Source of the DNA: Actinomycetota bacterium
Lineage (GTDB): Bacteria; Actinomycetota; Actinomycetes; S36-B12; UBA5976
Direction: 5' to 3'
Length of the DNA stretch: 64,000 bases
Assembly (NCBI GenBank): GCA_947452765.1
Contig: CANGDR010000002.1
Location: forward strand, 24,407 to 88,406
How positions within the stretch are numbered: position 1 is the first letter of the stretch; each line of letters starts with the position of its first letter. The notes beneath the pieces are model-generated. The model was not told the DNA's origin. It did not search any database and saw nothing but the letters and a program-made list of their open reading frames with translations. The position numbers and the translations under genes are program-made. Of the stretch, positions 1 through 64,000 are shown piece after piece.

Positions 1-1
1 G

Positions 2-664
2 GGCGTAAAGACTCGTCAGCCTCTCCAGCGCGCCTTGGTTGCAGCAGCTGGCTGGGATGCCTTACCGGAGGGCCTACAAGCACAAATTCGCGATGAGGTT
101 AATGTGCTGAGTCTTGAAAGCCTTGCCGGCACCGATGAATTAGTCGACATCTCCCTAAAGGCGAACTTTAAATCGCTAGGAGCTCGCTACGGCAAGCAAA
201 CGCCAGAGATCGCAAATGTAATTGCGAGCGCACCAGCTAACGACCTAGTAGCTCAACTTCGTCTTGGTAACGCAACAGTCCAGGTTAATGGCGAATCAGT
301 TGCAATCGTTGCTGAGGATGTGATTGTTACTGAAGTCCCAAGAGAAGGCTGGACCGTGGCAAGTGACAGCGGCGAATCCTTAGCACTTGATTTAACTTTG
401 ACTCCGGAGTTGATCGGCCAAGGCATTGCTAGAGACATAACGCGTTTAATCCAAGATGCCCGAAAGACTTCAGGCTTTGACATCAGTGATCGCATTCGCG
501 TTACTTGGGCAAGTACTTCTGACCAGACCGCTGCAGCAATCATCGCGCATGGCGAAATGATTGCTAGCGAAGTTTTAGCGACAACTTGGCAACAAGGTGA
601 AGTTGTCGACATCACGGCTCAAGATGAAGATCTTGGAATATCAGTCAACCTCGTAAGGGCTTAG
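2..664 (+). CDS. ileS: isoleucyl-tRNA synthetase, C-terminal fragment (gene runs off the left edge)
   Basis: Frame 2 is open from nt 2 (GVKTRQPLQRALVAAAGW...) to TAG 662-664. The tail looks IleRS-like (..IARDITRLIQDARKTSGFDISDRIRV..). ileS next to divIVA is common in Actinobacteria. Confidence 0.75.
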   Translation, partial: GVKTRQPLQRALVAAAGWDALPEGLQAQIRDEVNVLSLESLAGTDELVDISLKANFKSLGARYGKQTPEIANVIASAPANDLVAQLRLGNATVQVNGESVAIVAEDVIVTEVPREGWTVASDSGESLALDLTLTPELIGQGIARDITRLIQDARKTSGFDISDRIRVTWASTSDQTAAAIIAHGEMIASEVLATTWQQGEVVDITAQDEDLGISVNLVRA

Positions 665-670
665 CGCCAA

Positions 671-707
671 AAATAAATGCCCCTGGAAATTCCGGGGGCA
701 TTTATTT
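671..707. terminator. bidirectional intrinsic terminator between convergent ileS and divIVA
   Basis: aaataaatgcccc (671-683) pairs with ggggcatttattt (695-707). A-run and T-run flanks let it act on both strands. Confidence 0.7.
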
Positions 708-717
708 TTAGTTAAAT

Positions 718-1515
718 CTATTCACCAGTAACTTGGCGATTGTCGGAAATCTTTGCTTCAAGTTCACGAAGCTGTCCCTCTAGGTAGCTACGTAGACGAC
801 TACGGTATTCACGCTCATAGGCACGAAGCTCTTCAACCCGACGTTCCATCGCAACACGCTGTGCTTCAAATTCGCGAGTCATGTTGGCAATGTTGGTCTT
901 TGCATCCGATAGCAGTTCTTCAGACGTAGCTTGGGCGGAACTTAATAACTGCTCTGATTCAATGCGAGCCGATGCAACGGCTTCATCAGCTGTACGCTGT
1001 GCCAATTCGAGAATTCGAACTGATGCAACGCCTTGTTCGGCAGCTGGAATTTCAGTAGCCATCGGTGCGCTTGATGCTGCGCTGGCAAGTTTTGCATTTT
1101 CCTCACTTAGTTCAGCTAGACGCGCTTCCAATTCGCTTGCAGCTTGTTGTGAAACTGAAATTTCAGCTTCGAGTTCCGAGATACGGGCAGCAGCCATTGA
1201 TTCATCGCCAGCTGCGGAAGCTGAAGCTTCTACGTTATGCGCGTGAGCTTGGGCGGCGGCGACAGCGTTTGTGGCAGCCGCTAATTCGCTTTTAAGCGCA
1301 GCGTTCTCATCGGTTAGATCGCGAATCTCTTGACGAATTGAGTCTGGTACTTCACCTTTAGCGGTCGCGCGCAAGTCTTCGGCTTCTTTTGTGACCTCAG
1401 TCAACGCATCTTCAATCGCGTCCAGGAAGTTATCGACTTCGTCTAGGTCGTAGCCTTCCTTGAACCGCACAGTGGTGAACTGCTTGTTGCGCACATCTTC
1501 GGGCGTCAAAGCCAT
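718..1515 (-). CDS. divIVA: cell-division/polar growth protein DivIVA (Wag31)
   Basis: N-terminus MALTPEDVRNKQFTTVRFKEGYDLDEVDNFLD is the canonical DivIVA motif. The rest is Ala/Glu-rich coiled coil. Sits in the conserved slot after sepF-yggT. Confidence 0.95.
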   Translation of the reverse strand: MALTPEDVRNKQFTTVRFKEGYDLDEVDNFLDAIEDALTEVTKEAEDLRATAKGEVPDSIRQEIRDLTDENAALKSELAAATNAVAAAQAHAHNVEASASAAGDESMAAARISELEAEISVSQQAASELEARLAELSEENAKLASAASSAPMATEIPAAEQGVASVRILELAQRTADEAVASARIESEQLLSSAQATSEELLSDAKTNIANMTREFEAQRVAMERRVEELRAYEREYRSRLRSYLEGQLRELEAKISDNRQVTGE

Positions 1516-1667
1516 GGTGGGTACCTTTCATTAGTACTAAGAGATAACGGGTAACCCTGAAATCCTGCTTCTAGATTAGAGATAAATGAGTCGAAAGTGA
1601 AACTAGAGACTAATTTAGGGTTAATTTCGCTTCCCCCTAATATGCAGAATATCGCCAATTTGTAAAG

Positions 1668-1952
1668 CTAAACAGTGGCTAGCAGGTTCCGAAGGATCTG
1701 AATTCCGATCAATAGCACCAAGAATGATAGATCCAGCGAAACGCTACCTAGCCGAAGTACGGGAACTACCTTGCGGATCCCCTTAAGTGGCGGATCAGTC
1801 ACCGTGAACACAAATTCAGACAGCATCAATGTCGGGCCCTTTGGCCGCCAGTCACGAGCGAATACCGTCACGTACTCAAGCACGAGCCTCACTATGAGTA
1901 TCAGAATATATAGATTTGCTACGGCTGCAAGCGAATGTGCAAGGGAAGCCAT
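1668..1952 (-). CDS. yggT: YggT family membrane protein
   Basis: 94-aa hydrophobic protein in the conserved slot between sepF and divIVA. Confidence 0.8.
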   Translation of the reverse strand: MASLAHSLAAVANLYILILIVRLVLEYVTVFARDWRPKGPTLMLSEFVFTVTDPPLKGIRKVVPVLRLGSVSLDLSFLVLLIGIQILRNLLATV

Positions 1953-1964
1953 ATTTAGGCTCGC

Positions 1965-2474
1965 TTAACTTTGATTGAAGAATGGATCTTCACGCAGTTG
2001 TGCGCGAGCTGCGGCACCGATGTCAACATTTGCCGGTGACAGCAAAAATACGCCTTTTGTAACCTTTTCGATGCTGCCGTGTAGGCCAAAAGCTAAACCT
2101 GCTGAGAAATCTACAATCCGGCGAGCGTCAGCCTCATCCATGTCGCTTAGATTCATGATCACTGGTGTTCCACTCCGAAATTCTTCACCGATTCGACGAG
2201 CATCGTTGTAGGTATGTGGATGCAACGTAGTGATGCGATAAACATCAGCAAGTGGTGCAGCAGTTCTTGTTGGTGTTGGTGCAACATATGAAGTTTCAAC
2301 TTGTGAAACCACGCGCTCATAAGATTGAGTCATCGGAGACGCAACTGGACGCACTGGAACTTGCTCTTCGTACTGTTCGTACGAACTTTCAGCATATTCT
2401 GCGTATTCTTCGCTGAATTCGCCACCGTCGACGAGACCTAGGTATTCAGCCATCTTGCGCATTGCGTTAGCCAT
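1965..2474 (-). CDS. sepF: cell division protein SepF
   Basis: C-terminal SepF core ..TTLHPHTYNDARRIGEEFRSGTPVIMNLSDMDEADARRIVDFSAGL.. and its position downstream of ftsZ. Confidence 0.9.
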   Translation of the reverse strand: MANAMRKMAEYLGLVDGGEFSEEYAEYAESSYEQYEEQVPVRPVASPMTQSYERVVSQVETSYVAPTPTRTAAPLADVYRITTLHPHTYNDARRIGEEFRSGTPVIMNLSDMDEADARRIVDFSAGLAFGLHGSIEKVTKGVFLLSPANVDIGAAARAQLREDPFFNQS

Positions 2475-2509
2475 TGGGGTTAGCTCCTTGCGGGTTATTT
2501 ATAACGAAC

Positions 2510-3214
2510 TTACCCTTTAAAAGCACGATTTCCGAGGATCGACGAGCCAATTCGTAGGTGTGTCGCACCGAATTTTAAAGCCTGCCGATAGTCCCCGCTC
2601 ATGCCAGCCGAAATCCATCTGGCTTCAGGGACCGCAACCTGAACTTGATGTGACACCTCTTGTAACTTTGCAAACGCAGTCTCGACATCTCCACCCAGCG
2701 GTGCTACGCCCATCACGCCATTTAATTGCAGCCCCGGTGTCTCCACGATCATGGCAACTAAGTCCAACGCATCCGCACTAGCAGTTCCCCCGCGTTTACC
2801 ATCGGCAATCTCGTCCAGGTTTACCTGGATTAAAACACCTAGCGGATTGGTACGCTCGGCGACAGCCTTCCCTAGGGCTTTGACTAGATCCGAACGATCC
2901 ACGGAATGAACCACATCTGCCCAGCCAGCGACACTCTTCGCTTTATTGGTTTGTAATTGTCCAATCGCATGCCAAGTTAAAGATTCATCGTGGACTTCGT
3001 CCCGCTTTGGCTTTGCCTCTTGATCGCGATTCTCTCCCACATCCGTTACGCCCATTCCAGCCAGCAAGTCCACATCGCTAGCTGGCCAAGTTTTCGTCAC
3101 CACAATCAGACTTACTTCGGTTCTATCCCGCCCAAATTCCGCGCATGCCTGACCAATGTCGGCTAAGACATCACTAAGGTTCAATTGAAGTTCAGTGCGA
3201 CGATCCATGTTCAC
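2510..3214 (-). CDS. yggS: YggS family pyridoxal-phosphate homeostasis protein
   Basis: HAIGQLQTNKAK motif, about 230 aa, conserved position in the actinobacterial ftsZ operon. Confidence 0.85.
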   Translation of the reverse strand: MNMDRRTELQLNLSDVLADIGQACAEFGRDRTEVSLIVVTKTWPASDVDLLAGMGVTDVGENRDQEAKPKRDEVHDESLTWHAIGQLQTNKAKSVAGWADVVHSVDRSDLVKALGKAVAERTNPLGVLIQVNLDEIADGKRGGTASADALDLVAMIVETPGLQLNGVMGVAPLGGDVETAFAKLQEVSHQVQVAVPEARWISAGMSGDYRQALKFGATHLRIGSSILGNRAFKG

Positions 3215-3217
3215 ACT

Positions 3218-3937
3218 TTACGAACTAGGAAGCGCAACTATTAATCCGCCTCGCCCAGTTGGCTTACCATTTGCGCGCCGGTAAGAAAATAGTTGTTCAT
3301 CCTCAAACGTGCAGCCGGGGATTTGAATCACATTTAGTCCGGACTTAGCTAACACCGAATGCACACCTGCACTGACGTCAATATGGCGGTCGCCAACAAC
3401 TGCAACTGGAGAGATCGGGCGAAGTTCTGTTGCTCGAGAAGTTGGAACTTCATAGCACTTTGCGCATATAGATGGGCCCAATACGGCAGTGGAATGGATC
3501 AGGTCACCACCACCTGTAACAAACTGATCTACCAGATTTTGCATTATGTTTACGGCCACGCCTTTCCATCCAGCATGCCCGACTGCAATTACGCCGTTCG
3601 CTGGATCAACTATCGCGAATGGAACGCAGTCCGCAGCCAATGCAACTAGGGCTAAACCTGGAGTAGTAGAAACCAACCCATCGCCGGTATTTGCATAACC
3701 GGATGTGCTTACGAAATTAACTCGAGAACCATGTTCACCTTGCATGACGCTAACTTTATTTGTCCCGACACAGCTTCCAGCCAGTTCAATATTTTTTGCG
3801 ACCAGTGCTGGGTCGTCACCCACATAATTCGCAAGATTTAACGACGAGTAGTCACCTTTACTTAGACCACCATGTCTAGAGAGTGCAACAACCTCTATTG
3901 ACCCAACCGTAACGCTGTTATAAATCAGCGTTGCCAT
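3218..3937 (-). CDS. pgeF: YfiH/PgeF laccase-domain (peptidoglycan editing factor) protein
   Basis: VGHAGWKGVA motif, CAKCYEV pair, and a conserved slot right after ftsZ. Confidence 0.85.
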   Translation of the reverse strand: MATLIYNSVTVGSIEVVALSRHGGLSKGDYSSLNLANYVGDDPALVAKNIELAGSCVGTNKVSVMQGEHGSRVNFVSTSGYANTGDGLVSTTPGLALVALAADCVPFAIVDPANGVIAVGHAGWKGVAVNIMQNLVDQFVTGGGDLIHSTAVLGPSICAKCYEVPTSRATELRPISPVAVVGDRHIDVSAGVHSVLAKSGLNVIQIPGCTFEDEQLFSYRRANGKPTGRGGLIVALPSS

Positions 3938-3939
3938 GA

Positions 3940-5172
3940 TTAACGCAAGAAGTCGGGAACGTCGAGATCATTCTCGTCGTCATCTTCAACAGCGCTCGAG
4001 TGCGTAGCAGCTGGCGCATCACCGAATAAATTATCGAAGTTGTCATCTTCTTCAGCTACTTGAACTGGGGCGCTACCAAAAGCGCCAGCATCAAACGAAG
4101 ACGGTGTTAATGGAATCGAAGGGGTCTGACCGTCTTCAGCTAAATCAACCGCGACTTTTGCAGCCAGGGGTGTTTCATCCATAATCCGCTTGGACATTGG
4201 AGAGGTTGAGCGATTTGAAGGTGGTGCACCACCATCAAAGCCAGCGGCAATAACAGTTACCTTGACTTGGTCGCCTTGCGTGTCGTCGATTACGGCTCCG
4301 AAAATAATGTTTGCATCAGGGTGCACTGCGCTTTGGACCATGCGAGCAGCCTCATTAATTTCGAACAAACCAAGATCACTTCCACCTGCGATGGACATCA
4401 AAACGCCTCGCGCACCTTCGATGCTGGCCTCCAGCAATGGACTCGAAATGGCTTGTCTGGCAGCTTCCATGGCCCGATCTGCACCACGCGCAGATCCGAT
4501 TCCCATTAGTGCGCTACCAGCATCTTTCATAACGCTCCGAACGTCAGCGTAGTCAAGGTTTATTAGGCCAGGGGTTGTAATTAGGTCGGTAATTCCGCTG
4601 ACACCTTGCAACAGGACTGAGTCCGCGTGCCGGAAAGCATCAATAACGCTAATACCGTTATCTGCAAGTTCCAATAGGCGATCGTTTGGAATAACAATCA
4701 ATGTGTCCACTTCGGAACGAAGTTGCTCTACACCTTCATCTGCCTGTGCAGAGCGACGCTTCCCTTCGAAACTGAAAGGTCGAGTTACAACGCCAATCGT
4801 AAGCGCTCCCATTTCGCGAGAAATTTTTGCCACGATAGGAGCGCCGCCCGTGCCAGTTCCCCCACCTTCTCCAGCCGTTACGAAAATCATGTCTGCGCCC
4901 CGCAGTACTTCTTCAATTTCTTCCCGATGATCTTCGGCAGCTTGTCGGCCTACTTCTGGATCCGCACCAGCGCCAAGTCCGCGAGTTAAGTCGCGACCTA
5001 TGTCTAGCTTTACGTCTGCATCACTCATCAGAAGTGCCTGGGCATCCGTGTTTATCGCTACGAACTCAACACCCTTTAAACCGGCTTCGATCATGCGATT
5101 AATTGCGTTAACGCCACCACCGCCGATACCAACAACTTTGATAACAGCTAGGTAGTTCTGTGGTGCAGCCAT
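3940..5172 (-). CDS. ftsZ: cell division GTPase FtsZ
   Basis: GIGGGGVNA and tubulin signature [12 protein letters not shown]. Acidic C-terminal tail ending DLDVPDFLR. Confidence 0.98.
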
Positions 5173-5313
5173 GACGCGGGCCTTTCTCGAAATTTCAAAA
5201 TGTGACTAACTCTAAACCTCAACAAGAGCGTTATAGTTATGTCAACCTAGGGCAAGTACAAGTTATTGCCAAAGCCTGCAATATCCCGTTAATTGGATTC
5301 GGTGTGTCGCAAC

Positions 5314-6000
5314 CTATCGCACAGTTGGTGCATCGGGAGCACTTACATTTATTACCTTGTACCCCTTGGTCATCAAAGCAGTGGCTACCGTGACCTTATA
5401 TTTAACGCGTTCACCTGAACCAAATGTGATTGATACTCCATTACCAAGAACTCCGACAACACTGTCTTGTGTGGGTGCTGCCAAACTCGTGAGCTTCCAC
5501 TCGGCCGGAACCAGGGTGAGAACTGCAATGGCACTTTTCATGGCTGGGCTATCTGGCTCTGCTGCAATCACAAGCAAACCGGCTGGCGGCGCGATTACTG
5601 CGCCTGCATTTTTTCCTTCCTTGTCGATCAAGTTAAATCCGGTAGCTGTTTGCGCAACTGCAATCGGAGTGCGCTCAGAAATAGTAATCAAGAGCGAATG
5701 TGGCCAACCGCGTTCAACTGTGGCAGTTTTGATCTCAGGTAATGACATTAACTTCGCCGTTACCGATCCAGTATTGACGGACATCAAAGCATTGCCAACT
5801 GGTACCGCAGCTGCACCAGTAACTTGATCGGCACTGAGGCGGGTGTTGCCCGAGACTTTGACGGATTCAACGATGAAGTATTTTGATTCATAGAGCAGCC
5901 ACCAACCCACAACAGCTACAACTAAGCCGAGCCAGACAAACCAAGGCAGTTTTGACTTCCGATTTTTAGTCGGCGCGGCCCGCCTAACTGTTTGCGACAT
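5314..6000 (-). CDS. ftsQ: cell division protein FtsQ
   Basis: Basic N-terminus, one TM segment (LPWFVWLGLVVAVVGWWLL), then a POTRA-like region. Sits between murC and ftsZ. Confidence 0.85.
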   Translation of the reverse strand: MSQTVRRAAPTKNRKSKLPWFVWLGLVVAVVGWWLLYESKYFIVESVKVSGNTRLSADQVTGAAAVPVGNALMSVNTGSVTAKLMSLPEIKTATVERGWPHSLLITISERTPIAVAQTATGFNLIDKEGKNAGAVIAPPAGLLVIAAEPDSPAMKSAIAVLTLVPAEWKLTSLAAPTQDSVVGVLGNGVSITFGSGERVKYKVTVATALMTKGYKVINVSAPDAPTVR

Positions 6001-6004
6001 GGAA

Positions 6005-7402
6005 TTATTTTGTTTCTAATAGTTCGAGAATCTCAGGACACATCATCCCGATGTCACCTGCGCCAAGAGTCATGATTATGTCTCCAGGTTTTGCATGAGC
6101 AACTAAATGTTTAGGAACTTGCAACCATGACGGCTCAAAAATTACGCTGCCCGGAGGAAGTGGTACGTTACCAGCCATTGTGCTTCCAGACGCTCCAGGA
6201 ATTGGAGTTTCTCCTGGTGCAAAAACTTCAAGAACCACGACGAAATCGGCTAATCCAAGAGCTTGACCAAACTCCTTTGAAAATAATGCAGTTCGATAAT
6301 AATGATGCGCCTGAAAGGCAGCTAAAACTTTCCCTCCGCCGACAACGGTGCGAGCTGCTCGCAGAACAGCTTCAATCTCAGTTGGGTGGTGAGCGTAATC
6401 ATCAAAGACTCTAATTCCAGATACTTCCCCGCGGAATTCGAACCTCCTGTGCGTGCCCGTAAAACTCTCCAAACCAGCAACACATTGCTTTGGCGTGCAG
6501 CCGAGTTCGTAGGCAACTAAGAATGCAGCTGTCGCATTTAATGCATTGTGTTCGCCCGGAACCTTTAAGTGGATCGGGCCATGCACATTGCCCTGATATG
6601 TGATTCTAAAATTCGATCCAATAGTTCCCGAAGGCAATATTTCCAAAATCGCATCATTAGTTTCATTGAGACCGTAGGTAATAATTTTCGCACCTAATTT
6701 GCGGGCACGTTGGACGGCCTGGGAAGCACCCCGGTCATCACCACATGCGACGACAAAGCCGTCGCGGTTAGCTGTGCCGACCATGAAGTCCACAAAAGCT
6801 TGCTCTATGGCTTCATAGGTACCCCAATAATTAAGGTGATCCGCCTCGACATTTGTAACGATGCCAATTTTGGTAGGCAGAACCAAAAATGTACCGTCAC
6901 TTTCATCGGCTTCGACGACGAAGTGCTCGCCTGACCCAAGATGAGCATTGCTACCAGATTCATTCATTTCAGATCCGATGACAAACGATGGGTCGAGCGC
7001 AGAATTTTGCAGAATTACGGTAACCATAGAAGTGGTTGTGGTCTTGCCATGAGTGCCCGCTACGGAGATGGTAGTTGTTCCTTCGAGTAATTCAGCCAGG
7101 GCCACCGCACGACTTATAACTGGGATACCCAATTCTTTTGCTTTCTGGACTTCCGGATTTTCTTCATTTACGGCAGTCGAAATTACCACCGTACTCGGCA
7201 AGGTTCCGGAAACTTCAAGATTAATTGCATCGTGGCCTATGACAGCAGTGGCGCCAAGGGGCTTGAGTGCTTGCAGGCGTCGAGAGTCTTTCGCATCACT
7301 GCCCGAAACCGAGACCCCACGAGCCAGCAAGATCCGAGCGATGCCACTCATGCCAGCACCACCGATACCGACGATGTGTACTCGTCCAGTTAAATATTGC
7401 AT
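6005..7402 (-). CDS. murC: UDP-N-acetylmuramate--L-alanine ligase
   Basis: VGIGGAGMSGIA N-terminus, Mur-ligase P-loop AGTHGKTTTTS, dcw position. Confidence 0.95.
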   Translation of the reverse strand: MQYLTGRVHIVGIGGAGMSGIARILLARGVSVSGSDAKDSRRLQALKPLGATAVIGHDAINLEVSGTLPSTVVISTAVNEENPEVQKAKELGIPVISRAVALAELLEGTTTISVAGTHGKTTTTSMVTVILQNSALDPSFVIGSEMNESGSNAHLGSGEHFVVEADESDGTFLVLPTKIGIVTNVEADHLNYWGTYEAIEQAFVDFMVGTANRDGFVVACGDDRGASQAVQRARKLGAKIITYGLNETNDAILEILPSGTIGSNFRITYQGNVHGPIHLKVPGEHNALNATAAFLVAYELGCTPKQCVAGLESFTGTHRRFEFRGEVSGIRVFDDYAHHPTEIEAVLRAARTVVGGGKVLAAFQAHHYYRTALFSKEFGQALGLADFVVVLEVFAPGETPIPGASGSTMAGNVPLPPGSVIFEPSWLQVPKHLVAHAKPGDIIMTLGAGDIGMMCPEILELLETK

Positions 7403-7404
7403 TG

Positions 7405-8472
7405 CTATGCCTTCCGAGCAACTGACAAGACTAAGTCTGCTAGATCGGAAGCGGAATTTTTGTGACCTAAGCCTTTACTGGCTTGTGCCATTTTTACCAA
7501 AGTACTTGGATCACTAACTAGTGGCAAAATCCGATCGCGTAGATAGTTAGCGGTGAGCTCTACGTCAGGAACCTGAATTGCGCCACCAGCTGCAACCACT
7601 GGCTCTGCATTCATACTTTGCTCACCATTGCCAATTGGAAGCGGCACAAAGCAAGCAGGAAGGCCAACGGCTGTCACCTCTGCCACCGTCATTGCGCCAG
7701 ATCTTGCAATTACAAAATCTGAAGCGGCGTAAGCCAAGTCCATTCGATCTATAAAATTCGCTGGATGATAAATATTTGAACTCTCTGCTGGAAAATCGTT
7801 CTTGATTCCAACTGAGTGAATGACATTAAATTTAGATAGCGATCCGTCTTGGATGCACTCACCAATTACGTCATTAAGTTTTTGAGCTCCCTGAGACCCC
7901 CCAAAAACCAAAATGCAAGTTGCCTCTGCGTCAATCCCAAAAGTCTTTCGCGCTTCCTTCCTCAGGGAAGCACGATCAAAAGTCTCGATACTTTTACGCA
8001 GCGGAATCCCGATGAGTTGAGCTCGCGGTAAACTTCCTGCGACAGTTTCCGCAACCGCATCCGCAAATCTCGCTCCTACCCGATTAGCTAAGCCTGCCCG
8101 GGCGTTTGCTTCGTGAACTACAATCGGCACTCCTCCGCGTGCTGCTAAATATGCAGGAATTGAAACGTAGCCACCGAATCCAACCAGGACGTCAGCCTCA
8201 AGTCGAGCGAGGATATCTTTTGTTTGCTTGATTGCAGATCGTAATCGTGTCGGCAAAGTAACTAAATCACCGTTTAATTTTCTTGGAAGTGGAACAGCTG
8301 GAATTAATTCAAGTTCATAACCGCGTGCGGGAACCAAATCAACTTCGAGTCCACGCACTGTGCCAAGCGCCGTAATCTTGATATTCGGATCTCGTAACCG
8401 AAGTTCGTCAGCCAAGTTAAGTGCGGGTTCGATATGACCCGCGGTGCCACCGCCAGCAAGAACTATATTCAT
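7405..8472 (-). CDS. murG: undecaprenyldiphospho-muramoylpentapeptide beta-N-acetylglucosaminyltransferase
   Basis: N-terminal G-loop MNIVLAGGGTAGHIEPAL, dcw position. ATG at 8472-8470 lies in the last copy of the junction repeat. Confidence 0.95.
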   Translation of the reverse strand: MNIVLAGGGTAGHIEPALNLADELRLRDPNIKITALGTVRGLEVDLVPARGYELELIPAVPLPRKLNGDLVTLPTRLRSAIKQTKDILARLEADVLVGFGGYVSIPAYLAARGGVPIVVHEANARAGLANRVGARFADAVAETVAGSLPRAQLIGIPLRKSIETFDRASLRKEARKTFGIDAEATCILVFGGSQGAQKLNDVIGECIQDGSLSKFNVIHSVGIKNDFPAESSNIYHPANFIDRMDLAYAASDFVIARSGAMTVAEVTAVGLPACFVPLPIGNGEQSMNAEPVVAAGGAIQVPDVELTANYLRDRILPLVSDPSTLVKMAQASKGLGHKNSASDLADLVLSVARKA

Positions 8473-8618
8473 GAGTTCTCCCGTGCCTCGAGAACTATAT
8501 TCATGAGTTCTCCTCTGCCTCGAGAACTATATTCATAAGTTCTACTGTACTTCGCGAACAATATTCATTAGTTCTCATGTACTTCGAGAACTATATTCAC
8601 GCGTTCTCCTGCGCCTCA
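8459..8618 (-). repeat. five head-to-tail copies of a 32-nt unit spanning the ftsW stop and murG start
   Basis: Units (+ strand): 8459-8490 agaactatattcatgagttctcccgtgcctcg; 8491-8522 agaactatattcatgagttctcctctgcctcg; 8523-8554 agaactatattcataagttctactgtacttcg; 8555-8586 cgaacaatattcattagttctcatgtacttcg; 8587-8618 agaactatattcacgcgttctcctgcgcctca. Confidence 0.95.
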
Positions 8619-9766
8619 TGCTTAGCAAAAGCCATCAAGATTCCCAGCCCCATAAGCGTAGGAACTAGCGATGACCCACCATAACTAACCAGGGGTAGCG
8701 GAACGCCAGTAATTGGCAGCAGCCCAAGCACAGCACCGATATTTACAAACGCTTGAGTCATAATCCAAGTGACAATTCCAAGAGTTGCTATCTGAATGAA
8801 TGCATCGTTGGTTCCGCGAGCAATTCGAATTCCGACAATGATGATCGCTGAAAACAGCAGCAATACTGAAATTGTTCCGAGTATTCCCAGCTCTTCACCA
8901 ATTACGGCATAAATAAAATCAGTATGAGCTTCCGGTAACGTACCCCATTTTTCTCGGGAACCGCCTAGTCCAACGCCCCACCAGCCACCGGTGCCCAGTG
9001 CCTGCTTACCGTGTGCAACCTGGAATCCAGTTCCTTGTGGGTCTGCACCAGGATGTAGCCACGAGGTGAAACGCTGCATCCGATACGGTGCGGCAATCGA
9101 TAGTGCAATAATTCCCGTGAAGGCAACGCCAGCCATCCAGGCAAACCATTGTTTTGGTGCTCCAACGAACCAGAGAAATGATGCCATTATCGGCATCATG
9201 ACCATTGCGGTTCCTAAGTCGCCTTCAGCTATAACTAGAAGTAAAACGATTCCGCATACTGGTGCGAGTGGCACAAGTAAGTTTCTACGTTCATCAATTA
9301 CGTGATATTTACGATCCAAAATTTCGGCAGCCCAAAGTACTATTGCTAATTTTGCGAACTCAGAAGGTTGAATGCGGATTGGGCCACCAAATTCAATCCA
9401 GTTTTTCTGGCCATGTGTAGCTGTACCTATAAATAGCACCGCAACGAGAAGAATTAAAACTCCCACCATAAAGAAAGGTGCAATTCTGCGAATAGTTTCT
9501 ACGCGTCGTTGGGAAAACCAAATCATAGACATCACACCAAGCACTGCGAAAATTAATTGACGAGTCGCAAGCGCCCAAGAATTGCCATTATTCATTTGGT
9601 AGGAGTAAACACTTGAGGCCGACGCAACCATTACTACGCCAAGAGAAAGAAGTAACCCGGTAGCACCAAGAAGTACTTGATAATGTGCCATTGGATGCGC
9701 GAGACGATCAGAAATCGAAACTTTTTCAGGTTCATGCGGCTTGCGCACTGGTTTAGTCGTAGCCAT
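8597..9766 (-). CDS. ftsW: SEDS-family peptidoglycan glycosyltransferase FtsW
   Basis: Polytopic membrane protein with ..PEAHTDFIYAVIGEELG.. motif, dcw position. Its start shares 1 nt with the murD stop (TAATG). Confidence 0.93.
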   Translation of the reverse strand: MATTKPVRKPHEPEKVSISDRLAHPMAHYQVLLGATGLLLSLGVVMVASASSVYSYQMNNGNSWALATRQLIFAVLGVMSMIWFSQRRVETIRRIAPFFMVGVLILLVAVLFIGTATHGQKNWIEFGGPIRIQPSEFAKLAIVLWAAEILDRKYHVIDERRNLLVPLAPVCGIVLLLVIAEGDLGTAMVMMPIMASFLWFVGAPKQWFAWMAGVAFTGIIALSIAAPYRMQRFTSWLHPGADPQGTGFQVAHGKQALGTGGWWGVGLGGSREKWGTLPEAHTDFIYAVIGEELGILGTISVLLLFSAIIIVGIRIARGTNDAFIQIATLGIVTWIMTQAFVNIGAVLGLLPITGVPLPLVSYGGSSLVPTLMGLGILMAFAKHEAQENA

Positions 9767-11217
9767 TATTTATCCAAATTTCTTACGGCTTGTACGAAAG
9801 CATCGCCACGTTCCGCATAGTCCCGATACATATCCCAGGATGCGCATCCAGGTGCCAATAAGACTGTGTCGCCTTCGGATGCCAACATGGCCGCCTTAGC
9901 TACAACTATCTCCATTGCATTAGTTTCCTTTGTGGCTACACGCTCAATTGGGACATTCGGTGCGTGTCGGGCTAGGGCCTGCGCGATATGGTCTTGATCG
10001 ACGCCCAAAAGCACCACACCCCGCATTCGATGGGCAGTATTAATGATCAATTCATCGAAATCTTGTCCCTTTGCCATCCCTCCAGCAATCCACACAACGG
10101 AACTGTATGCAGCAAGTGACGTTTCAGCCGCATGAGTATTAGTTGCCTTCGAATCGTCTACATAGTCAACGTTGGCAATCTTTGCAACATGCGCAATTCG
10201 GTGTGGCGCTGGCTCCCAAGCGCGCAGCCCGTCACGAATCGAGCGAGCATCCACACCATGAGCTCGTGCCAGGGCAGCTGCTGCCAGGGCATTACTGACA
10301 TTGTGTGCAGCTGGAATAGCAAGGTCAGATATTTCCGCAAGTTCCAGTGCGGCATCACGACGGTTTTCCAAGAAGGCACGATCTACTAAGTACTCTTCAA
10401 CAACGCCTAGCATTGACACGTCAGGAATTCCTAAGGTGAACCCAATTGCACGGCAGCCTTCAATAACTTCGGCTTGTTCAACCATCTGTACTGTTTCTGC
10501 ATCAGCCACATTAAATATTGCAGCGACTTGACAACGTTCGTAAATCCGCGCTTTTGCATTGCGATATGCTTCAAATGACCCAAAGATATCGATGTGATCA
10601 GGGGCTAGGTTCAAGCAAACTGCTGCCTGGGGTGAGATGGTGTGTACAAATGGCAGTTGCGGTGCGCCGACTTCGATAGCGAGAACATCCCATGGGGTTG
10701 GATCCATAACCACTTCGACTAACGAGCGGCCAATGTTGCCAGCAGCGACAGTTCGCTTTCCGGCAGCGAGCAAAATTGATTCCAACATCAAAGTAGTAGT
10801 GGTCTTTCCATTCGTTCCTGTTATAAGTAACCATGGTGCCAAATGCTGTGGATCTCGTAAGCGCCAAGCTAACTCAAGTTCACCCCAAATCGGTAAGTCG
10901 CTCTCCAGAGCAGACTTAACAATCGGTGCAAGCGGCGAAACTCCAGGCGAAAGCACTAGTAAGTCGATGTCAGCTGGTAAATCAGTGTCGTTACCCATTC
11001 GTACATCAGCACCAAGGATTTCTAAAATTGTCGCTCGTTCGTTTTGACGCTCACCTTCCGTTGTTGCCTCCAAAACAATTACTTGCGCGCCTAGGTTAAC
11101 TAACGCATCAGCTGCTGCGAATCCGGCAATACCTAGCCCCACCACACATACGCGTACATTCGACCAGTCACTGGTTCGATTTAAGTTAGAAATATCAAGG
11201 GAAGTCATCGCATGCAA
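9766..11217 (-). CDS. murD: UDP-N-acetylmuramoylalanine--D-glutamate ligase
   Basis: VVGLGIAGFAAA Rossmann N-terminus, ITGTNGKTTTT P-loop, dcw position. Confidence 0.93.
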   Translation of the reverse strand: MHAMTSLDISNLNRTSDWSNVRVCVVGLGIAGFAAADALVNLGAQVIVLEATTEGERQNERATILEILGADVRMGNDTDLPADIDLLVLSPGVSPLAPIVKSALESDLPIWGELELAWRLRDPQHLAPWLLITGTNGKTTTTLMLESILLAAGKRTVAAGNIGRSLVEVVMDPTPWDVLAIEVGAPQLPFVHTISPQAAVCLNLAPDHIDIFGSFEAYRNAKARIYERCQVAAIFNVADAETVQMVEQAEVIEGCRAIGFTLGIPDVSMLGVVEEYLVDRAFLENRRDAALELAEISDLAIPAAHNVSNALAAAALARAHGVDARSIRDGLRAWEPAPHRIAHVAKIANVDYVDDSKATNTHAAETSLAAYSSVVWIAGGMAKGQDFDELIINTAHRMRGVVLLGVDQDHIAQALARHAPNVPIERVATKETNAMEIVVAKAAMLASEGDTVLLAPGCASWDMYRDYAERGDAFVQAVRNLDK

Positions 11218-11223
11218 TCTCGC

Positions 11224-12291
11224 CTACTGGCGAACCCATTCCGCATAAAACATCGCCATACCTGCGCCGACACACAAACCTTGGATGATCCAGAAGCGAA
11301 CCACAATTTGAACTTCTGGCCAGCCTTTCATCTCAAAGTGATGGTGCAATGGAGCCATTCGGAGAACTCGTTTGCCAGTTAACTTATAAGATCCGACCTG
11401 TGCAATTACTGACAATGTAATAATTACAAACAGCCCACCAATCAAACCAAGTAAGAGTTCGGTACGAGTCATCAGTGCGAGGGCTGCTAAGGCACCGCCG
11501 AGCGCCAACGATCCGGTATCGCCCATAAAGATACGAGCCGGACTTGCATTCCACCAAAGAAATCCAAAACTTGCTCCGGCACATGCTGCCGCAAACACGG
11601 CAAGATCAAGTGGATCTCTAACCGTGTAACACCGCGCGAACTCACCCCAGAAGCAACTTTGTCCGTATTGCCAAATGCACATGATTGTGTAGGCCGTAAA
11701 TGAAACTAATGCTGCTCCCGTTGCTAAGCCATCTAGTCCATCAGTCAGATTTGTGCCATTAGTGATTCCAGTGATTAGAAACCAGATCCAAATTAGAATG
11801 ACAGCTCCTGGGAGCACCAATCGTGTATCACGGACCCAAGAAATCGCATTCGAGATTGGAAGCTTTCCACTTTCATCTGGGAACCTGGTGGCTAAATAAC
11901 CAAACGAAACTGCGGCTACTGCTTGTCCCAGCAATTTAGTCCTGGCTCTGATACCAGTACTGCGTTGCTTAAATATTTTTAAATAATCATCAGCTACGCC
12001 AACCAAACTAAGTGAAACCATTAAATAAATGGCAAGGTATCCCGACACAGTTGGTGGGCGCCAAACAATAAGGTGAGCTAAAAAGTAAGCCAAGATCACC
12101 GAGATAACTATTGCTACTCCACCCATGGATGGGGTGCCACGCTTGCTCCCATGTTCTGGATAAAGTACATCTTCAGTTGATTCCCGAATTGCCTGCGCAA
12201 TTCCCCGCTTATGGAGGAAATTAATTAAAAGCGGCGTGCCGATTAAAGTGAAGAGCGCGGCGAGTCCGCCTGCAAGCACAACTAACTTCAC
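11224..12291 (-). CDS. mraY: phospho-N-acetylmuramoyl-pentapeptide transferase
   Basis: ADDYLKI and NGTNLTDGLDGLA motifs. I prefer the GTG at 12291-12289, which forms a GTGA overlap with the murF stop, over the ORF-track ATG at 12315. Confidence 0.9.
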   Translation of the reverse strand: MKLVVLAGGLAALFTLIGTPLLINFLHKRGIAQAIRESTEDVLYPEHGSKRGTPSMGGVAIVISVILAYFLAHLIVWRPPTVSGYLAIYLMVSLSLVGVADDYLKIFKQRSTGIRARTKLLGQAVAAVSFGYLATRFPDESGKLPISNAISWVRDTRLVLPGAVILIWIWFLITGITNGTNLTDGLDGLATGAALVSFTAYTIMCIWQYGQSCFWGEFARCYTVRDPLDLAVFAAACAGASFGFLWWNASPARIFMGDTGSLALGGALAALALMTRTELLLGLIGGLFVIITLSVIAQVGSYKLTGKRVLRMAPLHHHFEMKGWPEVQIVVRFWIIQGLCVGAGMAMFYAEWVRQ

Positions 12292-13715
12292 TTTGAGCTC
12301 CCCTTCGATGTCCACTTAGCGACTAATCGTGACTCGATGTCCTCGGCTAGTACTTCAAACTTTTCAGCTCGGGAAGCCTTAAAGATAATGACATCGCCAG
12401 GTTGTATCTCATTGACAATGTAGTCGGATGCCTGCGCAAAGTCGGGATACCACACCGATTCGCCATCCCCATTCAACACTTGAGTTGCACCCAAATAGAT
12501 AGGCCGTGCTTGATTCCCAATTGAAACGATGTGTGAAACGTTAAGGTCAACTGCTAAGCGACCAATTCGATCGTGTTCGGAAACTTCTACATCGCCCAGT
12601 TCGTGCATTGCTCCGAGAACTGCCCAAGTTCGGCCCAGGCGTGGAATGCTCACCAAAGTTTTTAACGCAGCAGCCATCGATTCTGGATTAGCGTTATAAG
12701 AATCATTAATTAGCAAAACGTCGTGGGGCAAGTCATGAACTTCCATCCGCCATTTGCTTACTTGCTTTGTTTGCTCAAGTGCACTGACGATCTCCTGTAG
12801 TGACATCCCAGAGATTAGTCCAACGGCAGTTGCTGCTAGCGCATTAGAAACATTGTGTTCACCCAGCATTGGAAGTGTTGCAGGAACACGTTTTCCCTCA
12901 AACACCAAGTCAAATGTATAAGTTCCATTCTGAGTGATTGCTAAATTTTCTCCCCGGACGTCAGCGAAATCCGAAAACCCAAAGGTGACTGATCTTGCTG
13001 AAGTAAGCTCCTGCATATTTCGCACGAGCGGGTCATCCGCATTGAGTACGGCAAAACCAGTTTCTGGCAGAGACTCAATCAACTCACCCTTAGCTTGGGC
13101 TATCCCATGCATCGAACCAACTTCGCCTATATGTGCTTGTCCGACATTTGTTACGACCCCAATATTTGGTTTTGCGATATTGCACAAATATTTAATGTGT
13201 CCAAGGCCACGCATACCCATTTCTAAAACTAAATACTCAGTATCAGTTGGTGCACTAAGTATCGTTAGTGGCATTCCTAATTCATTATTAGGTGAACCTA
13301 CCGGCGCTTGGGTGACTCCATGGGTGTTCAAAACTTGACCAATCAAATCTTTAGTCGAAGTTTTTCCTGAAGATCCCGTTATCCCAATCACGGAAACATC
13401 TGCCATTTTGGCCCGTTGCGCCTTAGCAATTAATCCGACAGCAACTATTACCGAATCCAAAGGGTCGGAGTTGGTCGGAATCAAAATATAGTTACCTGAG
13501 ACAGGTTTTGTTGCCAAGGTTGCAAGGGCACCTGATGCAAGTGCTTGCTCGACACAATTATGGCCATCAGTACGTTCACCGACTATCGCGCAGAATAGGT
13601 CCCCTGACTTAATCGATCGAGAGTCAGTTGAAATCCCCGTCACAACAAAAGTGCTGTCCCCGAAGACTTCACCGCCAACAATTTCAGCCAACTCAGCTAA
13701 CGAGAAGTTATACAT
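12288..13715 (-). CDS. murF: UDP-N-acetylmuramoyl-tripeptide--D-alanyl-D-alanine ligase
   Basis: GITGSSGKTSTKD P-loop. Likely start is MYNFSLAELAEIVGG at 13715, an 8-nt overlap with the murE stop. Confidence 0.92.
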   Translation of the reverse strand: MYNFSLAELAEIVGGEVFGDSTFVVTGISTDSRSIKSGDLFCAIVGERTDGHNCVEQALASGALATLATKPVSGNYILIPTNSDPLDSVIVAVGLIAKAQRAKMADVSVIGITGSSGKTSTKDLIGQVLNTHGVTQAPVGSPNNELGMPLTILSAPTDTEYLVLEMGMRGLGHIKYLCNIAKPNIGVVTNVGQAHIGEVGSMHGIAQAKGELIESLPETGFAVLNADDPLVRNMQELTSARSVTFGFSDFADVRGENLAITQNGTYTFDLVFEGKRVPATLPMLGEHNVSNALAATAVGLISGMSLQEIVSALEQTKQVSKWRMEVHDLPHDVLLINDSYNANPESMAAALKTLVSIPRLGRTWAVLGAMHELGDVEVSEHDRIGRLAVDLNVSHIVSIGNQARPIYLGATQVLNGDGESVWYPDFAQASDYIVNEIQPGDVIIFKASRAEKFEVLAEDIESRLVAKWTSKGSSK

Positions 13716-15201
13716 TGGCGGACTCCGCGACAATCACTTTACGATCGTCAAAGTCTGTGATGACACCATTTACTTCTTGGCCGGTCTCGTGTCCCTTTCC
13801 TAAAACTGCAACTACATCTCCAGCTTTTGCTTGAGCCAATGCATAACGAATGGCTTCACGCCGATTCCCAATTTCGATAAGTTGGGCATCACCTTGACGG
13901 GCGCCCGCTAATACTGCAGCGCGAATCTTTGCCGGATCTTCACTTCGTGGGTTGTCATCCGTGATCACCACCAAGTCTGATAATTCGGAGGCTGCCCTAC
14001 CCATCAACGGACGCTTTGCAGAATCTCTGTCGCCTCCGCAACCTAAGACCGCAATAATCCGAGTTGGATTTGAATCACGAATAACTTGCAAAACCGTAGT
14101 AACTGCATCAGGGGTGTGGGCGTAATCGACGACAGCCGTGCCGAGAGCCTGATGTGTAACAACTTCAAATCGTCCTGGAATTGGTCGGATATTGCGAAGG
14201 GAATTTAACGCGTCGACTTGATCTGTTCCTAGTAATTCCACAACAGCAAGTGCCATGGCAGCATTTGTGGCATTAAACGAGCCAAACATATTTATTTCGA
14301 GAGCAATTTTTGTGGTTGCCGTTGTTATCGTTACCGCCGTAACCCCAGGTTTTGCATATTTGGCTTTGCTGAGGCTCCAATCCCCGAAAGCCCCAACTGT
14401 GAGCCTTGGAATCTGGATCGCTGAAGCCAGCTTTTGACCCCAAGCTTCATCGACTCCAATAATCGCCCTCTTAGCGTGCTCCGAAGTAAATAGCGAAGCT
14501 TTAGCTTGGAAATATGAATCCATATCTCCGTGGAAGTCAAGATGGTCTTGTGTCAGGTTTGTAAAAACTGCCACGTCAAAGGACAATCCAGTGACTCGAT
14601 GCAAGACAAGTGCGTGGCTTGAGACTTCCATAAAAACTGTCTTGACTCCGCGATCGACCATAACTGCAAGTAGGGCGAATAGATCTGTGGATTCTGGTGT
14701 AGTTCGAACTCCAGGTATGGATTCCTCGTTTATGAATGTGCCAAGAGTTCCAATGACGCCGACACTTTTCTTTGCATCCAAGAAAATGGATCGCAACATG
14801 TGAGTCGTTGTAGTTTTACCGTTGGTCCCAGTCACTCCCACCAAAGAAAGTTTTTTCTGGGGGTTGCCATAAATATGCGCGGCGAGTAAGGCCATGTCGT
14901 GGCGGACATCAGACAAAAGTAAATTTGGAATTCCATTGCTGGTAGCTACTGCTACCCCATGCTCGTCACTTGCAATTGCAACTGCACCACGTGCTATTGC
15001 CTCCGCTATAAATTCAACTCCGTGGTGATTCTCTCCAGGTACCGCAACATATAAATCACCAGCTAGAACATCTTTGGAATTATGCGTGATGCCAGTAATT
15101 GATATTTCATTGCTTGTTGCTTCGGCTACAAGCCCTGGGCCCGTAACAAGTATTGCTAGCTCACGCAAAGAAGTAGCGCCAACAATTGGTCTAAGCGTCA
15201 T
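13708..15201 (-). CDS. murE: UDP-N-acetylmuramoyl-L-alanyl-D-glutamate--2,6-diaminopimelate ligase
   Basis: GVTGTNGKTTTT P-loop and DDNPRSEDP motif. Likely start is the ATG at 15201, preceded by GAGG. Confidence 0.92.
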   Translation of the reverse strand: MTLRPIVGATSLRELAILVTGPGLVAEATSNEISITGITHNSKDVLAGDLYVAVPGENHHGVEFIAEAIARGAVAIASDEHGVAVATSNGIPNLLLSDVRHDMALLAAHIYGNPQKKLSLVGVTGTNGKTTTTHMLRSIFLDAKKSVGVIGTLGTFINEESIPGVRTTPESTDLFALLAVMVDRGVKTVFMEVSSHALVLHRVTGLSFDVAVFTNLTQDHLDFHGDMDSYFQAKASLFTSEHAKRAIIGVDEAWGQKLASAIQIPRLTVGAFGDWSLSKAKYAKPGVTAVTITTATTKIALEINMFGSFNATNAAMALAVVELLGTDQVDALNSLRNIRPIPGRFEVVTHQALGTAVVDYAHTPDAVTTVLQVIRDSNPTRIIAVLGCGGDRDSAKRPLMGRAASELSDLVVITDDNPRSEDPAKIRAAVLAGARQGDAQLIEIGNRREAIRYALAQAKAGDVVAVLGKGHETGQEVNGVITDFDDRKVIVAESANV

Positions 15202-15211
15202 CGGGACCTCG

Positions 15212-17023
15212 TCACCAGCCAACAGGAATCTTTGGTGGCCTGGTTTTTGTTGGTGGAATCTTTTGCTGAGCTAGCGCATAAGTCATAATCTTTTTAAAGA
15301 CTGGTCCGGCAACGGTGCTACCAAAGTGACCGTTAACTGGATTGTGAATCATGACAGCAATCACAAGTGATGGATTTTCGGCCGGCGCCATTCCAATGAA
15401 CGATGCGGTATATCCGCTATATCCGCGGGTAGCAGCATCATATTTATTTGCAGTACCGGTCTTGCCAGCTATTCGATAACCAGCAATCTGGGCATCAGGT
15501 GCCGTGCCGTCTGCCGACACTACACTTTCCAACATTTCACGAACAGTCTTGGCGGTAGCTGCACTGACCACTTTAACTCCGGGTACAGGTGAGTTCGGCT
15601 CGAATTTCCCGTCGTTACCTACATAGCCTGCTATCAATCGAGGCTTCATCCGAACTCCGTCATTTGCAATAGTTGCGAAAACGGAGGCCGCCTGAATCGC
15701 GTTCACGGATAGGCCCTGACCAAATGCGAGAGTTGGGAATGTTGTGCCAGACCAATCCTTAAGTGCAGGAAGTAAACCGGCACTTTCACCTGGAAAATTC
15801 ATTCCAGTAAAGTCTCCAATTCCAAACTTCTTCAAGTAGCCATAAAATTTCTTTTCACCAATAGCTTCAGCGGCCAAGATTGATCCCATATTGCTGGACT
15901 TAGCAAGAACACCGTTGAGAGTTAAGTGCAGAACCCCGTGCTTATCGTGATCGTGAAATGTGGTGCCTGCTCTCGGTAAGCCTGCCGGGATTGTGAACTT
16001 TGACATCGGGGTGAAGGCACCCTCCTCGATAACTGCTGCCATCGTCATAACCTTGCTTGTGGATCCAGGTTCGAATACGTCAGTTACTGCTGGGTTGCGT
16101 TTAGTTTGATCGCTTGTAGCAAAAGGGTCATTGGGATCAAATGTTGGATATGTAGCGAGTGCGATTATGTCGCCAGTTCTCGGATCCATAACGACAACGT
16201 CGCCACCTTTTGCACCAGACTTAGTAACTTCATCAGCGAGTGCTCGTTCTGCCATAGCCTGGACATCGCGATCGATGGTTAGTCTCGTGGAAATTCCGTT
16301 GGTTGGGTCAATGCTCTGACGTTCGCTGGTAGGAATTTCCCGACCATGTACGCGCTCGACCGTTAAAGTGCCGTCCGTGCCAGATAGTTGTTTGTCTAGG
16401 CCGTATTCGAGACCACCTAGTCCGTGACCTTCGGCGCCTACGTACCCAACTACGTTTGCCGCTAGTGCGCCGTTTGGATAGGAGCGCTTCGTTGTTGGTT
16501 CGCTGAAAATTCCTGGAATTCCAAGTGCAGCAATTGCCTTCCACGCATCAGGAGTGATTTGCTTTGCCACATAGTTGAACCGTTTGTCACCTGTAATTAG
16601 TTCAGTGACTTTTTTGACCGGAAGCCCGAGTAGCGGCGCAAGAACAGTGGCAGTTCCTGCTGGATCTTTAATCAAAGTTTGATCAACTGTTACATTGCGC
16701 GCCATAATCGTCGTTGCAATTGCTACCCCATTTGCATCTGTAATGGTTCCACGTAGTGCTGGTAGCACCAAAGTTTGCAATCTTGAGTTCTGGGCAGCCG
16801 CAGCGAGAGCTGGACCTTGGACGATTTGCAGATCTATTAACCGCGTAAAGAACAAAGACAAAACCATCAAAAAAACGACCGTCGTAAATCTAATCCGCTT
16901 ATGTGGACTTTGCAGATTCAACATAATCGGACCGGTAGGAACGGGAGCCGTTCCGCGCATTTGTAGCAGCCGAGGTTTTTGGTCTGGTTGCTGCGAAGGG
17001 CGAATTGGACTTTGGGTACTCAT
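15212..17023 (-). CDS. ftsI: class B penicillin-binding protein (division transpeptidase FtsI)
   Basis: N-terminal TM. SxxK (GSTSKVMT), SxN (KSSNMG) and KTG (GKTGTA) boxes. dcw position. Confidence 0.93.
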   Translation of the reverse strand: MSTQSPIRPSQQPDQKPRLLQMRGTAPVPTGPIMLNLQSPHKRIRFTTVVFLMVLSLFFTRLIDLQIVQGPALAAAAQNSRLQTLVLPALRGTITDANGVAIATTIMARNVTVDQTLIKDPAGTATVLAPLLGLPVKKVTELITGDKRFNYVAKQITPDAWKAIAALGIPGIFSEPTTKRSYPNGALAANVVGYVGAEGHGLGGLEYGLDKQLSGTDGTLTVERVHGREIPTSERQSIDPTNGISTRLTIDRDVQAMAERALADEVTKSGAKGGDVVVMDPRTGDIIALATYPTFDPNDPFATSDQTKRNPAVTDVFEPGSTSKVMTMAAVIEEGAFTPMSKFTIPAGLPRAGTTFHDHDKHGVLHLTLNGVLAKSSNMGSILAAEAIGEKKFYGYLKKFGIGDFTGMNFPGESAGLLPALKDWSGTTFPTLAFGQGLSVNAIQAASVFATIANDGVRMKPRLIAGYVGNDGKFEPNSPVPGVKVVSAATAKTVREMLESVVSADGTAPDAQIAGYRIAGKTGTANKYDAATRGYSGYTASFIGMAPAENPSLVIAVMIHNPVNGHFGSTVAGPVFKKIMTYALAQQKIPPTKTRPPKIPVGW

Positions 17024-17481
17024 TACTTAGCACCCGCCACTGCTCGCACAGGCTTTCCCAAAATTGTCTGATCTGACAGCCGCAAAAAAACTGGTGATTG
17101 AGCTGGAACCATACCCATAGATTGCGCAGATGTAATCAAAGCTTCTGGTGACTCACCAGCGACCACTAAGTTTGAAATAGATTGCTCGTCTGCAGTCATT
17201 TGAGCCAACTGCATTTGTAATGAATGCTTCTGAAATGAAGATTGGGCTGCCAATGTGTTTACAAAAAGCAGCAGCATCATTCCCGAAATAATGATTCCCA
17301 AAATTACAAACAGGAATGTCCGATTACTCGCCCGACCTTGAGGTACTGAAATCGGGATTGCTTGCGCGATTGGCGAAACAATTGGCTTAACCATCGGCTT
17401 AACTAAGGCGAGCCTTCGCATCGCCTTAGACTTTCGAGGGATTGGTGCTAATGCGGGGGTGCGAGCTGGCATGGCACTCAT
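17023..17481 (-). CDS. ftsL: FtsL-like single-pass division protein
   Basis: 152 aa with one TM ([19 protein letters not shown]) followed by a short heptad-like stretch. Occupies the ftsL slot. ATGA overlap with rsmH and TAATG overlap with ftsI. Confidence 0.7.
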
Positions 17482-18431
17482 GCGGCGACTCCAATCCGCT
17501 GAGCGGCCCGAAGCCGGACCGAAGTTGCGCGAGAATTCTCAGCAATCTCTTTCTCACTTGCCGGTTCGGATCCGCGAGTTAAAAGTTGTAGCCAAGGCTT
17601 ATCGGTATCTGGGACAAAAGGCATATCAACGGGAGTGGTGCTTTCAGTTCCTACCCGGAGTGCATTTTTAGCTATGCGGTCTTCCAGGGAGTGGTACGAA
17701 AGGATGACGATTCGACCATTCATTGCCAAGACATCTAGTGCCGCTGGAATAGCGCGCTCTAGGACAACTAGCTCTTCATTGACTTCTATTCGAAGCGCTT
17801 GGAATGTTCGCTTTGCTGGATTTCCGCCAGTGCGACGGGTTGCGGCTGGAATTGCATCCCGTACGACTGCAACCAATTGGTCGCTGTTTGTGAATGGTCG
17901 AAGTTCCCGTTCCTTGATGATGGCATTTGCTACTCGACCAGCAAAACGCTCTTCGCCATAGACCTTAAGGATGCGTGCCAAGTTTGCAAAGTCATATGTA
18001 TTGACAACGTCGGCTGCAGTTTGCCCCACAGTTCCGTTCATTCGCATATCTAGTGGTGAATTACGGGAATACGCAAAGCCGCGATCGTCTTTATCTAACT
18101 GCATTGACGAGACACCTAAGTCAAACAGAATTCCTTGTACCGATTCGATTCCCAATTTGGAAAGCTCATCAGCAATTTCGTCATAAACTGCATGCACAAA
18201 ATCGACGCGAGGTGCAAAGCGCGCTAAGCGAGTCCTAGATATGTCAAGAGCTTCTGGGTCGCGATCGAAACCAACAACTCTAAGGTTTGGAAATTCCTCC
18301 AGCGCGGACTCAGTGTGGCCACCTAAACCAAGTGTGGCGTCTACCAAAATTGCTCCATCAGCACTAATGGCTGGCGCTAAAAGGTCCAGGCAGCGTTGCC
18401 GCAAAACTGGAACGTGCGCGAATGTAGACAT
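17478..18431 (-). CDS. rsmH: 16S rRNA (cytosine1402-N4)-methyltransferase
   Basis: [10 protein letters not shown] and [10 protein letters not shown] motifs, position after mraZ. Confidence 0.95.
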
Positions 18432-18465
18432 TACAAAACTACAAACTCAGATGCAGCCTCAAGTC

Positions 18466-18524
18466 CCTGGTCGTTGGAGAGCCTGGCACCGGGGAAGGTG
18501 CGCCAGGATCGCGCCAACGACCAG
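18466..18524 (-). ncRNA. long stem-loop in the mraZ-rsmH spacer; candidate mraW RNA motif
   Basis: cctggtcgttgg (18466-18477) pairs with ccaacgaccag (18514-18524). An inner helix cctggc/gccagg adds to it. It lies in the 5' region of rsmH (mraW), where a structured actinobacterial motif of that name has been described. Confidence 0.45.
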
Positions 18525-18579
18525 AGGCCAAAGGCAACATCAATCGTGATGTTTTGGTTTTTGCAATTAGGTTTTAATT

Positions 18580-19005
18580 TCATGGCAGAACCACGTCTTC
18601 ATCGAGCGTCGCAAAGCCTGGTTCTTGGACTGCCAGGTACTGGTTCCAGGCAACGATGTCCCAGATTTCAATTCGGGTATCAGCACCTACTACAACAAGT
18701 TCACGATCTAGCCCTGCCCATTCGCGAAGTGGCGCTGGAATGGTTACTCGGCCTTGCTTGTCGGCTGAATCATCAAAGGCAGATGAGAAAAAAACTCGAG
18801 TGAATGCCCGAACTTTTTCGTTGTTCTGGGACCGTTCGCGCAGGCTCTCGGCATAATCCTGGAATCGCTCATTCGGCCAAATAACTACACAACGCTCTTG
18901 GCCCTTGGTCATGACGATGCCATCGCCTAGCGGTTCACGGAATTTAGCCGGCAGAATCAACCGGCCTTTGTCGTCAAGCTTTGGGGTGTGAGTGCCTAGA
19001 AACAC
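18580..19005 (-). CDS. mraZ: transcriptional regulator MraZ
   Basis: Two MraZ/AbrB-type repeats (LDDKGRLILPAKFRE and ADKQGRVTIPAPLRE). I prefer the GTG at 19005 (VFLGTHTPKLD, typical MraZ N-terminus) with GAGG 8 nt upstream over the ORF-track start at 19014. Confidence 0.93.
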   Translation of the reverse strand: MFLGTHTPKLDDKGRLILPAKFREPLGDGIVMTKGQERCVVIWPNERFQDYAESLRERSQNNEKVRAFTRVFFSSAFDDSADKQGRVTIPAPLREWAGLDRELVVVGADTRIEIWDIVAWNQYLAVQEPGFATLDEDVVLP

Positions 19006-19060
19006 TTGCAACACCTCACAAAACCAAGGGCGATTCTTCCCCGAACCACCTAGTTGTCCC

Positions 19061-19088
19061 AGATTACTCCATTTTGCTCCACTGTCAA
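19061..19088 (-). promoter_or_regulatory. candidate mraZ/dcw promoter with an MraZ-type repeat pair filling the spacer
   Basis: Minus strand reads TTGACA (19088-19083), then GTGGAGCAAAATGGAG (16 nt, 19082-19067), then TAATCT (19066-19061). GTGGAG-N5-TGGAG resembles the GTGGG-type direct repeats bound by MraZ. Confidence 0.4.
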
Positions 19089-19152
19089 CCTTATTTAGGT
19101 ATCAATTACCTCGCATGTTACATAATGTGCAATAAAAGCCTTTAAAACATGG

Positions 19153-19168
19153 GTGGAGTAAAATGGGG
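19153..19168 (+). promoter_or_regulatory. second MraZ-box-like pair, inverted relative to the first
   Basis: GTGGAGTAAAATGGGG on the plus strand. It matches the reverse complement of 19067-19082 at 14 of 16 positions. Confidence 0.3.
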
Positions 19169-19233
19169 GAAATTCTAAATTTTTAGCCAAATTTTTTATG
19201 CAAGCGAATTTTCTAATTGGCCCTGGCCAGAAA

Positions 19234-20049
19234 CTAAGGGTGAACCGGAGCCACTAATCCGGTTGGAGCTAGGCACATGTAGTTTCGATCCAAAGTTACG
19301 CGACCGACAGTTGCCACAAATTGCACGATAGCAGGCTCTCTAAGTCCAAATGAACTAGTCGTACAAGCTGCCTTTGCAGCAGCGACGCCACTTGCGACAT
19401 CGGGATACTTACCTAATGCCAACCAAGTTGGAACACCCAGATTTGCATCTCCAGTTATTTCAAACCAGTGTGCTGGTGGACCATAAATACCCACGGGATA
19501 CCCAGCTGCGGAAAGCTGAGCCATAGTTTCACTTATAACTTGAGCAGCTCGATCGGTAGTTGACCAAGTGTTGTGGGTTTCAACATCAAGCCAAACTGGG
19601 GTTCCGACTGGAACTTTAAATTTCTTGAGTCGTTTTATTGTGTCGCTAGCAATGCTTTTCCCATACCGGGTTGCCGAACCGTCATTTGGATCAGCCGTAT
19701 TTATGTATACCGCTACCCCATCGTGGGTTTTTGCCCAATTCCACTGAGTTTCAAAACATGGGTTTGATGTAAAAGGCTTACCTTTATTTAAACCAACAAT
19801 TACGAATCCGACGGGGCTACTTGGCAGCTTTGATTTACATTGTGGGTGTGACACGTCGTAACCACTGTTGTCGAGTGGTGCGGTCCAGGAAATTTGGGCA
19901 GGTTGCTGAACACTAATAAAGGTCCGGCCATCGACAGTTCCAATACTTAATGGCTCAGGATTTAGCCAAGAAGAAATAAGAGTGAACCCGATAAAACCAG
20001 CTAGCACCAATGTTCCAGCCGTAACGAGAAAGCCCAGTAATCTACGCAA
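19234..20049 (-). CDS. membrane-anchored glycoside-hydrolase-like protein (GH25 / DUF1906-like)
   Basis: TTG start, N-terminal TM (LLGFLVTAGTLVLAGFIGFTLI), GYDVSHPQC motif reminiscent of GH25/Rv2525c-like domains. The family assignment is tentative. Confidence 0.45.
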   Translation of the reverse strand: MRRLLGFLVTAGTLVLAGFIGFTLISSWLNPEPLSIGTVDGRTFISVQQPAQISWTAPLDNSGYDVSHPQCKSKLPSSPVGFVIVGLNKGKPFTSNPCFETQWNWAKTHDGVAVYINTADPNDGSATRYGKSIASDTIKRLKKFKVPVGTPVWLDVETHNTWSTTDRAAQVISETMAQLSAAGYPVGIYGPPAHWFEITGDANLGVPTWLALGKYPDVASGVAAAKAACTTSSFGLREPAIVQFVATVGRVTLDRNYMCLAPTGLVAPVHP

Positions 20050-20054
20050 GGGCT

Positions 20055-20576
20055 TTACTTGATAGGACCTGTTACGGCCTCAGGGAAATAATTCTGTCCA
20101 ATTCCAGAAGAACGTTTTGGGATCATCACAGATCGCACCCAAGTCATTACTTCGATGCCATCCTGGTTTAAGCCACGAGTACGCATGGTTAGAACGCCGA
20201 AATCAGGGCGGGAACTTGATTCCCGAATTTCTAAAACCTTACTCTCTGCGTACAAAGTATCGCCTACATAAACCGGTGCAGTTAACTTAATTTCCGACCA
20301 ACCAAGATTTGCCACGGCGTGCTGGCTCATATCTAGCACCGACATGCCAAGTACAAGTGCAACCGTAAGTCCCGAATTCACGATTATTCGACCTTCAGCG
20401 ATTGGGTTCATTTTTGCGTAATGCTCATTGAAATGATTCTGATTTGTATTAACAGTCAACAGCGTGAACCAAGTTGAATCTGCTTCGGTAATTGTGCGAC
20501 CTAATGGGTGTTGGTAAACATCTCCAGCAACAAAGTCTTCGACAAAATTTCCAATTTCCGCTTTATGTAAAGTCAT
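20055..20576 (-). CDS. MaoC-family (hotdog fold) dehydratase
   Basis: 173 aa. The ..VYQHPLGRTITEADSTWFTLLTVNTNQNHFN.. pattern is typical of MaoC-like dehydratases. Confidence 0.7.
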   Translation of the reverse strand: MTLHKAEIGNFVEDFVAGDVYQHPLGRTITEADSTWFTLLTVNTNQNHFNEHYAKMNPIAEGRIIVNSGLTVALVLGMSVLDMSQHAVANLGWSEIKLTAPVYVGDTLYAESKVLEIRESSSRPDFGVLTMRTRGLNQDGIEVMTWVRSVMIPKRSSGIGQNYFPEAVTGPIK

Positions 20577-20609
20577 ATGTAAATCATGCCTTACGAATAA
20601 CAGTGGTGC

Positions 20610-20981
20610 TTACTTATCCGTATCTTGGCGGCGGTCCCAGCGGTCTTCTAGGCCCTGCATAAAATTCGTTGAAGGCTTTGGTTTCTTGGCATCCTGCCTG
20701 GCGGCCTGATCTGGCGCTGCCTTATTTCCTGAAACCGCAAAGGAAAGACCAATAACTATTGCAATAAAACCAGCAACTCCGATTAGTGGCATAGCCAGTG
20801 AAACCGCTGCAATCATGAAACCAATTCCAGTAACCACCGAGAGCACTGCAATTCCTACGCTCTTTGGCGTCGTGCGGCCGTTCATGGAACCACGAAGGGT
20901 CGAGGCAAATTTAGGGTCTTCGGTAGCTAGAGCACGCTCCATCTGTTGTAACAGTTTTTGCTCATGGTCTGACAGTGGCAT
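20610..20981 (-). CDS. DUF3040 family membrane protein
   Basis: MPLSDHEQKLLQQMERALATEDPKFASTLRG N-terminus followed by two TM segments. Confidence 0.8.
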   Translation of the reverse strand: MPLSDHEQKLLQQMERALATEDPKFASTLRGSMNGRTTPKSVGIAVLSVVTGIGFMIAAVSLAMPLIGVAGFIAIVIGLSFAVSGNKAAPDQAARQDAKKPKPSTNFMQGLEDRWDRRQDTDK

Positions 20982-21117
20982 TTTGCTCCCCTCGATCCCT
21001 AAATTTGATCTTTCAATCTATAACCACCTCAAGAATACGTCCGGAATCCGACATTGGAAACACGAACGGGTGTCTTTGGTATTCAGATCAGGTTATTTTG
21101 TCCATATTTAGGCTAAA

Positions 21118-22347
21118 TCAGTCAGGTTCGGGTCGAATCAATCTGGCAGGGCGCACCGCCGATCTCCCATATTTCTTAGAAACTCGATCTACTGCTTCTT
21201 CTGCTTCTCGCCAGCCTGAGTCCCGTTCTGAGAATTCCAGTTGGATGGACGATTGGCTGGCTGGAACCAACCCAGTTGCCCGAACTCCGACTAGGCGAAT
21301 GCGGGCGCGCTGTAAATGCATGGCTTCGAACAAGCTTTTAGCAGTGCCGTAGATCTCGGTACCAAGGTCAGTTGAAGCAGGTAAAGACTTGCTGCGAGTA
21401 ACTGATGTGAAGTCCGCGAATTTAATTTTGATGGTTATAGTTCGAGCAAAGAATTCTCCGGCTCGCAATCGCTGCCCAACTTTATTGCTTAAATCTAAGA
21501 TTTGTGCAAGCAATATTTCTGGATCGTCAATGTCTGTCTCGAAAGTTCGTTCGGCTCCAATGCTTTTTTCGGACACATTTGGTAGTACTGAGCGTGGATC
21601 TCGACCCCAAGACAATTCCGAAAGATGTTCAGCGGCTGCCTTGCCAACAACTCGAGCCAAAGTCGACACAGGAGTATTGGCTATATCTGCCACAGTCTTT
21701 AAACCGAGCCGAGCTAGCTGCTCGGCAGTTTTTTCGCCAACTCCCCAGAGCGCTCCAATTGGAAGTGGGTGCAAAAACTCGATTACTTTGTCGAAAGGCA
21801 CAACATGCAACCCATCAGGCTTGGCAAAGTTTGTTGCGAGTTTAGCCACAAACATAGTTGGAGCTACGCCAACTGAGCATGTTATGCCTTGCTCGTCACT
21901 TACCCGGGCTCGAATTGACTCGCCGATTTGTGACGGTGAGCCGATCAATTTTATTGCACCTGATACATCCAAGAATGCTTCATCTAACGAAAGTGGTTGG
22001 ACCAAGGGTGTGATTGACTCAAAAATAGTCATTACATTTTCAGATGCCTTGGCATATTTTTCGTGATCAGGCTCAACAACTACGGCAAGTGGTGCAAGAC
22101 GTAGTGCACGTGACATCGGCATCGCGGAATGTACGCCCAGTTTTCTAGCTTGATAGGTAGCAGATAAAACCACACCACGATTGCCACCGTGTCCAACTAT
22201 GACTTGTTTGCCTTTGAGTTCTGGGTTATCCCGAACTTCCACCGAAGCATAAAAAGCGTCCATATCTATGTGGAGAATATTGCAGTTGGTGTCGTCTCCG
22301 ATCGGATCGCGCGCAGCTCCCCCGCGATCAAGTTGTGAACGACTCAT
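21118..22347 (-). CDS. dinB: Y-family DNA polymerase IV (DinB type, catalytic residues intact)
   Basis: HIDMDAFYASVE and SLDEAFLDVSG catalytic motifs, GVGEKTAEQL helix-hairpin-helix, possible clamp motif QLEF near the C-terminus. Start ATG 22347-22345 overlaps the dnaE2 TGA 22346-22344 (ATGA). Confidence 0.88.
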   Translation of the reverse strand: MSRSQLDRGGAARDPIGDDTNCNILHIDMDAFYASVEVRDNPELKGKQVIVGHGGNRGVVLSATYQARKLGVHSAMPMSRALRLAPLAVVVEPDHEKYAKASENVMTIFESITPLVQPLSLDEAFLDVSGAIKLIGSPSQIGESIRARVSDEQGITCSVGVAPTMFVAKLATNFAKPDGLHVVPFDKVIEFLHPLPIGALWGVGEKTAEQLARLGLKTVADIANTPVSTLARVVGKAAAEHLSELSWGRDPRSVLPNVSEKSIGAERTFETDIDDPEILLAQILDLSNKVGQRLRAGEFFARTITIKIKFADFTSVTRSKSLPASTDLGTEIYGTAKSLFEAMHLQRARIRLVGVRATGLVPASQSSIQLEFSERDSGWREAEEAVDRVSKKYGRSAVRPARLIRPEPD

Positions 22348-25300
22348 GGTGCCATCTTTGCGGCTGATCGCATAGATCGCGCGATATCTGTGCCAGCGGG
22401 TCGCACGTCGGCAAATGGTGACAGTCGGAAACCACTTGCGTGCTCCCAAATCCGAGTGGGAACAACTGGATCTGCTTGGGTTATTGGTTCTTGGTGAATT
22501 AGATCTTGGACTGCACTAATTCCACCATCGCGCCAAACTCGATAAACCTCAGATAGTTCCCAGCAGCCATCAGCCAAAATGGAAACTCCACGGGGACCAG
22601 TTCTGCGGACAGTTCCACTAACTAGAAGTAGCCAGGAGTGAAATAGCACTGGGGCGTGCATGTCGAGTGCATTTTCAAAGAAAGTAGCATCAACCGTTCC
22701 AGTTGAATCATCCAAAGTAACGAATGCCACTCGCTTACCTGATCTAATTGGCGGAGTTTGCGTGGAGACTTTCACGCCTGCGACCAGCACTTTGGAACGC
22801 GAGCGTACTTCAAGTAAGTGCTTTGCCGGAACTGCATTTAATTCGCGCAACATTTCTTGATAGAAACTCACTACGTGTGCACTTACATCTAGCCCAAGAA
22901 TCTCGATTTCATATTTAACGCGGTCTGCAAGCGAAAGTTTGGGTAAGCCAGTTGGCTTGGGTTGCCAATCTATAAACTCCAATCCAAATGAGATCTGATC
23001 CACTCCAACTGGTCGATAAGAGCTCTTTAATTTGAATTCATTGGCCAGATCTGAAACATGAAGTAATAAATCGCGGCGCGAAACTAGCTGACCATGTAAT
23101 CCATCGAAGCCGCCAGCTAAAACAATCCGTTCAATGATCGGCCGTGATGCTCGGCTGCGTGCGACAAAATCAGCTAGTGATCGATAAGGCTGACTTTCCA
23201 TAATCGAATTAACTTCATGAGAGCTAATTCCTTTAACTTCCGAAAGCGGGATCCTTATCCCCAACTTGCCATCTTGGTTAGGTTCAACTGCATAAACGTC
23301 AGTTGAGGAGTTAACGTCTAAGCCATAAATGTCTACCCCAAAACTTCGGGCATCATCGACTATCAAGCGCTTTGGGTACATACCTGGGTCATGCGTTAAC
23401 ACCCCAGCCATGAATGCTGCGGGATGGTGTGCCTTAAACCAGGCGGACTGGTAAGTAGGCAGTGCAAAAGCTGCTGCGTGCGCTTTACAAAAACCAAATG
23501 ATGCAAAAGATCTCAGCACATCCCAAACTTCTTCTACTACCGTTAGGGCGTACTTTCGCTTTCGCAATGAAATGTAGAACCATTCCCGAATTTCATCAAG
23601 TTGGTTGACGTCACCCATTCGGCGACGGATCAAGTCGGCTTCTTCTAAGGAGCACCCAGTCATAGTCGAAACAATCCGCATAACTTGCTCATGGAAAACC
23701 ACAACACCTGAGGTCTCGGCCAATATCGGCTCTAAATCAGAATGCATAAAGTGGGTATCCCCCCAGCCTTGCCGAGCTCGCAAGAATGGTGTGATCATGT
23801 CGCTTTTAACTGGCCCGGGACGGAATAGCGAAATATCAGTAATTAAGTCTCCGAAAGTTTCTGGCGCAAATTTCCCAATAAGTTCGCGTTGGCCTGGCGA
23901 TTCAATCTGGAAGCAACCAAGAGTGTGGGTACTTTGAATTAACTCGAAAGTTTTCGGATCGTCTATCGGCACTGCCTCTAAATCGATTAAACCTTGCGAG
24001 TTAGCGCCATAAGCCTGTGGGCCTTCGACCCTTGCCACCTCTGAGATCGCATAAGCCAAGGCAGATTGCATCCGCACTCCAAGGACATCAAGCTTTAACA
24101 GTCCCATGTGCTCAACATCGTCTTTATCGAACTGGGACATTGGGTAGTCCTGGGCACTTTCTTGAACTGGAGTGCGCTTCAACAAAGTTAGGTCTGATAA
24201 AACCACACCACAGGGATGTAATGCCATATGTCTAGGTAAGCCATCAAGGCCTTCGACCAAATCTAAAAATTGATCCAGATCCCCGCGCTGTGCCAAAACT
24301 CCAAGACCACTGCGGCGAAGTTCTGGCAATTCAGCTAGAGCGCTTCGGACATACTTCGCACGAATATGTGGAAAGGATTTAGCAAACGTATTGATTTCAC
24401 CAGGTGGCATACCAAGGGCTGCGCCGACATCTCGAATTGCATGCCGAACTCGATATGTTTCTCGCATTGATACACAAGTAGTCCGCTCTTTCCCAAAGCG
24501 CTCAAAGATTGCATCGTAAATGTCTGTCCGACGGTCTGACTCAACGTCTATATCTATGTCAGGTAATCCAGGACGCAGTGTGGAAACAAACCGCTCCATA
24601 AGTAAGTTATGCGCGACTGGATCAACCCCAGAAATTCCCAATATGTGGTTTATGAAACTTCCGGCGCCAGAACCGCGCGCAGCAACTCTAATTCCCATAT
24701 TGCGAACCATCTGGACTACTTCGGCAACAGTTAAGACATAACCAGCAAAGCCCATTTTGGTTATCACTGAAAGTTCGTCGACTAGTCGGTCACTAACACT
24801 ATGCCGATCATCAGTGCGAGTCACGCTTTTATCGACAAAGTAATGCTGTAATCCGATCTCGCAGCGATCTCGCAGCACCATGTCCGCAGACCTGGTTTCA
24901 TCAGGTAGCAGCATAGAAAGTTCCGGGACATAAACGTCTTTCATACCCAAGTCGGCGGCTGGGTCAATTACACAGCTCTCGCCTAATGAAATGGTTTGCT
25001 GAATTAAGGATCGGCTGATGTTGCGTGGATCGCCAACCATTCCAGCAATACGTTGCGCAAGTATCATCATGTGTTCACTAGAAGCAAGAAAAGCTTGATT
25101 AGTTGTGGTCTGTCGATTTCGCACAGTTAACGCAATCTGGCGCCGTGACGAATCTAAAACATCGGCAATGCGCGAATCGTTGGAATCTCGGTATCGAACC
25201 GCGTTAGTTAAGACTGCAGGTGTGCGATGCACAATTGCCCACTGCAGCATGCGGGCTGCGAAAGTATCAGAGAGGTTAGGTCCCTCGGGCTTTTGGGCAT

Positions 25301-25844
25301 GCGTGACAATCTCAATCAAAGTCTTGACATCATGGTTGCGCCATTGCTCGAAAAAATCTAATGCGCGATCTGGGCGTCGATTCAAAATATTGTGACCAAC
25401 ATCAGAATGTGGACCGAGTAGAGCAACTACCCCATGCTCTCCAGCCAATGCCATAAGTTCGTTGCGTTCTATCTCGGGGTCATCGCGAGATCCTTGATGT
25501 GCACGAGAAATAATGGCGCACAAGCCAGCCCAACTTTGCTTGTCATGTGCCAATAGCGTTACGCGCGGACGTTCTGGTTTAACCCACTTGCCGCCATGTG
25601 CTGGGGTTGGTAAATATGGTTGCGGTGTTGCCAGTGCAATATCCGCACCCAAGATTGGTGAGATCCCAGCAGATGCGCACGCATGCAAAAAAGTAACTGC
25701 GCCAGATACTGTGTCGCGATCAGTTAGGGCAAGTGCAGGCTGCCCAAACTCGGCTGCGCGCGCGACTAAATCTTGGGGCGTTGTAGTTCCATAACGCATT
25801 GACAAGGCAGATGCGACATGAAGATGTATGAATGACTCACTCAT
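22344..25844 (-). CDS. dnaE2: error-prone DNA polymerase III alpha paralog DnaE2
   Basis: 1166 aa. N-terminal PHP domain (FIHLHVASALSMRYGTTTPQDL.. ALTDRDTVSGA), pol III alpha core, SOS box upstream, and a Y-family polymerase downstream. Confidence 0.85.
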   Translation of the reverse strand: MSESFIHLHVASALSMRYGTTTPQDLVARAAEFGQPALALTDRDTVSGAVTFLHACASAGISPILGADIALATPQPYLPTPAHGGKWVKPERPRVTLLAHDKQSWAGLCAIISRAHQGSRDDPEIERNELMALAGEHGVVALLGPHSDVGHNILNRRPDRALDFFEQWRNHDVKTLIEIVTHAQKPEGPNLSDTFAARMLQWAIVHRTPAVLTNAVRYRDSNDSRIADVLDSSRRQIALTVRNRQTTTNQAFLASSEHMMILAQRIAGMVGDPRNISRSLIQQTISLGESCVIDPAADLGMKDVYVPELSMLLPDETRSADMVLRDRCEIGLQHYFVDKSVTRTDDRHSVSDRLVDELSVITKMGFAGYVLTVAEVVQMVRNMGIRVAARGSGAGSFINHILGISGVDPVAHNLLMERFVSTLRPGLPDIDIDVESDRRTDIYDAIFERFGKERTTCVSMRETYRVRHAIRDVGAALGMPPGEINTFAKSFPHIRAKYVRSALAELPELRRSGLGVLAQRGDLDQFLDLVEGLDGLPRHMALHPCGVVLSDLTLLKRTPVQESAQDYPMSQFDKDDVEHMGLLKLDVLGVRMQSALAYAISEVARVEGPQAYGANSQGLIDLEAVPIDDPKTFELIQSTHTLGCFQIESPGQRELIGKFAPETFGDLITDISLFRPGPVKSDMITPFLRARQGWGDTHFMHSDLEPILAETSGVVVFHEQVMRIVSTMTGCSLEEADLIRRRMGDVNQLDEIREWFYISLRKRKYALTVVEEVWDVLRSFASFGFCKAHAAAFALPTYQSAWFKAHHPAAFMAGVLTHDPGMYPKRLIVDDARSFGVDIYGLDVNSSTDVYAVEPNQDGKLGIRIPLSEVKGISSHEVNSIMESQPYRSLADFVARSRASRPIIERIVLAGGFDGLHGQLVSRRDLLLHVSDLANEFKLKSSYRPVGVDQISFGLEFIDWQPKPTGLPKLSLADRVKYEIEILGLDVSAHVVSFYQEMLRELNAVPAKHLLEVRSRSKVLVAGVKVSTQTPPIRSGKRVAFVTLDDSTGTVDATFFENALDMHAPVLFHSWLLLVSGTVRRTGPRGVSILADGCWELSEVYRVWRDGGISAVQDLIHQEPITQADPVVPTRIWEHASGFRLSPFADVRPAGTDIARSMRSAAKMAP

Positions 25845-25850
25845 CGCGCG

Positions 25851-26132
25851 CTAATCCATCACTCGGCGAACAAACCAGCGGTCATCACTTGTTGATATGT
25901 CGTAGACGCCTAAACTTTCCGATCGGTCAGCAGCAGCTTCAACTCGCCACACTCGCCAGTCCCGTGAGTCAGTTGAATTGCGGCGCCACCAAGCGGAGGA
26001 TTCCATCCAAGTAAGTAATACAGCCACAACTACATAGCGCCGGCCGCGCCAGCCAAACTGGGTTGGAAAACCACGGTCGTCAACGCGCACTCGAACCAGA
26101 GATCTGGGGGTTGTGCCGTAGTTGCGGGACAT
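25851..26132 (-). CDS. uncharacterised Trp/Arg-rich 93-aa protein, first gene of the dnaE2 operon (possibly the DUF6504 family, from memory)
   Basis: MSRNYGTTPRSLVRVRVDDRGFPTQFGWRGRRYVVV..WWRR..DWRVWRVEAA..VYDI..DDRWFVRRVMD. Its stop is 6 nt before the dnaE2 ATG. I moved the start to ATG 26132 because the longer ORF would run through the SOS box. Confidence 0.6.
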   Translation of the reverse strand: MSRNYGTTPRSLVRVRVDDRGFPTQFGWRGRRYVVVAVLLTWMESSAWWRRNSTDSRDWRVWRVEAAADRSESLGVYDISTSDDRWFVRRVMD

Positions 26133-26142
26133 TACTAGCCTT

Positions 26143-26158
26143 TCGAACATATGTTCGA
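26143..26158. promoter_or_regulatory. LexA (SOS) box, actinobacterial type
   Basis: TCGAAC-ATAT-GTTCGA is a perfect match to the TCGAAC-N4-GTTCGA palindrome. It sits 11-26 nt upstream of the ATG at 26132. Confidence 0.8.
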
Positions 26159-26230
26159 ATAGCATACGACTAGCGACCGACGGGTTTCCAATCTTTAGGA
26201 AAATCCGGATAAATCAAGGGTTAGCCCAGA

Positions 26231-27331
26231 TTAAAGTCCGTGGATTCCTGCGGACTTAGTAATGAGTTTGGCTTGCACCTCAGTCAAAGCCTGCTCTGGC
26301 AGGCGCTCGCGGTCCGCGCCATACGGGTCGTCAATGTTGGTTTTAACGCCAGACATGGACTCTAAAACTGCCAAGCCACAGTACGGAACGTAAGTCGGTG
26401 AATAGCCACCTTCATGCGTCATCATTACTTTGCCGTCACAAACTTCATCGGCCACAGTAAGCAGCATTTCAGTTAGCTGTCGGTAGCCAGATGCCGTAAG
26501 CAACATTCGGCCAAGCGGATCAAAAGCGCTTGCATCAAAACCCGATGGCACCACAATCACATCGGGATTAAACCTACGAATAGCCGGCACGACAACTTTG
26601 CTAAATGCTTCAACGTAAGCGCCATTACCTGAGCCAGCTGGCAACGGAATGTTTATCACGGAACCGCTCGCTGACTGATCACCAGCGTCATCAACTAAAC
26701 CGCTATTAATCGGATACAAGTTGTCTTGGTGAATCGAAATACATAAGACGTTTGGATCCGAATAGTAAATCTCTTGAGTGCCATTGCCATGATGTACATC
26801 CCAGTCAACAACAGCTACCCGCTTGACTCCCATAGTTGCTCGAACATTTTCAATCGCAATAGCGGCATTTGCAAAGATGCAAAATCCCATACCGTTCGAC
26901 GGTCGAGCATGATGACCCGGTGGTCGCACTAATGCATATGCATTGTTAACTGTGCCACCTACTACTGCACGCAAAGCTTGAATCGCGCCACCAGCCGCAA
27001 GAGCTGCAATATCGTAACCACCATAACCAAATGGTGATTCGCCATCTCCAGCATCACCACCCTTTGGATTTAGGCTCTCAGCTTTGATTCGAGCTATATG
27101 TTCTGCACTGTGAATACGAAGAATGTCTTCTTCCGTTGCAGCTACCGCAGGGATCCGAACAAGGTCTTTGGCAAGTCCAGAAACTTCTACCAAGGAAGCA
27201 AACCGAACTTTAGTTTCGGCACTTTCAAAGTGTTGATACGGCTGCACGGTTGTACTTGGAAATACGTGCCCAGCAAATGTTCCAGTGTCGTGCCAGCCGT
27301 AAAGCTCTTCCCATACATAACCAGTTGTCAT
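26231..27331 (-). CDS. histone-deacetylase-family amidohydrolase (acetylpolyamine/acetoin-utilisation type)
   Basis: VVDWDVHHGNGTQ, PPGHHA and HEGGYS motifs. Likely start is MTTGYVWEELYGWHDTG at 27331. Confidence 0.85.
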   Translation of the reverse strand: MTTGYVWEELYGWHDTGTFAGHVFPSTTVQPYQHFESAETKVRFASLVEVSGLAKDLVRIPAVAATEEDILRIHSAEHIARIKAESLNPKGGDAGDGESPFGYGGYDIAALAAGGAIQALRAVVGGTVNNAYALVRPPGHHARPSNGMGFCIFANAAIAIENVRATMGVKRVAVVDWDVHHGNGTQEIYYSDPNVLCISIHQDNLYPINSGLVDDAGDQSASGSVINIPLPAGSGNGAYVEAFSKVVVPAIRRFNPDVIVVPSGFDASAFDPLGRMLLTASGYRQLTEMLLTVADEVCDGKVMMTHEGGYSPTYVPYCGLAVLESMSGVKTNIDDPYGADRERLPEQALTEVQAKLITKSAGIHGL

Positions 27332-27360
27332 GGTGATGACTTTACAACTTTGCGGGCTGA

Positions 27361-28782
27361 TTAACTGTCGAATCCCATACCAAAGCGATCTAGGCTGCGG
27401 AGCCATAAATTTCGCTTGCCGTGGTTGCGATCTGCTTTATCCAAGGACCAGCGCGTGAAGTTAATCCCCGCAGATTTAAATGGTTCAGGCGGGAATGGGA
27501 TTGGCAAAGTGTTAACCATCTCGAGGGATCGACGTTCAGTATCTCGATTCAATAGTTTGTCGATCGCAACTCGGGCGCCGAATCTAGAAGCTCCTACGCC
27601 AAGTCCGGTGTACCCAGCAACGTAAACAACTTTGTCGTTCATTGCAGTTCCCCAGAAAGCGCTAAAGCGAGTGCAAGTATCAATCGCACCACTCCAGGCA
27701 TACTCAAATCGCAAACCTTCTAGCTGCGGAAAAGTTGTAAAGAAATGATCAGCCAGTTTTGGCCAAGACTTACTTGAATGTTCATGCTGCGCACCAAAGC
27801 CACTTCGGAAATGATATGTCGCGTCATAACCACCCCAAAGAATGCGACCATCAGCAGTTGGCCGGTAGTAATGGAACTGATTTCCACTATCGCTAACACC
27901 TTCATTGCCGGCCCAACCAATATCACGATGCTGTTGTTCGCTTAGCGGTTCAGTAACTAGAACCGAGTCATAAACCGGAACAACTAAATACTTCAGTCGG
28001 CGCAGTAATGGTGGGAATGCATTGGTCGCGAGTAATACGCGCGGCGCAACCACACTTCCGAATTCCGTTTTAGCGGTTACTTGATCGCCCCGCTCATCTA
28101 GGTCTACAACTTTGCTGTGTTCGTAAATCCGAACCCCAAGTTCCAGGGCAACATCCCGCAAACCCCAAGCTAGCCGCGCTGGATCGCAAATTGCGACACT
28201 ATCCGGATCAAACAAAGCGCCTAAATAAGTTGGCGAATTAAGGCGGCGGCGGGTTTCGGTTTGGTCCAACCAAATTAACTCTTCGCCATACGGCTTAGCA
28301 ACATCAACAAACTCTTGCAGTCCTTCGACTTGATATTCTTCAGTTGCCACATCCATTTCGCCAACGCGCATCCAGTCGCAATCAATTTTGTGATCAGCGA
28401 TGAATGCTTCCATCTCATCCAAATTCTCGTGACCCATGCGAGTCAGAGCTTGTATGTCGTTTGGCCAACGATCTAATCCGTTTGCAAAACCGTGCGTTAA
28501 GGAGGCAGCTACAAAGCCGCCATTTTGCCCGGATGCACCTTGGGCAATTGCATTACCTTCAACCAGCACAACATCAAGATCAGGATCGTGTTGCTTAGCT
28601 TCGATTGCCGCCCATAATCCAGTGAAGCCACCGCCGACAATTAATAAATCCGCAGTTAAATTTCCAACTACACGGGAAGCATCAGTAGCCGGTTCGGCAT
28701 CGTCATCCATCCAATATGAGCCTTCCCAAACATCGGCAAGGGATGGAAGAACATGTGGTGAAGCTATATGTGAAAAAACCAT
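27361..28782 (-). CDS. FAD-dependent oxidoreductase (DAO family, gamma-glutamylputrescine-oxidase-like)
   Basis: Dinucleotide fold DLLIVGGGFTGLWAA..VLVEG. Paralogous to 33155-34537. Confidence 0.8.
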   Translation of the reverse strand: MVFSHIASPHVLPSLADVWEGSYWMDDDAEPATDASRVVGNLTADLLIVGGGFTGLWAAIEAKQHDPDLDVVLVEGNAIAQGASGQNGGFVAASLTHGFANGLDRWPNDIQALTRMGHENLDEMEAFIADHKIDCDWMRVGEMDVATEEYQVEGLQEFVDVAKPYGEELIWLDQTETRRRLNSPTYLGALFDPDSVAICDPARLAWGLRDVALELGVRIYEHSKVVDLDERGDQVTAKTEFGSVVAPRVLLATNAFPPLLRRLKYLVVPVYDSVLVTEPLSEQQHRDIGWAGNEGVSDSGNQFHYYRPTADGRILWGGYDATYHFRSGFGAQHEHSSKSWPKLADHFFTTFPQLEGLRFEYAWSGAIDTCTRFSAFWGTAMNDKVVYVAGYTGLGVGASRFGARVAIDKLLNRDTERRSLEMVNTLPIPFPPEPFKSAGINFTRWSLDKADRNHGKRNLWLRSLDRFGMGFDS

Positions 28783-29020
28783 TTCAAGGGTCCAAACGTT
28801 TGGGTGAGCTTTTGCTCACTGGTGATCAGATGTGTCTGGCAAAAATCGCCAGCATTTGTTTCTGTCGGTATTCGCAGATTCGCGAAACCGGATCCCACCA
28901 GTCCCTCTCTATATGTGCACTAGGCCTACCTGCTTAGTGCCAATCGGCCACCTCTACAGGTGATCCCCTTGCCCTTTCATTCTAAGCACAACTCTTTTCA
29001 AGTGTCCGAATTTGGGCATA

Positions 29021-29055
29021 AAAATTGGCGGACCCGTTAGGGGTCCGCCAATTTT
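29021..29055 (-). terminator. intrinsic terminator after the aldehyde dehydrogenase gene
   Basis: aaaattggcggaccc / loop gtta / gggtccgccaatttt, immediately downstream of the stop at 29066. Confidence 0.75.
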
Positions 29056-29065
29056 AGGGGGCTAA

Positions 29066-30406
29066 TTAACCGTTTATGCGAATGAGCTTCTTGTTCAGAA
29101 ACTCTTCGATTCCTAGTGGACCAAGTTCGCGGCCGAAACCAGAGCGCTTAGTGCCACCGAAAGGAAGTTCAGGAGCATCCATACCAACACCGTTGACGTA
29201 AACCATTCCGGTATCTAGGGCATCGGCAACCCGAAGCGCTTGCTTGTCATCAGTGGTAAATAGGTACGAACCCAAACCAAATTGCGAATCGTTGGCAATC
29301 CGAATTGCATCGTCTTCATCTTTTGCGCGGTGGATCTGTGCAACTGGACCAAATAGCTCCTCGCGGAAAATTTCGTTTTCTGGAGTTACTTCGGTTAGAA
29401 CACCGGCTGGGAAGAATGCGCCATTGCGGGCACCAGCACTGACTAATTTCGCGCCTTGCTTTACTGCCCGGCTAACTTGTTCTTCCAGAATTTCGGCAGC
29501 CCGAACTGAACTCAGTGGGCTTGAGATTTCAGCTGACATCATTGCGGCAGTGAACTTTTCAACGAATTCGTCGTATAGACCGTCAACGACAACCATGCGC
29601 TTTGCAGCATTACATGCCTGACCGGTGTTATCTATGCGAGCAATGACTGCAGATTCGATAACTGCATCCATGTCCTTTGTGCTTAGCAGGATGAAAGCAT
29701 CAGAACCACCAAGTTCAAGTACGCACTTCTTGAGGTGACGCCCAGCAATTTCGGCAACTGCTGCGCCGGCTCGTTCTGAACCAGTTAGTGATACGCCACG
29801 AATTGCTGGATGTGGAATCATGTCGGCGATTTGCTCATTAGATGCAAATAGGTTTACGTAAACGCCTGCCGGTACGCCTGCATCTGCGAAAATTTTGACG
29901 ATGGCCAATGCAGATTCAGGACATTGTGGGGCGTGCTTCAAAATAACGGTGTTACCCGCAACCAGGTTTGGACCAGCAAAGCGGGCAACCTGGTATGCCG
30001 GGAAGTTCCACGGCATGATTCCAAGCAGTGCGCCAACTGAAGACTTTCGCATTACAGCGGTGCCTTCTCCGCCAGAGAGTTCAATTGGTGTGTCTGCTAA
30101 TAACGATGCAGCGTTGTCTGCGTAGTACTGATAGATGTATCCAGAAAATTCAACTTCGCCTGCGGCGTCAGCCAATGGCTTTCCCATTTCGCGATTAATG
30201 ATCGCAGCTAGTTCATCTTGGCGATCAATGTGTAGCTGGCCGATGCGATGAACGATAGCGGCACGCTCTTTTAATGAGACTTTGCTCCATGCCTTGTGGG
30301 CATTGGCTGCCGCAGTAATTGCATCACGGCATTGCGCATCAGTAGCAGTTGCGAATTCTTGTTCAACGACACCTGTTGCAGGGTTGAGAACTTGATATTG
30401 GCTCAT
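29066..30406 (-). CDS. NAD(P)-dependent aldehyde dehydrogenase (succinate-semialdehyde/aminoaldehyde type)
   Basis: Catalytic Glu box VLELGGSDA, catalytic Cys box NTGQACNAAKR, C-terminal GGTKRSGFGRE. Confidence 0.88.
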   Translation of the reverse strand: MSQYQVLNPATGVVEQEFATATDAQCRDAITAAANAHKAWSKVSLKERAAIVHRIGQLHIDRQDELAAIINREMGKPLADAAGEVEFSGYIYQYYADNAASLLADTPIELSGGEGTAVMRKSSVGALLGIMPWNFPAYQVARFAGPNLVAGNTVILKHAPQCPESALAIVKIFADAGVPAGVYVNLFASNEQIADMIPHPAIRGVSLTGSERAGAAVAEIAGRHLKKCVLELGGSDAFILLSTKDMDAVIESAVIARIDNTGQACNAAKRMVVVDGLYDEFVEKFTAAMMSAEISSPLSSVRAAEILEEQVSRAVKQGAKLVSAGARNGAFFPAGVLTEVTPENEIFREELFGPVAQIHRAKDEDDAIRIANDSQFGLGSYLFTTDDKQALRVADALDTGMVYVNGVGMDAPELPFGGTKRSGFGRELGPLGIEEFLNKKLIRING

Positions 30407-30502
30407 TCGACATTCCTTTTTTGAAACGAAAGTTGGATTTTGTTAATTTATCCCACAATACTCAAGGTGCAACCCTGCTGTCAGGGAGTTTTTTGCGATA
30501 TC

Positions 30503-30536
30503 TTTCGTGAATTTATGAAATAACTACGAAATTCGT
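30503..30536. promoter_or_regulatory. AT-rich palindromes in the divergent aldehyde-DH / lrp promoter; candidate Lrp/AsnC operators
   Basis: TTTCGTGAATTTATGAAA (30503-30520, 14 of 18 self-complementary) and ACGAAATTCGT (30526-36, perfect 5-1-5 palindrome). Related ACTACGAA(T/A) words recur at 30523-30531 and 30575-30583. Confidence 0.35.
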
Positions 30537-30601
30537 GAGAAATTTAGGATATTCCTTCGAAATCGCTTGTTTTTACTACGAATACCCTTGAAACTGGATA
30601 C

Positions 30602-31060
30602 ATGTCCAAAGTCACTGTTCTCGATGATGTCTCCAAAGCCATCATCGAGCAACTGCAGCAAGACGGACGGCGCCCTTACGCAACTATCGGTAAGGCTGTT
30701 GGATTATCCGAAGCTGCAGTTCGCCAACGGGTTAGCAAACTCCTGGAAACCGGAGTTATGCAGATCGTTGCGGTAACTGATCCACTACAAGTCGGATTTA
30801 ATCGCGAAGCGATGATCGGAATTGAAGTTGATGGTGACATGGAAGCAGTCGCAGACGTGCTTTCTGAGATGGATGAGATCAGTTACATCATCCTGACGGC
30901 AGGAAGCTTCGACATAATTCTCGAAGTTGTCTGTGAAGACGATGAAGCACTTCTTGAAGTGATCAATCGTCAGATTCGTGCGATTCCTGGGGTCCGACGC
31001 ACGGAAACATTCATGTATTTGAAACTGCGCAAGCAGAGCTATACCTGGGGAACCCGCTAA
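30602..31060 (+). CDS. Lrp/AsnC family transcriptional regulator
   Basis: N-terminal HTH LDDVSKAIIEQLQQDGRRPYATIGKAVGLSEAAVRQRV plus a C-terminal RAM-like domain. 152 aa. Confidence 0.9.
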   Translation: MSKVTVLDDVSKAIIEQLQQDGRRPYATIGKAVGLSEAAVRQRVSKLLETGVMQIVAVTDPLQVGFNREAMIGIEVDGDMEAVADVLSEMDEISYIILTAGSFDIILEVVCEDDEALLEVINRQIRAIPGVRRTETFMYLKLRKQSYTWGTR

Positions 31061-31080
31061 CTAAAAACATTGGATACGTA

Positions 31081-32469
31081 ATGACAGCACTAGAAGATAG
31101 AACAAAGAACTCGGCACTTTCAGACATGGCGCGCGATCGCCTCTGGATGCACTTCACTCGTCACTCCACTTACGAAAACGGTGGCGAAGTTCCAATCATC
31201 AGTCGTGGCGAAGGTGCATACATTTATGACGAACACGGCAAGAAGTACCTCGATGGTCTAGCAGGCCTGTTCACAGTTCAAATTGGCCACGGTCGACGCG
31301 AACTTGCCGAAGCAGCTGCAAAGCAGATGCAGGAACTATCCTTTTTCCCACTTTGGTCATATGCCCACCCAAAGGCAGTAGAGCTAGCCGAACGCTTGAT
31401 TAGCTACGCACCGAGTTCACTTAACCGTGTCTTCTTCACCACTGGTGGTGGCGAAGCCGTTGAGTCCGCTTGGAAAGCAGCCAAGATGTACTACAAGCTA
31501 ACCGGCAAGCCGATGAAGCATAAAGTTATTAGTCGCGCAGTTGCATATCACGGCACTCCACAAGGCGCACTAGCAATTACAGGTATTCCAGATGCTAAGA
31601 AGTATTTCGAGCCGTTAACTCCTGGTGGTTTCCGAGTTCCAAATACTAACTTCTACCGCGCCGAGTATCACCAAGATGACATCAAAGCATTCGGTCGTTG
31701 GGCTGCAGATCGGATTGAAGAAGCAATTCTTTTTGAAGGCGCAGACACAGTTGCCGCAGTATTCCTTGAGCCAGTTCAAAATTCCGGTGGTTGTTTCCCA
31801 CCACCACCGGGATACCTAGAGCGAGTTCGCGAAATTTGCGATCAGTACGACGTACTTTTCGTCGCTGATGAAACAATCTGTGCTTTCGGACGTATCGGTG
31901 ACATGTTTGCGATGAAGCGTTTCGGTGTAGATCCAGACATCATCACAACTGCAAAGGGTATGACTTCGGGCTACTCCCCAATCGGTGCAATGCTAGTTGG
32001 CGACAAAGTGTTCGAACCATTCAAGAAGGGCAACACTTACTTTGCGCATGGTTACACCTTCGGCGGTCACCCAGTTTCTGCTGCAGTTGCTCTAGCTAAC
32101 CTAGATATCTTCGACAAAGAAGGAATTAACCAGCACGTTCGCGATAACGAAAATCAATTCCGTCAAACTCTTGAAAAACTCAAGAATCTTGACATCGTTG
32201 GAGACGTTCGTGGCGAAGGCTTCTTCTATGGCATCGAGCTCGTAAAGGACAAAGCAACCAAGGAATCATTTAACGATGATGAATGTGAGCGATTGCTTCG
32301 TGGCTATCTATCTAAAGCGCTATTCGAAAATGGTTTGTACTGTCGCGCCGATGATCGTGGCGACCCGGTAATTCAGTTGGCACCGCCACTAATTATTGGT
32401 CAGCCAGAATTTGATGAGATCGAACAGATCTTGCGCCATGTGCTAACAGAGGGACAGAACATCCTCTAA
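31081..32469 (+). CDS. class III (omega-amine) aminotransferase
   Basis: PLP lysine context DIITTAKGMTSGYSPIGA, FVADETICAFGRIG, 462 aa. Confidence 0.88.
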   Translation: MTALEDRTKNSALSDMARDRLWMHFTRHSTYENGGEVPIISRGEGAYIYDEHGKKYLDGLAGLFTVQIGHGRRELAEAAAKQMQELSFFPLWSYAHPKAVELAERLISYAPSSLNRVFFTTGGGEAVESAWKAAKMYYKLTGKPMKHKVISRAVAYHGTPQGALAITGIPDAKKYFEPLTPGGFRVPNTNFYRAEYHQDDIKAFGRWAADRIEEAILFEGADTVAAVFLEPVQNSGGCFPPPPGYLERVREICDQYDVLFVADETICAFGRIGDMFAMKRFGVDPDIITTAKGMTSGYSPIGAMLVGDKVFEPFKKGNTYFAHGYTFGGHPVSAAVALANLDIFDKEGINQHVRDNENQFRQTLEKLKNLDIVGDVRGEGFFYGIELVKDKATKESFNDDECERLLRGYLSKALFENGLYCRADDRGDPVIQLAPPLIIGQPEFDEIEQILRHVLTEGQNIL

Positions 32470-32487
32470 TGACCGGTATTTACAAAA

Positions 32488-33153
32488 ATGACTAGCTCAG
32501 TTGGAGCGACGGACCGAACTTCGGTCCGTCGCTTTCCTGAAAAAGCAGTTAAAGAACGAGAAGCGATCAACAGTATTCTCGATGCTGGATTAGTTGCGCA
32601 TGTTTCATGCGTTGTAGACGGCCAGCCATTTGTGATGCCAGTTGGTTACGCTCGCGATGGTGATCGAGTCCTATTTCACGGGTCAACCGCTTCCCGACTT
32701 TTTAAGACGTTAGCGACCGGTCAACCTAGTTGTTTTACGGTCACATTGCTTGATGGCATGGTGCTAGCCCGCAGTGCATTTGAATCCAGCATGCATTATC
32801 GCTGCGTGATTGCCTTGGGATCTTGTGAAGTGCTTGAAGGCGAAGAAAAAGAAGCAGCATTAATTCGAATCACTGATCATTTACTACCTGGTCGCACTGA
32901 TGAGGCTCGAAAGGCTGCACCTAAGGAATCAAAAGCAACTTTGGTGCTTGCCCTCAACCTCGATGAGGTTTCTTGCAAAGTGAGTGAAGGCGATCCCGAT
33001 GATGTACCAAGCGATCTGACGGATCCAATTTATTCAAACATCTGGGCTGGCTACGTTCCAATGACGGAAGTCTTTGGTGAACCCGTCTCAGACCCACTTA
33101 CAACCGAAAAGAATATTCCAGTCCCGGACTACATAAGGAAATGGACTCGCTAA
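32488..33153 (+). CDS. pyridoxamine 5'-phosphate oxidase-like (FMN-binding split-barrel) protein
   Basis: Size and the pattern ..GLVAHVSCVVDGQPFVMPVGYARDGDRVLFHGS.. are typical of the Pyridox_ox_2-type family. The call is tentative. Confidence 0.55.
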   Translation: MTSSVGATDRTSVRRFPEKAVKEREAINSILDAGLVAHVSCVVDGQPFVMPVGYARDGDRVLFHGSTASRLFKTLATGQPSCFTVTLLDGMVLARSAFESSMHYRCVIALGSCEVLEGEEKEAALIRITDHLLPGRTDEARKAAPKESKATLVLALNLDEVSCKVSEGDPDDVPSDLTDPIYSNIWAGYVPMTEVFGEPVSDPLTTEKNIPVPDYIRKWTR

Positions 33154-33154
33154 C

Positions 33155-34537
33155 ATGACCGACTACCGCTCTAAATCCTTCTGGTGGAGCACGCTTTCCG
33201 AAGAACTAGCTACCGCAAATCGGCCAGCGCTGTATAGCGAGATCGATGTTGATGTAGCGATAGTTGGTGCGGGATACACCGGACTGTGGACCGCCTACTA
33301 CCTGCAACGGCAAAACCCAGACCTAACAATTGCGATTTTGGATGCAGAAGTTGCTGGCTTTGGAGCTTCGGGTCGCAACGGTGGTTGGTGCTCGGCCTAC
33401 TTCCCTACTGAAATCGACAAACTTGGTCGGGAATTTGGGCGCGATGCGGCGCGAGCTATGCAGGACGCAATGCATGACACGGTTACTGAAGTTGAAAACG
33501 TAGTTCGCGACGAGAACATCGATTGCGATTGGAAGCGAGGCGGCACTTTAATGTTTGCTCGAACCCCATTGCAGTGGAAACGTGCTCAAGAATATATTCA
33601 GCACTGGCGGGACTGGGACTACGGCCCCGAAGACTATTCCTTGCTTTCTGCAGCTGAAGCTAAAGAACGCGCTACTGCCGCGAATACCTTTGGGGCAACT
33701 TACACGAAACATGTTGCTGCAATTAATCCAGTAAAACTAGTTCGTCGTCTAGCCCAGATTGTTGAATCTCGCGGTGCAACGATCTATGAACACAGTCCGG
33801 TTACTCGGATTGCACCTGGTGTTGCGCAAACCGATAACGGATTAGTTCGTGCGCGGTATGTAGTGCGTGCTACCGAGGGATATACGAAAACAATCGCAGG
33901 AGCAAAGCGCAAGATTGCTCCTATTTATTCACTAATGATTGCCACTGAACCCCTTGGGGATGACATCTGGGAACAAATTGGTCTGAAGGAACGCGAAACT
34001 TTTGGTGACTGGCGAAACTTGGTCATCTATGGCCAACGGACTGCAGACAATCGGTTCGCATTTGGTGGCCGAGGTGCGCCTTATCATTTTGGTTCCACAA
34101 TTAAATCGGAATACGACAAGCATGAAGGAGTTCATTCCTCACTACTCGATGTACTTGCTGAAATTTTCCCAGTTGTAGCGAATGCAACCGTGACGCACTC
34201 ATGGGGTGGACCACTTGGCGTCGCTCGTGACTGGATGGCATCGGCTGGATTGGACCGCGAAACGGGCCTTGCTTGGGCCGGTGGCTACGTAGGTGACGGT
34301 GTTGGTACTACCAACCTTGCTGGACGTACCTTGGCAGATTTAATCACCCACCAAGACACCGCAATTACAAAACTTCCTTGGGTTAACCACAAATCCCCAA
34401 ATTGGGAAGTTGAACCACTTCGTTGGATTGGCGCTAATGCTGGCCTTCGAATCATGACAGCAGCAGATAACTCTGAAGATAAGAGTGGTAAGCCATCAAA
34501 GCTTGCAGCTGTTGTCAACGGTTTCTTAGGAAAGTAG
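33155..34537 (+). CDS. FAD-dependent oxidoreductase (DAO family)
   Basis: VDVAIVGAGYTGLWTAYYL..ILDA dinucleotide fold. Paralog of 27361-28782. Start is 1 nt after the upstream stop. Confidence 0.8.
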   Translation: MTDYRSKSFWWSTLSEELATANRPALYSEIDVDVAIVGAGYTGLWTAYYLQRQNPDLTIAILDAEVAGFGASGRNGGWCSAYFPTEIDKLGREFGRDAARAMQDAMHDTVTEVENVVRDENIDCDWKRGGTLMFARTPLQWKRAQEYIQHWRDWDYGPEDYSLLSAAEAKERATAANTFGATYTKHVAAINPVKLVRRLAQIVESRGATIYEHSPVTRIAPGVAQTDNGLVRARYVVRATEGYTKTIAGAKRKIAPIYSLMIATEPLGDDIWEQIGLKERETFGDWRNLVIYGQRTADNRFAFGGRGAPYHFGSTIKSEYDKHEGVHSSLLDVLAEIFPVVANATVTHSWGGPLGVARDWMASAGLDRETGLAWAGGYVGDGVGTTNLAGRTLADLITHQDTAITKLPWVNHKSPNWEVEPLRWIGANAGLRIMTAADNSEDKSGKPSKLAAVVNGFLGK

Positions 34538-34543
34538 TTCTAG

Positions 34544-35383
34544 ATGGCCGCAATACTCCTATCCCTAATAAGTGCAGTTCTCTATGGGCTAGGTGATTTT
34601 TGGGGAGCGCTTGCATCTCGGCGTTCGCACATCTTGCAGGTTCTACCTGCAATCTTGATTTCTGGAACTTTAACGGTTTACTTACTGATTCCATGGCTTG
34701 GCGCCGACTTCACGCCTGATGCAATTAAGTTCGGAGTTGCGAGTGGATTCTTTGGCGGCGCAGGATTCTTTATCTTTTACCGCGCACTTGCTATCGGACC
34801 TATGGGAATTGCCAGCGCAATCATCGCTATTGTTTCCACTGCAATCATGTACATAGTTGATGTGTTAAAAGGAACTAGCGTAACTCCATTAGGAATTGCG
34901 GGTGCAATCGTCGCTATGCTTTCCATCGTTTTAGTTTCAAAATCAACCGAAGATGCAACCCATCCAGTAACCGCAAAAATGGTAAAAGCTGCCGTCTTCG
35001 CTGGGGTAATTGTTTCTGGCTTCTTCATGTTGTTGGCTTATGCACCGAAAGATGTTGGCGTGGCAACTTTTGTCTGCACTCGTACTACGCAACTGGTTCT
35101 AATACTTGCCGCAGCATTTATCTGGCGAAATAAGATCACCCGAGGCGCGAAGCCTAAACTGGCAATGTCAGTTGGGGCGGGCGTAGGCGACGCACTTGCT
35201 GCAGTTGCATTTATCTTTGCTAATCACACAGGTTCACTTGCTTTTGTTGCCGTTATTTCAAACTTATATCCAGCAGTTACCTTGATAATTGCGCACTTTG
35301 TTATTCATGAGCGCGTTGAGCGACATCAATATATTGGCATGGCTGGAGCAGTTGCTTCGGTTGCTCTTCTAACGCTGGCCTAA
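34544..35383 (+). CDS. DMT-superfamily (EamA-like) transporter
   Basis: 279 aa and polytopic. Clearly alignable with the 37157-37993 paralog (..GDFWGALASRRSHILQVLP.. vs ..GDYWGGLATRHSPLLKVLP..). Confidence 0.7.
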   Translation: MAAILLSLISAVLYGLGDFWGALASRRSHILQVLPAILISGTLTVYLLIPWLGADFTPDAIKFGVASGFFGGAGFFIFYRALAIGPMGIASAIIAIVSTAIMYIVDVLKGTSVTPLGIAGAIVAMLSIVLVSKSTEDATHPVTAKMVKAAVFAGVIVSGFFMLLAYAPKDVGVATFVCTRTTQLVLILAAAFIWRNKITRGAKPKLAMSVGAGVGDALAAVAFIFANHTGSLAFVAVISNLYPAVTLIIAHFVIHERVERHQYIGMAGAVASVALLTLA

Positions 35384-35447
35384 GCGGCCGAGATTCTAAC
35401 TCTGGCCTAAGCGGCCGTGATTCTAACTCTGGCCTAAGTAAGCCAAG
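35367..35447. repeat. 27-nt tandem repeat (about 2.7 copies) duplicating the transporter 3' end and stop codon
   Basis: ttctaacgctggcctaagcggccgaga / ttctaactctggcctaagcggccgtga / ttctaactctggcctaagtaagccaag. The period is exactly 27 (ttctaac at 35367, 35394, 35421). Confidence 0.9.
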
Positions 35448-36186
35448 ATTTAATTTGGTATCCAGCGTCAGTCAGAGTCTGGTGAATCGAAGCAGCTGAG
35501 GCGACTGCCCCAGGAGTATCGCCATGCAGGCAAATGGATTCTGCCAATACTGAAACTGGAGTCGCTTCGTTAGATGCAATTACGCCAGTTTCCAACCACT
35601 GCAAAACCCGCTTTGATATTTCCGCTTCATCTTCCAAAACTGAACCACTTACGGTTCGTGGAACGAGCGTTCCCACTGGTAAGTAGGCGCGATCAGCGAA
35701 GAATTCATGTACCGAAGTTAGGCCAGCTTCACTTGCTACGGACTTTGTCATTTCAGAGTCAGGAATTAGCACATGAAGTGTGGCGTCAATGTCTGCAATC
35801 GCATCTATCACTGCCTGTGCCTGGGATTTATCGTGTCCCATTCGGTGATACAAAGCGCCATGTGGTTTGACGTACTTCATTTCGCCGCCAGCTAGTTTTA
35901 CAATTTCCAGCAAATCGTTAATTTGATCGAAAACCAATTTGCGTAAATCTTCATAGGAAATTTCTACATCGATTCGGCCAAAGTTTTCCCGGTCGTCATA
36001 TCCAACGTGGGCCCCGATGACTACACCATGTCGAATTGCAGCCTCGACAGCTTTACTCATGGAATCTGGACCGCCGGCATGCCGACCGCAACAAATATTC
36101 GCGCTCGATAAGTACTGGTACATCGCCTCATCATCGCCACACTCTTCGGCTAGATCAGCGTTTAGGTCTATTCGGGTTACGCCCAT
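35434..36186 (-). CDS. pxpA: LamB/YcsF family protein (5-oxoprolinase subunit A-like, PxpA)
   Basis: IDLNADLAEECGDD..SSANICCGRHAGGP..GAHVGYDD motifs. Likely start ATG 36186 overlaps the upstream gene by 10 nt. Confidence 0.8.
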   Translation of the reverse strand: MGVTRIDLNADLAEECGDDEAMYQYLSSANICCGRHAGGPDSMSKAVEAAIRHGVVIGAHVGYDDRENFGRIDVEISYEDLRKLVFDQINDLLEIVKLAGGEMKYVKPHGALYHRMGHDKSQAQAVIDAIADIDATLHVLIPDSEMTKSVASEAGLTSVHEFFADRAYLPVGTLVPRTVSGSVLEDEAEISKRVLQWLETGVIASNEATPVSVLAESICLHGDTPGAVASAASIHQTLTDAGYQIKSWLT

Positions 36187-37013
36187 GGTTTTGCCTTCAA
36201 ACCATGGCGTCCGGCATACTGCGCGAATTCCGGCTGCTTCCAACCGGCAAGCAATGAATCGGTTGGCTTAAAGACTTCAATCCCGAGCGGGCGACATACA
36301 TCCACCGGATCTTTTGCATCTGGTCCCCACAGTGGAACTGATAGATCGCCACCAGGGCAAGTAGAGAGGGCTGCGATTAAATCGATCTCTGCGAAGAATT
36401 CAAAGTAGTCGCCTTTTTTAGCTGGGCAAGTTTTCATGAAGTATTGATCTTTGTCATTTAGGCCGGTGCACTGGAAAACGTTTAGTACGTCATGTACGTC
36501 GAATTCCGTCATACCAAAAGGAAGTACAGCTCGGACTAAGTTGGAATGACAGTGATAATCAAAATCCTCACCAGTCAACATGCGATTTACGTAAGGGTCG
36601 CAGCGAGTTCCCAAAAGATCGTGGACTCTCCCGCCTTCGTTATCTACTCCGTAATTTTCTAATGTGTCAGCAACGATGGTTGCCATCGGGCGTAGGTAAG
36701 GCAGCGTGGACCAAAGGCGGTTAAAGGTAGTTAGGTGGGCTGCGTGTAGTTGCTTAGTGCGCGAGGCCCAAAACCGCTCCCTTGGGTTATCTGCACTCCA
36801 CAGATTTAGGTCTGCAACTTGTGGACCTTCGATGGTTGTAATGCGACAAACTGATCCGGCAGGAATCTTCCAGCCAATGCCACTACGGATTGGCAAGTGG
36901 ATCGATTCGGTTAACTTGCGCGCGCCATCATTGGCAATTGCGCGGTAAAAGTCGCGATCGACATCTAAGGGGCCACCTTCAGTGGCTTGGTATGCAGCAG
37001 CTGTTAAGTCCAT
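36177..37013 (-). CDS. DUF1989 (urea-carboxylase-associated) family protein
   Basis: Pattern ..IEGPQVADLNLW.., ..HDLLGTRCDPY.., ..CHSNL.., ..GDYFEFFAEIDLIAALSTCPGGD.. matches my recollection of DUF1989. Confidence 0.65.
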   Translation of the reverse strand: MDLTAAAYQATEGGPLDVDRDFYRAIANDGARKLTESIHLPIRSGIGWKIPAGSVCRITTIEGPQVADLNLWSADNPRERFWASRTKQLHAAHLTTFNRLWSTLPYLRPMATIVADTLENYGVDNEGGRVHDLLGTRCDPYVNRMLTGEDFDYHCHSNLVRAVLPFGMTEFDVHDVLNVFQCTGLNDKDQYFMKTCPAKKGDYFEFFAEIDLIAALSTCPGGDLSVPLWGPDAKDPVDVCRPLGIEVFKPTDSLLAGWKQPEFAQYAGRHGLKAKPWA

Positions 37014-37156
37014 GCGACGAGACTAACATCCGGAATCTGGCAGTGCCCTTCAGTCTTAGGGTTCACTAATGCCAGCAACACAGCCAATAAGACTCGACCA
37101 AAAAATAGTTCCAGTTTCCCTGCTCCTAGCAATACCTATGGCTAGGGTGAGTCTCA

Positions 37157-37993
37157 ATGGTTGCTATCCTGCTTGCATTCGGATGCGCGCTTTCCTATGG
37201 TTTCGGAGACTACTGGGGCGGCCTTGCAACGCGCCATAGCCCGTTACTGAAAGTCCTTCCAATCACGGTTGTAACTGGCTTGATTTCCTTGCTAATTGCA
37301 TGGCCAATCTTGGGTGCTGACTTCTCTCGCCCAGCGGTAATTTCTGGTTTGCTTGCGGGCACAGCCGGTATCGCTGGCTACATATTTGTGATGAAGTCAC
37401 TTGGTCTAGGGCCAATGGGCGCGGTTGCACCGATCACTGCGTTAATAGCAGTGATTATTCCATTCTGTGTTGGCCTATTCCGGGGCGAGCGATTGACGAT
37501 AACAGGTTCAATCGGTGCGCTGCTCGCCATGATTTCAATCGGATTGGTCAGTAGATCGACAGTTGACGCTACTCACCCGCTAACTAAAACTGCAGCTATC
37601 TATGCGGTGCTTGGCGGACTTGGTTTCGCAGGCTTTCTATTAGGAGTCAGTAGCGCGCCAAAGGAGTCGGGGCTGGCGCCAGTCATAATTGGTCGAATTG
37701 TTACTTTGGTTGTCTTTACCGTCGCCATGCTCGTCACCTGGAAGCGCATTGCAGATCAACCCGTCGATTACAAGCGTGCGGCGGCGGCTGGTGCACTCGA
37801 TGTTTGGGGTGGCGTCACTTTTATGATGGCTACTCAGCATGGACAACTGGTTTTGGTTTCGGTAATCGCAGCGCTGTACCCGGCGATAACCGTATTGCTG
37901 GCTCGAGTCTTCCTAAAGGAGCGACTCGAGAGACACCAAGTATTTGGACTCTTTGGCGCTGGTCTAGCGATAATTTTGCTGACAGTTTCCTAA
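37157..37993 (+). CDS. DMT-superfamily (EamA-like) transporter, paralog of 34544-35383
   Basis: 278 aa, collinear similarity to the other copy over the full length. Confidence 0.7.
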   Translation: MVAILLAFGCALSYGFGDYWGGLATRHSPLLKVLPITVVTGLISLLIAWPILGADFSRPAVISGLLAGTAGIAGYIFVMKSLGLGPMGAVAPITALIAVIIPFCVGLFRGERLTITGSIGALLAMISIGLVSRSTVDATHPLTKTAAIYAVLGGLGFAGFLLGVSSAPKESGLAPVIIGRIVTLVVFTVAMLVTWKRIADQPVDYKRAAAAGALDVWGGVTFMMATQHGQLVLVSVIAALYPAITVLLARVFLKERLERHQVFGLFGAGLAIILLTVS

Positions 37994-38032
37994 TTCCAGG
38001 GTCTTTTTCCTGGTAATGGTGTGTCGGTTGCA

Positions 38033-38068
38033 GGATTGGATCCAATCTTGCTAAATTGGATCCAATCC
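38033..38068. repeat. twin 12-bp palindromes ATTGGATCCAAT x2, forming a larger 14-bp inverted repeat
   Basis: ggATTGGATCCAATc (38033-38047), ttgcta, aATTGGATCCAATcc (38054-38068). Located between the transporter stop (37993) and the acyl-CoA dehydrogenase start (38206). Confidence 0.85.
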
Positions 38069-38205
38069 TAAAAATCCCGATAAACTAAGAAAGAGGCACC
38101 TGATGGAGTTCACCCACTCCTTAGCCGAAATACTCATACTGGCGTTCGTTGCAACCAATTGCTACGTAAACGTCATCCGATTTATGTGGGATAGGAAGAA
38201 GCGAA

Positions 38206-39390
38206 ATGGCAACGCCACAACATCCGTTTGATTTATACGAGATCGATAGCCTATTCAATGATGAACAGCTTGCTATGCGCGATGCCGTTCGCCAGTTCGT
38301 TAATGATCGCATTAAGCCAAATGTTGGCCAGTGGTTCGAGGATGGCGTATTGCCGGCTCGCGAACTTGCTAAAGACATTGGCGCTATGGGCATGTTCGGC
38401 ATGCACCTCGAAGGCTACGGTTGCGCTGGAACTGACGCCACTTCTTATGGCCTAGCTTGCCTTGAACTTGAAGCTGGCGATTCAGGACTTCGCTCTTTCG
38501 TATCAGTCCAAGGATCACTTGCCATGTTTGCGATCTGGAAGTTTGGATCAGAGGAACAGAAGCAAGAATGGCTGCCACGTATGGCAACTGGTGATGCAAT
38601 CGGTTGCTTTGGTCTAACTGAATCCGATGCTGGCTCAAATCCTAGTGAAATGCGCACTAATGCAAAGCGTGATGGCGATGACTGGATTCTCAATGGCTCA
38701 AAGATGTGGATCACGAATGGAAACATTGCAGATGTTGCCATTGTTTGGGCACATACCGATAACGGCATCGAAGGATTCGTAGTTCCAACTAATACGCCAG
38801 GATTCACCGCCAACTTGGTTAAGCACAAGATGTCGCTGCGCGCATCCGTAACTAGCGAATTGGTGTTCGAAAACGTACGTCTACCAGCCTCAGCAGTATT
38901 GCCGGAAGTGCAGACCCTTCGCGGCCCACTCTCCTGCTTGTCCGAAGCGCGCTTTGGTATTTTGTTCGGTGTAGTTGGCGCAGCGCGTGATTGTCTGGAA
39001 ACCGCAATCGACTACACCATGAATCGCCAGCAGTTTGGTCGTCCAATTGCAGCATTCCAGTTAACCCAGCAGAAACTTGCTGACCTAACTTTGGCAACCG
39101 GTAACGGCATGCTACTTGCAGCTCACCTAGGCAAGCTCAAGGACCAACACAAGCTTCGTCCAGAGCAGGTAAGCGTGGGCAAAAAGAATAATGCTCGCAT
39201 GGCTTTGGAAGTTGCCCGTGAGTCTCGTTCTATGCTCGGTGGCTCAGGTATCACATTGGAATACCCAATTATTCGCCATATGAATAACTTGGAAAGTGTT
39301 TACACCTACGAGGGTACAAATGAAATCCATACCCTTGTGATTGGCCAAGCTCTTACAGGCATTGCCGCCTATTCGGATTACCAAGCATAA
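38206..39390 (+). CDS. acyl-CoA dehydrogenase (glutaryl-CoA dehydrogenase-like)
   Basis: GLTESDAGSNPSEM and YTYEGTNEIHTLVIGQALTG motifs, 394 aa. Confidence 0.85.
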   Translation: MATPQHPFDLYEIDSLFNDEQLAMRDAVRQFVNDRIKPNVGQWFEDGVLPARELAKDIGAMGMFGMHLEGYGCAGTDATSYGLACLELEAGDSGLRSFVSVQGSLAMFAIWKFGSEEQKQEWLPRMATGDAIGCFGLTESDAGSNPSEMRTNAKRDGDDWILNGSKMWITNGNIADVAIVWAHTDNGIEGFVVPTNTPGFTANLVKHKMSLRASVTSELVFENVRLPASAVLPEVQTLRGPLSCLSEARFGILFGVVGAARDCLETAIDYTMNRQQFGRPIAAFQLTQQKLADLTLATGNGMLLAAHLGKLKDQHKLRPEQVSVGKKNNARMALEVARESRSMLGGSGITLEYPIIRHMNNLESVYTYEGTNEIHTLVIGQALTGIAAYSDYQA

Positions 39391-39398
39391 ATAACAAA

Positions 39399-39432
39399 TA
39401 AAAAAGCCCCCGAGTAATCGGGGGCTTTTTTA
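39399..39432. terminator. bidirectional intrinsic terminator
   Basis: aaaaaa-gcccccga-gtaa-tcgggggc-tttttt, between convergent genes. Confidence 0.8.
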
Positions 39433-39438
39433 TTTAAA

Positions 39439-39729
39439 TTAAATCCAACGCGATATTTTGCGACCTTGCTTATCTGTGAAATTTCCCGTTATCACCATGA
39501 TGACGTCATAAATCCACCAGATTCCGAGTCCGCCTACTGTGAAAAAGAACAGCAGTCCAGTGCCAATCTTTCCAACATAGAATCGGTGCACAGTAGGCAG
39601 CAGAATTAGAAATAAGACAACAGGCAAGATTTGTTTATTGCTGACGTTTGCATCATCAGCTGTCGAGTGACCCACAGGCGGTGCAGGTGGCGGCGTTAAG
39701 TTTCCATTGTCAGACATATTTTCTCCCAT
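39439..39729 (-). CDS. TM2 domain-containing membrane protein
   Basis: ..HRFYVGKIGTGLLFFFTVGGLGIWWIYDVIMVITG.. is the TM2 signature. Confidence 0.75.
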   Translation of the reverse strand: MGENMSDNGNLTPPPAPPVGHSTADDANVSNKQILPVVLFLILLPTVHRFYVGKIGTGLLFFFTVGGLGIWWIYDVIMVITGNFTDKQGRKISRWI

Positions 39730-39732
39730 TAC

Positions 39733-40437
39733 TTACTTTGCGCCGTCAGCTTTGAAGCGGCTATCAATAAACCAGAAAAAGCTGAGAACAATCATGGAAG
39801 CTGTCAAGATTCCAAGCACGAAAACAATCACATAGGAATAGCCATAAGAAACTACGTCAAAGAAGTCGTATGGGTACTTGCCAATAAATACACCACGGAT
39901 CAAAGTATAAATAACGTAAATAATTGGTAAGACGAAAGCTAGTCCAACAGTCTTTTTATTAAACCAACCCCGCGGACCGAACATTAAGAACACCAATATT
40001 GTGATGATTGGCGTAATCGTATGTTCAATTGGGCTGGATATCTGATTTAGACCCTGCGGTGGATATTTGGGGCCGAGCAATAAGTTGTACACCACACCGG
40101 TAACGGTGATCATCAAAATGGAATCTAGCCGAAACACTCGCAGCCACTTGCCGTCACGATTTGGATTCAAATATAAAAGTGTCATCACAACACCGACCAC
40201 AATCTGACTCCAGATCGTGAAATAACTTAGTAAATCAACTAGGCGCTCGGGCGCACCAGCCAATCCACTCGCGTAGTCCCCTTTGTGCCCAAACTGCGAC
40301 ACTGGCGCTCCACCATTAACGTAAATGGCCTGAACTAGACCAAAAGTCTCGATCACGATTGACATTCCAAGGCCGATCCAGGCACTTAAGGCATTAATTC
40401 CGAATGCGGCACGCTTTAATGACATGGTTTCTGACAT
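39733..40437 (-). CDS. integral membrane protein, family uncertain
   Basis: 234 aa with about six hydrophobic segments. Its stop is 4 nt before the TM2 gene start. Confidence 0.5.
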   Translation of the reverse strand: MSETMSLKRAAFGINALSAWIGLGMSIVIETFGLVQAIYVNGGAPVSQFGHKGDYASGLAGAPERLVDLLSYFTIWSQIVVGVVMTLLYLNPNRDGKWLRVFRLDSILMITVTGVVYNLLLGPKYPPQGLNQISSPIEHTITPIITILVFLMFGPRGWFNKKTVGLAFVLPIIYVIYTLIRGVFIGKYPYDFFDVVSYGYSYVIVFVLGILTASMIVLSFFWFIDSRFKADGAK

Positions 40438-40483
40438 GGCTACATTCTAAAGCGCGACCTTAATTATGGATTCAAATTTCGAA

Positions 40484-42373
40484 TTAGCCACGCAATAGTG
40501 GACGCAAAATATCCAAAATTGAGGCATCTTCAATCGTGCTTGGCACATCTACATTCTTGCCATCAGCTATACCGCGCATAGTCTTTCGCAGTACTTTGCC
40601 GGATCGGGTCTTAGGTAACCCAGGCACAATCACCACATCTCGTAGGGCTGCAACTGGGCCAACGTCACGACGAACCAGTGCCACGATTTCTGCTTGCAAT
40701 ACTTCGGGGTCAATTTCGGAACCAGATTTTAAAACCACAAAAGCCTTAGGTACTTGACCTTTAATTTCATCCGCCACCCCGATTACGGCACACTCAGCAA
40801 CTAGCGAATGGGTTGCTACAACGCTTTCGAGTGAACCTGTGCTCAATCTATGTCCCGCGACATTGATCACATCATCAGTTCGGCCCAGAATGTGTACATA
40901 CCCATCTGCATCAATGAATCCGCCATCGCCCGTTGCGTAGTTTCCTGGAAAAACCGTTAAGTAGGAGTCGATGTACCGCTGGTCGTCACCCCAAAGAGTC
41001 GGCAAAGTTCCTGGTGGCAGCGGCAATGAAATTGCAATGTTGCCTTCTGTGCCCGGTGGCACCGGCTTTCCAGTTTCATCCAATACTTTTATCTCATAGC
41101 CAGGGATTGCAACCGTTGGTGATCCGGCTTTAATCGGCATGGGTTCCAAGCCTCGCAAATTAGAAGCAATCGGCCAACCTGTTTCAGTTTGCCACCAGTT
41201 ATCAACTACCGGAACTCCCAGATGTTCCGTTGCCCATTCATAGGTATCTGGATCAAGCCGTTCGCCGGCTAAGAAGAGGGTTTCGAACTTACTCAGGTCA
41301 GCGCTCTTAATGAACTCGCCATTTGAATCTTCTTTTCGAATTGCCCGAATTGCGGTTGGGGCAGTGAACATTCCATTCACGCCATATTTTTCGATGACTC
41401 GCCAAAAAGTCCCAGCATCCGGGGTGCCAACCGGTTTACCCTCAAACACAATCGTGGTTGCACCAGCAAGAAGCGGCGCGTAAACGATGTAAGAGTGACC
41501 CACAACCCAACCAACATCAGAAGCGGACCACCAAACATCACCGGCTTCAATGTTATAAACGTTTTTCATCGACCAAGTCAACGCAACTGCATGTCCGCCG
41601 TTGTCGCGTACAATCCCTTTGGGCTTACCGGTAGTTCCTGATGTGTAGAGGATGTAAAGCGGATCAGTTGCCTTTACCGTCACGCACTCCGTGGGTTCAG
41701 CCATAGACATTGCGGTGTTCCAGTCAATGTCTAGCTCGCCCAACTCAACTACATGCTGTTCCCGTTGCAAAATTATGCAGCGATCTGGTTTGTGGGTCGC
41801 TAATCTAATTGACTCATCTAACATCGGTTTATATTCAATAATTCGGTTTGGTTCTAGTCCGCAAGATGCTGAAACAATTACTTTTGGCTTCGCATCATCA
41901 ATTCGGGCTGCAAGTTCTGCCGGAGCAAAACCACCAAATACTACGGAATGAACGGCGCCGAGGCGAGCACACGCCAACATCGCGATTAACGCTTCTGGCA
42001 CCATCGGCATATAGATAACGACGCGATCCCCTTTAACAACCCCAGACATACGAAGTACACCAGCAAATTTGGCAACCTTCTCAAGCATTTGGGCGTACGT
42101 GAGCATTGAACTCTTACCGGTAATTGCACTCTCATGAATTACTGCTGGCTGATCCGCCCGGCCAGCAATTACATGCCGATCCAACATGTTGTAACAGGTG
42201 TTTAGTTCACCATCGGAAAACCAGCGGTAGAGCGGGGCCTTGGAATCATCAAGGATTATTGTTGGCTTCTTTTCCCAAGTAACGAGTTCCGCAATTTCCC
42301 CCCAAAAGCCATTTGGGTCGGACATACTCCGCTGAAATGCGACTTGGTAATTTCCCATACTCGTGTCTATCAC
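40484..42373 (-). CDS. AMP-forming acyl-CoA synthetase (propionate/acetate--CoA ligase type)
   Basis: YTSGTTGKPKG AMP-binding motif, C-terminal LPKTRSGKVLRK, about 629 aa as in PrpE/Acs. The start could instead be the M at residue 6. Confidence 0.85.
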   Translation of the reverse strand: MIDTSMGNYQVAFQRSMSDPNGFWGEIAELVTWEKKPTIILDDSKAPLYRWFSDGELNTCYNMLDRHVIAGRADQPAVIHESAITGKSSMLTYAQMLEKVAKFAGVLRMSGVVKGDRVVIYMPMVPEALIAMLACARLGAVHSVVFGGFAPAELAARIDDAKPKVIVSASCGLEPNRIIEYKPMLDESIRLATHKPDRCIILQREQHVVELGELDIDWNTAMSMAEPTECVTVKATDPLYILYTSGTTGKPKGIVRDNGGHAVALTWSMKNVYNIEAGDVWWSASDVGWVVGHSYIVYAPLLAGATTIVFEGKPVGTPDAGTFWRVIEKYGVNGMFTAPTAIRAIRKEDSNGEFIKSADLSKFETLFLAGERLDPDTYEWATEHLGVPVVDNWWQTETGWPIASNLRGLEPMPIKAGSPTVAIPGYEIKVLDETGKPVPPGTEGNIAISLPLPPGTLPTLWGDDQRYIDSYLTVFPGNYATGDGGFIDADGYVHILGRTDDVINVAGHRLSTGSLESVVATHSLVAECAVIGVADEIKGQVPKAFVVLKSGSEIDPEVLQAEIVALVRRDVGPVAALRDVVIVPGLPKTRSGKVLRKTMRGIADGKNVDVPSTIEDASILDILRPLLRG

Positions 42374-42418
42374 GATGGTTACCTAAAAATCTGATCGACC
42401 AAGAAATTAGGGGTGTGA

Positions 42419-43528
42419 CTATTTTTCTTTCGTTGCAGCGGCCAGCTGACCACAAGCGCCATCAATATCTCGGCCCCGAGTATCACGTACTGTCACTGGG
42501 ACGCCATGACTCTTTAGGCGACGAACAAATTCATCCTCGTCTTCTTGGCGTGATGCCGTCCACTTTGAACCTGGTGTTGGGTTCAGCGGAATCAGGTTCA
42601 CGTGCACAAGATTTCCAGCCAGCTTTTCGCCAAGTAAGTCAGCGCGCCAGGCCTGATCGTTGACGTCCTTGATCATTGCGTACTCGATAGAAATGCGACG
42701 CCCAGTGGCGTCAGCGTAATTCCAGGCAGCATCTAAAACTTCTTGTACTTTGAATCGGGTATTAATCGGAACTAAGGTGTCGCGCAGCTCGTCATCAGGT
42801 GCATGGAGCGAGACTGCAAGGGTGACCGGAATTCCTTCTTCTGCTAGCTGTCGCATCCGTGGGACTAAACCAACTGTCGAAAGCGTTATCCCGCGAGCCG
42901 ACATTCCAAAACCTGCCGGAGCAGGTTCAGTTAATCTGCGAATTGCGCCGATTACATTCTTGTAGTTGGCCATCGGTTCGCCCATACCCATGAAAACTAA
43001 GTTATTGATTCGACCTACCCCACCAGCAACTTCACCGCGTGCAAGTGAGCGAGCACCTGCCAATACTTGCTCTACGATTTCTGCCGTGGAAAGATTTCGT
43101 GTTAGTCCGCCTTGACCCGTCGCGCAGAATGGGCAATTCATGCCGCATCCAGCTTGCGAAGAAATACAGATAGTGCTGCGATCGGTGTAGCGCATCAATA
43201 CGCTTTCAACCAGAACTCCATCAAAAAGTTTCCACACTTGCTTAACTGTCGTTCCGTTGTCGCAATCTAGTTGCCGCACCGAAGTCATGATCTCCGGAAA
43301 CAATAAGTCCTTGACAGTCTCGCGCATATCCGCAGGAACATCAGTCCAAGAATTCGTGTCATCATTTAGCCGCTGGTACCACTGACGCGAGAATTGATCT
43401 GCGCGAAATCCAGGTAATCCAAGTTCAACAACCTGAGCCTTGCGTTCTTCCACAGTCCAATCGGACCAATGTTGTGGCGGCTTAGGCCGCTTTGGTTCGA
43501 CCATTATCAATTCACCGGGTGCAGGCAT
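42419..43528 (-). CDS. rlmN: 23S rRNA/tRNA (adenine-C2)-methyltransferase, radical SAM
   Basis: [14 protein letters not shown] radical-SAM cluster motif. Conserved slot next to cdsA. Confidence 0.9.
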
Positions 43529-43555
43529 AACGTAAGCCTACGTGCCAAACGCTAG

Positions 43556-44380
43556 TTAAAGAAAAATGCCGAATAGCGCCCAAGCAAGGAATGCGTTGAT
43601 TACGAGTGAATCTAGCCGATCCATCACTCCGCCATGCCCTGGAAGCAGGGATGACATATCCTTGATTCCTAAATCACGCTTAATTATTGATTCGATTAAA
43701 TCACCAACTGTTGCCCCGATGGTCAAGATCAACCCAACAAATATGCCTTCCCAAGCTGCGTGGTGAAAGATTTGGGTCCAAATCAGGACACCGACAATAA
43801 TTTCTAAAATTATTGATCCTGCAAATCCTTCCCAAGTTTTCTTTGGAGAAATCTTGGGCGCCATTGGGTTCTTTCCAAAACGTGCGCCAGCAATGTAGCC
43901 GCCAAGATCACTGGCTGCGGTTAGAAGTACAAATGCCAAAACTTTCCAAGCACCATTTTCTTGACCGGACAGTAGGACTGCAAACCCCGCGAGGAGTGGC
44001 GCGTAAGTGAGAATAAAAATCGAACGAGTTACGTGATGAACATAAGCCTCTTCGCCATCAAATATTCGCGTAATCAAAACCGCAAGCACACTTGCAACAT
44101 AGGCATCTAGCAATAATTCGGGCCCACCTTGATAGGCAGCTAGGACAATAACTGGCGCGCAAATCTGGAGCACCAATCTCATGCGCTGGGACAATCCGAC
44201 TACGATTACGTTATTTAGTTCGCGGGTTGCAAATACGATGATTATCGCTGCCAACAAAACAAATAGCGCAGGATCTACAAATAGGGATGCGATCAATATC
44301 GCAAGGAGAGATATTCCAACTGCTGTTGCTGCTGGAAGATTTCGGCCAAATTTACCGTAGTCGATTCCAGTTTTAGTCAC
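43556..44380 (-). CDS. cdsA: phosphatidate cytidylyltransferase
   Basis: C-terminal signature SIIKRDLGIKDMSSLLPGHGGVMDRLDS. Confidence 0.9.
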   Translation of the reverse strand: MTKTGIDYGKFGRNLPAATAVGISLLAILIASLFVDPALFVLLAAIIIVFATRELNNVIVVGLSQRMRLVLQICAPVIVLAAYQGGPELLLDAYVASVLAVLITRIFDGEEAYVHHVTRSIFILTYAPLLAGFAVLLSGQENGAWKVLAFVLLTAASDLGGYIAGARFGKNPMAPKISPKKTWEGFAGSIILEIIVGVLIWTQIFHHAAWEGIFVGLILTIGATVGDLIESIIKRDLGIKDMSSLLPGHGGVMDRLDSLVINAFLAWALFGIFL

Positions 44381-44382
44381 GG

Positions 44383-44940
44383 CTAAACCTCTAGAAGTTC
44401 GGCTTCTTTGTGCTTCAACATCTCGTCGATATGCCCAACTGCCTTTGTGGTGATATCTTCAAGCGACTTTTCAGCTCGGGCCACTTCATCCTTGCCAGCG
44501 TCACCATCCTTGGCCATCTTCTCTAGAGCCTCTTTAGCATGGCGCCGAATATTTCGAATAGCGATCCGCGCATCCTCAGCTTTTACTTTTGCAACCTTAA
44601 TAAATTCCTTGCGGCGGTCTTCAGTTAATTGCGGGAATGGCACGCGAACTATTGCGCCATCATTAGATGGATTGACACCAAGATCTGAATCGCGAATAGA
44701 TCGCTCAATTGCACCAAGCGCTGTCTTGTCGAACGGAGTTATGACAGCCACTCTAGGTTCTGGTGTTTGGATTGAAGCTACTTGCTGAAGCGGAGTTGGG
44801 GTGCCGTAATAATCCACCATGATCTTTGAGAACAATGCTGCCGAAGCGCGGCCCGCACGAATTGTTGTGAATTCTTCGCGAGTCACCTCAGTAGCCTTGG
44901 TCATCTTCTCTTCAGCATCTTTAAGAGTTGCATCAATCAT
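44383..44940 (-). CDS. frr: ribosome recycling factor
   Basis: 185 aa, ..FTTIRAGRASAALF..V..YG..TPL.. pattern, pyrH-frr-cdsA synteny. Confidence 0.93.
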   Translation of the reverse strand: MIDATLKDAEEKMTKATEVTREEFTTIRAGRASAALFSKIMVDYYGTPTPLQQVASIQTPEPRVAVITPFDKTALGAIERSIRDSDLGVNPSNDGAIVRVPFPQLTEDRRKEFIKVAKVKAEDARIAIRNIRRHAKEALEKMAKDGDAGKDEVARAEKSLEDITTKAVGHIDEMLKHKEAELLEV

Positions 44941-44955
44941 ATTGTCCTCTAATCC

Positions 44956-45756
44956 TTAGTGACTTGTTCTAATCAAAGTACCTATTGCTTCACCATTAAC
45001 AGCTCGCGCGATATTTCCATCTGTGAGCAAGTTGAAAACAACAATGGGAAGGTCATTGTCGCGACACAAGCTAATCGCAGTGGCATCAGCAACCTTCAGA
45101 TTTTGAGTTAAAACGTCATCATGGCTGAGCATTTCGTATTTCTTTGCTTTTGCGTTAGTTCGAGGATCATCGTCGTAAACGCCATCTACACCCTTAGCCA
45201 TCAAGACAACTTCGCAGCCTATTTCCAGGGCCCGTTGAGCTGCGCAACTATCAGTACTGAAATACGGAGTTCCAAGGCCCGCGCCAAAAATTACTACGCG
45301 TCCCTTTTCCAAGTGACGCTCAGCGCGACCAGGTATGTAAGGTTCGGCCACTTGACTCATTGGGATTGCGGTCTGGACCCGAGTTGCGATTTCTTGCTTC
45401 TCTAGGAAATCCTGAAGTGCTAAACAGTTCATTACGGTACCCAGCATGCCCATGTAGTCGGCTCTAGCACGATCCATGCCACGCTCAGCTAATTGCGCAC
45501 CGCGGAAATAGTTGCCGCCACCAATCACAACTGCTACTTCAGCGCCTTGCCTTACGACGTCGGCAATCTGTCGGGCGATGTCACTTACGACGTCAGGGTC
45601 GACTCCGAGTTTGCCTTCTCCGGCAAATGCTTCACCAGAGAGTTTAAGGAGTACGCGCTTCCAGCCGCCTTGCGGAACGCCGGGCCAAATTTCAGTTGTT
45701 GAAGAAGATGCGCTCACGTCCTTAATCTTGCCGTATCCGGCTGGCGAAATATGCAA
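44956..45756 (-). CDS. pyrH: UMP kinase
   Basis: [21 protein letters not shown] motifs. The start is uncertain: the ORF track uses TTG 45756, and a GTG 13 codons in is also possible. Confidence 0.9.
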
Positions 45757-45799
45757 TGCCCCCAGAAATGCCCCCAGAAATCCATTAAGAATTCGCCTC

Positions 45800-45843
45800 G
45801 AAAATACTTTTGGCTCTCACCCTTGTGAGGTGAGAGCCAAAAG
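45800..45843 (-). terminator. intrinsic terminator after tsf
   Basis: cttttggctctcacc (45807-21) pairs with ggtgagagccaaaag (45829-43). The minus-strand stem is followed by tattttc. Confidence 0.7.
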
Positions 45844-45860
45844 AGCCTTTAATTGCGGAA

Positions 45861-46673
45861 CTAACCGCCGATTTCAATTCGAGTGAACCCTGTTACCACG
45901 GTGCCAGCTTCTTCTAGAACCTGCTTAACCGACTTCTTGTTGTCAGTTACCGAGGACTGCTCAAGTAAGCAACTGTCCTTGTAGAAGCCATTTACGCGTC
46001 CTTCAACGATCTTTGCAAGCGCGCCTTCTGGCTTGCCTTCTTCTTTGGCAGTTTCAAGTGCAATGTGCTTTTCGTTCTCAACAACATCTGCTGGAACTTC
46101 ATCGCGAGTTAGGTAAGTTGGACGCATAGCGGCGATCTGCATCGCTGCGCCGCGGGCCGCATCCTCATTACCGGTGTACGAAACTAGAACGCCAACTGCC
46201 GGTGGCAAATCTGCTGAGCGGCGGTGCAAGTAAATCGCTACATCACCATCATGATTTGCAACTCGGCCAAGTTCGATTTTTTCGCCAATTACCGCAGCCA
46301 TGTCACCAATTGCTTGCTCGACGGTCTTGCCGGTACTTATAGTAAGTGCGGCTGCAGCAGCTGAATCTTTTGCGCCAGCAGCCTTAACAGCAGCAGCGAT
46401 TTCAGAACCAAGCTTTAAGAAGTCTTCACTCTTAGCAACGAAGTCAGTTTCACAAAGTAGTTCGATTAATGCGCCAGCATCGTGAGAAACGATGCCTGCA
46501 GATGTTTCGCGCTCTTCGCCACGCTTTGCAGCCTTGGCAGCACCTGAGATGCGCAGGATTTCGACAGCCTTGTCGAAGTCACCGTTTGATTCTTCAAGAG
46601 CCTTCTTGCACTCCATCATTCCGGCAGATGTCATGTCGCGAAGTTTCTTCACGTCTGCGGCTGAAATAGACAT
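45861..46673 (-). CDS. tsf: elongation factor Ts
   Basis: UBA-like N-terminus [36 protein letters not shown]. rpsB-tsf synteny. Confidence 0.95.
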
Positions 46674-46764
46674 TTTAGATTCCTTTAATATTTGCGGGGT
46701 TAGTCGTTACGAAATTGTAAATTTATGCTGGTGTGGGTGGCGAACCACCCACACGAACAAATGC

Positions 46765-47586
46765 TTATTCAGCGGTAGGAGCTGCTGGAGCTTCTTCTGC
46801 TGGAGCAGCTTCTGCTGAACCTGTAAGAAGTTCCTTTTCCCATTCTGTAAGCGGTTCAACTGCTGCATCAGCAGGTGCGCCACCAACAGCTGCGCTTGCG
46901 CGAGCCATCAGACCTTCAGCAACTGCGTCAGCAATCACCTTGGTTAGCAAGCCAACGGCGCGAAGTGCGTCATCGTTTCCTGGAATTGGATAGTCAACAA
47001 CATCTGGATCACAGTTGGTATCAAGGATTCCAACAACCGGGATGTTTAGCTTGTGTGCTTCGCCAACTGCAATGTGCTCTTTGTTGGTATCAACTACCCA
47101 AATTGCACTTGGAACTTTATGCATGTCGCGAATACCCGTAAGCACTAATTCAAGTTTTTCTTTTTCGCGACGAAGAACGAGAAGTTCTTTCTTAGTCAGA
47201 CCAGAGCCTGCTACGTCATCAAAGTTAATTTGTTCAAGTTCCTTCATGCGAGAGATTCGCTTGGAAACGGTCTGGAAGTTGGTTAGCATGCCACCTAACC
47301 AGCGGTGGTTTACGTATGGCATTCCAACGCGGGCAGCTTCGGTTGCAATTGCTTCCTGAGCCTGCTTCTTGGTGCCAACGAAAAGAATTGTGCCACCGTG
47401 AGCAACAGTTTCGCGAACAAAATCGTATGCCCGATCAATGTAAGCAAGTGACTGCTGTAAGTCGATGATGTAGATACCGTTGCGTTCAGTGAAAATGAAA
47501 CGCTTCATCTTTGGGTTCCAGCGGCGGGTCTGGTGTCCGAAGTGAACACCGTTATCCAGCAACTGTCGCGTCGTTACGACGGCCAT
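46765..47586 (-). CDS. rpsB: 30S ribosomal protein S2
   Basis: True start is [27 protein letters not shown] at ATG 47586, with GGAG 7 nt upstream. Ala/Glu/Pro-rich C-terminal tail. Confidence 0.93.
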
Positions 47587-47858
47587 GGTTGTACTCCTAT
47601 TTCTTAGGCTGGCGTTAACCAACCTCATTGCGGTTTGTGCGATCTCGGTTGAAATCGCCCTTGGTTCGGTGTCGGAGTCCGCCTGTTGCCAGGACCGATG
47701 GACTTTCGATTCACGTAGTTGAACCTGTGAAGTCACCTATTGCTAGGTGCTGAAACGAGTTTACTTGATTTTCTGGGACCAGTTGACCACAGCTTTCGGT
47801 CATCCCCAATAACGGCAAGGGTCTGTCAATGATCACCTTAGGGCTCCATGCTGACTCG

Positions 47859-48374
47859 ATGAAGCTTCGTTTTTCCCTAATTTTTTTGCAGTTTTCCGCA
47901 ATCCTGGCGATCTCCTGCACGCCTGCATCAAGTCAGCCAGCCAATGCCCCGAGGCCGAGTTGGGGGTGGCCACTAGAGCCACATCGGATCATTCGGAAGT
48001 TTGATCCCCCGGCCCAGAATTGGCTACCTGGCCATCGAGGCGTGGATCTTGCAGGCACTTCAGGTGAAGTTGTTCGTTCGGCTGGTAATGGTGAAGTGAT
48101 ATTTGCAGGGGAGATTGCTGGTAGGGGCGTAATTGTTGTCAAGCACGGAACGATTCGCACAACCTACGAGCCTGTCACTGCTTCAGTAACAGTAGGAACT
48201 CACGTTCGCACCGGTGATGAAATCGGAAATTTACAACCTGGCGAAAGTCATTGCGTAGCACAAGCAACAGTCATCTGTTTACACTGGGGACTAATTCAAG
48301 GACAAACATATCTCAATCCCCTTTTGCTGGTGAAGAAGCAGGTTCGCTTACTTCCAATAACGCAAAAAGATTAA
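47859..48374 (+). CDS. M23-family metallopeptidase, probable lipoprotein
   Basis: PGHRGVDLAG and HWGL motifs. MKLRFSLIFLQFSAILAISC has a lipobox-like AISC, so I prefer the ATG at 47859. Confidence 0.8.
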   Translation: MKLRFSLIFLQFSAILAISCTPASSQPANAPRPSWGWPLEPHRIIRKFDPPAQNWLPGHRGVDLAGTSGEVVRSAGNGEVIFAGEIAGRGVIVVKHGTIRTTYEPVTASVTVGTHVRTGDEIGNLQPGESHCVAQATVICLHWGLIQGQTYLNPLLLVKKQVRLLPITQKD

Positions 48375-49288
48375 GCTCGCGGGTGTGCCTGCTCAAAGAC
48401 CGCACGTAGTCGGTCCATAGAAACGTGCGTGTAAAGCTGCGTAGTAGCTAGGCTCGCGTGACCCAATATTTCTTGTACTGCGCGAATATCTGCGCCACCT
48501 TCGAGTAAATGCGTAGCGGCTGAGTGTCTCAATCCATGCGGACTTAAATCAGGAACATCTAGGCTTTGCAGAACTTCGTGCACCATACTGCGCACGACCC
48601 GTTGATCAATCCTCTTGCCGCGGGAGCCCAAAAATACTGCAGGACCGCTTTCGTCCTTAACTAGTGCTGGGCGCGCTTGTTTTAAATATTGCTGAACGGT
48701 TTTTTCCGCAATGGCACCATACGGAACGACTCGCTCTTTAGATCCTTTACCTAAGACTCGTATAGTACGTCGTGAAGTATCTATGTCATGGATGTCTAAA
48801 CCAACAAGTTCGCCAACTCGAATGCCAGTTGCATACAGCAGTTCGAGGATTGCGCGATCTCGAATATGAATTGGCGAATTATCATCCGCTCGAAGTTCAG
48901 CCCGGTCCATGACTTCCGTTGCTTGACTTTGCTGCAAAACGTGTGGCAGTCGCTTGATCACTTTCGGAATAACAAGTGCACTAGCTGGATCTTCATCAAG
49001 TAAGCCAGTCTGTTGTGCCCAAGCGAAAAACATCCGGATTGCTGTAGCACGTCGAGCAATAGTTGCAGATGAAAGGCCCGCAACGCGTTGCTCAGCAAGC
49101 CAGCCGCGAAGTTCTACGATTCCAATATCTGAGATGTCACCACAACTTCGAGTTTTGGCAAATGCAAATAGGTGAACTAAATCCTTGCGATATGCCTTGA
49201 CGGTGTTCTCGCTTCGACCCAGCTCCAGCTCCACGTATTGCATGAATCGATTCGATGCAGTTTCAAACTGCCGCTTTGAATCATCCAT
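48371..49288 (-). CDS. xerC: site-specific tyrosine recombinase XerC
   Basis: LRHSAATHLL and LGHASLATTQLYTHV catalytic boxes. Conserved neighbour of dprA in Actinobacteria. Confidence 0.85.
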   Translation of the reverse strand: MDDSKRQFETASNRFMQYVELELGRSENTVKAYRKDLVHLFAFAKTRSCGDISDIGIVELRGWLAEQRVAGLSSATIARRATAIRMFFAWAQQTGLLDEDPASALVIPKVIKRLPHVLQQSQATEVMDRAELRADDNSPIHIRDRAILELLYATGIRVGELVGLDIHDIDTSRRTIRVLGKGSKERVVPYGAIAEKTVQQYLKQARPALVKDESGPAVFLGSRGKRIDQRVVRSMVHEVLQSLDVPDLSPHGLRHSAATHLLEGGADIRAVQEILGHASLATTQLYTHVSMDRLRAVFEQAHPRA

Positions 49289-49362
49289 ATCTATACGGTG
49301 ACAAGACCGCCCTCAAATAGCAAGGACATTTCATGACCAATTAGGTGTCAAAGAGATACCAC

Positions 49363-50436
49363 CTAAGTAGCGCTTACTAATTGCCAACCTTTGCTGCCCT
49401 GCGAGATAACCCCTTGCATCTGCAGAACGGTTAAGGCTCCGAATAGTGAGTGGCTATCGACATTCCCGCCAAGGCGCATGGAAATTTCACTCGTCGGCAG
49501 AGCATCCCGAGAAATTAGACCCAATATGGTGCCTTCCAAAAGTCCCCATTGGTGTGCTGGCTTTGCTGCAAACTGGCTAAATATTTCTATCGGGTTAGCA
49601 ACTAGTTTCATCACGCCATCTCGAATAGCAGCGTGTACACCAGCGGAAGCAGCAGAAGTGAGAGGGCCAGGAATTCCCCAAACTGGGCGGCCAAGCGCAC
49701 TGGCCCAGTTTGCGGTTGATAGCGACCCCGAGCGCAGCGCAGCCTCAACAACCACGGTTGAACTTCCGAGAGCTGCGATCAGTCGATTTCGACTTAAGAA
49801 CCTATGTTTGTGTGGCCGAGCTCCAGGCGGAGCCTCACTAACTACAAGTCCTTGCTCTGAAATTCTTGTTAGCAGTCCACGGTGTGCCTGTGGGTAGGCA
49901 ACATCGACACCACACGCGAGTACAGCAACGGTTTCCCCGCTTACTGCAAGCGCTCCTCGATGTGAAGCAGCATCAATTCCAAATGCAGCTCCAGAAATCA
50001 CGGTCACGCGCATTTCGGCCGCTAAGCCACCAATGTCGCTGGCTACTCGCTCGCCGTACGTAGTTGCATTCCTGGCTCCGACGACGGCAATCGCTTGATT
50101 TGAGACTTCACTGAGCTCGCGATCACCTACACACCACAATCCGATCGGAGCAGCAACATCTAGATCAGACAGGGCAAGTGGCCACTCAACGTCACTTGGG
50201 ATTAGGAATCTGCCTCTAACGGAATTCAAGGATTTTGTTGCTTGCGCGAGCAGCGGTGAATCCAGAACTGACACGATTGCTTCCCTGACACCTTTTGGAC
50301 CAAGCCCAGATTTCCAGTTTTCGATGGCACGAATGGCGCCAAATTCAGCGACTGCCGCCCCAACTCGTTCATCCCCGGGTTCGCAGCCAATCGCAATTAT
50401 CATTCGAGCCTGCCGCTCGGTCAACTGGTTTGCCAT
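49363..50436 (-). CDS. dprA: DNA-processing protein DprA
   Basis: AVVGARNATTYG and SGAAFGIDAASHRGAL Rossmann-like core. Winged-helix-like C-terminus. Confidence 0.88.
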   Translation of the reverse strand: MANQLTERQARMIIAIGCEPGDERVGAAVAEFGAIRAIENWKSGLGPKGVREAIVSVLDSPLLAQATKSLNSVRGRFLIPSDVEWPLALSDLDVAAPIGLWCVGDRELSEVSNQAIAVVGARNATTYGERVASDIGGLAAEMRVTVISGAAFGIDAASHRGALAVSGETVAVLACGVDVAYPQAHRGLLTRISEQGLVVSEAPPGARPHKHRFLSRNRLIAALGSSTVVVEAALRSGSLSTANWASALGRPVWGIPGPLTSAASAGVHAAIRDGVMKLVANPIEIFSQFAAKPAHQWGLLEGTILGLISRDALPTSEISMRLGGNVDSHSLFGALTVLQMQGVISQGSKGWQLVSAT

Positions 50437-51944
50437 GAACCGTTTCCATCACGATGCATTAATGCAGCCGCCACATCAGAAACCGTTGGTTTGTCATGAC
50501 CACGCAAGTCGGCAATTGTCCAAGCAACGCGAAGTACTCGATCTGCACCGCGCGCAGACATTCCCGTAACATCGCGTGCCAGCAAAGTTTGTGCCTCAGC
50601 ATCAACCGGATATCTACGGCGCATTACAGGTCCTGGCACATGTGCATTTAGTGACCAGACTTCACCTCGATAACGATGAGTTGCCCGCTCTCGTGCTACT
50701 GCTACGCGAGCGGCCACAACCTGCGTGTCCTCGACTTCTCCCATCGACGGATCCAGATCAGCCAAGCTTGGCCGCTCGAGAGTCACCCTTAGGTCAATCC
50801 GGTCCAACAGTGGGCCTGAGATCCTTGAAAAATATCGTCGACGCACCTGCGAAGTGCAACTACATTCCACTCCAGTTCCAACAAATTTTCCACACGGGCA
50901 CGGATTTGATGCAAGAACCAATTGAAATCGCGCTGGTAGAACAGATTGAAATCCCGCTCTCGCAATTGACACTGAGCCGGACTCGAGTGGCTGGCGCAAT
51001 GCATCAAGGACGGCTCGATCGAATTCTGCGGCTTCATCAAGGCAAAGCACACCATGGTTAGCCAATGTCACCATGCCAACTCGAACTGTGTTGCTTCCGC
51101 CCCCGATCAAGGCAGCCTTAGTTGCGGTGTGATGCGGTGCCTGGAACGGCGGAGTTCGAATTAGACCTTGGCCTGGCATTAGCAGTCCAGCAGTGGAATA
51201 GATCGCAGTCACTTCGACAGCTTTGTCGTCATCCAGTGTTGGAAGTAATCCAGGAAGCCGTTCGGCCAACATAGTTTTTCCAACTCCTGGCGAACCCAGA
51301 AACGCTAAGTGATGGCCGCCTGCGGCTGCGATTTCTAGGGCATGGCGCGCAGTTATTTGCCCTCGAACGTCACGGAGATCAGGCAGGTCTGGCTCATGAA
51401 CCCTGGCAACTTGAGATTCCGGAAGCTCCAATTCCTCGCCACGCAGATGTGCTACCGCATCCACTAAATGGCGAACGCCGATTACTTGAATTCCTGGTAC
51501 AAGTTTTGCCTCTGATACCTGCGACAACGGGACAATCAGGTGCTTAAATCCGCGGCGATACGCAGAAAGTGCGGCAACCAGTACGCCACGTACGGGACGA
51601 ACTTGACCATCGAGCGCGAGTTCGCCAATTGCAATGGTCTGCGTCATCTCTGGGATTTGTGCGTTGGCTGACAAAATCGCCAATGCAATACCAAGGTCAA
51701 GCGAAGCGCCACGTTTATGAACTGAAGCGGGTGAAAGTCCAACTGTGATTCTTCGCTCCGATGGCCACGACAATTGACTATTCAGTACTGCGGCTCGGAC
51801 TCGATCTCGAGCTTCTCCAACAGCAGTGTCCGGCAACCCAACGATGGTCATTCCCGGGAGACCTTGACTCAAGTACGCCTCAATGTCAACAACTAGGCCC
51901 TCAACACCGGTTACGACCACTCCACAGGCGCGAGCTAGGGTCAT
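50421..51944 (-). CDS. comM: YifB/ComM family Mg-chelatase-like ATPase
   Basis: Lon-like N-domain, Walker A FLGSPGVGKTMLA, Walker B VLCLDEAAEF, 507 aa. Confidence 0.9.
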   Translation of the reverse strand: MTLARACGVVVTGVEGLVVDIEAYLSQGLPGMTIVGLPDTAVGEARDRVRAAVLNSQLSWPSERRITVGLSPASVHKRGASLDLGIALAILSANAQIPEMTQTIAIGELALDGQVRPVRGVLVAALSAYRRGFKHLIVPLSQVSEAKLVPGIQVIGVRHLVDAVAHLRGEELELPESQVARVHEPDLPDLRDVRGQITARHALEIAAAGGHHLAFLGSPGVGKTMLAERLPGLLPTLDDDKAVEVTAIYSTAGLLMPGQGLIRTPPFQAPHHTATKAALIGGGSNTVRVGMVTLANHGVLCLDEAAEFDRAVLDALRQPLESGSVSIARAGFQSVLPARFQLVLASNPCPCGKFVGTGVECSCTSQVRRRYFSRISGPLLDRIDLRVTLERPSLADLDPSMGEVEDTQVVAARVAVARERATHRYRGEVWSLNAHVPGPVMRRRYPVDAEAQTLLARDVTGMSARGADRVLRVAWTIADLRGHDKPTVSDVAAALMHRDGNGSWQTS

Positions 51945-52300
51945 CCGATAGCTCGGATGTGATTGATTACAGATGTTCCATCAGATGCATACCTGACTTC
52001 AATTGCATCAAAGCGAATTCCGGAATAGCTCATTCGATGAGAACTCATCCAGCCAATGGCAGCAGTTCTAATGTGCTCAAGTTTTAGTGCGGTAATCGCT
52101 TCTGCTGGATGACCATGAGCTAACGATCGCCGAGTTTTGACTTCACAAAAAACTAAAGTATTTCTATCCCGAGCGATTATGTCTAGTTCGACTCGATTAG
52201 ATCGAAAGTTGCGATCCAAAATTAAGTAACCGTTGTCTTGCAAATATTTTTCAGCTAGGTCTTCGCCAATGTTTCCGAGTTCTCGATTTGTAAGTTTCAC
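51941..52300 (-). CDS. yraN: YraN family (UPF0102) endonuclease-like protein
   Basis: GNIGEDLAEKYLQDNGYLILDRNFRSNRVELDIIARD.. pattern. 4-nt overlap with comM. Confidence 0.85.
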   Translation of the reverse strand: MKLTNRELGNIGEDLAEKYLQDNGYLILDRNFRSNRVELDIIARDRNTLVFCEVKTRRSLAHGHPAEAITALKLEHIRTAAIGWMSSHRMSYSGIRFDAIEVRYASDGTSVINHIRAIG

Positions 52301-52376
52301 ACAACTACTGTGCGATAAAATGCATTTTGATCTAGATCAAATTTACATTATGTGCAGATAAGTAAGTTGTGGATAA

Positions 52377-52682
52377 TTAAATCGAATCCATGTCTGGCTT
52401 AGAAAGTTCCTCAACGTTAACATCTTTAAAAGTTAGTACCCGGGCAGTTTTAACAAATCTTGCTTGACCGTACATATCCCAAATCCAGGCATCATTCATC
52501 GTGACTTCAAAGTAGACATCACCGGAATCATTGGTGCGTACTTGGACATCTACCCCATTTGCAAGATACATCCGGCGCTCTGTGTGAACTATGTAAGTAA
52601 ATAAGTGAACAAGGTCTCGATATTCGCGATATAACTCGAGCTCCATTTCGGACTCGTAACGCTCCAGTTCGTCAGCAGACAT
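52377..52682 (-). CDS. DUF2469 family protein
   Basis: MSADELERYESEMELELYREYRD.. N-terminus. Conserved between rnhB and yraN in Actinobacteria. Confidence 0.8.
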   Translation of the reverse strand: MSADELERYESEMELELYREYRDLVHLFTYIVHTERRMYLANGVDVQVRTNDSGDVYFEVTMNDAWIWDMYGQARFVKTARVLTFKDVNVEELSKPDMDSI

Positions 52683-52700
52683 AATGACAGCCTAATCGGT

Positions 52701-53366
52701 TCAGCTTGGTAGGTTCCATGACTTACGGTGAAAATCAGTAGCGCCGAAGCGGACGATCGCTTCCATGTGCCCTGCTGAGCCATAGCCAACATTTCCATCC
52801 CAGCCATATTCAGGATGCCCTGTCGCTGCTGCCCTCATCAAGTCATCCCGTTCAACTTTGGCCAGCACGCTAGCCGCCGACACTGAAGCGCAGGATGCAT
52901 CTGCCTTTATTTGCATAGTCACCGGAACTACGATGTCAGAAATAGGTTCAGTGAATAACTCGCCCTTTGGTTCAATCAGCCAATTGTGTTTTCCATCAAG
53001 TATTACGTGATCTGGTTTGGTTTGCAGTTGTCGATAGGCCCGCACCCAAGCCAAACGCAGCGCGTTGACAATTCCAATTTCATCAATCTCGGAAGCGGCT
53101 ACATGCCCGATAGCTGAATCGATTACCCAACTAGAAACCGGAGCGATGAGTTTTTCTCGCGCTAATCGACTTATCTGCTTACTGTCTCGCAAGCCAATTG
53201 GCACATCTCCAGTTTCATTACTAACAATTGCTACGCCGACGGAGACTGGACCTGCGAGTGCACCGCGGCCAACCTCATCGACTCCAGCAACGAATTTAAC
53301 TTTGGCGCTAAATAGCGAGCGCTCAAGTTCTAGAGTTGGCGCCGCTGACTTAGTGCTCAATGCCAC
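52701..53366 (-). CDS. rnhB: ribonuclease HII
   Basis: GVDEVGRGALAGPV catalytic motif. The start is uncertain: GTG 53366 or TTG 53360, both overlapping the lepB end. Confidence 0.88.
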   Translation of the reverse strand: MALSTKSAAPTLELERSLFSAKVKFVAGVDEVGRGALAGPVSVGVAIVSNETGDVPIGLRDSKQISRLAREKLIAPVSSWVIDSAIGHVAASEIDEIGIVNALRLAWVRAYRQLQTKPDHVILDGKHNWLIEPKGELFTEPISDIVVPVTMQIKADASCASVSAASVLAKVERDDLMRAAATGHPEYGWDGNVGYGSAGHMEAIVRFGATDFHRKSWNLPS

Positions 53367-53994
53367 CAATTCGATCAATTGGCCAAATTCGGAGTACCAC
53401 ACGACCAACAACTGTGCTTAGCGGCACCATTCCTTGATTTAAGTCAAGGTGAAATCTAGAGTCCTCAGAATTTCCACGATTGTCGCCCATTACAAATATA
53501 TGATTCTCTGGAACCAATACCTTAAAAGTTACTTGATCAGTTCCATTTCCAGGTTTTATATAATGTTCGTCAATTGATTTACCGTTAACAATAATTCGAC
53601 CTTGCGAGTCACAACATTCAATGGTGTCATTTCCAACACCGATTACTCGCTTCACTAAATCATTTCCGGAGTTGGCTGGAACTATCCCAATTGCCTGGAG
53701 CACTCGTCCCACTGGGCTGTCATATGGATTTGGAAAGCCTTCACCAAGCCAGCCACCTGGGTCATGGAAAACTACGACATTGCCACGATTGATACCAGTT
53801 AAGTCGGTGGAGATTTTAGAGACAATTATGCGATCATTTTTAAGCAAAGTATCTTCCATCGAAGCACTCGGCACATAAAAAGCCTGGATTAAAAAAGTAC
53901 GAACTAATATCGACAGAATAAGCGCAGTGCCAATTACGGTTGTCAGCTCTCGCGCCAGGTTTGGCTCTTTCTGTTTTTCTTTTTTGTGACCCAT
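53350..53994 (-). CDS. lepB: signal peptidase I
   Basis: N-terminal TM, catalytic Ser box VPSASMEDTL, Lys box LVKRVIG, GDNRGNSEDSR. Confidence 0.92.
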   Translation of the reverse strand: MGHKKEKQKEPNLARELTTVIGTALILSILVRTFLIQAFYVPSASMEDTLLKNDRIIVSKISTDLTGINRGNVVVFHDPGGWLGEGFPNPYDSPVGRVLQAIGIVPANSGNDLVKRVIGVGNDTIECCDSQGRIIVNGKSIDEHYIKPGNGTDQVTFKVLVPENHIFVMGDNRGNSEDSRFHLDLNQGMVPLSTVVGRVVLRIWPIDRIGGIEH

Positions 53995-54020
53995 AGTTCT
54001 TTCATCCTATGTAATGGAAC

Positions 54021-54056
54021 ATAAAGATGGCCCACCCGAGGGTGAGCCATCTTTAT
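54021..54056 (-). terminator. intrinsic terminator after rplS
   Basis: ataaagatggc-ccacc / cgag / ggtg-agccatctttat hairpin, 27 nt downstream of the rplS stop. Confidence 0.6.
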
Positions 54057-54082
54057 GTAGTTACTAAGTTCTTCAAATTTAG

Positions 54083-54433
54083 TTAGATGTTGTCGCGCTT
54101 TTCCTTGATCTTTGCCTTCTTGCCAGTTAGGTCGCGCAAGTAGTAAAGCTTGGCACGACGCACATCGCCACGGCTGACCAATTCAATCTTTTCAACAATT
54201 GGTGAATGGACTGGGAAGGTGCGCTCTACACCGGTTCCAAAACTGACCTTGCGAACTGTGAAAGTTTCGCGAAGTCCGCCACCATGGCGACGAATTACAA
54301 CGCCCTGGAAGATCTGGATACGGGAGCGAGTGCCTTCAATAACGCGGACGTGAACCTTTAGGTTGTCGCCTGCGCGAAAGTCTGGAATGTCGCTACGCAG
54401 CGAGGCTGCATCAACTTCGTCTAGAAAGTGCAT
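54083..54433 (-). CDS. rplS: 50S ribosomal protein L19
   Basis: True start is [23 protein letters not shown] at ATG 54433, with GGAG upstream. The in-frame 28-codon upstream extension was rejected. Confidence 0.93.
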
Positions 54434-54634
54434 TATTACTCCGATGGACAGGTCGCCACAGGTCGAAAGCCCAATAAATGGTTCTTGCCGGTTTTTGTTT
54501 TCAGCTTGTGTCATCAAACCCCTGTGGCGGGTTGATCACGCTTTAACAGCTTTGAGTTTGTCACAACCCTTAGGAATACGGCAAATTCCAGACCCGATTA
54601 CCTGTTAATCCCACGATTCTAAGGGTCGATATAT

Positions 54635-55543
54635 ATGCTTAGAGAGTTCCCTAACGAAAGCTTCCCCATGCCTAGGTCTCAAGCCCCAGCCACAACGCGC
54701 CATGTGCGGCTGGGTAATACTCGAGTTACCGGCAAAGAGCAGTACTACACGCCACCTGCTATTGCTGCGGGCATCATTCAAAAAGTTAAAAAACGATTAG
54801 GTGACTTAAACAGTTATACATTTTTAGAACCAGCCGGTGGTACTGGCGCTTTTATAAATGCAGCCCAAGCAGCTGGCTTTACCAAGTTCATAAGTTTCGA
54901 TATCGAGCCACACCACAAGAAAGTAAAACTAGGTGATTTCTTGGAGCAGGAAATCACGAAACAGCATTTAATAACCGTAAGTAACCCGCCGTTTGGCCGA
55001 AACAATGCACTATCCATTCCGTTCTTTAATAAAGCAGCAGAGAATTCTGACTTAATCGTGTTTATTGTTCCTCGTTCGTGGCGTAAATGGTCGGTTCAGA
55101 ATCGCTTAGATCGACGATTCCACTTGGTTCGTGATGATGACTTAACAATTAACTATGTCGATGTGGCTGGTGAGGATGCGCATGCGAAGAATAGGTTGCG
55201 CACCTGCGTTCAATATTGGGAACGACGCGATACGTTGCGACCGCTAATAAAAGTTGAGGACATGGGAATCATTGCCCGGACTTCGCCAGAGCTCGCCGAT
55301 ATTTCGATGACTACGTTTGGATACAACTGCGGCAAAGCAAATACCAAGTTTGAACGCCGGAAAATTTCAACTCAGATCTATTTGAAGCTATTGCACCCAA
55401 AGGCTAAACAGGCAATCGATAATTCTGACTTCTCAAAGTTCTACTTGAATACGGCCTATACCGAGGCACTTTCACTGCCAGAAATTAACTACGTACTCAA
55501 TGAATACATATTTGGCGATCCCAAAGTTCAGTTAATTAAGTAA
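54635..55543 (+). CDS. putative orphan N6-adenine DNA methyltransferase (gamma-class, TaqI-like motif order)
   Basis: Motif X-like QYYTPPAIAAGI, motif I FLEPAGGTGAFI, motif IV VSNPPFGRN, in that order. Opposite strand to all neighbours. Its 3' end overlaps the trmD 3' end by 12 nt. Confidence 0.6.
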   Translation: MLREFPNESFPMPRSQAPATTRHVRLGNTRVTGKEQYYTPPAIAAGIIQKVKKRLGDLNSYTFLEPAGGTGAFINAAQAAGFTKFISFDIEPHHKKVKLGDFLEQEITKQHLITVSNPPFGRNNALSIPFFNKAAENSDLIVFIVPRSWRKWSVQNRLDRRFHLVRDDDLTINYVDVAGEDAHAKNRLRTCVQYWERRDTLRPLIKVEDMGIIARTSPELADISMTTFGYNCGKANTKFERRKISTQIYLKLLHPKAKQAIDNSDFSKFYLNTAYTEALSLPEINYVLNEYIFGDPKVQLIK

Positions 55544-56224
55544 ATCAGGACGATATTGTGCGGTGCGAAGTTTCGCCTGCTCTTGTTTCCAGGCCGCAAT
55601 TTTTGCGTGATCCCCAGATATGAGAATTTCTGGGACCGCTAAGTCTCGCCATTCGGGTGGTCGGGTGTAAACCGGACCCTCCAGTAAATTTTCCATCTCA
55701 CCAACAGCAAATGAATCATCTGCGAAGCTTTCTTGATTCCCAAGCACACCCGGAACCAACCGCGCAATAGCTTCAACCATAACCAGTACGGCGACTTCTC
55801 CCCCAGCTAATACATAATCACCGATAGAAACTTCTTCGACGCGAATTTTGGTTGCGTAATGCTGAGCAACTCGCGAATCAATTCCTTCATAACGACCACA
55901 GGCAAATACGATGTGTCTCGCGCGAGAGAACTCTTGGGCCATGGCTTGCGTGAACGGTTGACCAGACGGAGTCGGGATAATCAGGATCGTTTCCTCGCCG
56001 ATAAGTCCATCAAGCGCCGCACCCCATGGCTCTGGTTTCATAACCATGCCGGGGCCACCTCCGTATGGCGAATCGTCAACGGTTTGATGCTTATCTGAGG
56101 TGTGCACTCGTAAGTCGTGCACCGACAACGAGAGTAAGCCATCGTCGATCGCTTTACCCATTAGCGAAAGTCGAAGCGGCTCGAGGTAAGCCGGAAAAAC
56201 TGAAACAACATCAAATTTGAGCAT
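55532..56224 (-). CDS. trmD: tRNA (guanine37-N1)-methyltransferase
   Basis: ..CGRYEGIDSRV.. and ..SIGDYVLAGGE.. motifs. rimM-trmD synteny. Confidence 0.95.
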   Translation of the reverse strand: MLKFDVVSVFPAYLEPLRLSLMGKAIDDGLLSLSVHDLRVHTSDKHQTVDDSPYGGGPGMVMKPEPWGAALDGLIGEETILIIPTPSGQPFTQAMAQEFSRARHIVFACGRYEGIDSRVAQHYATKIRVEEVSIGDYVLAGGEVAVLVMVEAIARLVPGVLGNQESFADDSFAVGEMENLLEGPVYTRPPEWRDLAVPEILISGDHAKIAAWKQEQAKLRTAQYRPDLLN

Positions 56225-56760
56225 CAGGATTCCTCGTCCCGAACCACGATCGCATCTAACTCGTTTAATAGTCCCGGCGGTGGGGTTATCGTGACACGCT
56301 TAGTTTCCAAGTCGATGTCGGGCACAAATTCGGTTACAAATGGGATCAAAACTTCTACGTCACCTTCGCGTTTAACGGAAAGTAAGTCCTGGCTTGGTAA
56401 GTGGATCACTTCTGAGATGATGCCTACCTTGGATCCATCACTTAAAACAACTTCTAAGCCAACTAATTGATGGTCGTAAAACTCGTCTGGATCATCCGGC
56501 AGTTCCGCTGGATCTACTTCGAGTGACAGCGTGATTCCACGTAAAGCTTCAGCAGCAGTGCGGTCATCAACGCCTTGGAAGTGAACCACAAAACGCCCAC
56601 TGTGCCACTTGGAAGTAGCGACAGTGAGCGTTGTGTTATCAGAAGTCATTAGAACCGTTCCATCCGCGTAGCGATGATCTGGTTCATCTGTCATTGGTTC
56701 AACGAAAAGGTCACCGCGCACGCCATGTGCTCGGCCAATGCGCCCGATTACGAGCTGCAT
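56224..56760 (-). CDS. rimM: 16S rRNA processing protein RimM
   Basis: MQLVIGRIGRAHGVRGDLFVEP N-terminus, PRC-barrel C-terminal part, 1-nt overlap with trmD. Confidence 0.92.
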   Translation of the reverse strand: MQLVIGRIGRAHGVRGDLFVEPMTDEPDHRYADGTVLMTSDNTTLTVATSKWHSGRFVVHFQGVDDRTAAEALRGITLSLEVDPAELPDDPDEFYDHQLVGLEVVLSDGSKVGIISEVIHLPSQDLLSVKREGDVEVLIPFVTEFVPDIDLETKRVTITPPPGLLNELDAIVVRDEES

Positions 56761-56763
56761 TAT

Positions 56764-57000
56764 TTACCTTCCGTCGACGTCAAGAATGTCGATACGTACA
56801 TTGCCCTTATCGGACAATGCATTTACGACAGTGCGAAGTGCAGTTGCGGTGCGACCGGCTTTACCGATTACCCGCCCCATGTCTTCAGGGTTTAGCTTGA
56901 CCTCAAGAGTTGCACCCCGACGGTTGTTTTCGCGAACAACAACTTCGTCTGGATGATCAACAATTCCCTTTACGAGGTGTTCTAATGTCTCGTCAAGCAT
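56764..57000 (-). CDS. KH-domain RNA-binding protein (YlqC/UPF0109)
   Basis: 78 aa, ..GRVIGKAGRTATALRTVV.. GXXG loop, located between rpsP and rimM. Confidence 0.88.
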   Translation of the reverse strand: MLDETLEHLVKGIVDHPDEVVVRENNRRGATLEVKLNPEDMGRVIGKAGRTATALRTVVNALSDKGNVRIDILDVDGR

Positions 57001-57002
57001 TG

Positions 57003-57566
57003 TTAGGCCTCTTCGGCTGGTGCTTCTTCAGCAGCTTCCGCTGCTTCTTCAACAACTTCTAGAACGGCGGCCGAATCAGTCGATTCAACTGCCATCGCTT
57101 CCGCAACTTCTACTGCAGATACGTCAGAGTCGGCATCTGCAACAACAGCTGGAACCGCTTCAACGACTACTTCTTCAACCGGCTTTTCAACCTTTGGACG
57201 AATAGTTGGTGTGCGAGGTTCGTTAGCAAGAGCTGCAACAGTTTCAGCAAACTTGGTGTTCTTGTCTACCTTTGCTTCCTTGACGCGCAAAGTTCCTTCA
57301 GCGCCTGGTAGGCCCTTGAACTTCTGCCAGTCACCTGTGATCTTGAGCAGAACCATAACTGGCTCGGTTGGCTGTGCGCCAACGCCTAGCCAGTACTGAA
57401 CGCGATCGGAATTAATCTTGATAAGACTTGGTTCTTCTTTTGGATGGTACAAACCGATTTCTTCGATGGCACGGCCATCACGAGCGGTACGGGCATCTGC
57501 AATTACTACGCGGTATTGCGGGTTGCGAATGCTGCCCATGCGCTTAAGTTTGATCTTTACGGCCAC
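57003..57566 (-). CDS. rpsP: 30S ribosomal protein S16 with long acidic C-terminal extension
   Basis: GTG start at 57566 gives (M)[20 protein letters not shown], with GGAGA 11 nt upstream. Ala/Glu/Val-rich tail of about 100 aa. Confidence 0.9.
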
Positions 57567-57771
57567 GAGTTTTATTTCTCCTGATAATTGGGGTGACATA
57601 AATCCGTTGTTGCAGCGGGGGCGCAACTAGTTAATGTCGATGAATCCAACTAGGTTGCGGGTAGAGGGCCGGCTACCAAGTCGGGATTACTTGATAAATC
57701 ATGCCAGACAAGGCAAAAATCGAGAAATTGAGACGCTTTCCGCCCAAATAAGGGCGTTTATGGGCACCCTG

Positions 57772-59277
57772 CTATTTCAACATGTCCTTGAAGGCATTCG
57801 GCAGCTCGGTAAGAGTTGCGCTTGGCGGTTCAATTTCAATTCCAGCTTCTTGTGCTGCGCGCTTGGCTGGATTACCAGACTTCTTCGCGCCTTTGCCTTT
57901 TTGTGGCTGCTTCTTTTGTTGCACTGAACGCATGCCTGGCATTCCTGGCATAGGTGGCATACCAGGAACCGAACCACCGTTAGCCATCTGCTTCATCATT
58001 TTTTGCGCGACCACAAATCGATCCATCAAGGAATTAACATCACTGACCTGCATGCCCGAACCAGTTGCAATCCGAGCACGGCGAGAACCATTCAACAACT
58101 TAGGATTTTCGCGTTCAGCTGGAGTCATGGAAGAAATAATCGCTTCCACGCGAACAATCTCTCGTTCGTCTACATTTTCAATTTGTTTTTTAATTTCGCC
58201 CATACCTGGCAACATGCCAAGCATTTTGGACATTGATCCCATTTTCTTCAACTGCTGCATTTGTTGCATGAAGTCAGTCAAAGTGAAATCTTCACCAGTT
58301 TGCATTTTCTTGGCAAACTTTTCAGTTTGATCTTTATCTAAATTCTGTTCCGCTTGTTCAATCAGCGTTAGGACATCGCCCATGTCCAGGATTCGTGAAG
58401 CCATACGATCGGGATGGAATATTTCAAAATCAGTTAACTTCTCGCCCGTTGATGCAAACATAATCGGCTTGCCAGTGATAGTTGCAACTGAAAGTGCTGC
58501 GCCACCTCGAGCATCACCATCGAGTTTGGTTAAGACGACTGCATCAATTCCGATATCTCGAGCGAAAGTTTCTGCAGTATTAACTGCATCTTGACCGGTC
58601 ATTGCGTCGATAACCAGCAATGTTTCATCGGGTTTAGCTTCAGATTTAACTTTCGCGAGCTGGTCCATCAATTCAGTATCAATCGATAGGCGGCCCGCAG
58701 TATCTACGATGACCACATCATGAAGTTTGTCTTTAGCGAACTTCATTGCATCTAGCGTTACTTGAACCGGATCTCCAACACCATTACCTGGCTCTGGCGC
58801 AAAAACAACTGTGTTGGCTTGCTGTCCGACAATTTTTAACTGATCCACCGCATTCGGACGTTGCAAGTCTGCAGCAACCAACATTGGCTGGTGGCCCTGC
58901 GTACGTAAATGCGCTGCAAGCTTTCCGGCAAGGGTGGTCTTTCCGGCTCCTTGTAAACCAGCTAGCAGAATTACTGTCGGCGGATTTTTAGCCAGGCGCA
59001 GACGTCTTGTTTCACCGCCAAGAATCTCAACAAGTTCTTCGTTAACAATTTTTACAATTTGTTGCGCTGGATTGAGTGCTCCTGAGACTTCTTGACCAAG
59101 CGCACGCTCCTTGATGCGAGCACAAAACTCGCGAACTACTGGCAGCGCTACGTCGGCATCGAGTAAGGCAATCCGAATTTCCCGAACCGTCTCTTCAATG
59201 TCAGTTTCCGTTAATCGGCCCTTTCCGCGTAACTGTTTAAACGTGACAGCTAAGCGATCGGAAAGGGATGCGAACAT
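57772..59277 (-). CDS. ffh: signal recognition particle protein Ffh
   Basis: GLQGAGKTTLAGKLA, DTAGRL, Met-rich M domain and basic tail. Confidence 0.96.
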   Translation of the reverse strand: MFASLSDRLAVTFKQLRGKGRLTETDIEETVREIRIALLDADVALPVVREFCARIKERALGQEVSGALNPAQQIVKIVNEELVEILGGETRRLRLAKNPPTVILLAGLQGAGKTTLAGKLAAHLRTQGHQPMLVAADLQRPNAVDQLKIVGQQANTVVFAPEPGNGVGDPVQVTLDAMKFAKDKLHDVVIVDTAGRLSIDTELMDQLAKVKSEAKPDETLLVIDAMTGQDAVNTAETFARDIGIDAVVLTKLDGDARGGAALSVATITGKPIMFASTGEKLTDFEIFHPDRMASRILDMGDVLTLIEQAEQNLDKDQTEKFAKKMQTGEDFTLTDFMQQMQQLKKMGSMSKMLGMLPGMGEIKKQIENVDEREIVRVEAIISSMTPAERENPKLLNGSRRARIATGSGMQVSDVNSLMDRFVVAQKMMKQMANGGSVPGMPPMPGMPGMRSVQQKKQPQKGKGAKKSGNPAKRAAQEAGIEIEPPSATLTELPNAFKDMLK

Positions 59278-59330
59278 GCCTTAATTCTAATCAGCAGTGC
59301 CCAAACCACTCGCCTACTAGGCTGCTTTAC

Positions 59331-60104
59331 ATGCGATCAGTAGCCGGAACCGAATTATCCAGAACGCAATACCTGCAGCACATTGCAAGTGATTACAACT
59401 TGATGGTTACCGCTCTGGCAGGACCCGTTGTGCCAGTTCCAACTTGCCCAGGTTGGGATACCAATGAACTGGCACATCACATGGGAATGGTTTATCTCCA
59501 TCAAGCATTCGTAATTGAGCACGGTGAGCGCCCCGAAGCCAAAGAGCATCGTAAACACTTAACTGGCTCGGAAACTGACATGGAACTTTTGGCTGCTGGT
59601 CATTTGGCTATTACCGGCGCGCTGGACCCAGAGCGGGCAGAACGTAAAACCTGGAGTTGGCATCACAATGATTTCTCAGTTGATTTTTGGTTCCGGCGAA
59701 TGGCGCACGAAACCTTAATTCATCGAGTTGATGCTCAACTTGCAACTGGCGTAATCCCAGAAATTTCTGAACTCTTAGCACTTGATGGTGTTGACGAGGT
59801 ACTTGATTTCTTGCCACTGCTCGGGTCATGGGATGGCGCGCCAAATGTTGCATTTGGAATAGTTTCGATAACTGCGCACACCTCAACCGGACAGAAACAT
59901 TGGACATTGGAATTTACAACTGAGAGCGCGACAGTTACTGCTGCGAATCAAGTTGATCCAAATGCCCGGCTAATTATTTCTGGTGACGCTATCGCCATGG
60001 ATCTCTATCTATGGGGACGAATTGATAGTGCCGATCCTCGGATAACTCTGGCGGGCGACGATGAGGCTGGATTCAAGCAACTTATGCAGGTCGCGGTAAA
60101 TTAA
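59331..60104 (+). CDS. maleylpyruvate-isomerase-family mycothiol-dependent (DinB-fold) protein
   Basis: ..TCPGWDTNELAHHMG.. is typical of the MDMPI N-terminal domain. I prefer ATG 59331, which avoids overlapping the divergent ffh start. Confidence 0.6.
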   Translation: MRSVAGTELSRTQYLQHIASDYNLMVTALAGPVVPVPTCPGWDTNELAHHMGMVYLHQAFVIEHGERPEAKEHRKHLTGSETDMELLAAGHLAITGALDPERAERKTWSWHHNDFSVDFWFRRMAHETLIHRVDAQLATGVIPEISELLALDGVDEVLDFLPLLGSWDGAPNVAFGIVSITAHTSTGQKHWTLEFTTESATVTAANQVDPNARLIISGDAIAMDLYLWGRIDSADPRITLAGDDEAGFKQLMQVAVN

Positions 60105-61315
60105 GCTGCGAATTGTCGAAAGTCGGCTGGCGCTCGGTCACGAGCATTACGAATCGCATCCATAACTTCCTGTAGGGCGCGAATTGAATGACCACTTACA
60201 AAAGTATCAACGTAAGGCAGCGCCGCAGCCATACCAGCAACTAGCGGTTCATAGTTGGTTGCCGCTTTACGTGGATTAACCCAAATGATGTGATGTGATA
60301 ACCGAGATAGTCGCTGCATAGCCTGCTTCAATATCTCGGGATCATCAGTTTCCCAGCCATCAGAAACGATTACGATGACAGCGCCTCGCGCTATGCCGCG
60401 CTGCCCGTGATCTCGAATAAATTCCAGCAAAGTCTTTCCAATGCGAGTGCCACCAAACCAATCTGGAGTATTTTGTGCAACTCTTCGATATGAAATGTCT
60501 GGATCACCGGTGCCCAGAAATCTAGTTAATCGAGTAAGTCTCGTTGCAAAAACAAAAGCTTCAGCATGCAGTGCTCTGACGGCACCAAGCATTAGGTGTA
60601 GGTAGATGCGAGAGTACGGCTCCATCGAGCCAGAGACATCTGCAATAAGAACCACACGACGCGGCCGATCCTTATGTTTCCGATACCTCAGATCGACCGG
60701 ATCCCCCGCAGTCGAATAGGAGTTCCTAATGGTGGAGCGCATGTCTATTTTCTGTCCACTGCGATGACGCTTATTCCGTCGACTTGGGCGCCGAGGTGGA
60801 ACCAAAGGTAATTTTGCAACTAGTGCAGCAATCAGTTTTAATTCATCCTCCGTGCAATCTGCAAAATTTGAATCCTTCAATCGCTCATCGTCACTAGCGG
60901 GTGCAAGTAATGCTGGTGGATCAGTGTCTTGCGAATCTTCAGATTTTTCGCCCGGTGTACTGGATGAGCCTGCTGGGTTCGGCCGCGATTCATTTTCATT
61001 TGTGTGATCGCGAGCTGGTTGCTGGTCGCCAGATTCTTTGGCATTTTCTGGATTTGGCGTATCGCTGGAATTATTAACATCATTCAGATCAACAATTCCA
61101 CGGAACACTTGATTGAAAACCAAGTCGTAGATTTCAATTTGTTCACGGCTAGAAAGTAGCGTAACTCGACCAACCCAATAAAGCTGCTCTACTTGTGTTG
61201 GATCGACTTCGACTATTGCTTGCGCGAATCTCGCGCGCCTTTCAGGAGTAGCCGGTATCCCGGCTACATGGAGCACTTCGCCAAAAGTTGCAACGATATG
61301 CGCCAGGTCAGCCAT
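60101..61315 (-). CDS. VWA-domain protein (CoxE-like)
   Basis: MIDAS motif VLIADVSGSM. Likely start ATG 61315 overlaps the MoxR gene stop by 8 nt. Low-complexity acidic linker. Confidence 0.8.
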   Translation of the reverse strand: MADLAHIVATFGEVLHVAGIPATPERRARFAQAIVEVDPTQVEQLYWVGRVTLLSSREQIEIYDLVFNQVFRGIVDLNDVNNSSDTPNPENAKESGDQQPARDHTNENESRPNPAGSSSTPGEKSEDSQDTDPPALLAPASDDERLKDSNFADCTEDELKLIAALVAKLPLVPPRRPSRRNKRHRSGQKIDMRSTIRNSYSTAGDPVDLRYRKHKDRPRRVVLIADVSGSMEPYSRIYLHLMLGAVRALHAEAFVFATRLTRLTRFLGTGDPDISYRRVAQNTPDWFGGTRIGKTLLEFIRDHGQRGIARGAVIVIVSDGWETDDPEILKQAMQRLSRLSHHIIWVNPRKAATNYEPLVAGMAAALPYVDTFVSGHSIRALQEVMDAIRNARDRAPADFRQFAA

Positions 61316-62186
61316 TGACCACCCAGCCAAGACCTTTGCCTTGCGCAACATCATGATCTTCGCGGTATTTCAAAACACTGCCTAAAGTTTGAGCCGCGTT
61401 GTCGGCAGTAATTCGATCCAAGCCAAGGATCATCGCAGCATTTACCCAGTCAATTGCTTCTGCAATTCCAGGTTGCTTCTGCACATCCAGCGAGCGGATT
61501 CGTTGCACCGCGCTAGCCACTTGTGCCGTTAAATCAGAGCTGGCCTGAGGAACTCGGCTCCGAATAATTGCGGTTGCTTGGTGGATGTCTGGGTAATCAA
61601 TCCAGTGGTAAAGGCAGCGACGTTTTAGGGCATCGTGCAGGTCTCTGGTTCGATTCGAGGTAAGGATCACGATTGGCGCAATCTTGGCGTGAATAGTTCC
61701 CAATTCAGGAATAGTTACTGACCCTTCGGCCAGCAACTCGAATAGAAAAGCTTCAAATTCTTCATCGGCACGATCTACTTCGTCGATTAAGAGCACGGCT
61801 GGCATCGGTCCAGCATGTTCAATTGCTTGCATAAGTGGCCGCTCAATTAAGTAGTCCCGAGTAAATAACGAATCCTCGGTTAGAGATTTGCCTTGTGACT
61901 CGGCAACGCGAATACCCAAAAGTTGTTGTGGATAATTCCATTCATACAATGCTTCAGCAGCATCAATGCCTTCATAACACTGCAGCCGGATCAAGGGTGT
62001 ATTCAGAAGTGATGCTAGCGACTTTGCGGCTTGTGTCTTACCTACTCCGGCTTCACCTTCGAGTAGTAGCGGCTGTGGCAACGACATGGCGACGTACAGG
62101 GCCGTTGCTAAACCTTCGTCAGCAAGATAACCATCGCTGGCTAGCGCACTGCGTAATTCATCGGGCGATGAAAATGGCGTATTCAT
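61308..62186 (-). CDS. MoxR-family AAA+ ATPase (CoxD-like)
   Basis: Walker A LEGEAGVGKTQAA, Walker B VLLIDEVDRADEE, 292 aa. Confidence 0.88.
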   Translation of the reverse strand: MNTPFSSPDELRSALASDGYLADEGLATALYVAMSLPQPLLLEGEAGVGKTQAAKSLASLLNTPLIRLQCYEGIDAAEALYEWNYPQQLLGIRVAESQGKSLTEDSLFTRDYLIERPLMQAIEHAGPMPAVLLIDEVDRADEEFEAFLFELLAEGSVTIPELGTIHAKIAPIVILTSNRTRDLHDALKRRCLYHWIDYPDIHQATAIIRSRVPQASSDLTAQVASAVQRIRSLDVQKQPGIAEAIDWVNAAMILGLDRITADNAAQTLGSVLKYREDHDVAQGKGLGWVVNG

Positions 62187-62188
62187 GA

Positions 62189-63103
62189 CTAGGCAGATTG
62201 AAAGGATTCAGGATTTGCCGAGTATGCCTTTAGGCAACCAGGTGCACAGAACCAAACTGTGGTGCCGTCAAAGTCAGCATGGATAGATTCTTTAACCATT
62301 GGGACTGACATGTTGCACACTGGATCAATTGAAGTTTCGCAAACAGGTCCAGCTTTTCGTGGCTCAATGATGTTTGCAACTGCTTGAACCATTTCCGCCA
62401 AGATTGAAAGGGCAATGTGATCTGGTGTGCGGGCGCCAATATCAAGGCCCGCTGGTGAGTGGACTGAAGCTTTTTGATCTGGGGTTAAATTAAGCATTTC
62501 AATAACTGCTGTACCGCGCTTGCGGCTTGCAACTAAGCCAACATATGGCACACCTGCTGTTACTGCTGCTTCGAGCAACATGGTTTCATCATCGCGACCG
62601 TGTGCGGCGACGATAACTGCAAATGTTGAGGATAAATCAATTGATGAATCCCACTCGGTCATTTCAAAGCCAGCACCTGGACCTTGCTTAATTAACGATC
62701 CTGAAATTGGACTATCGCCAAAAATTGCTACAAGAGGTGCGGGCATAACTGGCTCCAAAAATATTTCCAAGGTTCCACCGGATAGGCATGGATTATGAAC
62801 GGTTCGCTTTCCGATTTGGGTGTCTGGCTCGGGCATTGGGGCAATTCGAAGAAGTAACGCCTGACCATCACCAAGAACTGAAATTCCTTGACTTCGCACC
62901 GTGGACTCGGCACATGACCCGCCAACAAAACCTTCAATGGTTCCGTCGGAGAAAATCAGTGCTTCGTCACCTGGTTTTGCAGAAGTAGGTTTTTCGGCAA
63001 GGACAACTCGGGCGTGCACATACGGAGTTCGTGACTTTTGCAGATCAGCTACGCGTGAAGCAAGGATCTTTGGCACTGGACACCTCCCGAGGTCGTTACT
63101 CAA
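62189..63103 (-). CDS. XdhC/CoxI-family maturation factor fused to a C-terminal YHS-type metal-binding domain
   Basis: XdhC N-domain (..DGTIEGFVGGSCAES..), Rossmann-like XdhC_C (..LVAIFGDSPISG..), then DPVCNMSV...VWFCAPGCLKAY, the YHS/TRASH-like pattern. Confidence 0.75.
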   Translation of the reverse strand: MSNDLGRCPVPKILASRVADLQKSRTPYVHARVVLAEKPTSAKPGDEALIFSDGTIEGFVGGSCAESTVRSQGISVLGDGQALLLRIAPMPEPDTQIGKRTVHNPCLSGGTLEIFLEPVMPAPLVAIFGDSPISGSLIKQGPGAGFEMTEWDSSIDLSSTFAVIVAAHGRDDETMLLEAAVTAGVPYVGLVASRKRGTAVIEMLNLTPDQKASVHSPAGLDIGARTPDHIALSILAEMVQAVANIIEPRKAGPVCETSIDPVCNMSVPMVKESIHADFDGTTVWFCAPGCLKAYSANPESFQSA

Positions 63104-63175
63104 TTATGCGCGTAAATCAGGACTTAAGCGAGATGGAGTCGATTAGTAAATTCAGTAAACCCTTATTTTGCGCGG

Positions 63176-63793
63176 TTACTTAAGAAGTAGCCAAGCACCG
63201 ATTGCTATGACAATAACTAATACGACAGGAATCAACTTCTTGGCGACCGCCCCGCCGGCCACTTCCATCATGTCGATTGCTTCAGCAGCTGGGGCCGGAT
63301 TCGCTTGTGCTGCTCCAGAGTCAGCACTGGTAGAAGTTGCGTTGGTACCTGCAGTGATAACTCCCTCGAGATTTCCGGCAAACTGTCCGATGATGCGGCC
63401 AGCAACGTCAGACATAACTCCTCGCCCGAATTGAGCAGGCTTGCCGGTAATAGCAAGGTCAGTATTTACGTCAACCCGAGTTAGCGTTGGACTCTCGGCA
63501 ACAAGCTGGGTAGTCACGATTGCTTGAGCGGTTGAATTTCCCTTAGTCTCACTGCCAGAAGCATTTATTACCAGCCGATGATTTGCAACATCTTTATCTA
63601 CGAAGGACGCGGTTCCACCAAAAACCATAGTTACTGGTCCGAGTTTAATTTTAACTTCACCTTTAAATGTGTCGCCTTCAACGCTAAGCAATGTCGCACC
63701 AGGCATACACATTGCAATTCGTTCTACGTCTAGCAGTGTGTTCCATGCCGTATCAATATCAGCCGGAACGGAAAATGAGTGCTCTAGTTCCAT
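63176..63793 (-). CDS. SRPBCC-fold CoxG-like protein with C-terminal membrane anchor
   Basis: MELEHSFSVPADIDTAWNTLLDVERIAMCMPGA.. is CoxG-like. Ala/Ser-rich linker, then the TM segment LIPVVLVIVIAIGAWLLL. Confidence 0.75.
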   Translation of the reverse strand: MELEHSFSVPADIDTAWNTLLDVERIAMCMPGATLLSVEGDTFKGEVKIKLGPVTMVFGGTASFVDKDVANHRLVINASGSETKGNSTAQAIVTTQLVAESPTLTRVDVNTDLAITGKPAQFGRGVMSDVAGRIIGQFAGNLEGVITAGTNATSTSADSGAAQANPAPAAEAIDMMEVAGGAVAKKLIPVVLVIVIAIGAWLLLK

Positions 63794-63850
63794 CGGGTGC
63801 GACCTTTCGTTTTTGTTGCTTATTGCAACTTTAACCGTCTGTGTTTTTTA

Positions 63851-64000
63851 TTACCCAGCAAATGCCTGAATCAATTTAGATTTAAGTAGATAGACCACGG
63901 TAATTGCTACCAATACCAATAAGGCACTAATCGAATATGCCGCTTGCGGATCTACTTCGAACGCGTTGTAAACCTCCATGGGCAAGGTGCGGGTAACCCC
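63851..64000 (-). CDS. ABC-transporter permease, C-terminal fragment (gene runs off the right edge)
   Basis: Minus-strand frame from nt 64000 reads GVTRTLPMEVYNAFEVDPQAAYSISALLVLVAITVVYLLKSKLIQAFAG, stop TAA 63853-63851. This is a typical tail for CysTW/ModB-type permeases. Confidence 0.6.
   Translation of the reverse strand, partial: GVTRTLPMEVYNAFEVDPQAAYSISALLVLVAITVVYLLKSKLIQAFAG

Follow-up and report, generated by a model that had tools for sequence, protein, structure and literature searches.

A strain-variable 32-nt minisatellite at the ftsW/murG junction of freshwater actinobacteria, a putative chain of coupled mini-cistrons ahead of murG

Anatomy of the ftsW/murG junction

The window (the whole 64-kb stretch of DNA that was analysed) carries a dcw cluster in which ftsW (389 aa; 8597–9766, minus strand; NCBIfam TIGR02614, E 1.4e-113) is followed by murG (355 aa, with an ATG start; 7405–8472, minus strand; NCBIfam TIGR01133, E 3.5e-77, aligned from residue 1). 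The C-terminus of FtsW (AKHEAQENA, followed by the stop) was colinear with those of its relatives, and an identical MurG protein was found on 15 public contigs. At the junction of the two genes lie five head-to-tail 32-nt copies of the ftsW-stop/murG-start sequence (8458–8617, minus strand), amounting to a 124-nt insert in a cluster whose gaps are mostly of -4 to +6 nt. The compact junction words listed in the initial annotation were all verified (GTGA at murF/mraY, TAATG at murD/ftsW and ftsL/ftsI, and ATGA at rsmH/ftsL); its statement that only ftsW/murG is expanded held from rsmH to ftsQ, but not for the mraZ–rsmH (148 nt) and ftsQ–ftsZ (141 nt) gaps. The mraZ–rsmH gap contains an mraW RNA motif (18441–18546, minus strand), the sole Rfam match in the window.

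Tandem Repeats Finder delimited the array at 8459–8617, with a period of 32, 5.0 copies, 83% matches, no indels and a score of 213, by far the highest of any tandem repeat in the window. A search of the 64 kb with the 22-nt core GAGAACTCATGAATATAGTTCT gave five matches (up to three mismatches allowed), every one inside the array, where 100 shuffles gave an expectation of zero; related genomes yielded murG-linked matches only. The absence of the junction motif from every other locus of the window and of the related sequences searched identifies the array as a locus-specific minisatellite rather than an interspersed element, and a head-to-tail unit of 32 bp lies within the range of about 10–100 bp that defines minisatellites or VNTRs. 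A mobile or interspersed element was rejected, the unit being orthologous to the local single-copy junction. A second minisatellite of the window, at 35367–35438, is a duplicated stop region of another gene.

The five units are not equally preserved. Unit 1 (GAGGCGCAGGAGAACGCGTGAATATAGTTCTC, 8586–8617, minus strand) holds the real ftsW end, namely the final six codons and the TGA stop (8599–8597), with an ancestral-type GTG start (8600–8598) in a GTGA overlap, and is orthologous to the single junction of relatives L098–L101. Unit 2 (GAAGTACATGAGAACTAATGAATATTGTTCGC, 8554–8585, minus strand; ATG 8568) has a weakened Shine-Dalgarno (SD) word (TGAG) and a broken inverted repeat (GTTCG). In unit 3 (GAAGTACAGTAGAACTTATGAATATAGTTCTC, 8522–8553, minus strand; ATG 8536) one G>T change both destroys the SD (GTAG) and makes a TAG that terminates the second mini-ORF early. 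Unit 4 (GAGGCAGAGGAGAACTCATGAATATAGTTCTC, 8490–8521, minus strand; ATG 8504) keeps its SD intact (GGAG) and carries a 7-bp inverted repeat, and unit 5 (GAGGCACGGGAGAACTCATGAATATAGTTCTT, 8458–8489, minus strand) contains the working murG ribosome-binding site (GGGAG) and the murG ATG (8472–8470). The five tandem copies of the initial annotation were borne out by Tandem Repeats Finder and core matching. Its description of the unit as ftsW end codons plus the initial five of murG also held, while three details required correction: GGAGAAC, assigned to every unit, is present in units 1, 4 and 5, but reads TGAGAAC in unit 2 and GTAGAAC in unit 3; the AGAAC-N11-GTTCT inverted repeat occurs in four of the five units, unit 2 being the exception; and the two murG-proximal units differ at three positions, not two.

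The four mini-ORFs opened by these units proved exact in their coordinates on recheck. Mini-ORF 1 (VNIVLEVHEN; 8568–8600, minus strand) begins with the GTG that overlaps the ftsW stop (GTGA), and its TAA (8570–8568) overlaps ATG 8568 of the next mini-ORF (TAATG). Mini-ORF 2 (MNIVREVQ; 8542–8568, minus strand) ends at TAG 8544–8542, leaving a 5-nt gap before the following ATG, whereas mini-ORF 3 (MNIVLEAEENS; 8501–8536, minus strand) and mini-ORF 4 (MNIVLEARENS; 8469–8504, minus strand) both end in a TGA within an ATGA overlap, the former with ATG 8504 and the latter with murG ATG 8472. The stop-to-start gaps from ftsW onwards were therefore -4, -1, +5, -4 and -4, so that three of the four steps within the array overlap and the remaining one spans 5 nt. 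In three related arrays (L096, L097 and L159) all steps are overlaps of the ATGA or GTGA type (-4), and in these as in the window each stop overlaps, or lies within a few nucleotides of, the next start, as in coupled cistrons. The murG SD is embedded in the final codons of mini-ORF 4, which is the layout of a bicistronic design: in units 4 and 5 an SD lies inside a short predicted leader whose stop overlaps the next start.

This geometry follows from the period. Given an ancestral GTGA overlap and a period of 32, the murG frame of each unit enters the ftsW-tail frame of the following unit; 32 being congruent to 2 modulo 3, each unit recreates an SD, a start, a short ORF and a stop overlapping the next start. 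The overlaps are hence automatic for any (A/G)TGA junction duplicated at such a period and are not independent evidence of selection. Functional mini-peptides were ruled out, the middle residues being wholly different across lineages (LEAEENS, LAFRENS, LFIGENS).

Copy number and distribution among relatives

The same 5-unit array was recovered in independent ENA, Logan, JGI and NCBI (MAG) assemblies, and five units were counted in the window and in at least six assemblies. Four units were present in three sequences of the same species (L007, L009 and L196), and these alleles go with MurG variants of their own. One 4-unit allele occurred in two independent assemblies (Logan SRR24390646 and JGI 3300045707), which had in common a MurG variant 99.2% identical to that of the window; L196 has another 4-unit allele. 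Strains of one species thus differ in copy number (5 vs 4 units), as VNTR loci do, in agreement with the variability that had been raised as a possibility from the single sequence. The 4- and 5-unit alleles both encode intact FtsW and MurG; regardless of copy number, ftsW terminates in unit 1 and murG begins in the final one.

An assembler might have inflated a single junction, and five contigs (L013, L014, L015, L197 and L122) do terminate within the array, indicating that it is hard to assemble. However, one and the same 5-unit array emerged from assemblers and samples that differed (ENA MEGAHIT-style contigs, Logan, JGI and an NCBI MAG), the units have diverged enough for unique ordering, two independent data sets link the 4-unit allele to a MurG variant peculiar to it, and sister lineages possess unit variants of their own. 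The array is genuine, and the artefact reading, whose chance we regard as negligible, is refuted as far as the presence of the array is concerned.

Comparison of the junction across related genomes revealed arrays of 3–5 units and copy-number polymorphism. Two sister lineages shared the 32-nt period with 3–4 units, their spacers differing and their cores being almost identical; in one sister lineage the difference between 3 and 4 units may reflect assembly collapse, since two of its units are identical. MurG of the two sister lineages was 87–89% identical; mutual MurG identity among the three array lineages was 86.5–88.5%, and their four-fold-site divergence was 0.55–0.62. No allele with one or two units was found among the sampled array lineages. 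The three closest single-copy lineages (MurG 77–78%) have a 4-nt GTGA overlap of the same sequence between ftsW and murG (...CAGGAGAATTCGTGAATATAGTTCTCGCAGG), supporting the ancestral overlap that the initial annotation had deduced. More than 60 other relatives showed repeat-free ftsW–murG gaps of -4 to about +59 nt. The murG start is ATG in all array lineages and GTG in the close single-copy relatives. In about 17 species-level relatives a 6-codon bridging ORF has a stop that overlaps the murG GTG, suggesting that in this family murG is normally translated behind a short ORF. For one FtsW relative (P0125), known from gene coordinates alone, the gap of 60 nt is equivalent to three units.

A single-protein search with MurG gave no match among species-representative genomes; an alignment-based search of these genomes, among which the window's own species is absent, did give matches. 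A pattern scan of metagenomes for the unit returned 93 stretches, two of which were murG-linked arrays (L122 and L159), the other 91 being chance single matches on unrelated contigs.

Most likely, the array had a single origin, in an ancestor shared by a small Candidatus Nanopelagicales-type freshwater actinobacterial clade; slippage or unequal exchange has since renewed it, new copies being added at the murG-proximal end. Graded similarity among units and a 4-unit allele lacking the duplication of units 4 and 5 fit the repeated rounds of duplication that had been proposed. The anatomy of the array, its origin from the local junction, its polymorphism and its persistence across lineages are shown by the sequences compared.

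Constraint on the units, RNA folding and alternative readings

In non-first units, positions 10–31 (SD, start and codons 2–5) hardly varied from lineage to lineage, while positions 1–9 were saturated. Internal cores from different species differed at 0–1 of 22 sites, against about 13 changes expected (P < 1e-6); within the window array the core showed 6/44 differences vs 8/18 in the spacer (Fisher p = 0.017). All 19 distinct units retained the start codon at positions 18–20. Constraint on the internal units is suggested by these figures, not decisively: the core conservation could reflect rapid turnover, the internal units being young copies of a terminal unit that is constrained by murG, and the murG codons in question are conserved at synonymous sites in single-copy relatives as well.

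Such turnover is part of a neutral account, which we consider possible but hardly probable: the array would be a slippage product of a hairpin-prone junction, with murG translation starting de novo from the unit-5 SD and ATG, and the internal units, having no effect on expression, would be kept only by a balance of expansion and contraction. Mimicry of core conservation by turnover combined with terminal-unit constraint agrees with this account, as do relay geometry as an arithmetic by-product of the period and the free variation of unit sequence among strain alleles. Signs of decay in units 2 and 3 of the window affect the SD, the stop position and the inverted repeat, and the lost SD and premature TAG of unit 3 cut against a strict relay. 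The minisatellite in the stop region at 35367–35438 suggests, moreover, a general mutational propensity. Against neutrality stand the retention of the array in three lineages that are nearly saturated at neutral sites, sampled alleles that all have at least three units, the slower evolution of core than of spacer within the array, and the start codon kept in every distinct unit. Ribosomes almost certainly enter the array at the unit-1 GTG, since this codon, with its SD and its overlap, is the ancestral working murG start; and an insert of 124 nt is conspicuous because the genomes of this group are compact.

Folding of the whole array was more stable than that of shuffled sequences in the window (z = -4.33) and in L159 (z = -3.13), but not at a single-copy junction (z = +0.08), and in the minimum-free-energy structure unit 3 pairs with the murG SD and start codon. 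These values would suit an mRNA element in which the inverted repeats fold into a stable multi-helix block and, in the manner of REP or BIME elements, give the ftsW-proximal and murG-distal parts of the dcw transcript different stability or processing; this reading is nonetheless highly improbable. The L096 array was not unusually stable (z = -1.32), any internally palindromic tandem repeat beats its shuffles, no covariation was detected in the stems of the array, and a gathering-score Rfam search of the window gave no match at 8458–8617. The most conserved part, furthermore, is the loop with the start codon, which points to translation. The start codon held in a hairpin loop, put forward as a device of each unit, fared poorly: per-unit hairpins of -2.6 to -7.4 kcal/mol had z-scores that were not significant against shuffles.

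At the DNA level, internal promoters or regulator-binding sites in the array might drive or control the genes from murG through ftsZ. A -10-like hexamer of the TANNNT type (TATAGT) is present in four of the five units, with transcription predicted to start in the spacer just before the next SD; each unit has a 5–7-bp inverted repeat, the 32-bp spacing corresponds to about three helical turns, and positions 22–29 are conserved with no obvious need for them in a relay. A scan of the array for sigma-70-type promoters and for terminators was, however, negative, and the variable spacer is where -35 elements would lie. The murG codons concerned (AACATAGTTCT) are also conserved in single-copy relatives, in which they form no TANNNT. 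The half-sites of the LexA box, GAAC and GTTC, are spaced by N4; the array has similar half-sites, but at the wrong spacing, N11, and a LexA box was rejected. In M. tuberculosis, MIRU-type repeats located ahead of fpg correlate with mRNA level (PMC2734929). Regulation at the DNA level is, on this evidence, very unlikely.

A putative relay and its relation to known systems

With moderate confidence, the array is read as a lineage-specific, copy-number-variable minisatellite that was built by repeated duplication of the junction and now would form a chain of coupled mini-cistrons feeding murG. Situated within the dcw operon mRNA, each unit would constitute a mini-cistron with an SD-like GGAG, a start 5 nt downstream, 8–11 codons and a stop overlapping or nearly abutting the next start. 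Ribosomes terminating ftsW would reinitiate at the unit-1 GTG and pass from unit to unit by termination–reinitiation; de novo loading may also take place at the SD-bearing units, although in L096 the murG-proximal SD is reduced to AGAG. Passage of ribosomes would unwind the helices between units, in which the murG SD and start are otherwise paired with units further upstream. In this manner the array probably hands ribosomes on to murG, which would gain an ATG/SD start of its own apart from ftsW, each start lying behind a short leader cistron, and coupling would be retained despite the 124-nt insertion. Translational coupling is described as weakening with growing stop–start distance and as acting through RNA unfolding or reinitiation (PMC12548453).

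Translation of the mini-ORFs and an effect on the MurG level are what we infer from this arrangement, in which copy number may modulate MurG output. Control of the MurG:FtsW ratio by a termination–reinitiation relay or attenuator, as the initial annotation envisaged, is mechanistically plausible and fits the anatomy. The FtsW:MurG ratio is important for septal peptidoglycan synthesis. The stronger proposition, that the array is a selected, copy-number-tunable relay (a natural multi-stage bicistronic design) which adjusts MurG:FtsW stoichiometry and predates the split of the three lineages, is offered only tentatively. Under such selection the array would insulate the murG start from ftsW, serial reinitiation and de novo loading would supply ribosomes, and gain or loss of 32-nt units would adjust MurG:FtsW in populations of genome-streamlined freshwater actinobacteria.

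The array is a variant of known repeat types. A literature search combining ftsW, murG, tandem repeat and intergenic found no paper. MIRU-VNTR loci (Supply et al. 1997) are described, in PMC3184786 and PMC2734929, as units of 40–100 bp at about 41 dispersed loci, possibly inserted. As there portrayed, they resemble the array in being actinobacterial, operon-internal, co-oriented tandem units of tens of bases with strain-variable copy number, in their proposed role in differential translation within a polycistron, and in small ORFs that overlap the neighbouring genes (PMC3184786), matched here by mini-ORF 1 at the ftsW stop and mini-ORF 4 at the murG start. The array differs in its 32-bp unit, shorter than the 40–100 bp of MIRUs, and in its confinement to one locus, both in the 64-kb window and in the metagenome scan. 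Similarity of sequence to MIRUs is not expected, because the unit derives from the local ftsW/murG junction.

In bicistronic designs (Mutalik et al. 2013), as summarised in bioRxiv 10.1101/2023.02.09.527918, SD2 lies within a leader ORF, the stop of which overlaps with the start that follows, and the downstream gene is translated mainly through reinitiation together with ribosome helicase action; such designs have also been developed for Rhodococcus species. Units 4 and 5 before murG reproduce this layout of leader, SD and TAATG or ATGA exactly, whereas the array is natural, runs through up to four iterations in series and has leaders of 8–11 codons that lack a defined strong SD1 context. Coupled overlapping gene pairs (ATGA, GTGA or TAATG; PMC12548453) are of the same type as the ancestral ftsW/murG junction, most dcw junctions and each step of the array; the array, however, multiplies the junction, so that coupling would pass through several reinitiation events. 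Contingency loci share with it a hypermutable, gene-adjacent tandem repeat of strain-variable copy number, but their repeats are typically of 1–8 nt, far shorter than the array unit, and they switch on and off through shifts of frame or promoter spacing. Such shifts never occur here in ftsW or murG, and the effect would be graded at most.

In practical terms, the locus is usable as a strain-typing marker, and contigs in metagenome assemblies of this group repeatedly break there. The host lineage is one of the most abundant freshwater bacterial groups. If the relay works, the locus is a natural experiment in serial termination–reinitiation, in which an essential operon contains 3–5 repeats of the same start site and related wild genomes offer a ready-made allelic series (1, 3, 4 and 5 units). 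It would mean that an overlapping, coupled gene pair can separate without losing its coupling, and that evolution reached the leader-cistron layout designed by synthetic biologists.

The ftsW–murG array and its copy-number variants

The minus strand of the window carries a dcw cluster of the actinobacterial type (G+C about 48–49%), in which NCBIfam matches named rsmH, ftsI, murF, mraY, murD, ftsW, murG, murC, ftsQ and ftsZ; ftsL, murE, sepF, divIVA and the other remaining ORFs of the run were named by position alone. Between ftsW (8597–9766, minus strand) and murG (7405–8472, minus strand), Tandem Repeats Finder detected a 32-nt repeat at 8459–8617 (5.0 copies, 83% matches, no indels, score 213). 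The unit sequences (coding strand, 5' to 3') are GAGGCGCAGGAGAACGCGTGAATATAGTTCTC (U1, at the ftsW end), GAAGTACATGAGAACTAATGAATATTGTTCGC (U2), GAAGTACAGTAGAACTTATGAATATAGTTCTC (U3), GAGGCAGAGGAGAACTCATGAATATAGTTCTC (U4) and GAGGCACGGGAGAACTCATGAATATAGTTCTT (U5, at the murG start), followed 3' by GCTGGCGGTGGC..., the codons of the MurG G-loop. The 22-nt core of the unit (positions 10–31) matched five sites in the 64 kb, all of them array units, with none expected by chance.

The mini-ORFs described in the initial annotation, starting at 8600 (GTG), 8568, 8536 and 8504 (ATG) ahead of the murG ATG at 8472, were all correctly located, as were the overlap words quoted there for the other dcw junctions. 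The ftsW–murG junction is not the only expanded one, as had been proposed, since the mraZ–rsmH (148 nt) and ftsQ–ftsZ (141 nt) gaps are long too. The GGAGAAC word and the AGAAC-N11-GTTCT inverted repeat had both been assigned to every unit; the former is present in U1, U4 and U5 and absent from U2 and U3, the latter is intact in four of the five units, and the count of differences between U4 and U5 is three instead of two. Decay is visible in U2 and U3 of the window species: one G>T change in U3 has both removed the Shine-Dalgarno (SD) sequence and created a premature TAG.

Along the cluster (3940–5313 and 7405–18431, minus strand), most dcw genes start without a clear SD, and their junctions measure -4 to +6 nt (overlaps or short gaps). 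murG (GGGAG) and the putative sepF (AGGAG) had the best SD matches of all the start regions listed for the run. Rfam gave a single match across the window: the mraW RNA motif (RF01746, 18441–18546, minus strand; 66.1 bits, E = 6.8e-12), located where the cluster begins, in the 148 nt preceding rsmH.

The exact MurG protein was found on 15 public contigs and the exact FtsW on 21. ENA, Logan and NCBI-MAG (GCA_947450265.1) assemblies of separate samples all carried an identical five-unit array. A four-unit allele, with U4 and U5 as one unit, occurred in two independent assemblies (Logan SRR24390646 and JGI 3300045707), whose shared MurG variant is 99.2% identical to that of the window. A third strain (L196, MurG 98%) carried a different complete four-unit allele, and more unit variants occurred on the contigs L013, L015, L122 and L197. 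The copy-number polymorphism that had been anticipated for related assemblies was found in these five- and four-unit alleles, and none of the array-bearing sequences recovered had fewer than three units. Five contigs terminate within the array (L013, L014, L015 and L197 at their 3' ends, L122 at its 5' end), making it a recurrent assembly break point; in public metagenomes of the window species, its two sides often end up in distinct contigs after binning. The independent five- and four-unit assemblies exclude an assembly artefact as the explanation for the presence of the array, and such an artefact is very unlikely as the cause of the difference between four and five units.

Origin in a single junction

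An alignment-based scan of species-representative genomes placed the window among freshwater MAGs of the Candidatus Nanopelagicales type, the best representatives reaching only 74–75% MurG identity. Three nearer single-copy lineages (L098–L101, MurG 77–78%) have one junction each, for example ...CATGAGGCCCAGGAGAATTCGTGAATATAGTTCTCGCAGGC, in which the ftsW TGA overlaps the GTG start of murG as GTGA, exactly the 4-nt overlap that had been proposed as the ancestral state. U1 is the ortholog of this single junction. No repeat was found between ftsW and murG in more than 60 further relatives, where most gaps lay between -4 and about +16 nt and a few reached ~59 nt. Arrays with the same 32-nt period were recovered in two other lineages: L096 and L097, with four and three units, respectively (MurG 88.5%; internal units GCGTTTAGAGAGAACTCATGAATATAGTTCTG), and L159, with three (MurG 87.6%; internal units TTTATAGGGGAGAACTCGTGAATATAGTTCTC); the difference between L096 and L097 may reflect assembly collapse, because two units are identical there. 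MurG identity is 86.5–88.5% among the three array lineages and at most 79% to any single-copy lineage, so that parsimony favours one origin of the array in the ancestor that they share. All the array lineages start murG with ATG, and close single-copy relatives with GTG; this counts as one event and not three, because the array lineages are one clade. One junction became a 32-nt array that has been kept over a species-level time span and is polymorphic in copy number today. An interspersed mobile element was ruled out, the unit being orthologous to the local junction and absent elsewhere from the 64 kb, and the only arrays from a metagenome scan being linked to murG.

A second minisatellite lies at 35367–35438 (plus strand; 27 nt × 2.7 copies, 95% matches), between an EamA-family transporter gene (34544–35383), whose last codons and TAA stop it duplicates, and a convergent LamB/YcsF gene (35434–36243, minus strand). 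Each 27-nt unit contains a GGCC...GGCC palindrome, and two other assemblies (L198 and L199) have an identical sequence. The presence of this second minisatellite suggests that the genome may be prone to tandem duplication of ~30-nt stretches at gene ends.

Mini-cistrons and proposed translational coupling

At a GTGA overlap, murG is read one base out of step with ftsW. Because the period is 32 (≡ 2 mod 3), the frame used by murG in one unit serves as the ftsW-tail frame in the next. The ORF from each unit start codon reads murG codons 2–5 and then the copied ftsW tail, and ends at a copied stop that overlaps the next start. Only one of the three period classes gives this outcome: a period ≡ 0 would fuse the peptides to the MurG N-terminus, and a period ≡ 1 would carry ribosomes across the murG start out of frame. 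L096, L097 and L159 show a perfect (A/G)TGA overlap at every step; the steps in the window are, in order, GTGA, TAATG, a 5-nt gap, ATGA and ATGA. Functional peptides were ruled out, the non-core residues being wholly different between lineages, and so was a phase-variation switch, because no change in copy number alters the ftsW or murG frame.

The most likely mechanism is serial translational coupling, in which the mini-cistrons would preserve, and possibly tune, murG translation. According to a recent review, coupling is strongest when the stop–start distance is small, and can operate via ribosome-mediated unfolding, reinitiation, or both (PMC12548453). U4 and U5 share the layout of synthetic bicistronic designs (a short leader ORF, the next SD in the leader 3' end and a stop/start overlap), in which downstream translation occurs chiefly by reinitiation and which have been developed for Rhodococcus species too (bioRxiv 10.1101/2023.02.09.527918). 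Among natural systems, the mycobacterial MIRU-VNTR comes closest; PMC3184786 and PMC2734929 describe it as tandem 40–100-bp units between operon genes, with a proposed role in differential translation within the polycistron. Like MIRU, the array is co-oriented within an operon, has overlapping small ORFs and is polymorphic, but it differs in unit size and interspersion and is built from the junction itself; by analogy, it would work like MIRU while standing outside that family, as an operon-junction minisatellite with overlapping mini-ORFs. The literature search returned no paper mentioning a repeat between ftsW and murG.

Translation of murG right after a very short upstream ORF appears to be common in this family, as ~17 species-level relatives (MurG identity 71–75%) have a six-codon bridging ORF, M-x-W-N/K-x-x, between ftsW and murG (locus position about 1980–2003). 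Its stop overlaps the murG GTG (GTGA) except in L018. Twelve of these relatives have an overlap between the ftsW stop and the bridging-ORF start as well, either TAATG (L017, L019–L025 and L027) or ATGA (L018, L030 and L086); the other relatives with the bridging ORF are L031–L034 and L046. In the array, this theme is iterated. The TGGAA inside the bridging ORF may double as the murG SD. Many database MurG entries (P0004–P0084; 361, 367 and 372 aa) have 6–17 extra N-terminal residues, such as MRHTCRNKNNDLEVS ahead of VNIVLAGGG, that come from the murG frame read back into the ftsW 3' end; translation most likely begins at the GTG of VNIVL, which makes the extensions probable start-codon miscalls.

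Single-unit hairpins were modest (-2.6 to -9.3 kcal/mol) and mostly not significant. Every 5' arm (GAGAAC) can pair with every 3' arm (GTTCTC), so that the whole array folds far below shuffled controls: -66.2 kcal/mol (z = -4.33) in the window, with the murG SD and start paired with unit 3. The z-scores were -3.13 for L159, -1.32 for L096 and +0.08 for a single-copy junction. The predicted folding fits a need for ribosome passage to expose the murG start, but repeats with an internal palindrome all fold better than shuffles, and no covariation was found in the array stems. A role of the array as a structured block governing mRNA stability or processing, for which the z-scores are the sole basis, is highly improbable. 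Hardly more credible is a DNA-level role, either through TATAGT hexamers resembling a -10 element or through binding sites arrayed roughly three helical turns apart, as a promoter scan gave no match in the array and the -35 positions land in the variable spacer.

Possible constraint on the internal units

When the units after the first were compared across the three lineages, positions 1–9 (the spacer) were essentially random to each other, and positions 10–31 near-invariant. The murG four-fold degenerate sites differ by 0.55–0.62 between array lineages, so ~13 of 22 neutral core sites would be expected to differ, compared with 0–1 of 22 observed in the internal units (P < 1e-6). Within the window, comparison of the older U2 and U3 with U4 gave differences at 8/18 spacer but only 6/44 core positions (Fisher p = 0.017), and the start codon was kept in all the distinct units recovered (n = 19/19). 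Constraint on the internal units is suggested by these patterns and not proven, because these units may be young copies of the murG-proximal unit, with a core constrained by murG itself, because the murG codons AAC/AAT ATA GTT CT are conserved at synonymous sites in single-copy relatives too, and because U2 and U3 have decayed. The main rival, a neutral slippage product that has been tolerated, has the same anatomy and origin as serial coupling and differs solely on whether the internal units matter; we regard it as rather unlikely.

Synonymous conservation of murG codons 2–5 (8458–8469, minus strand; AAC/AAT ATA GTT CTC) extends to L016–L034 and L098–L101, in lineages whose four-fold sites elsewhere are 55–70% diverged, and ATA is usually a rare codon. 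This points to a nucleotide-level constraint at the murG start region that would be older than the repeat.

It is reasonably probable that ribosomes use the relay and that the relay matters, and doubtful that copy number has been selected as a means of tuning. The chief value of the array would be as a natural system in which to test reinitiation.

Follow-up and report, generated by a model that had tools for sequence, protein, structure and literature searches.

Mutasomes built on DnaE2 are drivers of mutagenesis after DNA damage and, in mycobacteria, of drug resistance. Among the predicted mutasome types, DnaE2B-PolY-ImuBC-RecA is confined to Actinobacteria and known from AlphaFold-Multimer models only, the tetramer model being rated good by its authors (NAR 2026, PMC12926913). 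According to the same study, DnaE2 associations follow DnaE2 phylogeny, and its supplement counts one DnaE1, no DnaE2A, one DnaE2B and one Y-family polymerase in the genomes of Ca. Planktophila and Ca. Nanopelagicus (PMC12926913).

Two further descriptions are relevant here. Streptomyces carries an ATGA-fused, SOS-induced dnaE2-dinB2 pair (Tsai et al. 2012, PMC3273824), and deletion of dnaE2 there affected neither UV resistance nor mutagenesis (PMC3273824). A free copy of the ImuB C-terminal domain, published under the name standalone ImuB-C, was described beside DnaE2 and DinB in 2013 (PMC3765255). In that work, Aravind et al. put ImuB-C forward as a domain that binds DNA and senses damage, and not as a scaffold (PMC3765255).

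The DNA analysed here is a stretch of 64 kb, which we call the window. We think it likely that its locus is an SOS-regulated operon of an imuB-C-like gene, a B-group dnaE2 and polY, and that it belongs to the predicted DnaE2B-PolY-ImuBC-RecA class. ImuB would then be present in split form, with a free ImuB-C encoded upstream and clamp and RecA-NT motifs carried by PolY, and ImuA' is probably replaced by RecA itself, as the published work infers. The initial annotation suggested a variant mutasome architecture, and the layout is indeed non-canonical, but it had already been described in 2012, 2013 and 2026. Since the split-ImuB form was catalogued computationally from 2012 to 2026, the locus is one more example and not a new architecture, and it leaves the picture from the 2019 and 2026 surveys unchanged. 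What it adds is an example that is compact and seems complete, from a freshwater lineage that is abundant and has a streamlined genome.

Operon layout and predicted regulation

The features of the locus are as follows, in the order of the operon:

26161–26191, minus strand: possible promoter (TTGGAA, 19-nt spacer, TATGCT), read by eye; a weak candidate
26143–26158, strand not assigned: LexA-type box (SOS / Cheo-type) TCGAACATATGTTCGA, a perfect palindrome with core GAAC-N4-GTTC; putative LexA-binding site
25851–26132, minus strand: imuB-C-like gene, 93-aa DUF6504 protein (Pfam PF20114, E=3.6e-12)
22344–25844, minus strand: dnaE2, B group, 1166-aa C-family polymerase with PHP, Pol III alpha, finger, HhH and OB domains
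22344–22347, minus strand: 4-nt ATGA stop/start overlap of dnaE2 and polY, with probable translational coupling
21118–22347, minus strand: polY, Pol IV / DinB-type, PolY-core, 409 aa, with IMS, IMS_HHH and IMS_C domains
21232–21243, minus strand: QLEF, a beta-clamp-binding-type motif at aa 369–372, right after the little-finger domain
21136–21216, minus strand: RecA-NT (RecA-N-terminus-like) motif GWREAEEAVDRVSKKYGRSAVRPARLI at aa 378–404, conserved in DnaE2-linked PolY tails

On the minus strand the box is thus followed by the 93-aa gene, the 1166-aa DnaE-type polymerase and the 409-aa Y-family polymerase, with a gap of 6 nt between the small gene and dnaE2. The initial annotation had placed a small protein, DnaE2 and an active-looking Pol IV behind one SOS box, and had joined dnaE2 to the Y-family gene by an ATGA stop/start overlap at 22347–22344; on re-reading, the gene order, the box TCGAACATATGTTCGA and the overlap coordinates all stand.

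The GAAC-N4-GTTC core of the box (26145–26156) is a palindrome typical of the Gram-positive/actinobacterial LexA regulon, and the box lies upstream of the likely ATG of the small gene (26132), 10 nt away from it. A mechanical 104-aa open reading frame from 26165 would include the box, and gene callers on public contigs also give 93 aa. Three copies of the core lie in the window, where about 1.0 would be expected. We rejected the other two copies as SOS boxes, as they are intragenic and their number is consistent with chance. Of 79 related loci, 72 have the same core upstream of the gene that opens the operon, with just 83 occurrences in total in 947 kb.

The candidate promoter ends 2 nt before the box. 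A consensus scan of 20400–26500 for sigma-70-like sites found none, and a terminator scan gave nothing usable. None of the RNA runs searched contains the sequence, whose sole carriers are lake and freshwater DNA metagenomes. From the layout we infer a DNA-damage-regulated operon that is co-transcribed and induced. LexA would occupy the palindrome after the weak promoter until damage activates RecA and LexA cleaves itself, upon which the three genes would be transcribed together. The close spacing, with a gap of 6 nt and then an overlap of 4 nt, would favour coupled translation. Not all relatives have the 4-bp overlap: 23 of 80 related loci could have a start codon overlapping in this way, and many have gaps of 7–120 bp or a methyltransferase gene in between.

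The rest of the window was searched for the canonical partners. Six-frame HMM scans of all 64 kb detected neither a full-length ImuB, ImuA' or RecA nor a further Y-family or DnaE gene, and phmmer searches of the window with RecA and with a putative ImuA' as queries gave no match. This ImuA' query is an unannotated 187-aa protein encoded upstream of imuB on a Streptomyces plasmid, an assignment made in this analysis. The genes recA, lexA and dnaE1 lie outside the window.

The two polymerases

By its profile scores, the 1166-aa polymerase is a DnaE2 of the B group and not a DnaE1 or DnaE2A. It keeps the catalytic PDIDID motif, its PHP metal ligands are substituted and the tau-binding C-terminal domain is absent. 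Its N-terminal 420 aa are 38–41% identical (209–249 bits) to the three DnaE2B N-termini printed in PMC12926913, against 29% identity and 117 bits for an imuB-linked DnaE2A. The PHP positions read ..SMRYG.. and ..TDRD.. in the window's protein. At these positions Mycobacterium tuberculosis DnaE1 presumably has its metal ligands, in ..LDG.. and ..TDH...

One could suspect that a gene had been misassigned, the 1166-aa protein being the replicative DnaE1 or the 409-aa protein a cryptic ImuB. For example, the NCBIfam DnaE1 model scores slightly above the error-prone model (658.9 vs 617 bits), and some relatives are entered at NCBI as "DNA polymerase III subunit alpha". We regard this as scarcely credible, since both scores are far under their cut-offs (1002 bits for DnaE1, 939 for error-prone DnaE2), substitutions occupy the PHP ligand positions, the operon lies behind an SOS box and related complete genomes have a separate DnaE1 (PMC12926913 supplement). 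On the sub-cut-off scores and the closer match to DnaE2B we reject DnaE1.

The suspicion fares no better for the Y-family protein. Its motifs HIDMDAFYASVE (aa 26–37) and SLDEAFLDVSG (aa 120–130) are in place, and its DMD (aa 28–30) and SLDE (aa 120–123) align with active PolYs and are missing in scDinB2, so the claim of the initial annotation that both catalytic motifs are kept agrees with the alignment. With the carboxylates intact, the enzyme is active-looking. It scores 809 bits with a PolY HMM and 90 bits with an ImuB HMM, exceeds the cut-off of the NCBIfam Pol IV subfamily PRK03858 (395 vs 367 bits), and has a Pol IV (PDB 7yll, 2e-78) as its closest solved structure. It is also 48% identical to the Tessaracoccus lapidicaptus PolY of the published DnaE2B-PolY-ImuBC-RecA system. 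The initial annotation had proposed placing it on a Y-family tree; in a quick neighbour-joining tree it groups with DnaE2B-linked PolYs, including the published representative, and far from ImuB. On its intact motifs, scores and tree position we reject a cryptic ImuB. We prefer the ATG in the overlap as its start over the upstream TTG at 22449 because the resulting N-terminus, MSRSQ..., is conserved in relatives.

Beyond the clamp motif, PolY has about 37 residues, 27 of which form the RecA-NT-like motif. The possible clamp-binding QLEF that was first noticed near the C-terminus can now be placed: it aligns with QLxL/QLxF in all DnaE2-linked PolYs. Its position is one we take to be that of QLVLGL in E. 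coli Pol IV. Comparing the PolY tail profile with a RecA N-terminal profile in hhalign gave a score of 23.9 (P=5.5e-6), against 5.8 for a reversed control and a maximum of 14.3 in 100 column shuffles; the tail also has a sub-threshold DUF4113 match (E=0.17). The RecA-NT-like motif appears to be of the kind by which ImuB binds ImuA' and UmuC binds RecA. The initial annotation held that the protein lacks a long ImuB-type C-terminal extension, which is correct as to the ImuB-C domain but overlooked this 27-residue tail.

What is directly observed is the identity of the genes, their motifs, and the conservation of both the synteny and the LexA box; complex formation is predicted from these. A catalytically competent Y-family enzyme would carry two adaptor elements of the dead mycobacterial ImuB, the QLEF clamp motif and the RecA-NT helix-strand. 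The free ImuB-C beta-barrel would supply the third ImuB element, which contacts the PHP domain of DnaE2 in published AlphaFold models. With RecA in the role of ImuA', the assembly would hold DnaE2, which is proofreading-deficient, on the clamp where a 3' end has stalled.

The same three genes might instead be co-regulated without forming a complex, Pol IV, DnaE2 and a small damage-binding protein being made together after damage and each working alone on the beta clamp. PolY does resemble a full Pol IV able to work by itself. By the counts in PMC12926913, there is just one Y-family polymerase per complete Nanopelagicales genome, and this enzyme must therefore also do ordinary Pol IV duties; in streamlined relatives of the window's lineage, PolY appears to be the only one. 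The variation of the overlap and of accessory genes among relatives, and the view of ImuB-C as a damage-sensing DNA-binding domain (PMC3765255), also fit separate action. However, DnaE2 adjacency and the RecA-NT tail are conserved across several actinobacterial orders, and the tracking of DnaE2 phylogeny by its associations and the well-rated tetramer model (PMC12926913) likewise favour a complex. We therefore judge independent action unlikely, though it deserves to be taken seriously.

The small upstream protein

Judged on its family match and conserved residues, the small protein is a free ImuB-C-like domain of the DUF6504 family. The same operon protein occurs on at least 10 public contigs, and the sampling places shown come from four different samples. 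Published traits of the ImuB-C superfamily are a small beta-rich domain, a conserved C-terminal Trp and two conserved basic residues (PMC3765255). The small protein has all of these: W28, R29, R31 and the C-terminal W86 are invariant, R29, R31 and W86 being the residues in question, and in its AlphaFold2 model (pLDDT 82) the fold is all-beta and its seven strands follow the same order as in the model of an ImuB C-terminal domain. A Foldseek search of this model against the PDB gave no fold match (best E=0.12, TM below 0.45), which agrees with the published view of a new fold, and a search of PDB sequences with the small-protein profile found nothing.

The link to ImuB itself is more distant. 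The published ImuB-C proteins VEP41449 and QBR94233 (PMC12926913 supplement) match the same Pfam family, DUF6504, at E=1e-13 and 1e-16. A Pfam scan of a true ImuB (508 aa, Streptomyces plasmid) gave no DUF6504 match at E<=1. The DUF6504 HMM run against true ImuB proteins put nine of ten best domain matches at the extreme C-terminus, consistently covering residues 430–501, with 5–10.6 bits against a maximum of 1.8 bits for a reversed control. An hhalign comparison of a 159-sequence DUF6504 profile with 106 ImuB C-termini was not significant (P=0.094), with the register as expected. An exhaustive search with a profile of the small protein gave 857 matches, of which the best 150 were all standalone (78–181 aa) with no ImuB fusion among them. 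Published HMM and PSI-BLAST E-values for the DUF6504/ImuB-C link are 1e-3 to 1e-5 (PMC3765255).

Two claims of the initial annotation need adjusting in this light. It saw no ImuB or ImuA' partner, which holds for full-length proteins in the window, but the small protein belongs to DUF6504 and is probably the free ImuB-C domain. It also let a real Pol IV substitute for the ImuB scaffold; an active-looking Pol IV-type enzyme does stand where ImuB has its dead polymerase domain, but the scaffold seems to be split between the free ImuB-C and the clamp and RecA-NT motifs of PolY.

Related loci and described systems

We compared 59 species-representative loci with enough flanking DNA. DUF6504 lies upstream of DnaE2 in 52 of the 59, and their architectures are:

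DUF6504-HEPN-DnaE2-PolY: 31 of 59 loci
DUF6504-DnaE2-PolY, as in the window: 13 of 59 loci
DUF6504-HEPN-DnaE2 with no adjacent PolY: 8 of 59 loci
DnaE2-PolY: 4 of 59 loci
HEPN-DnaE2-PolY: 3 of 59 loci

How often dnaE2 and the Y-family gene adjoin in related lineages, a count that the initial annotation had proposed, comes out at 51 of 59, with PolY downstream of DnaE2. The arrangement is not due to chance, since it recurs in dozens of species. It might still be an incidental neighbourhood, in which polY is the housekeeping dinB of a conserved block (polY, DUF3040, dcw) and an imuB-C-dnaE2 cassette was inserted upstream. In the window and in relatives polY is indeed followed by DUF3040 and then mraZ (dcw cluster), and the eight loci without an adjacent PolY fit this view. 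However, the pair is kept together in most loci of several actinobacterial orders, often with overlapping codons, and DnaE2B-adjacent PolYs form one group in the quick neighbour-joining tree, so we give an incidental neighbourhood very little credence.

With the T. lapidicaptus DnaE2B-PolY-ImuBC-RecA system, the locus shares its three operon-encoded components: a B-group DnaE2 (39% identity over the N-terminal 400 aa), a PolY whose catalytic residues are intact and whose tail has the same clamp and RecA-NT motifs, and a standalone ImuB-C, which is DUF6504. RecA participation is predicted in both. The window's own are a low-GC (about 48%), freshwater, Nanopelagicales-like MAG host and the 4-nt dnaE2/polY overlap. 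A small, low-GC three-gene version is probably easy to clone, which gives it practical value for biochemical reconstitution, i.e., for asking whether active PolY, free ImuB-C and RecA assemble with DnaE2.

In common with mycobacterial ImuA'-ImuB-DnaE2, the locus has a proofreading-deficient second Pol III alpha that is damage-inducible (here a prediction), and a clamp motif, a RecA-NT motif and an ImuB-C barrel are encoded in both. In the window, however, the Y-family module is catalytically intact with no fused C-terminal barrel, ImuB-C forms a polypeptide of its own, searches of the 64 kb gave no ImuA', DnaE2 is of group B and not A, and one operon replaces the split imuA'-imuB and dnaE2 loci.

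The Streptomyces dnaE2-dinB2 pair has the same gene order, ATGA overlap and upstream Gram-positive SOS box, as well as a B-group DnaE2 and a Y-family protein that ends in a RecA-NT-like tail. DinB2, however, is without catalytic motifs, and no DUF6504 gene lies upstream at the two chromosomal loci examined. The intact PolY motifs and the DUF6504 gene thus rule out a Streptomyces-type DnaE2B-iPolY-RecA system (scDinB2-like) for the window. The Geobacter lexA-imuB-C-polY operon (PMC6511836) likewise combines a standalone ImuB-C with an active PolY-core under SOS control, but has no DnaE2. Pol V also has a Y-family catalytic subunit with a RecA-NT-type motif holding one RecA and a small beta-rich accessory subunit; the accessory subunits are unrelated (UmuD' is SH3-like, ImuB-C is without a PDB fold match), and Pol V has no C-family partner.

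Accessory genes vary among the related loci. A non-catalytic HEPN_SAV_6107 gene between imuB-C and dnaE2 makes up the HEPN element of 42 of the 59 loci and is absent from the window; in the searchable literature, no paper links this gene to DnaE2. It is possible, although we lean against it, that the HEPN protein is a real regulatory or structural subunit and the window's lineage a natural minimal version, with its sole Y-family polymerase doubling as Pol IV and mutasome scaffold. If so, this freshwater clade would reveal what accessory subunits are dispensable to the DnaE2B-PolY core. The closest relatives (77–79% DnaE2 identity) keep the HEPN gene, and one at 70% has instead lost the DUF6504 gene while retaining the SOS box, DnaE2 and PolY, so ImuB-C is dispensable at least there.

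Layout and provenance of the operon

The operon is read from the minus strand, behind a single palindrome.

Features of the operon and its downstream neighbour
26143-26158: LexA-type box, perfect 16-nt palindrome TCGAACATATGTTCGA with the core GAAC-N4-GTTC
ATG at 26132, minus strand: DUF6504 (imuB-C) gene, 93 aa, Pfam E=3.6e-12
25844-22344, minus strand: dnaE2, 1166 aa, 6 nt after the small gene, Pol III alpha-type domains
22347-22344, minus strand: ATGA stop/start overlap of dnaE2 and polY
Start in the ATGA at 22347-22344, end at 21118, minus strand: polY, 409 aa, Y-family polymerase
20610-20981: DUF3040/SCO2097-family gene, directly downstream of polY

The GAAC-N4-GTTC core is predicted to be a Gram-positive/actinobacterial LexA box. 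GAAAGG precedes the ATG at 26132, and gene callers on public contigs pick the same 93-aa start. A mechanical 104-aa ORF of the small gene, starting at 26165, was rejected: it begins upstream of the palindrome and would therefore contain it. The ATG start of polY is backed by its N-terminus (MSRSQ...), which is conserved in relatives.

The locus is real and intact and comes from an uncultured freshwater actinobacterium, because at least 10 contigs encode the same DnaE protein (four of the places come from four different samples, one being MAG GCA_947450265.1) and the DNA runs containing it were sequenced from lakes and other freshwater as metagenomes. The nearest GTDB relative at species level, sharing 77% DnaE identity, is a ‘Candidatus Nanopelagicales’ MAG. 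Within window 3940-20981, the DUF3040 gene is followed by one for a MaoC-like hydratase and by the dcw division/cell-wall cluster, with mraZ at 18580-19014, rsmH at 17478-18431, a PBP gene at 15212-17023 and so on to ftsZ at 3940-5172; the polY-DUF3040-(...)-mraZ block is kept in relatives (loci L010 and L013).

The two polymerases and the standalone ImuB-C protein

The 1166-aa protein has PHP, core, finger, HhH and OB domains (Pfam/NCBIfam) and stays under the curated NCBIfam cut-off for DnaE1 as well as under that for the canonical ‘error-prone’ polymerase. Its PHP region reads HLHVAS..SMRYG..LTDRD, and relative to Mycobacterium tuberculosis DnaE1, at least two PHP metal ligands are replaced. 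Such replacement is typical of DnaE2 (PMC12926913). The catalytic PDIDID motif is intact. The N-terminal 420 residues share 38-41% identity with three DnaE2B sequences printed in PMC12926913, and 29% with a Streptomyces plasmid DnaE2 located behind a real imuB. After the OB fold, a tail at aa 1133-1151 (window 22392-22448) carries the motif WEHASGFRxSPFADVRPAG. Among 14 DnaE2B sequences of 57-79% identity this motif hardly varies, and it could serve in an interaction.

PolY scores above the NCBIfam Pol IV subfamily cut-off (395 bits vs 367), and the polymerase motifs quoted in the initial annotation can be read from the sequence where it placed them. Its identity is 48% to the T. lapidicaptus PolY-core of the published DnaE2B-PolY-ImuBC-RecA system, 39% to an msDinB3-like enzyme (M. 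abscessus), 33% to the inactive Streptomyces DinB2 and 25-27% to ImuB proteins (partial alignments). Placement on a Y-family tree, which the initial annotation had proposed, puts it among DnaE2B-linked PolYs (quick, unbootstrapped neighbour-joining tree). The chain continues past the clamp motif, and aa 378-404 (GWREAEEAVDRVSKKYGRSAVRPARLI) are kept in every DnaE2-linked PolY collected. The profile of this tail aligns with the RecA N-terminal helix-strand (hhalign score 23.9, P=5.5e-6; reversed control 5.8, 100 column shuffles at most 14.3), so that it reads as a predicted RecA-NT motif. This motif mediates ImuB-ImuA' binding, and the same mode is proposed for UmuC-RecA (PMC12926913, PMC6511836). 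At the other end, a ~22-residue extension precedes the catalytic core (aa 1-23, window 22279-22347; MSRSQLDR...DDTNCN); relatives in the Nanopelagicales, one of them without the gene overlap, retain it, and T. lapidicaptus PolY lacks it.

Both ImuB-C proteins printed in the PMC12926913 supplement, T. lapidicaptus VEP41449 and the 112-aa QBR94233, match Pfam DUF6504 (1e-13 and 1e-16), and we therefore take DUF6504 to be the family named standalone ImuB-C in the literature, a separately encoded version of ImuB's C-terminal domain, first described in 2013 by Aravind et al. (PMC3765255) and followed up in 2019 (PMC6511836). The window's protein has the hallmarks of that family: two invariant arginines (WRGRR), an invariant C-terminal tryptophan, an all-beta AlphaFold2 model (pLDDT 82) and no fold relative in a PDB search. 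The earlier view that an ImuB partner is missing thus needs dividing: the 409-aa protein indeed carries no ImuB-C domain, but the small protein is not anonymous.

We accept homology between DUF6504 and the C-terminus of full-length ImuB on published evidence, because our own re-derivation gave weak support. Aligning the two with hhalign gave P=0.094, and Pfam DUF6504 had no match in a true ImuB. The DUF6504 HMM placed 9 of its 10 best domain matches at the last ~70 residues of ImuB, at no more than 10.6 bits (reversed-sequence control 1.8 bits), and the predicted ImuB C-terminal domain and the DUF6504 model share the same strand order, including a 12-13-residue loop.

Recurrence in related loci and in the literature

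Scanning one genome per GTDB species with a DnaE2 alignment gave 80 loci, from Nanopelagicales, Micrococcales, Propionibacteriales, Geodermatophilales, Streptomyces and others. These were annotated with HMMs for DnaE2, PolY, DUF6504 and HEPN_SAV_6107, and 59 had enough flanking sequence.

Gene orders in the 59 loci
DUF6504-HEPN-DnaE2-PolY: 31
DUF6504-DnaE2-PolY (the window's type): 13, most of them from Ca. Planktophila and other Nanopelagicaceae; an ATGA overlap is usual
DUF6504-HEPN-DnaE2: 8
DnaE2-PolY: 4, two of them Streptomyces with a dead PolY
HEPN-DnaE2-PolY: 3

The dnaE2-dinB adjacency singled out in the initial annotation is therefore recurrent (31 + 13 + 4 + 3 loci with PolY). In 72 of 79 loci the 300 nt before the first gene contain a perfect GAAC-N4-GTTC, a sequence that occurs only 83 times in all 947 kb examined. 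Adjacency, SOS box and PolY tail are therefore conserved and not coincidental; variation is seen in the 4-nt overlap and in the accessory genes. Two more GAAC-N4-GTTC sites in the window, at 35661-35672 and 48196-48207, are intragenic (a LamB/YcsF-family gene and an M23 peptidase gene). They are probably chance, since three sites vs ~1 expected is not significant (9/100 shuffles reach three).

The ‘variant mutasome’ of the initial annotation is right in outline and the observation is real, but the architecture was already published between 2012 and 2026: an ATGA-fused, SOS-induced dnaE2-dinB2 in Streptomyces and Kytococcus (2012, PMC3273824), solo ImuB-C adjoining DnaE2 and DinB (2013, PMC3765255), ImuA-less variants with active or inactive PolY and standalone ImuB-C and/or DnaE2 (2019, PMC6511836), and the DnaE2B-PolY-ImuBC-RecA type, in Actinobacteria only (2026, PMC12926913). 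The window's operon is a further example of this last type.

The only element that we did not find in the literature searched is HEPN_SAV_6107 (PF18726) next to imuB-C/dnaE2. This 130-180-aa gene lies between the DUF6504 gene and dnaE2 in 42 of the 59 species-level loci, with Pfam E-values of 1e-23 to 1e-38 in Intrasporangium, Geodermatophilus and Nanopelagicales (e.g., L013:4487-4981, L015:4430-4888, L016:617-1156 and the ~700 bp DUF6504-dnaE2 gap of L019, each on its own stretch). It is absent from the window, including 25845-25850 between the two genes, unlike in the window's closest relatives. A HEPN survey lists the family as lacking the catalytic motif and does not give its genomic context; ‘HEPN’ occurs nowhere in PMC12926913 or its supplements, and the literature searched did not combine HEPN with DnaE2.

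A ~270-aa class-I SAM-dependent methyltransferase gene sits between dnaE2 and polY in four loci scanned (Intrasporangium-, Humibacillus- and Dermatophilaceae-type; L038:8880-9713, L045:9099-9911, L051:8940-9755, L066:4813-5670). By gap size only, ~14 further loci are similar, including Nocardioidaceae and Kineococcus (~18 in all).

Mutasome assembly or co-regulation

Searching all six frames of the whole window with HMMs and phmmer turned up no ImuB, ImuA', RecA, second PolY or second DnaE. For closed genomes of Ca. Planktophila and Ca. Nanopelagicus, whose operon is of the window's type, the PMC12926913 supplement tabulates DnaE1=1, DnaE2A=0, DnaE2B=1 and Y-family=1. There is therefore no ImuB in those genomes, and the operon's PolY appears to be the sole Y-family polymerase in those cells.

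Gene identities, motifs, synteny and the conserved operator come from the sequences themselves. Judging from the families, LexA would repress the operon and induction would be RecA-dependent; the Streptomyces dnaE2-dinB2 pair is SOS-induced by RT-PCR (PMC3273824). The 6-nt gap and 4-nt overlap would couple translation. A mutasome could then form from DnaE2, RecA, free ImuB-C and PolY with its clamp motif and RecA-NT; the ImuB role would fall jointly to PolY and ImuB-C, and the ImuA' role to RecA, an assembly that we infer from published AlphaFold models. The leading alternative is that the operon simply co-regulates two polymerases that act independently. Counting against the mutasome reading, deletion of Streptomyces dnaE2 had no phenotype (PMC3273824), and a relative with 70% DnaE2 identity (L010/L011/L012: 5830-6000) has lost the DUF6504 gene with DnaE2 and PolY intact, so at least one close lineage seems able to do without ImuB-C. 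That relative keeps the SOS box and promoter region, followed by a short leader ORF (~24 codons) whose end overlaps the dnaE2 start by ATGA.

DUF6504 also occurs on plasmids. In Deinococcus sp. KNUC1210 (L004, NZ_CP092196.1) genes for an S24 peptidase and a Y-family polymerase come first, then DUF6504, one further gene and dnaE, with a SRAP peptidase gene nearby; on the Arthrobacter conjugative plasmid pYA7-1a (L018), DUF6504 precedes a DnaE2B-like dnaE by 6 nt, adjoining a SRAP gene.

Follow-up and report, generated by a model that had tools for sequence, protein, structure and literature searches.

A gene for a DUF1989 protein and a gene for PxpA lie side by side in the genome of an Actinomycetota bacterium, and neither pxpB nor pxpC accompanies them in the stretch of 64,000 nucleotides that was analyzed (the window, part of contig C2). 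This raises the question of whether the two genes are a complete catabolic unit or a part of the 5-oxoprolinase system, and what the DUF1989 protein contributes. Taken as a whole, we consider it reasonably probable that one half of an operon was relocated to this site, that a pxpB-pxpC pair on another contig (C7) supplies the partner of PxpA, and, with much less confidence, that DUF1989 functions upstream of the 5-oxoprolinase.

The DUF1989 gene (36177..37013, minus strand) heads the cassette and encodes a 278-aa protein of the SPO0365/PDB 3DI4 subfamily (PF09347, E 4.6e-54). It is followed by pxpA (35434..36186, minus strand), which encodes a predicted 5-oxoprolinase A subunit of the LamB/YcsF family (250 aa; PF03746, E 1.8e-78). 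The pxpA ATG at 36186 lies inside the DUF1989 frame, and the DUF1989 stop codon TAA is located at 36177-36179. The 10-nt overlap, ATGGGCGTAA (36177..36186, minus strand), was read from the sequence and bears out the original prediction that the two genes form one translational unit. Such an overlap indicates translational coupling of DUF1989 and pxpA, as far as sequence can tell. The pxpA start likewise overlaps the DUF1989 end in six Nanopelagicales loci, namely those in which both ORFs were called. No published characterization of the DUF1989-pxpA pairing was found in the literature, in agreement with the earlier remark that the pairing was not known to be characterized. The 143-nt divergent spacer upstream of DUF1989 (37014..37156) is the putative promoter region of the cassette; a consensus scan detected no sigma-70-like site in this spacer.

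The origin of the pair was traced in 61 genomes of the family (freshwater actinobacteria). pxpA is present in 11 of them and directly follows the 278-aa DUF1989 gene in 10; in the eleventh (G162), DUF1989 and pxpA are on different contigs. DUF1989 is thus co-present with pxpA in 11/11 genomes, which are streamlined, with a patchy distribution of the genes. The full row DUF1989-pxpA-pxpB-pxpC is carried by eight of the 11, and the DUF1989-pxpA pair of the window is a remnant, the first half, of this operon. Exactly one pxpB was found in each of the 11 genomes. The operon-type pxpBC is absent from this genome (G000), G065, and G097, and a C7-type pair occurs in these three only. We propose that this lineage lost the operon's own pxpBC; the different pxpB-pxpC pair on C7 is the sole one in the genome. 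The one-for-one replacement may be a single event, because the supporting genomes are close kin.

The ATP-dependent 5-oxoprolinase PxpABC is represented by YcsF/KipI/KipA of B. subtilis, YbgL/J/K of E. coli, and pxpR-pxpTABC of C. glutamicum (PMC13274462). The system described here resembles PxpABC in its full-length PxpA, in the single PxpB and single PxpC of the genome, and in the consecutive order of the three genes in relatives. It differs in that pxpA is split from pxpBC, and the pxpBC pair is of a more divergent type than that in the operon of relatives. Furthermore, the C. glutamicum operon is headed by the transporter gene pxpT, whereas the operon of the relatives is headed by DUF1989.

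Homologues of DUF1989 with approximately 70% identity occur in Actinobacteria, Burkholderiales, Alphaproteobacteria, and a green alga; fungal homologues share 50-60% identity with the 3DI4-type family. SPO0365 of Ruegeria (Silicibacter) pomeroyi (PDB 3DI4) is a structural-genomics DUF1989 protein without an assigned function. The window's DUF1989 is of the same subfamily (phmmer E 3.9e-74 against 3DI4; 46-47% identity in structural alignments), and conserved Cys/His-rich motifs are common to both. An AF2 model based on a 33-sequence alignment reached a pLDDT of 94 and matched 3DI4 with a VIA Z of 37 and an rmsd of 1.6 over 258 residues (Foldseek E 2.4e-34, TM 0.87). A model from 12 near-identical sequences (pLDDT 54) was discarded. 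A cyclophilin-like fold common to DUF1989 and PxpB/PxpC, by which DUF1989 could replace them, gained no support: Foldseek and a wide VIA comparison gave only DUF1989 proteins, with all others at Z <5, although a missing match does not disprove the idea.

A zinc site is reported for solved DUF1989 structures, and the TMAO demethylase Tdm combines DUF1989 and GcvT domains with three zinc-binding cysteines (PMC12560246). The cysteine spacing is 16 and 64 residues in Tdm and 17 and 64 residues in the window's DUF1989. Among 33 diverse sequences, conservation of C138 and C155 is at least 90%, and C219 is invariant in 12 close sequences. DUF1989 is a predicted zinc enzyme with C138, C155, and C219 as candidate Cys3 ligands, matched to Tdm C263, C279, and C343 by spacing only. 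Unlike Tdm, it is a single domain and lacks GcvT, and it scores 19.3 against 1100 bits with the Tdm model NF053776.

The view that DUF1989 proteins are mainly urea-carboxylase-associated is dated; members of the family include CgdAB and the catalytic domain of Tdm (PMC11271267; PMC12560246). CgdAB (UAAP1/UAAP2) is a carboxyguanidine deiminase whose reaction on a small carboxylated nitrogen compound liberates ammonia (Schneider et al., 2020, via PMC11271267). It belongs to the same Pfam family. However, CgdAB is a heteromeric pair, whereas the DUF1989 of the window is a single gene in a genome with no urea or guanidine carboxylase. A CgdAB-type layout, i.e., two adjacent DUF1989 paralogues plus a carboxylase, was not found; the second DUF1989 gene of the genome is on contig C23, and its product is more Tdm-like than that of the window. 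DUF1989 also falls below the CgdAB equivalog cut-offs of TIGR03425 (50.4 vs 206 bits) and TIGR03424 (47.5 vs 285 bits).

DUF1989 could instead be unrelated to 5-oxoproline, being an independent nitrogen-scavenging zinc hydrolase that chance placed at the front of the pxp operon in a single actinobacterial lineage, after which the two were inherited together. We regard this as rather unlikely, and the evidence from outside the family bears on it in both directions. The neighborhoods of 80 loci of the subfamily were derived from ORF clustering and Pfam, which is crude at high GC and leaves about half unannotated. In 65 of the 80, no pxp gene was located within about 8 kb, and other neighbors, such as amino-acid-type ABC importers, amidase, and Asp/Glu-racemase-like genes, were the commonest setting; the former result counts against the favored reading, and the latter suits an unrelated enzyme. 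So does the phylum-wide sample, in which not one of the 89 other pxpA genomes showed DUF1989 next to pxpA. (Two unpublished genomes, G299 and G350, are counted in the phylum-wide pxpA and PxpC tallies and do not affect the conclusion.) The adjacency of DUF1989 and LamB is conserved in the family and rare overall. On the other hand, DUF1989-pxpA(BC) rows were also found among the 80 loci in Corynebacterium, Streptomyces, Planosporangium, and Pseudonocardiaceae, and a divergent DUF1989/pxpABC arrangement was found in Gulosibacter and two Arthrobacter species. That the linkage recurs outside Nanopelagicales, in five or more other actinobacterial lineages, argues against an unrelated enzyme, as do the complete co-presence in streamlined genomes noted above and the coupling retained, under purifying selection, after relocation.

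Regulation of the subfamily loci points in the same direction. The PxpR operator of C. glutamicum, AGATTGTTCAACAATCT, has been defined experimentally (PMC13274462). With up to 3 mismatches, 16 such sites were present in the 80 DUF1989 loci compared with 0.3 expected from simulation, an enrichment of about 50-fold that argues against an unrelated DUF1989. The sites were mostly upstream of DUF1989, of the preceding GntR gene, or of the adjacent importer gene. However, the DUF1989-adjacent GntR regulators share only 31-38% identity with a pxp-adjacent GntR and form their own group; therefore, their ligand need not be 5-oxoproline, which is a point in favor of the unrelated enzyme. Distinct from the C. 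glutamicum system, the locus in the window has no PxpR-type (GntR/FCD) regulator, and no PxpR-type operator was found near the cassette within 4 mismatches.

The linkage to pxpABC operons, the strict co-presence in small genomes, and the PxpR-like operators all point toward 5-oxoproline metabolism, in which DUF1989 probably acts. Our best guess, held with low confidence, is a step just before the 5-oxoprolinase: DUF1989 would act on a compound of the glutamine, gamma-glutamyl, or amidine type, split off ammonia or an amine, and so give 5-oxoproline or a closely related lactam. Through translational coupling, it would be made in a fixed ratio with PxpA. A wider proposal is that SPO0365/3DI4-type DUF1989 proteins in general are an unrecognized enzyme of 5-oxoproline (pyroglutamate) metabolism, defined by zinc-dependent C-N cleavage, PxpR-like co-regulation, and, in Actinobacteria, co-translation with PxpA; this is put forward tentatively, as a possibility on the doubtful side. 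If it is true, 3DI4-type DUF1989 would convert a common nitrogen compound, an amide or an amidine, into 5-oxoproline or something close to it, and co-translation with PxpA would pass the lactam straight to the 5-oxoprolinase. Because glutamine and glutamate inevitably give rise to 5-oxoproline, an additional enzyme that feeds or serves its salvage would be important to the recycling of nitrogen in oligotrophic freshwater bacteria and elsewhere. The links to 5-oxoproline provide a testable handle on the large and highly conserved 3DI4-type family, which has a structure solved since 2008 and no assigned function.

A different answer was given by the original prediction, in which DUF1989 and PxpA together suffice, with no need of PxpBC, to open the ring of an unknown cyclic amide or ureide, as a self-contained unit whose substrate is supplied by the flanking DMT transporters. 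The 10-nt overlap, the window devoid of pxpBC, and the persistence of the DUF1989-pxpA pair through both the displacement of pxpBC and the move of the cassette would agree with such a unit. We nevertheless consider it very unlikely. PxpA matches positions 1-238 of the 239 in PF03746, i.e., the full profile, scores 268.8 bits with the NCBIfam PxpA subfamily model NF003814 (cut-off, 226 bits), and is encoded by the only pxpA copy of the genome. The claim that pxpB, pxpC, and biotin carboxylase genes are missing from the window holds, and the only matches of the genome are on C7 and C11, the latter being the sole biotin carboxylase, a 588-aa frame. Beyond the window the absence of PxpB and PxpC does not extend. 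A genome-wide search, at an assembly completeness of 91.65%, gave one PF02682 match (E 6.5e-46) and one PF02626 match (E 1.8e-48), adjacent to each other as a pxpB-pxpC pair at C7:4966-6653 with a 4-nt gene overlap. pxpBC elsewhere in the genome had been named beforehand as a finding that would speak against the unit, and it counts against it here, as does the one-for-one tracking of pxpA by pxpBC across the family, with the ancestral form being DUF1989-pxpABC. A DUF1989-LamB fusion protein was not found in a Rosetta-stone search, which also gives no support to a two-component unit.

The relocated operon half with a partner on C7 accounts for these findings as follows. The C7 PxpBC, although unlinked, are the most likely present partner of PxpA in an ATP-dependent 5-oxoprolinase; pxpA and pxpBC do not cluster in this genome. 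PxpBC would phosphorylate 5-oxoproline, and PxpA would open the ring and dephosphorylate the product to give glutamate. No OplAH-type 5-oxoprolinase was found in the genome. Counting against this reading, the C7 proteins, whose Pfam domains are clear, score below the curated cut-offs (PxpB, 117.4 vs 145.6 bits with TIGR00370; PxpC, 174.8 vs 230.2 bits with the PxpC/urea-amidolyase-related model TIGR00724), and the pair has SDR, GDSL, and OCD genes as neighbors. In a sample of 400 genomes, the PxpC closest to the C7-type protein (40% identity) sits in a pxpA-B-C row.

The transporters belong elsewhere. Both are on the plus strand: EamA/DMT transporter 1 (34544..35383; PF00892, two repeats) is convergent with pxpA, running toward its 3' end, and only transporter 2 (37157..37993; PF00892) diverges from DUF1989, of the two that had been described as oriented away from the pair. 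They are indeed paralogous, as predicted (39% identity, E 1e-60). Transporter 1 is the last-but-one gene and transporter 2, the second of the tandem EamA genes, the end of a neighboring operon that consists of Lrp, class III aminotransferase, PNPOx-like, and DAO oxidase genes (30602..34537, plus strand; assigned by Pfam and given as context only). The order of this host operon is kept in G007, G055, G093, G065, and G097. The EamA genes are 23 nt apart in G007, G093, and G065, with EamA2 orthologues 76-79% identical, and G055 has another insert of 3.7 kb between them. In congeners the two are adjacent where no cassette is present, even in one genome that has neither the 278-aa DUF1989 nor pxpA, which argues against the self-contained unit. 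The EamA genes are therefore part of the Lrp operon and not of the cassette, and the amine/lactam catabolic surroundings, earlier taken as functional context, are a consequence of the relocation. A false lead is thus removed: the locus is not a lactam-opening module that works independently of PxpBC and has transporters of its own.

In the congeners examined, the cassette is in the same neighborhood as the MTHFR and ABC-F genes and, in most, directly between both. In the present genome, MTHFR and ABC-F are 68 nt apart with no gene between them. The two-gene cassette would have left this site for the opposite strand between the tandem EamA genes of the unrelated Lrp-controlled amine operon, so that the arrangement amounts to gene displacement and relocation in a streamlined genome. 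An independent metagenome contig (L122) shows the identical order DUF1989-pxpA-EamA1-DAO. Between the two copies, dN/dS of pxpA is 0.12, which places pxpA under purifying selection after relocation, judged from the sequences compared; the two DUF1989 proteins do not differ in their last 99 residues, and the DNA identity is 93%. That the cassette is decaying, with pxpA useless after the loss of pxpBC and the C7 pair in another role, would fit the low C7 scores and the variable insertion spot seen in G055 and is most improbable against two intact frames, a PxpA above its curated cut-off, and this conservation between two lineages with the relocated arrangement.

DUF1989 fusions seen in the Rosetta-stone search were miscellaneous and mostly fungal gene models. 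A PALP domain (diaminopropionate ammonia-lyase family) is fused to DUF1989 in Saccharopolyspora.

The borders of the cassette were inspected for repeats. The pair is not bounded by long terminal inverted repeats; at 18 nt, the longest inverted repeat falls within the coding regions of EamA1 and DUF1989. No flanking direct repeats were found besides a local 27-nt tandem array at the EamA1/pxpA junction, and the 27-nt unit has no match on the other side of the cassette. The GC content of the cassette equals the genome average. The two convergent genes both have their stop codons within the tandem array (35367..35447, about 3 copies), and the number of copies differs between lineages, with one fewer in L122.

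The DUF1989 protein (278 aa; 36177-37013, minus strand) matched PF09347 with an E-value of 4.6e-54. The LamB/YcsF protein encoded by pxpA (250 aa; 35434-36186, minus strand) matched the whole PF03746 profile (E 1.8e-78) and exceeded the curated NCBIfam cut-off of the PxpA subfamily model (268.8 vs 226 bits). The two frames overlap by 10 nt, from the pxpA ATG at 36186 to the DUF1989 TAA stop at 36177-36179. Two EamA/DMT transporter genes, EamA1 (34544-35383) and EamA2 (37157-37993), flank the pair, and their products share 39% identity. The gene identities and the coupling of DUF1989 and pxpA are thus established, and the original prediction of an overlapping pair between paralogous transporters was largely right. 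It had each transporter oriented away from the pair; in fact, both genes are on the plus strand, EamA1 runs towards the 3' end of pxpA, and EamA2 alone points away.

The pxp gene complement was established genome-wide in the assembly (1.60 Mb, 46 contigs, 91.65% complete). The window copy is the only LamB/YcsF gene. One PxpB-type and one PxpC-type gene, overlapping by 4 nt, are located on contig C7 (C7:4966-6653), with an SDR gene on one side and GDSL, ornithine-cyclodeaminase, GNAT, and argininosuccinate-synthase genes on the other; both proteins score below the curated NCBIfam cut-offs. As regards location, this finding therefore counts against the supposed PxpBC-free module. The sole biotin carboxylase is a 588-aa frame; hence, the genome has no urea carboxylase, and no hydantoinase-type 5-oxoprolinase was found in it. 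A second DUF1989 gene on contig C23 (C23:13253-13825; L007:6254-6859) encodes a 201-aa protein with 28% identity to the first and is closer to the Tdm/UAAP2 models. It stands alone, without a carboxylase or a GcvT domain, between an Indigoidine_A (pseudouridine-5'-phosphate-glycosidase-like)/PfkB kinase pair and an acyl-CoA dehydrogenase gene, and its orthologues occur in several congeners without the pxp set.

Among 61 genomes of the same family, 11 carry pxpA. The 278-aa DUF1989 gene is directly 5' of pxpA in 10 of these, the two genes being on separate contigs in G162, and pxpB directly follows pxpA in eight. The full row DUF1989-pxpA-pxpB-pxpC is present in the four genomes viewed in detail (G093, G055, G117, and G025) and in other Nanopelagicales loci, which shows that the ancestral form was a four-gene operon. 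The genome studied here, G065, and G097 lack the operon-type pxpBC, and only these three have the C7-type pair, which shares only 26-34% identity with the operon type. A search for pxpB gave a single match in every one of the 11 genomes with pxpA; the sole match without pxpA in the family sample is a contig-end fragment in a 77%-complete genome. In a sample of 400 other genomes of the phylum, the closest relative of the C7-type PxpC (40% identity, full length) is encoded approximately 800 nt from pxpA on the same strand, with space for pxpB between. The simplest reading of these distributions is that one pxpBC pair took the place of the other and that PxpA would work with whichever is present, with the caveats that the three genomes are kin and that the C7 scores are under the cut-offs. 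Since the three are close kin, the replacement may have been a single event.

The pair itself has been relocated. In the congeners examined, DUF1989-pxpA(-BC) is located near methylenetetrahydrofolate-reductase (MTHFR) and ABC-F genes, directly between them in most, a few kb from argG. In the present genome, 68 nt of gene-free sequence separate the MTHFR and ABC-F genes, which lie on contig C19. The window surroundings (HDAC-like, DAO, ALDH, Lrp, class III aminotransferase, PNPOx-like, DAO, EamA, EamA, and ACAD) are fully syntenic in congeners; in G007, G093, and G065, the intergenic gap of the EamA tandem is 23 nt. G007 has neither pxpA nor the 278-aa DUF1989, its only DUF1989 match being of the short second type; the EamA genes are thus independent of the pair. 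The same gene order (DUF1989-pxpA-EamA1-DAO-PNPOx-aminotransferase-Lrp) on an independent metagenome contig, L122, shows that the arrangement is not an assembly artefact. Its pxpA differs from the window copy by 10% of nucleotides with a dN/dS of 0.12, indicating purifying selection on the relocated gene. A 27-nt tandem repeat (35367-35447, approximately three copies) spans the stop codons of the convergent EamA1 and pxpA; L122 (1040-1070) has one copy fewer, so copy number varies between lineages. No target-site duplication or terminal inverted repeats flanking the pair were found, and its GC content equals that of the genome. G055 has another insert, of 3.7 kb, between its EamA genes (L118:9775-13477), which codes for a TetR-family regulator and for proteins of 393 aa (no NCBIfam match) and 368 aa; the spot is therefore variable and looks like a recurrent insertion site in the genus. 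EamA1 proteins of this genome and G097 are 84% identical. The congener EamA at the EamA1 position (L117:10666-11499) shares 60% identity with EamA2, compared with 39% for EamA1. Loss of the operon-type pxpBC thus seems to have been accompanied, in the same lineages, by replacement of the leading transporter gene of the tandem.

Adjacency is rare from the pxpA side: in the 400 phylum genomes, pxpA (89 genomes) and DUF1989 of any type (40 genomes) were never adjacent. It recurs when this DUF1989 subfamily is taken as the starting point. A species-representative genome collection was searched for its loci, and 15 of the best 80 are within approximately 8 kb of pxp genes. In 12 of the 15, DUF1989 is immediately followed by a co-directional pxpA, with pxpB and pxpC next in nine; this DUF1989-pxpA order occurs in Nanopelagicales, Corynebacterium, Streptomyces, Planosporangium, and Pseudonocardiaceae. 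The arrangement is divergent in Gulosibacter and two Arthrobacter species. A search for DUF1989-LamB fusion proteins found none.

At the sequence level, the DUF1989 subfamily is remarkably conserved: homologues in Micrococcales, Pseudonocardiales, Burkholderiales, Alphaproteobacteria, Halomonas, and the alga Trebouxia are approximately 70% identical, and those of fungi 50-60%. Between genera, DUF1989 shares 77-83% identity and the co-translated PxpA 49-56%, a sign that the former is under unusually strong constraint. The solved homologue is the structural-genomics entry 3DI4 (SPO0365; E 3.9e-74). The predicted structure (pLDDT 94) superposes on 3DI4 with Z 37 and on 3ORU with Z 23, with no other match above Z 5. 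Curated-model scores ruled out CgdA, CgdB, and Tdm. The relatives with known activities act on small nitrogen compounds by breaking C-N bonds: CgdAB is a carboxyguanidine deiminase (as cited in PMC11271267), and the TMAO demethylase Tdm has a Cys3 zinc site in its DUF1989 domain, the same cysteines occurring in 3DI4, 3ORU, and 3SIY (PMC12560246). C138, C155, and C219 of the 278-aa protein are conserved with nearly the Tdm spacing and are candidate zinc ligands. In Saccharopolyspora spinosa and others, a 651-aa protein (cluster P0122, 10 member sequences) fuses this subfamily to a PLP-dependent diaminopropionate-ammonia-lyase-family domain (PF00291), which may be a clue to an amino-acid-derivative substrate.

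With pxpBC elsewhere in the genome and the EamA genes independent of the pair, the proposed PxpBC-free module with its own transporters does not hold; what the locus shows is a known system in rearranged form. One feature of it is undescribed in the literature that could be searched: the link of a conserved DUF1989 gene, in lead position, to 5-oxoprolinase. We infer with fair confidence that PxpA and the unlinked PxpBC form an ATP-dependent 5-oxoprolinase. DUF1989 might, more tentatively, provide or process a substrate of that enzyme, its likeliest reaction possibly converting a glutamine-, gamma-glutamyl-, or amidine-type compound to 5-oxoproline and ammonia or an amine. The B. subtilis pxp operon presumably contains a D-glutamate-cyclase-like gene, ycsI, which would offer a precedent for lactam formation by an enzyme of such an operon. 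In 5-oxoprolinase, PxpBC carry out the phosphorylation step, and both ring opening and dephosphorylation fall to PxpA (PMC13274462).

In subfamily loci without nearby pxp genes, the neighbours include GntR/FCD regulators (11 loci), polar-amino-acid and Liv-type ABC importers, amidase-signature enzymes, and Asp/Glu-racemase-like proteins. PxpR, a repressor of C. glutamicum, binds 5-oxoproline (KD 0.7 uM), and mutation and deletion experiments have confirmed AGATTGTTCAACAATCT as its operator (PMC13274462). A scan of the 80 loci (1.17 Mb) for this 17-mer with up to three mismatches gave 16 sites, compared with a chance mean of 0.3 and maximum of 2 in first-order Markov simulations; a core-pattern search gives further sites. 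In approximately 15 loci, a PxpR-like site lies 116-160 nt or 750-930 nt upstream of DUF1989, a GntR gene preceding DUF1989 in those of the latter group that could be annotated. The genera or families with upstream sites are Leucobacter, Arthrobacter, Streptomyces, Nocardiopsis, Amycolatopsis, Actinospica, Planosporangium, Pseudonocardiaceae, Burkholderia, and Paraburkholderia. In Paenalcaligenes the site is just upstream of the adjacent importer gene, and in other Burkholderiales loci sites are several kb from DUF1989. The window has no PxpR-like regulator or operator site. The DUF1989-linked GntRs form one group (40-60% identity across phyla) and share 31-38% identity with a pxp-adjacent GntR of Gulosibacter; they are PxpR-like, not demonstrably PxpR. 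Four Burkholderia loci (L058, L084, L093, and L096) carry a second, identical PxpR-like palindrome, AAATTGTTGAACAATTT, approximately 6 kb downstream of DUF1989 and 1 kb past a polar-amino-acid ABC permease/ATPase gene, which an amidase gene adjoins in two of the four. Together with the site upstream of DUF1989-GntR, this palindrome suggests a small two-operator regulon.
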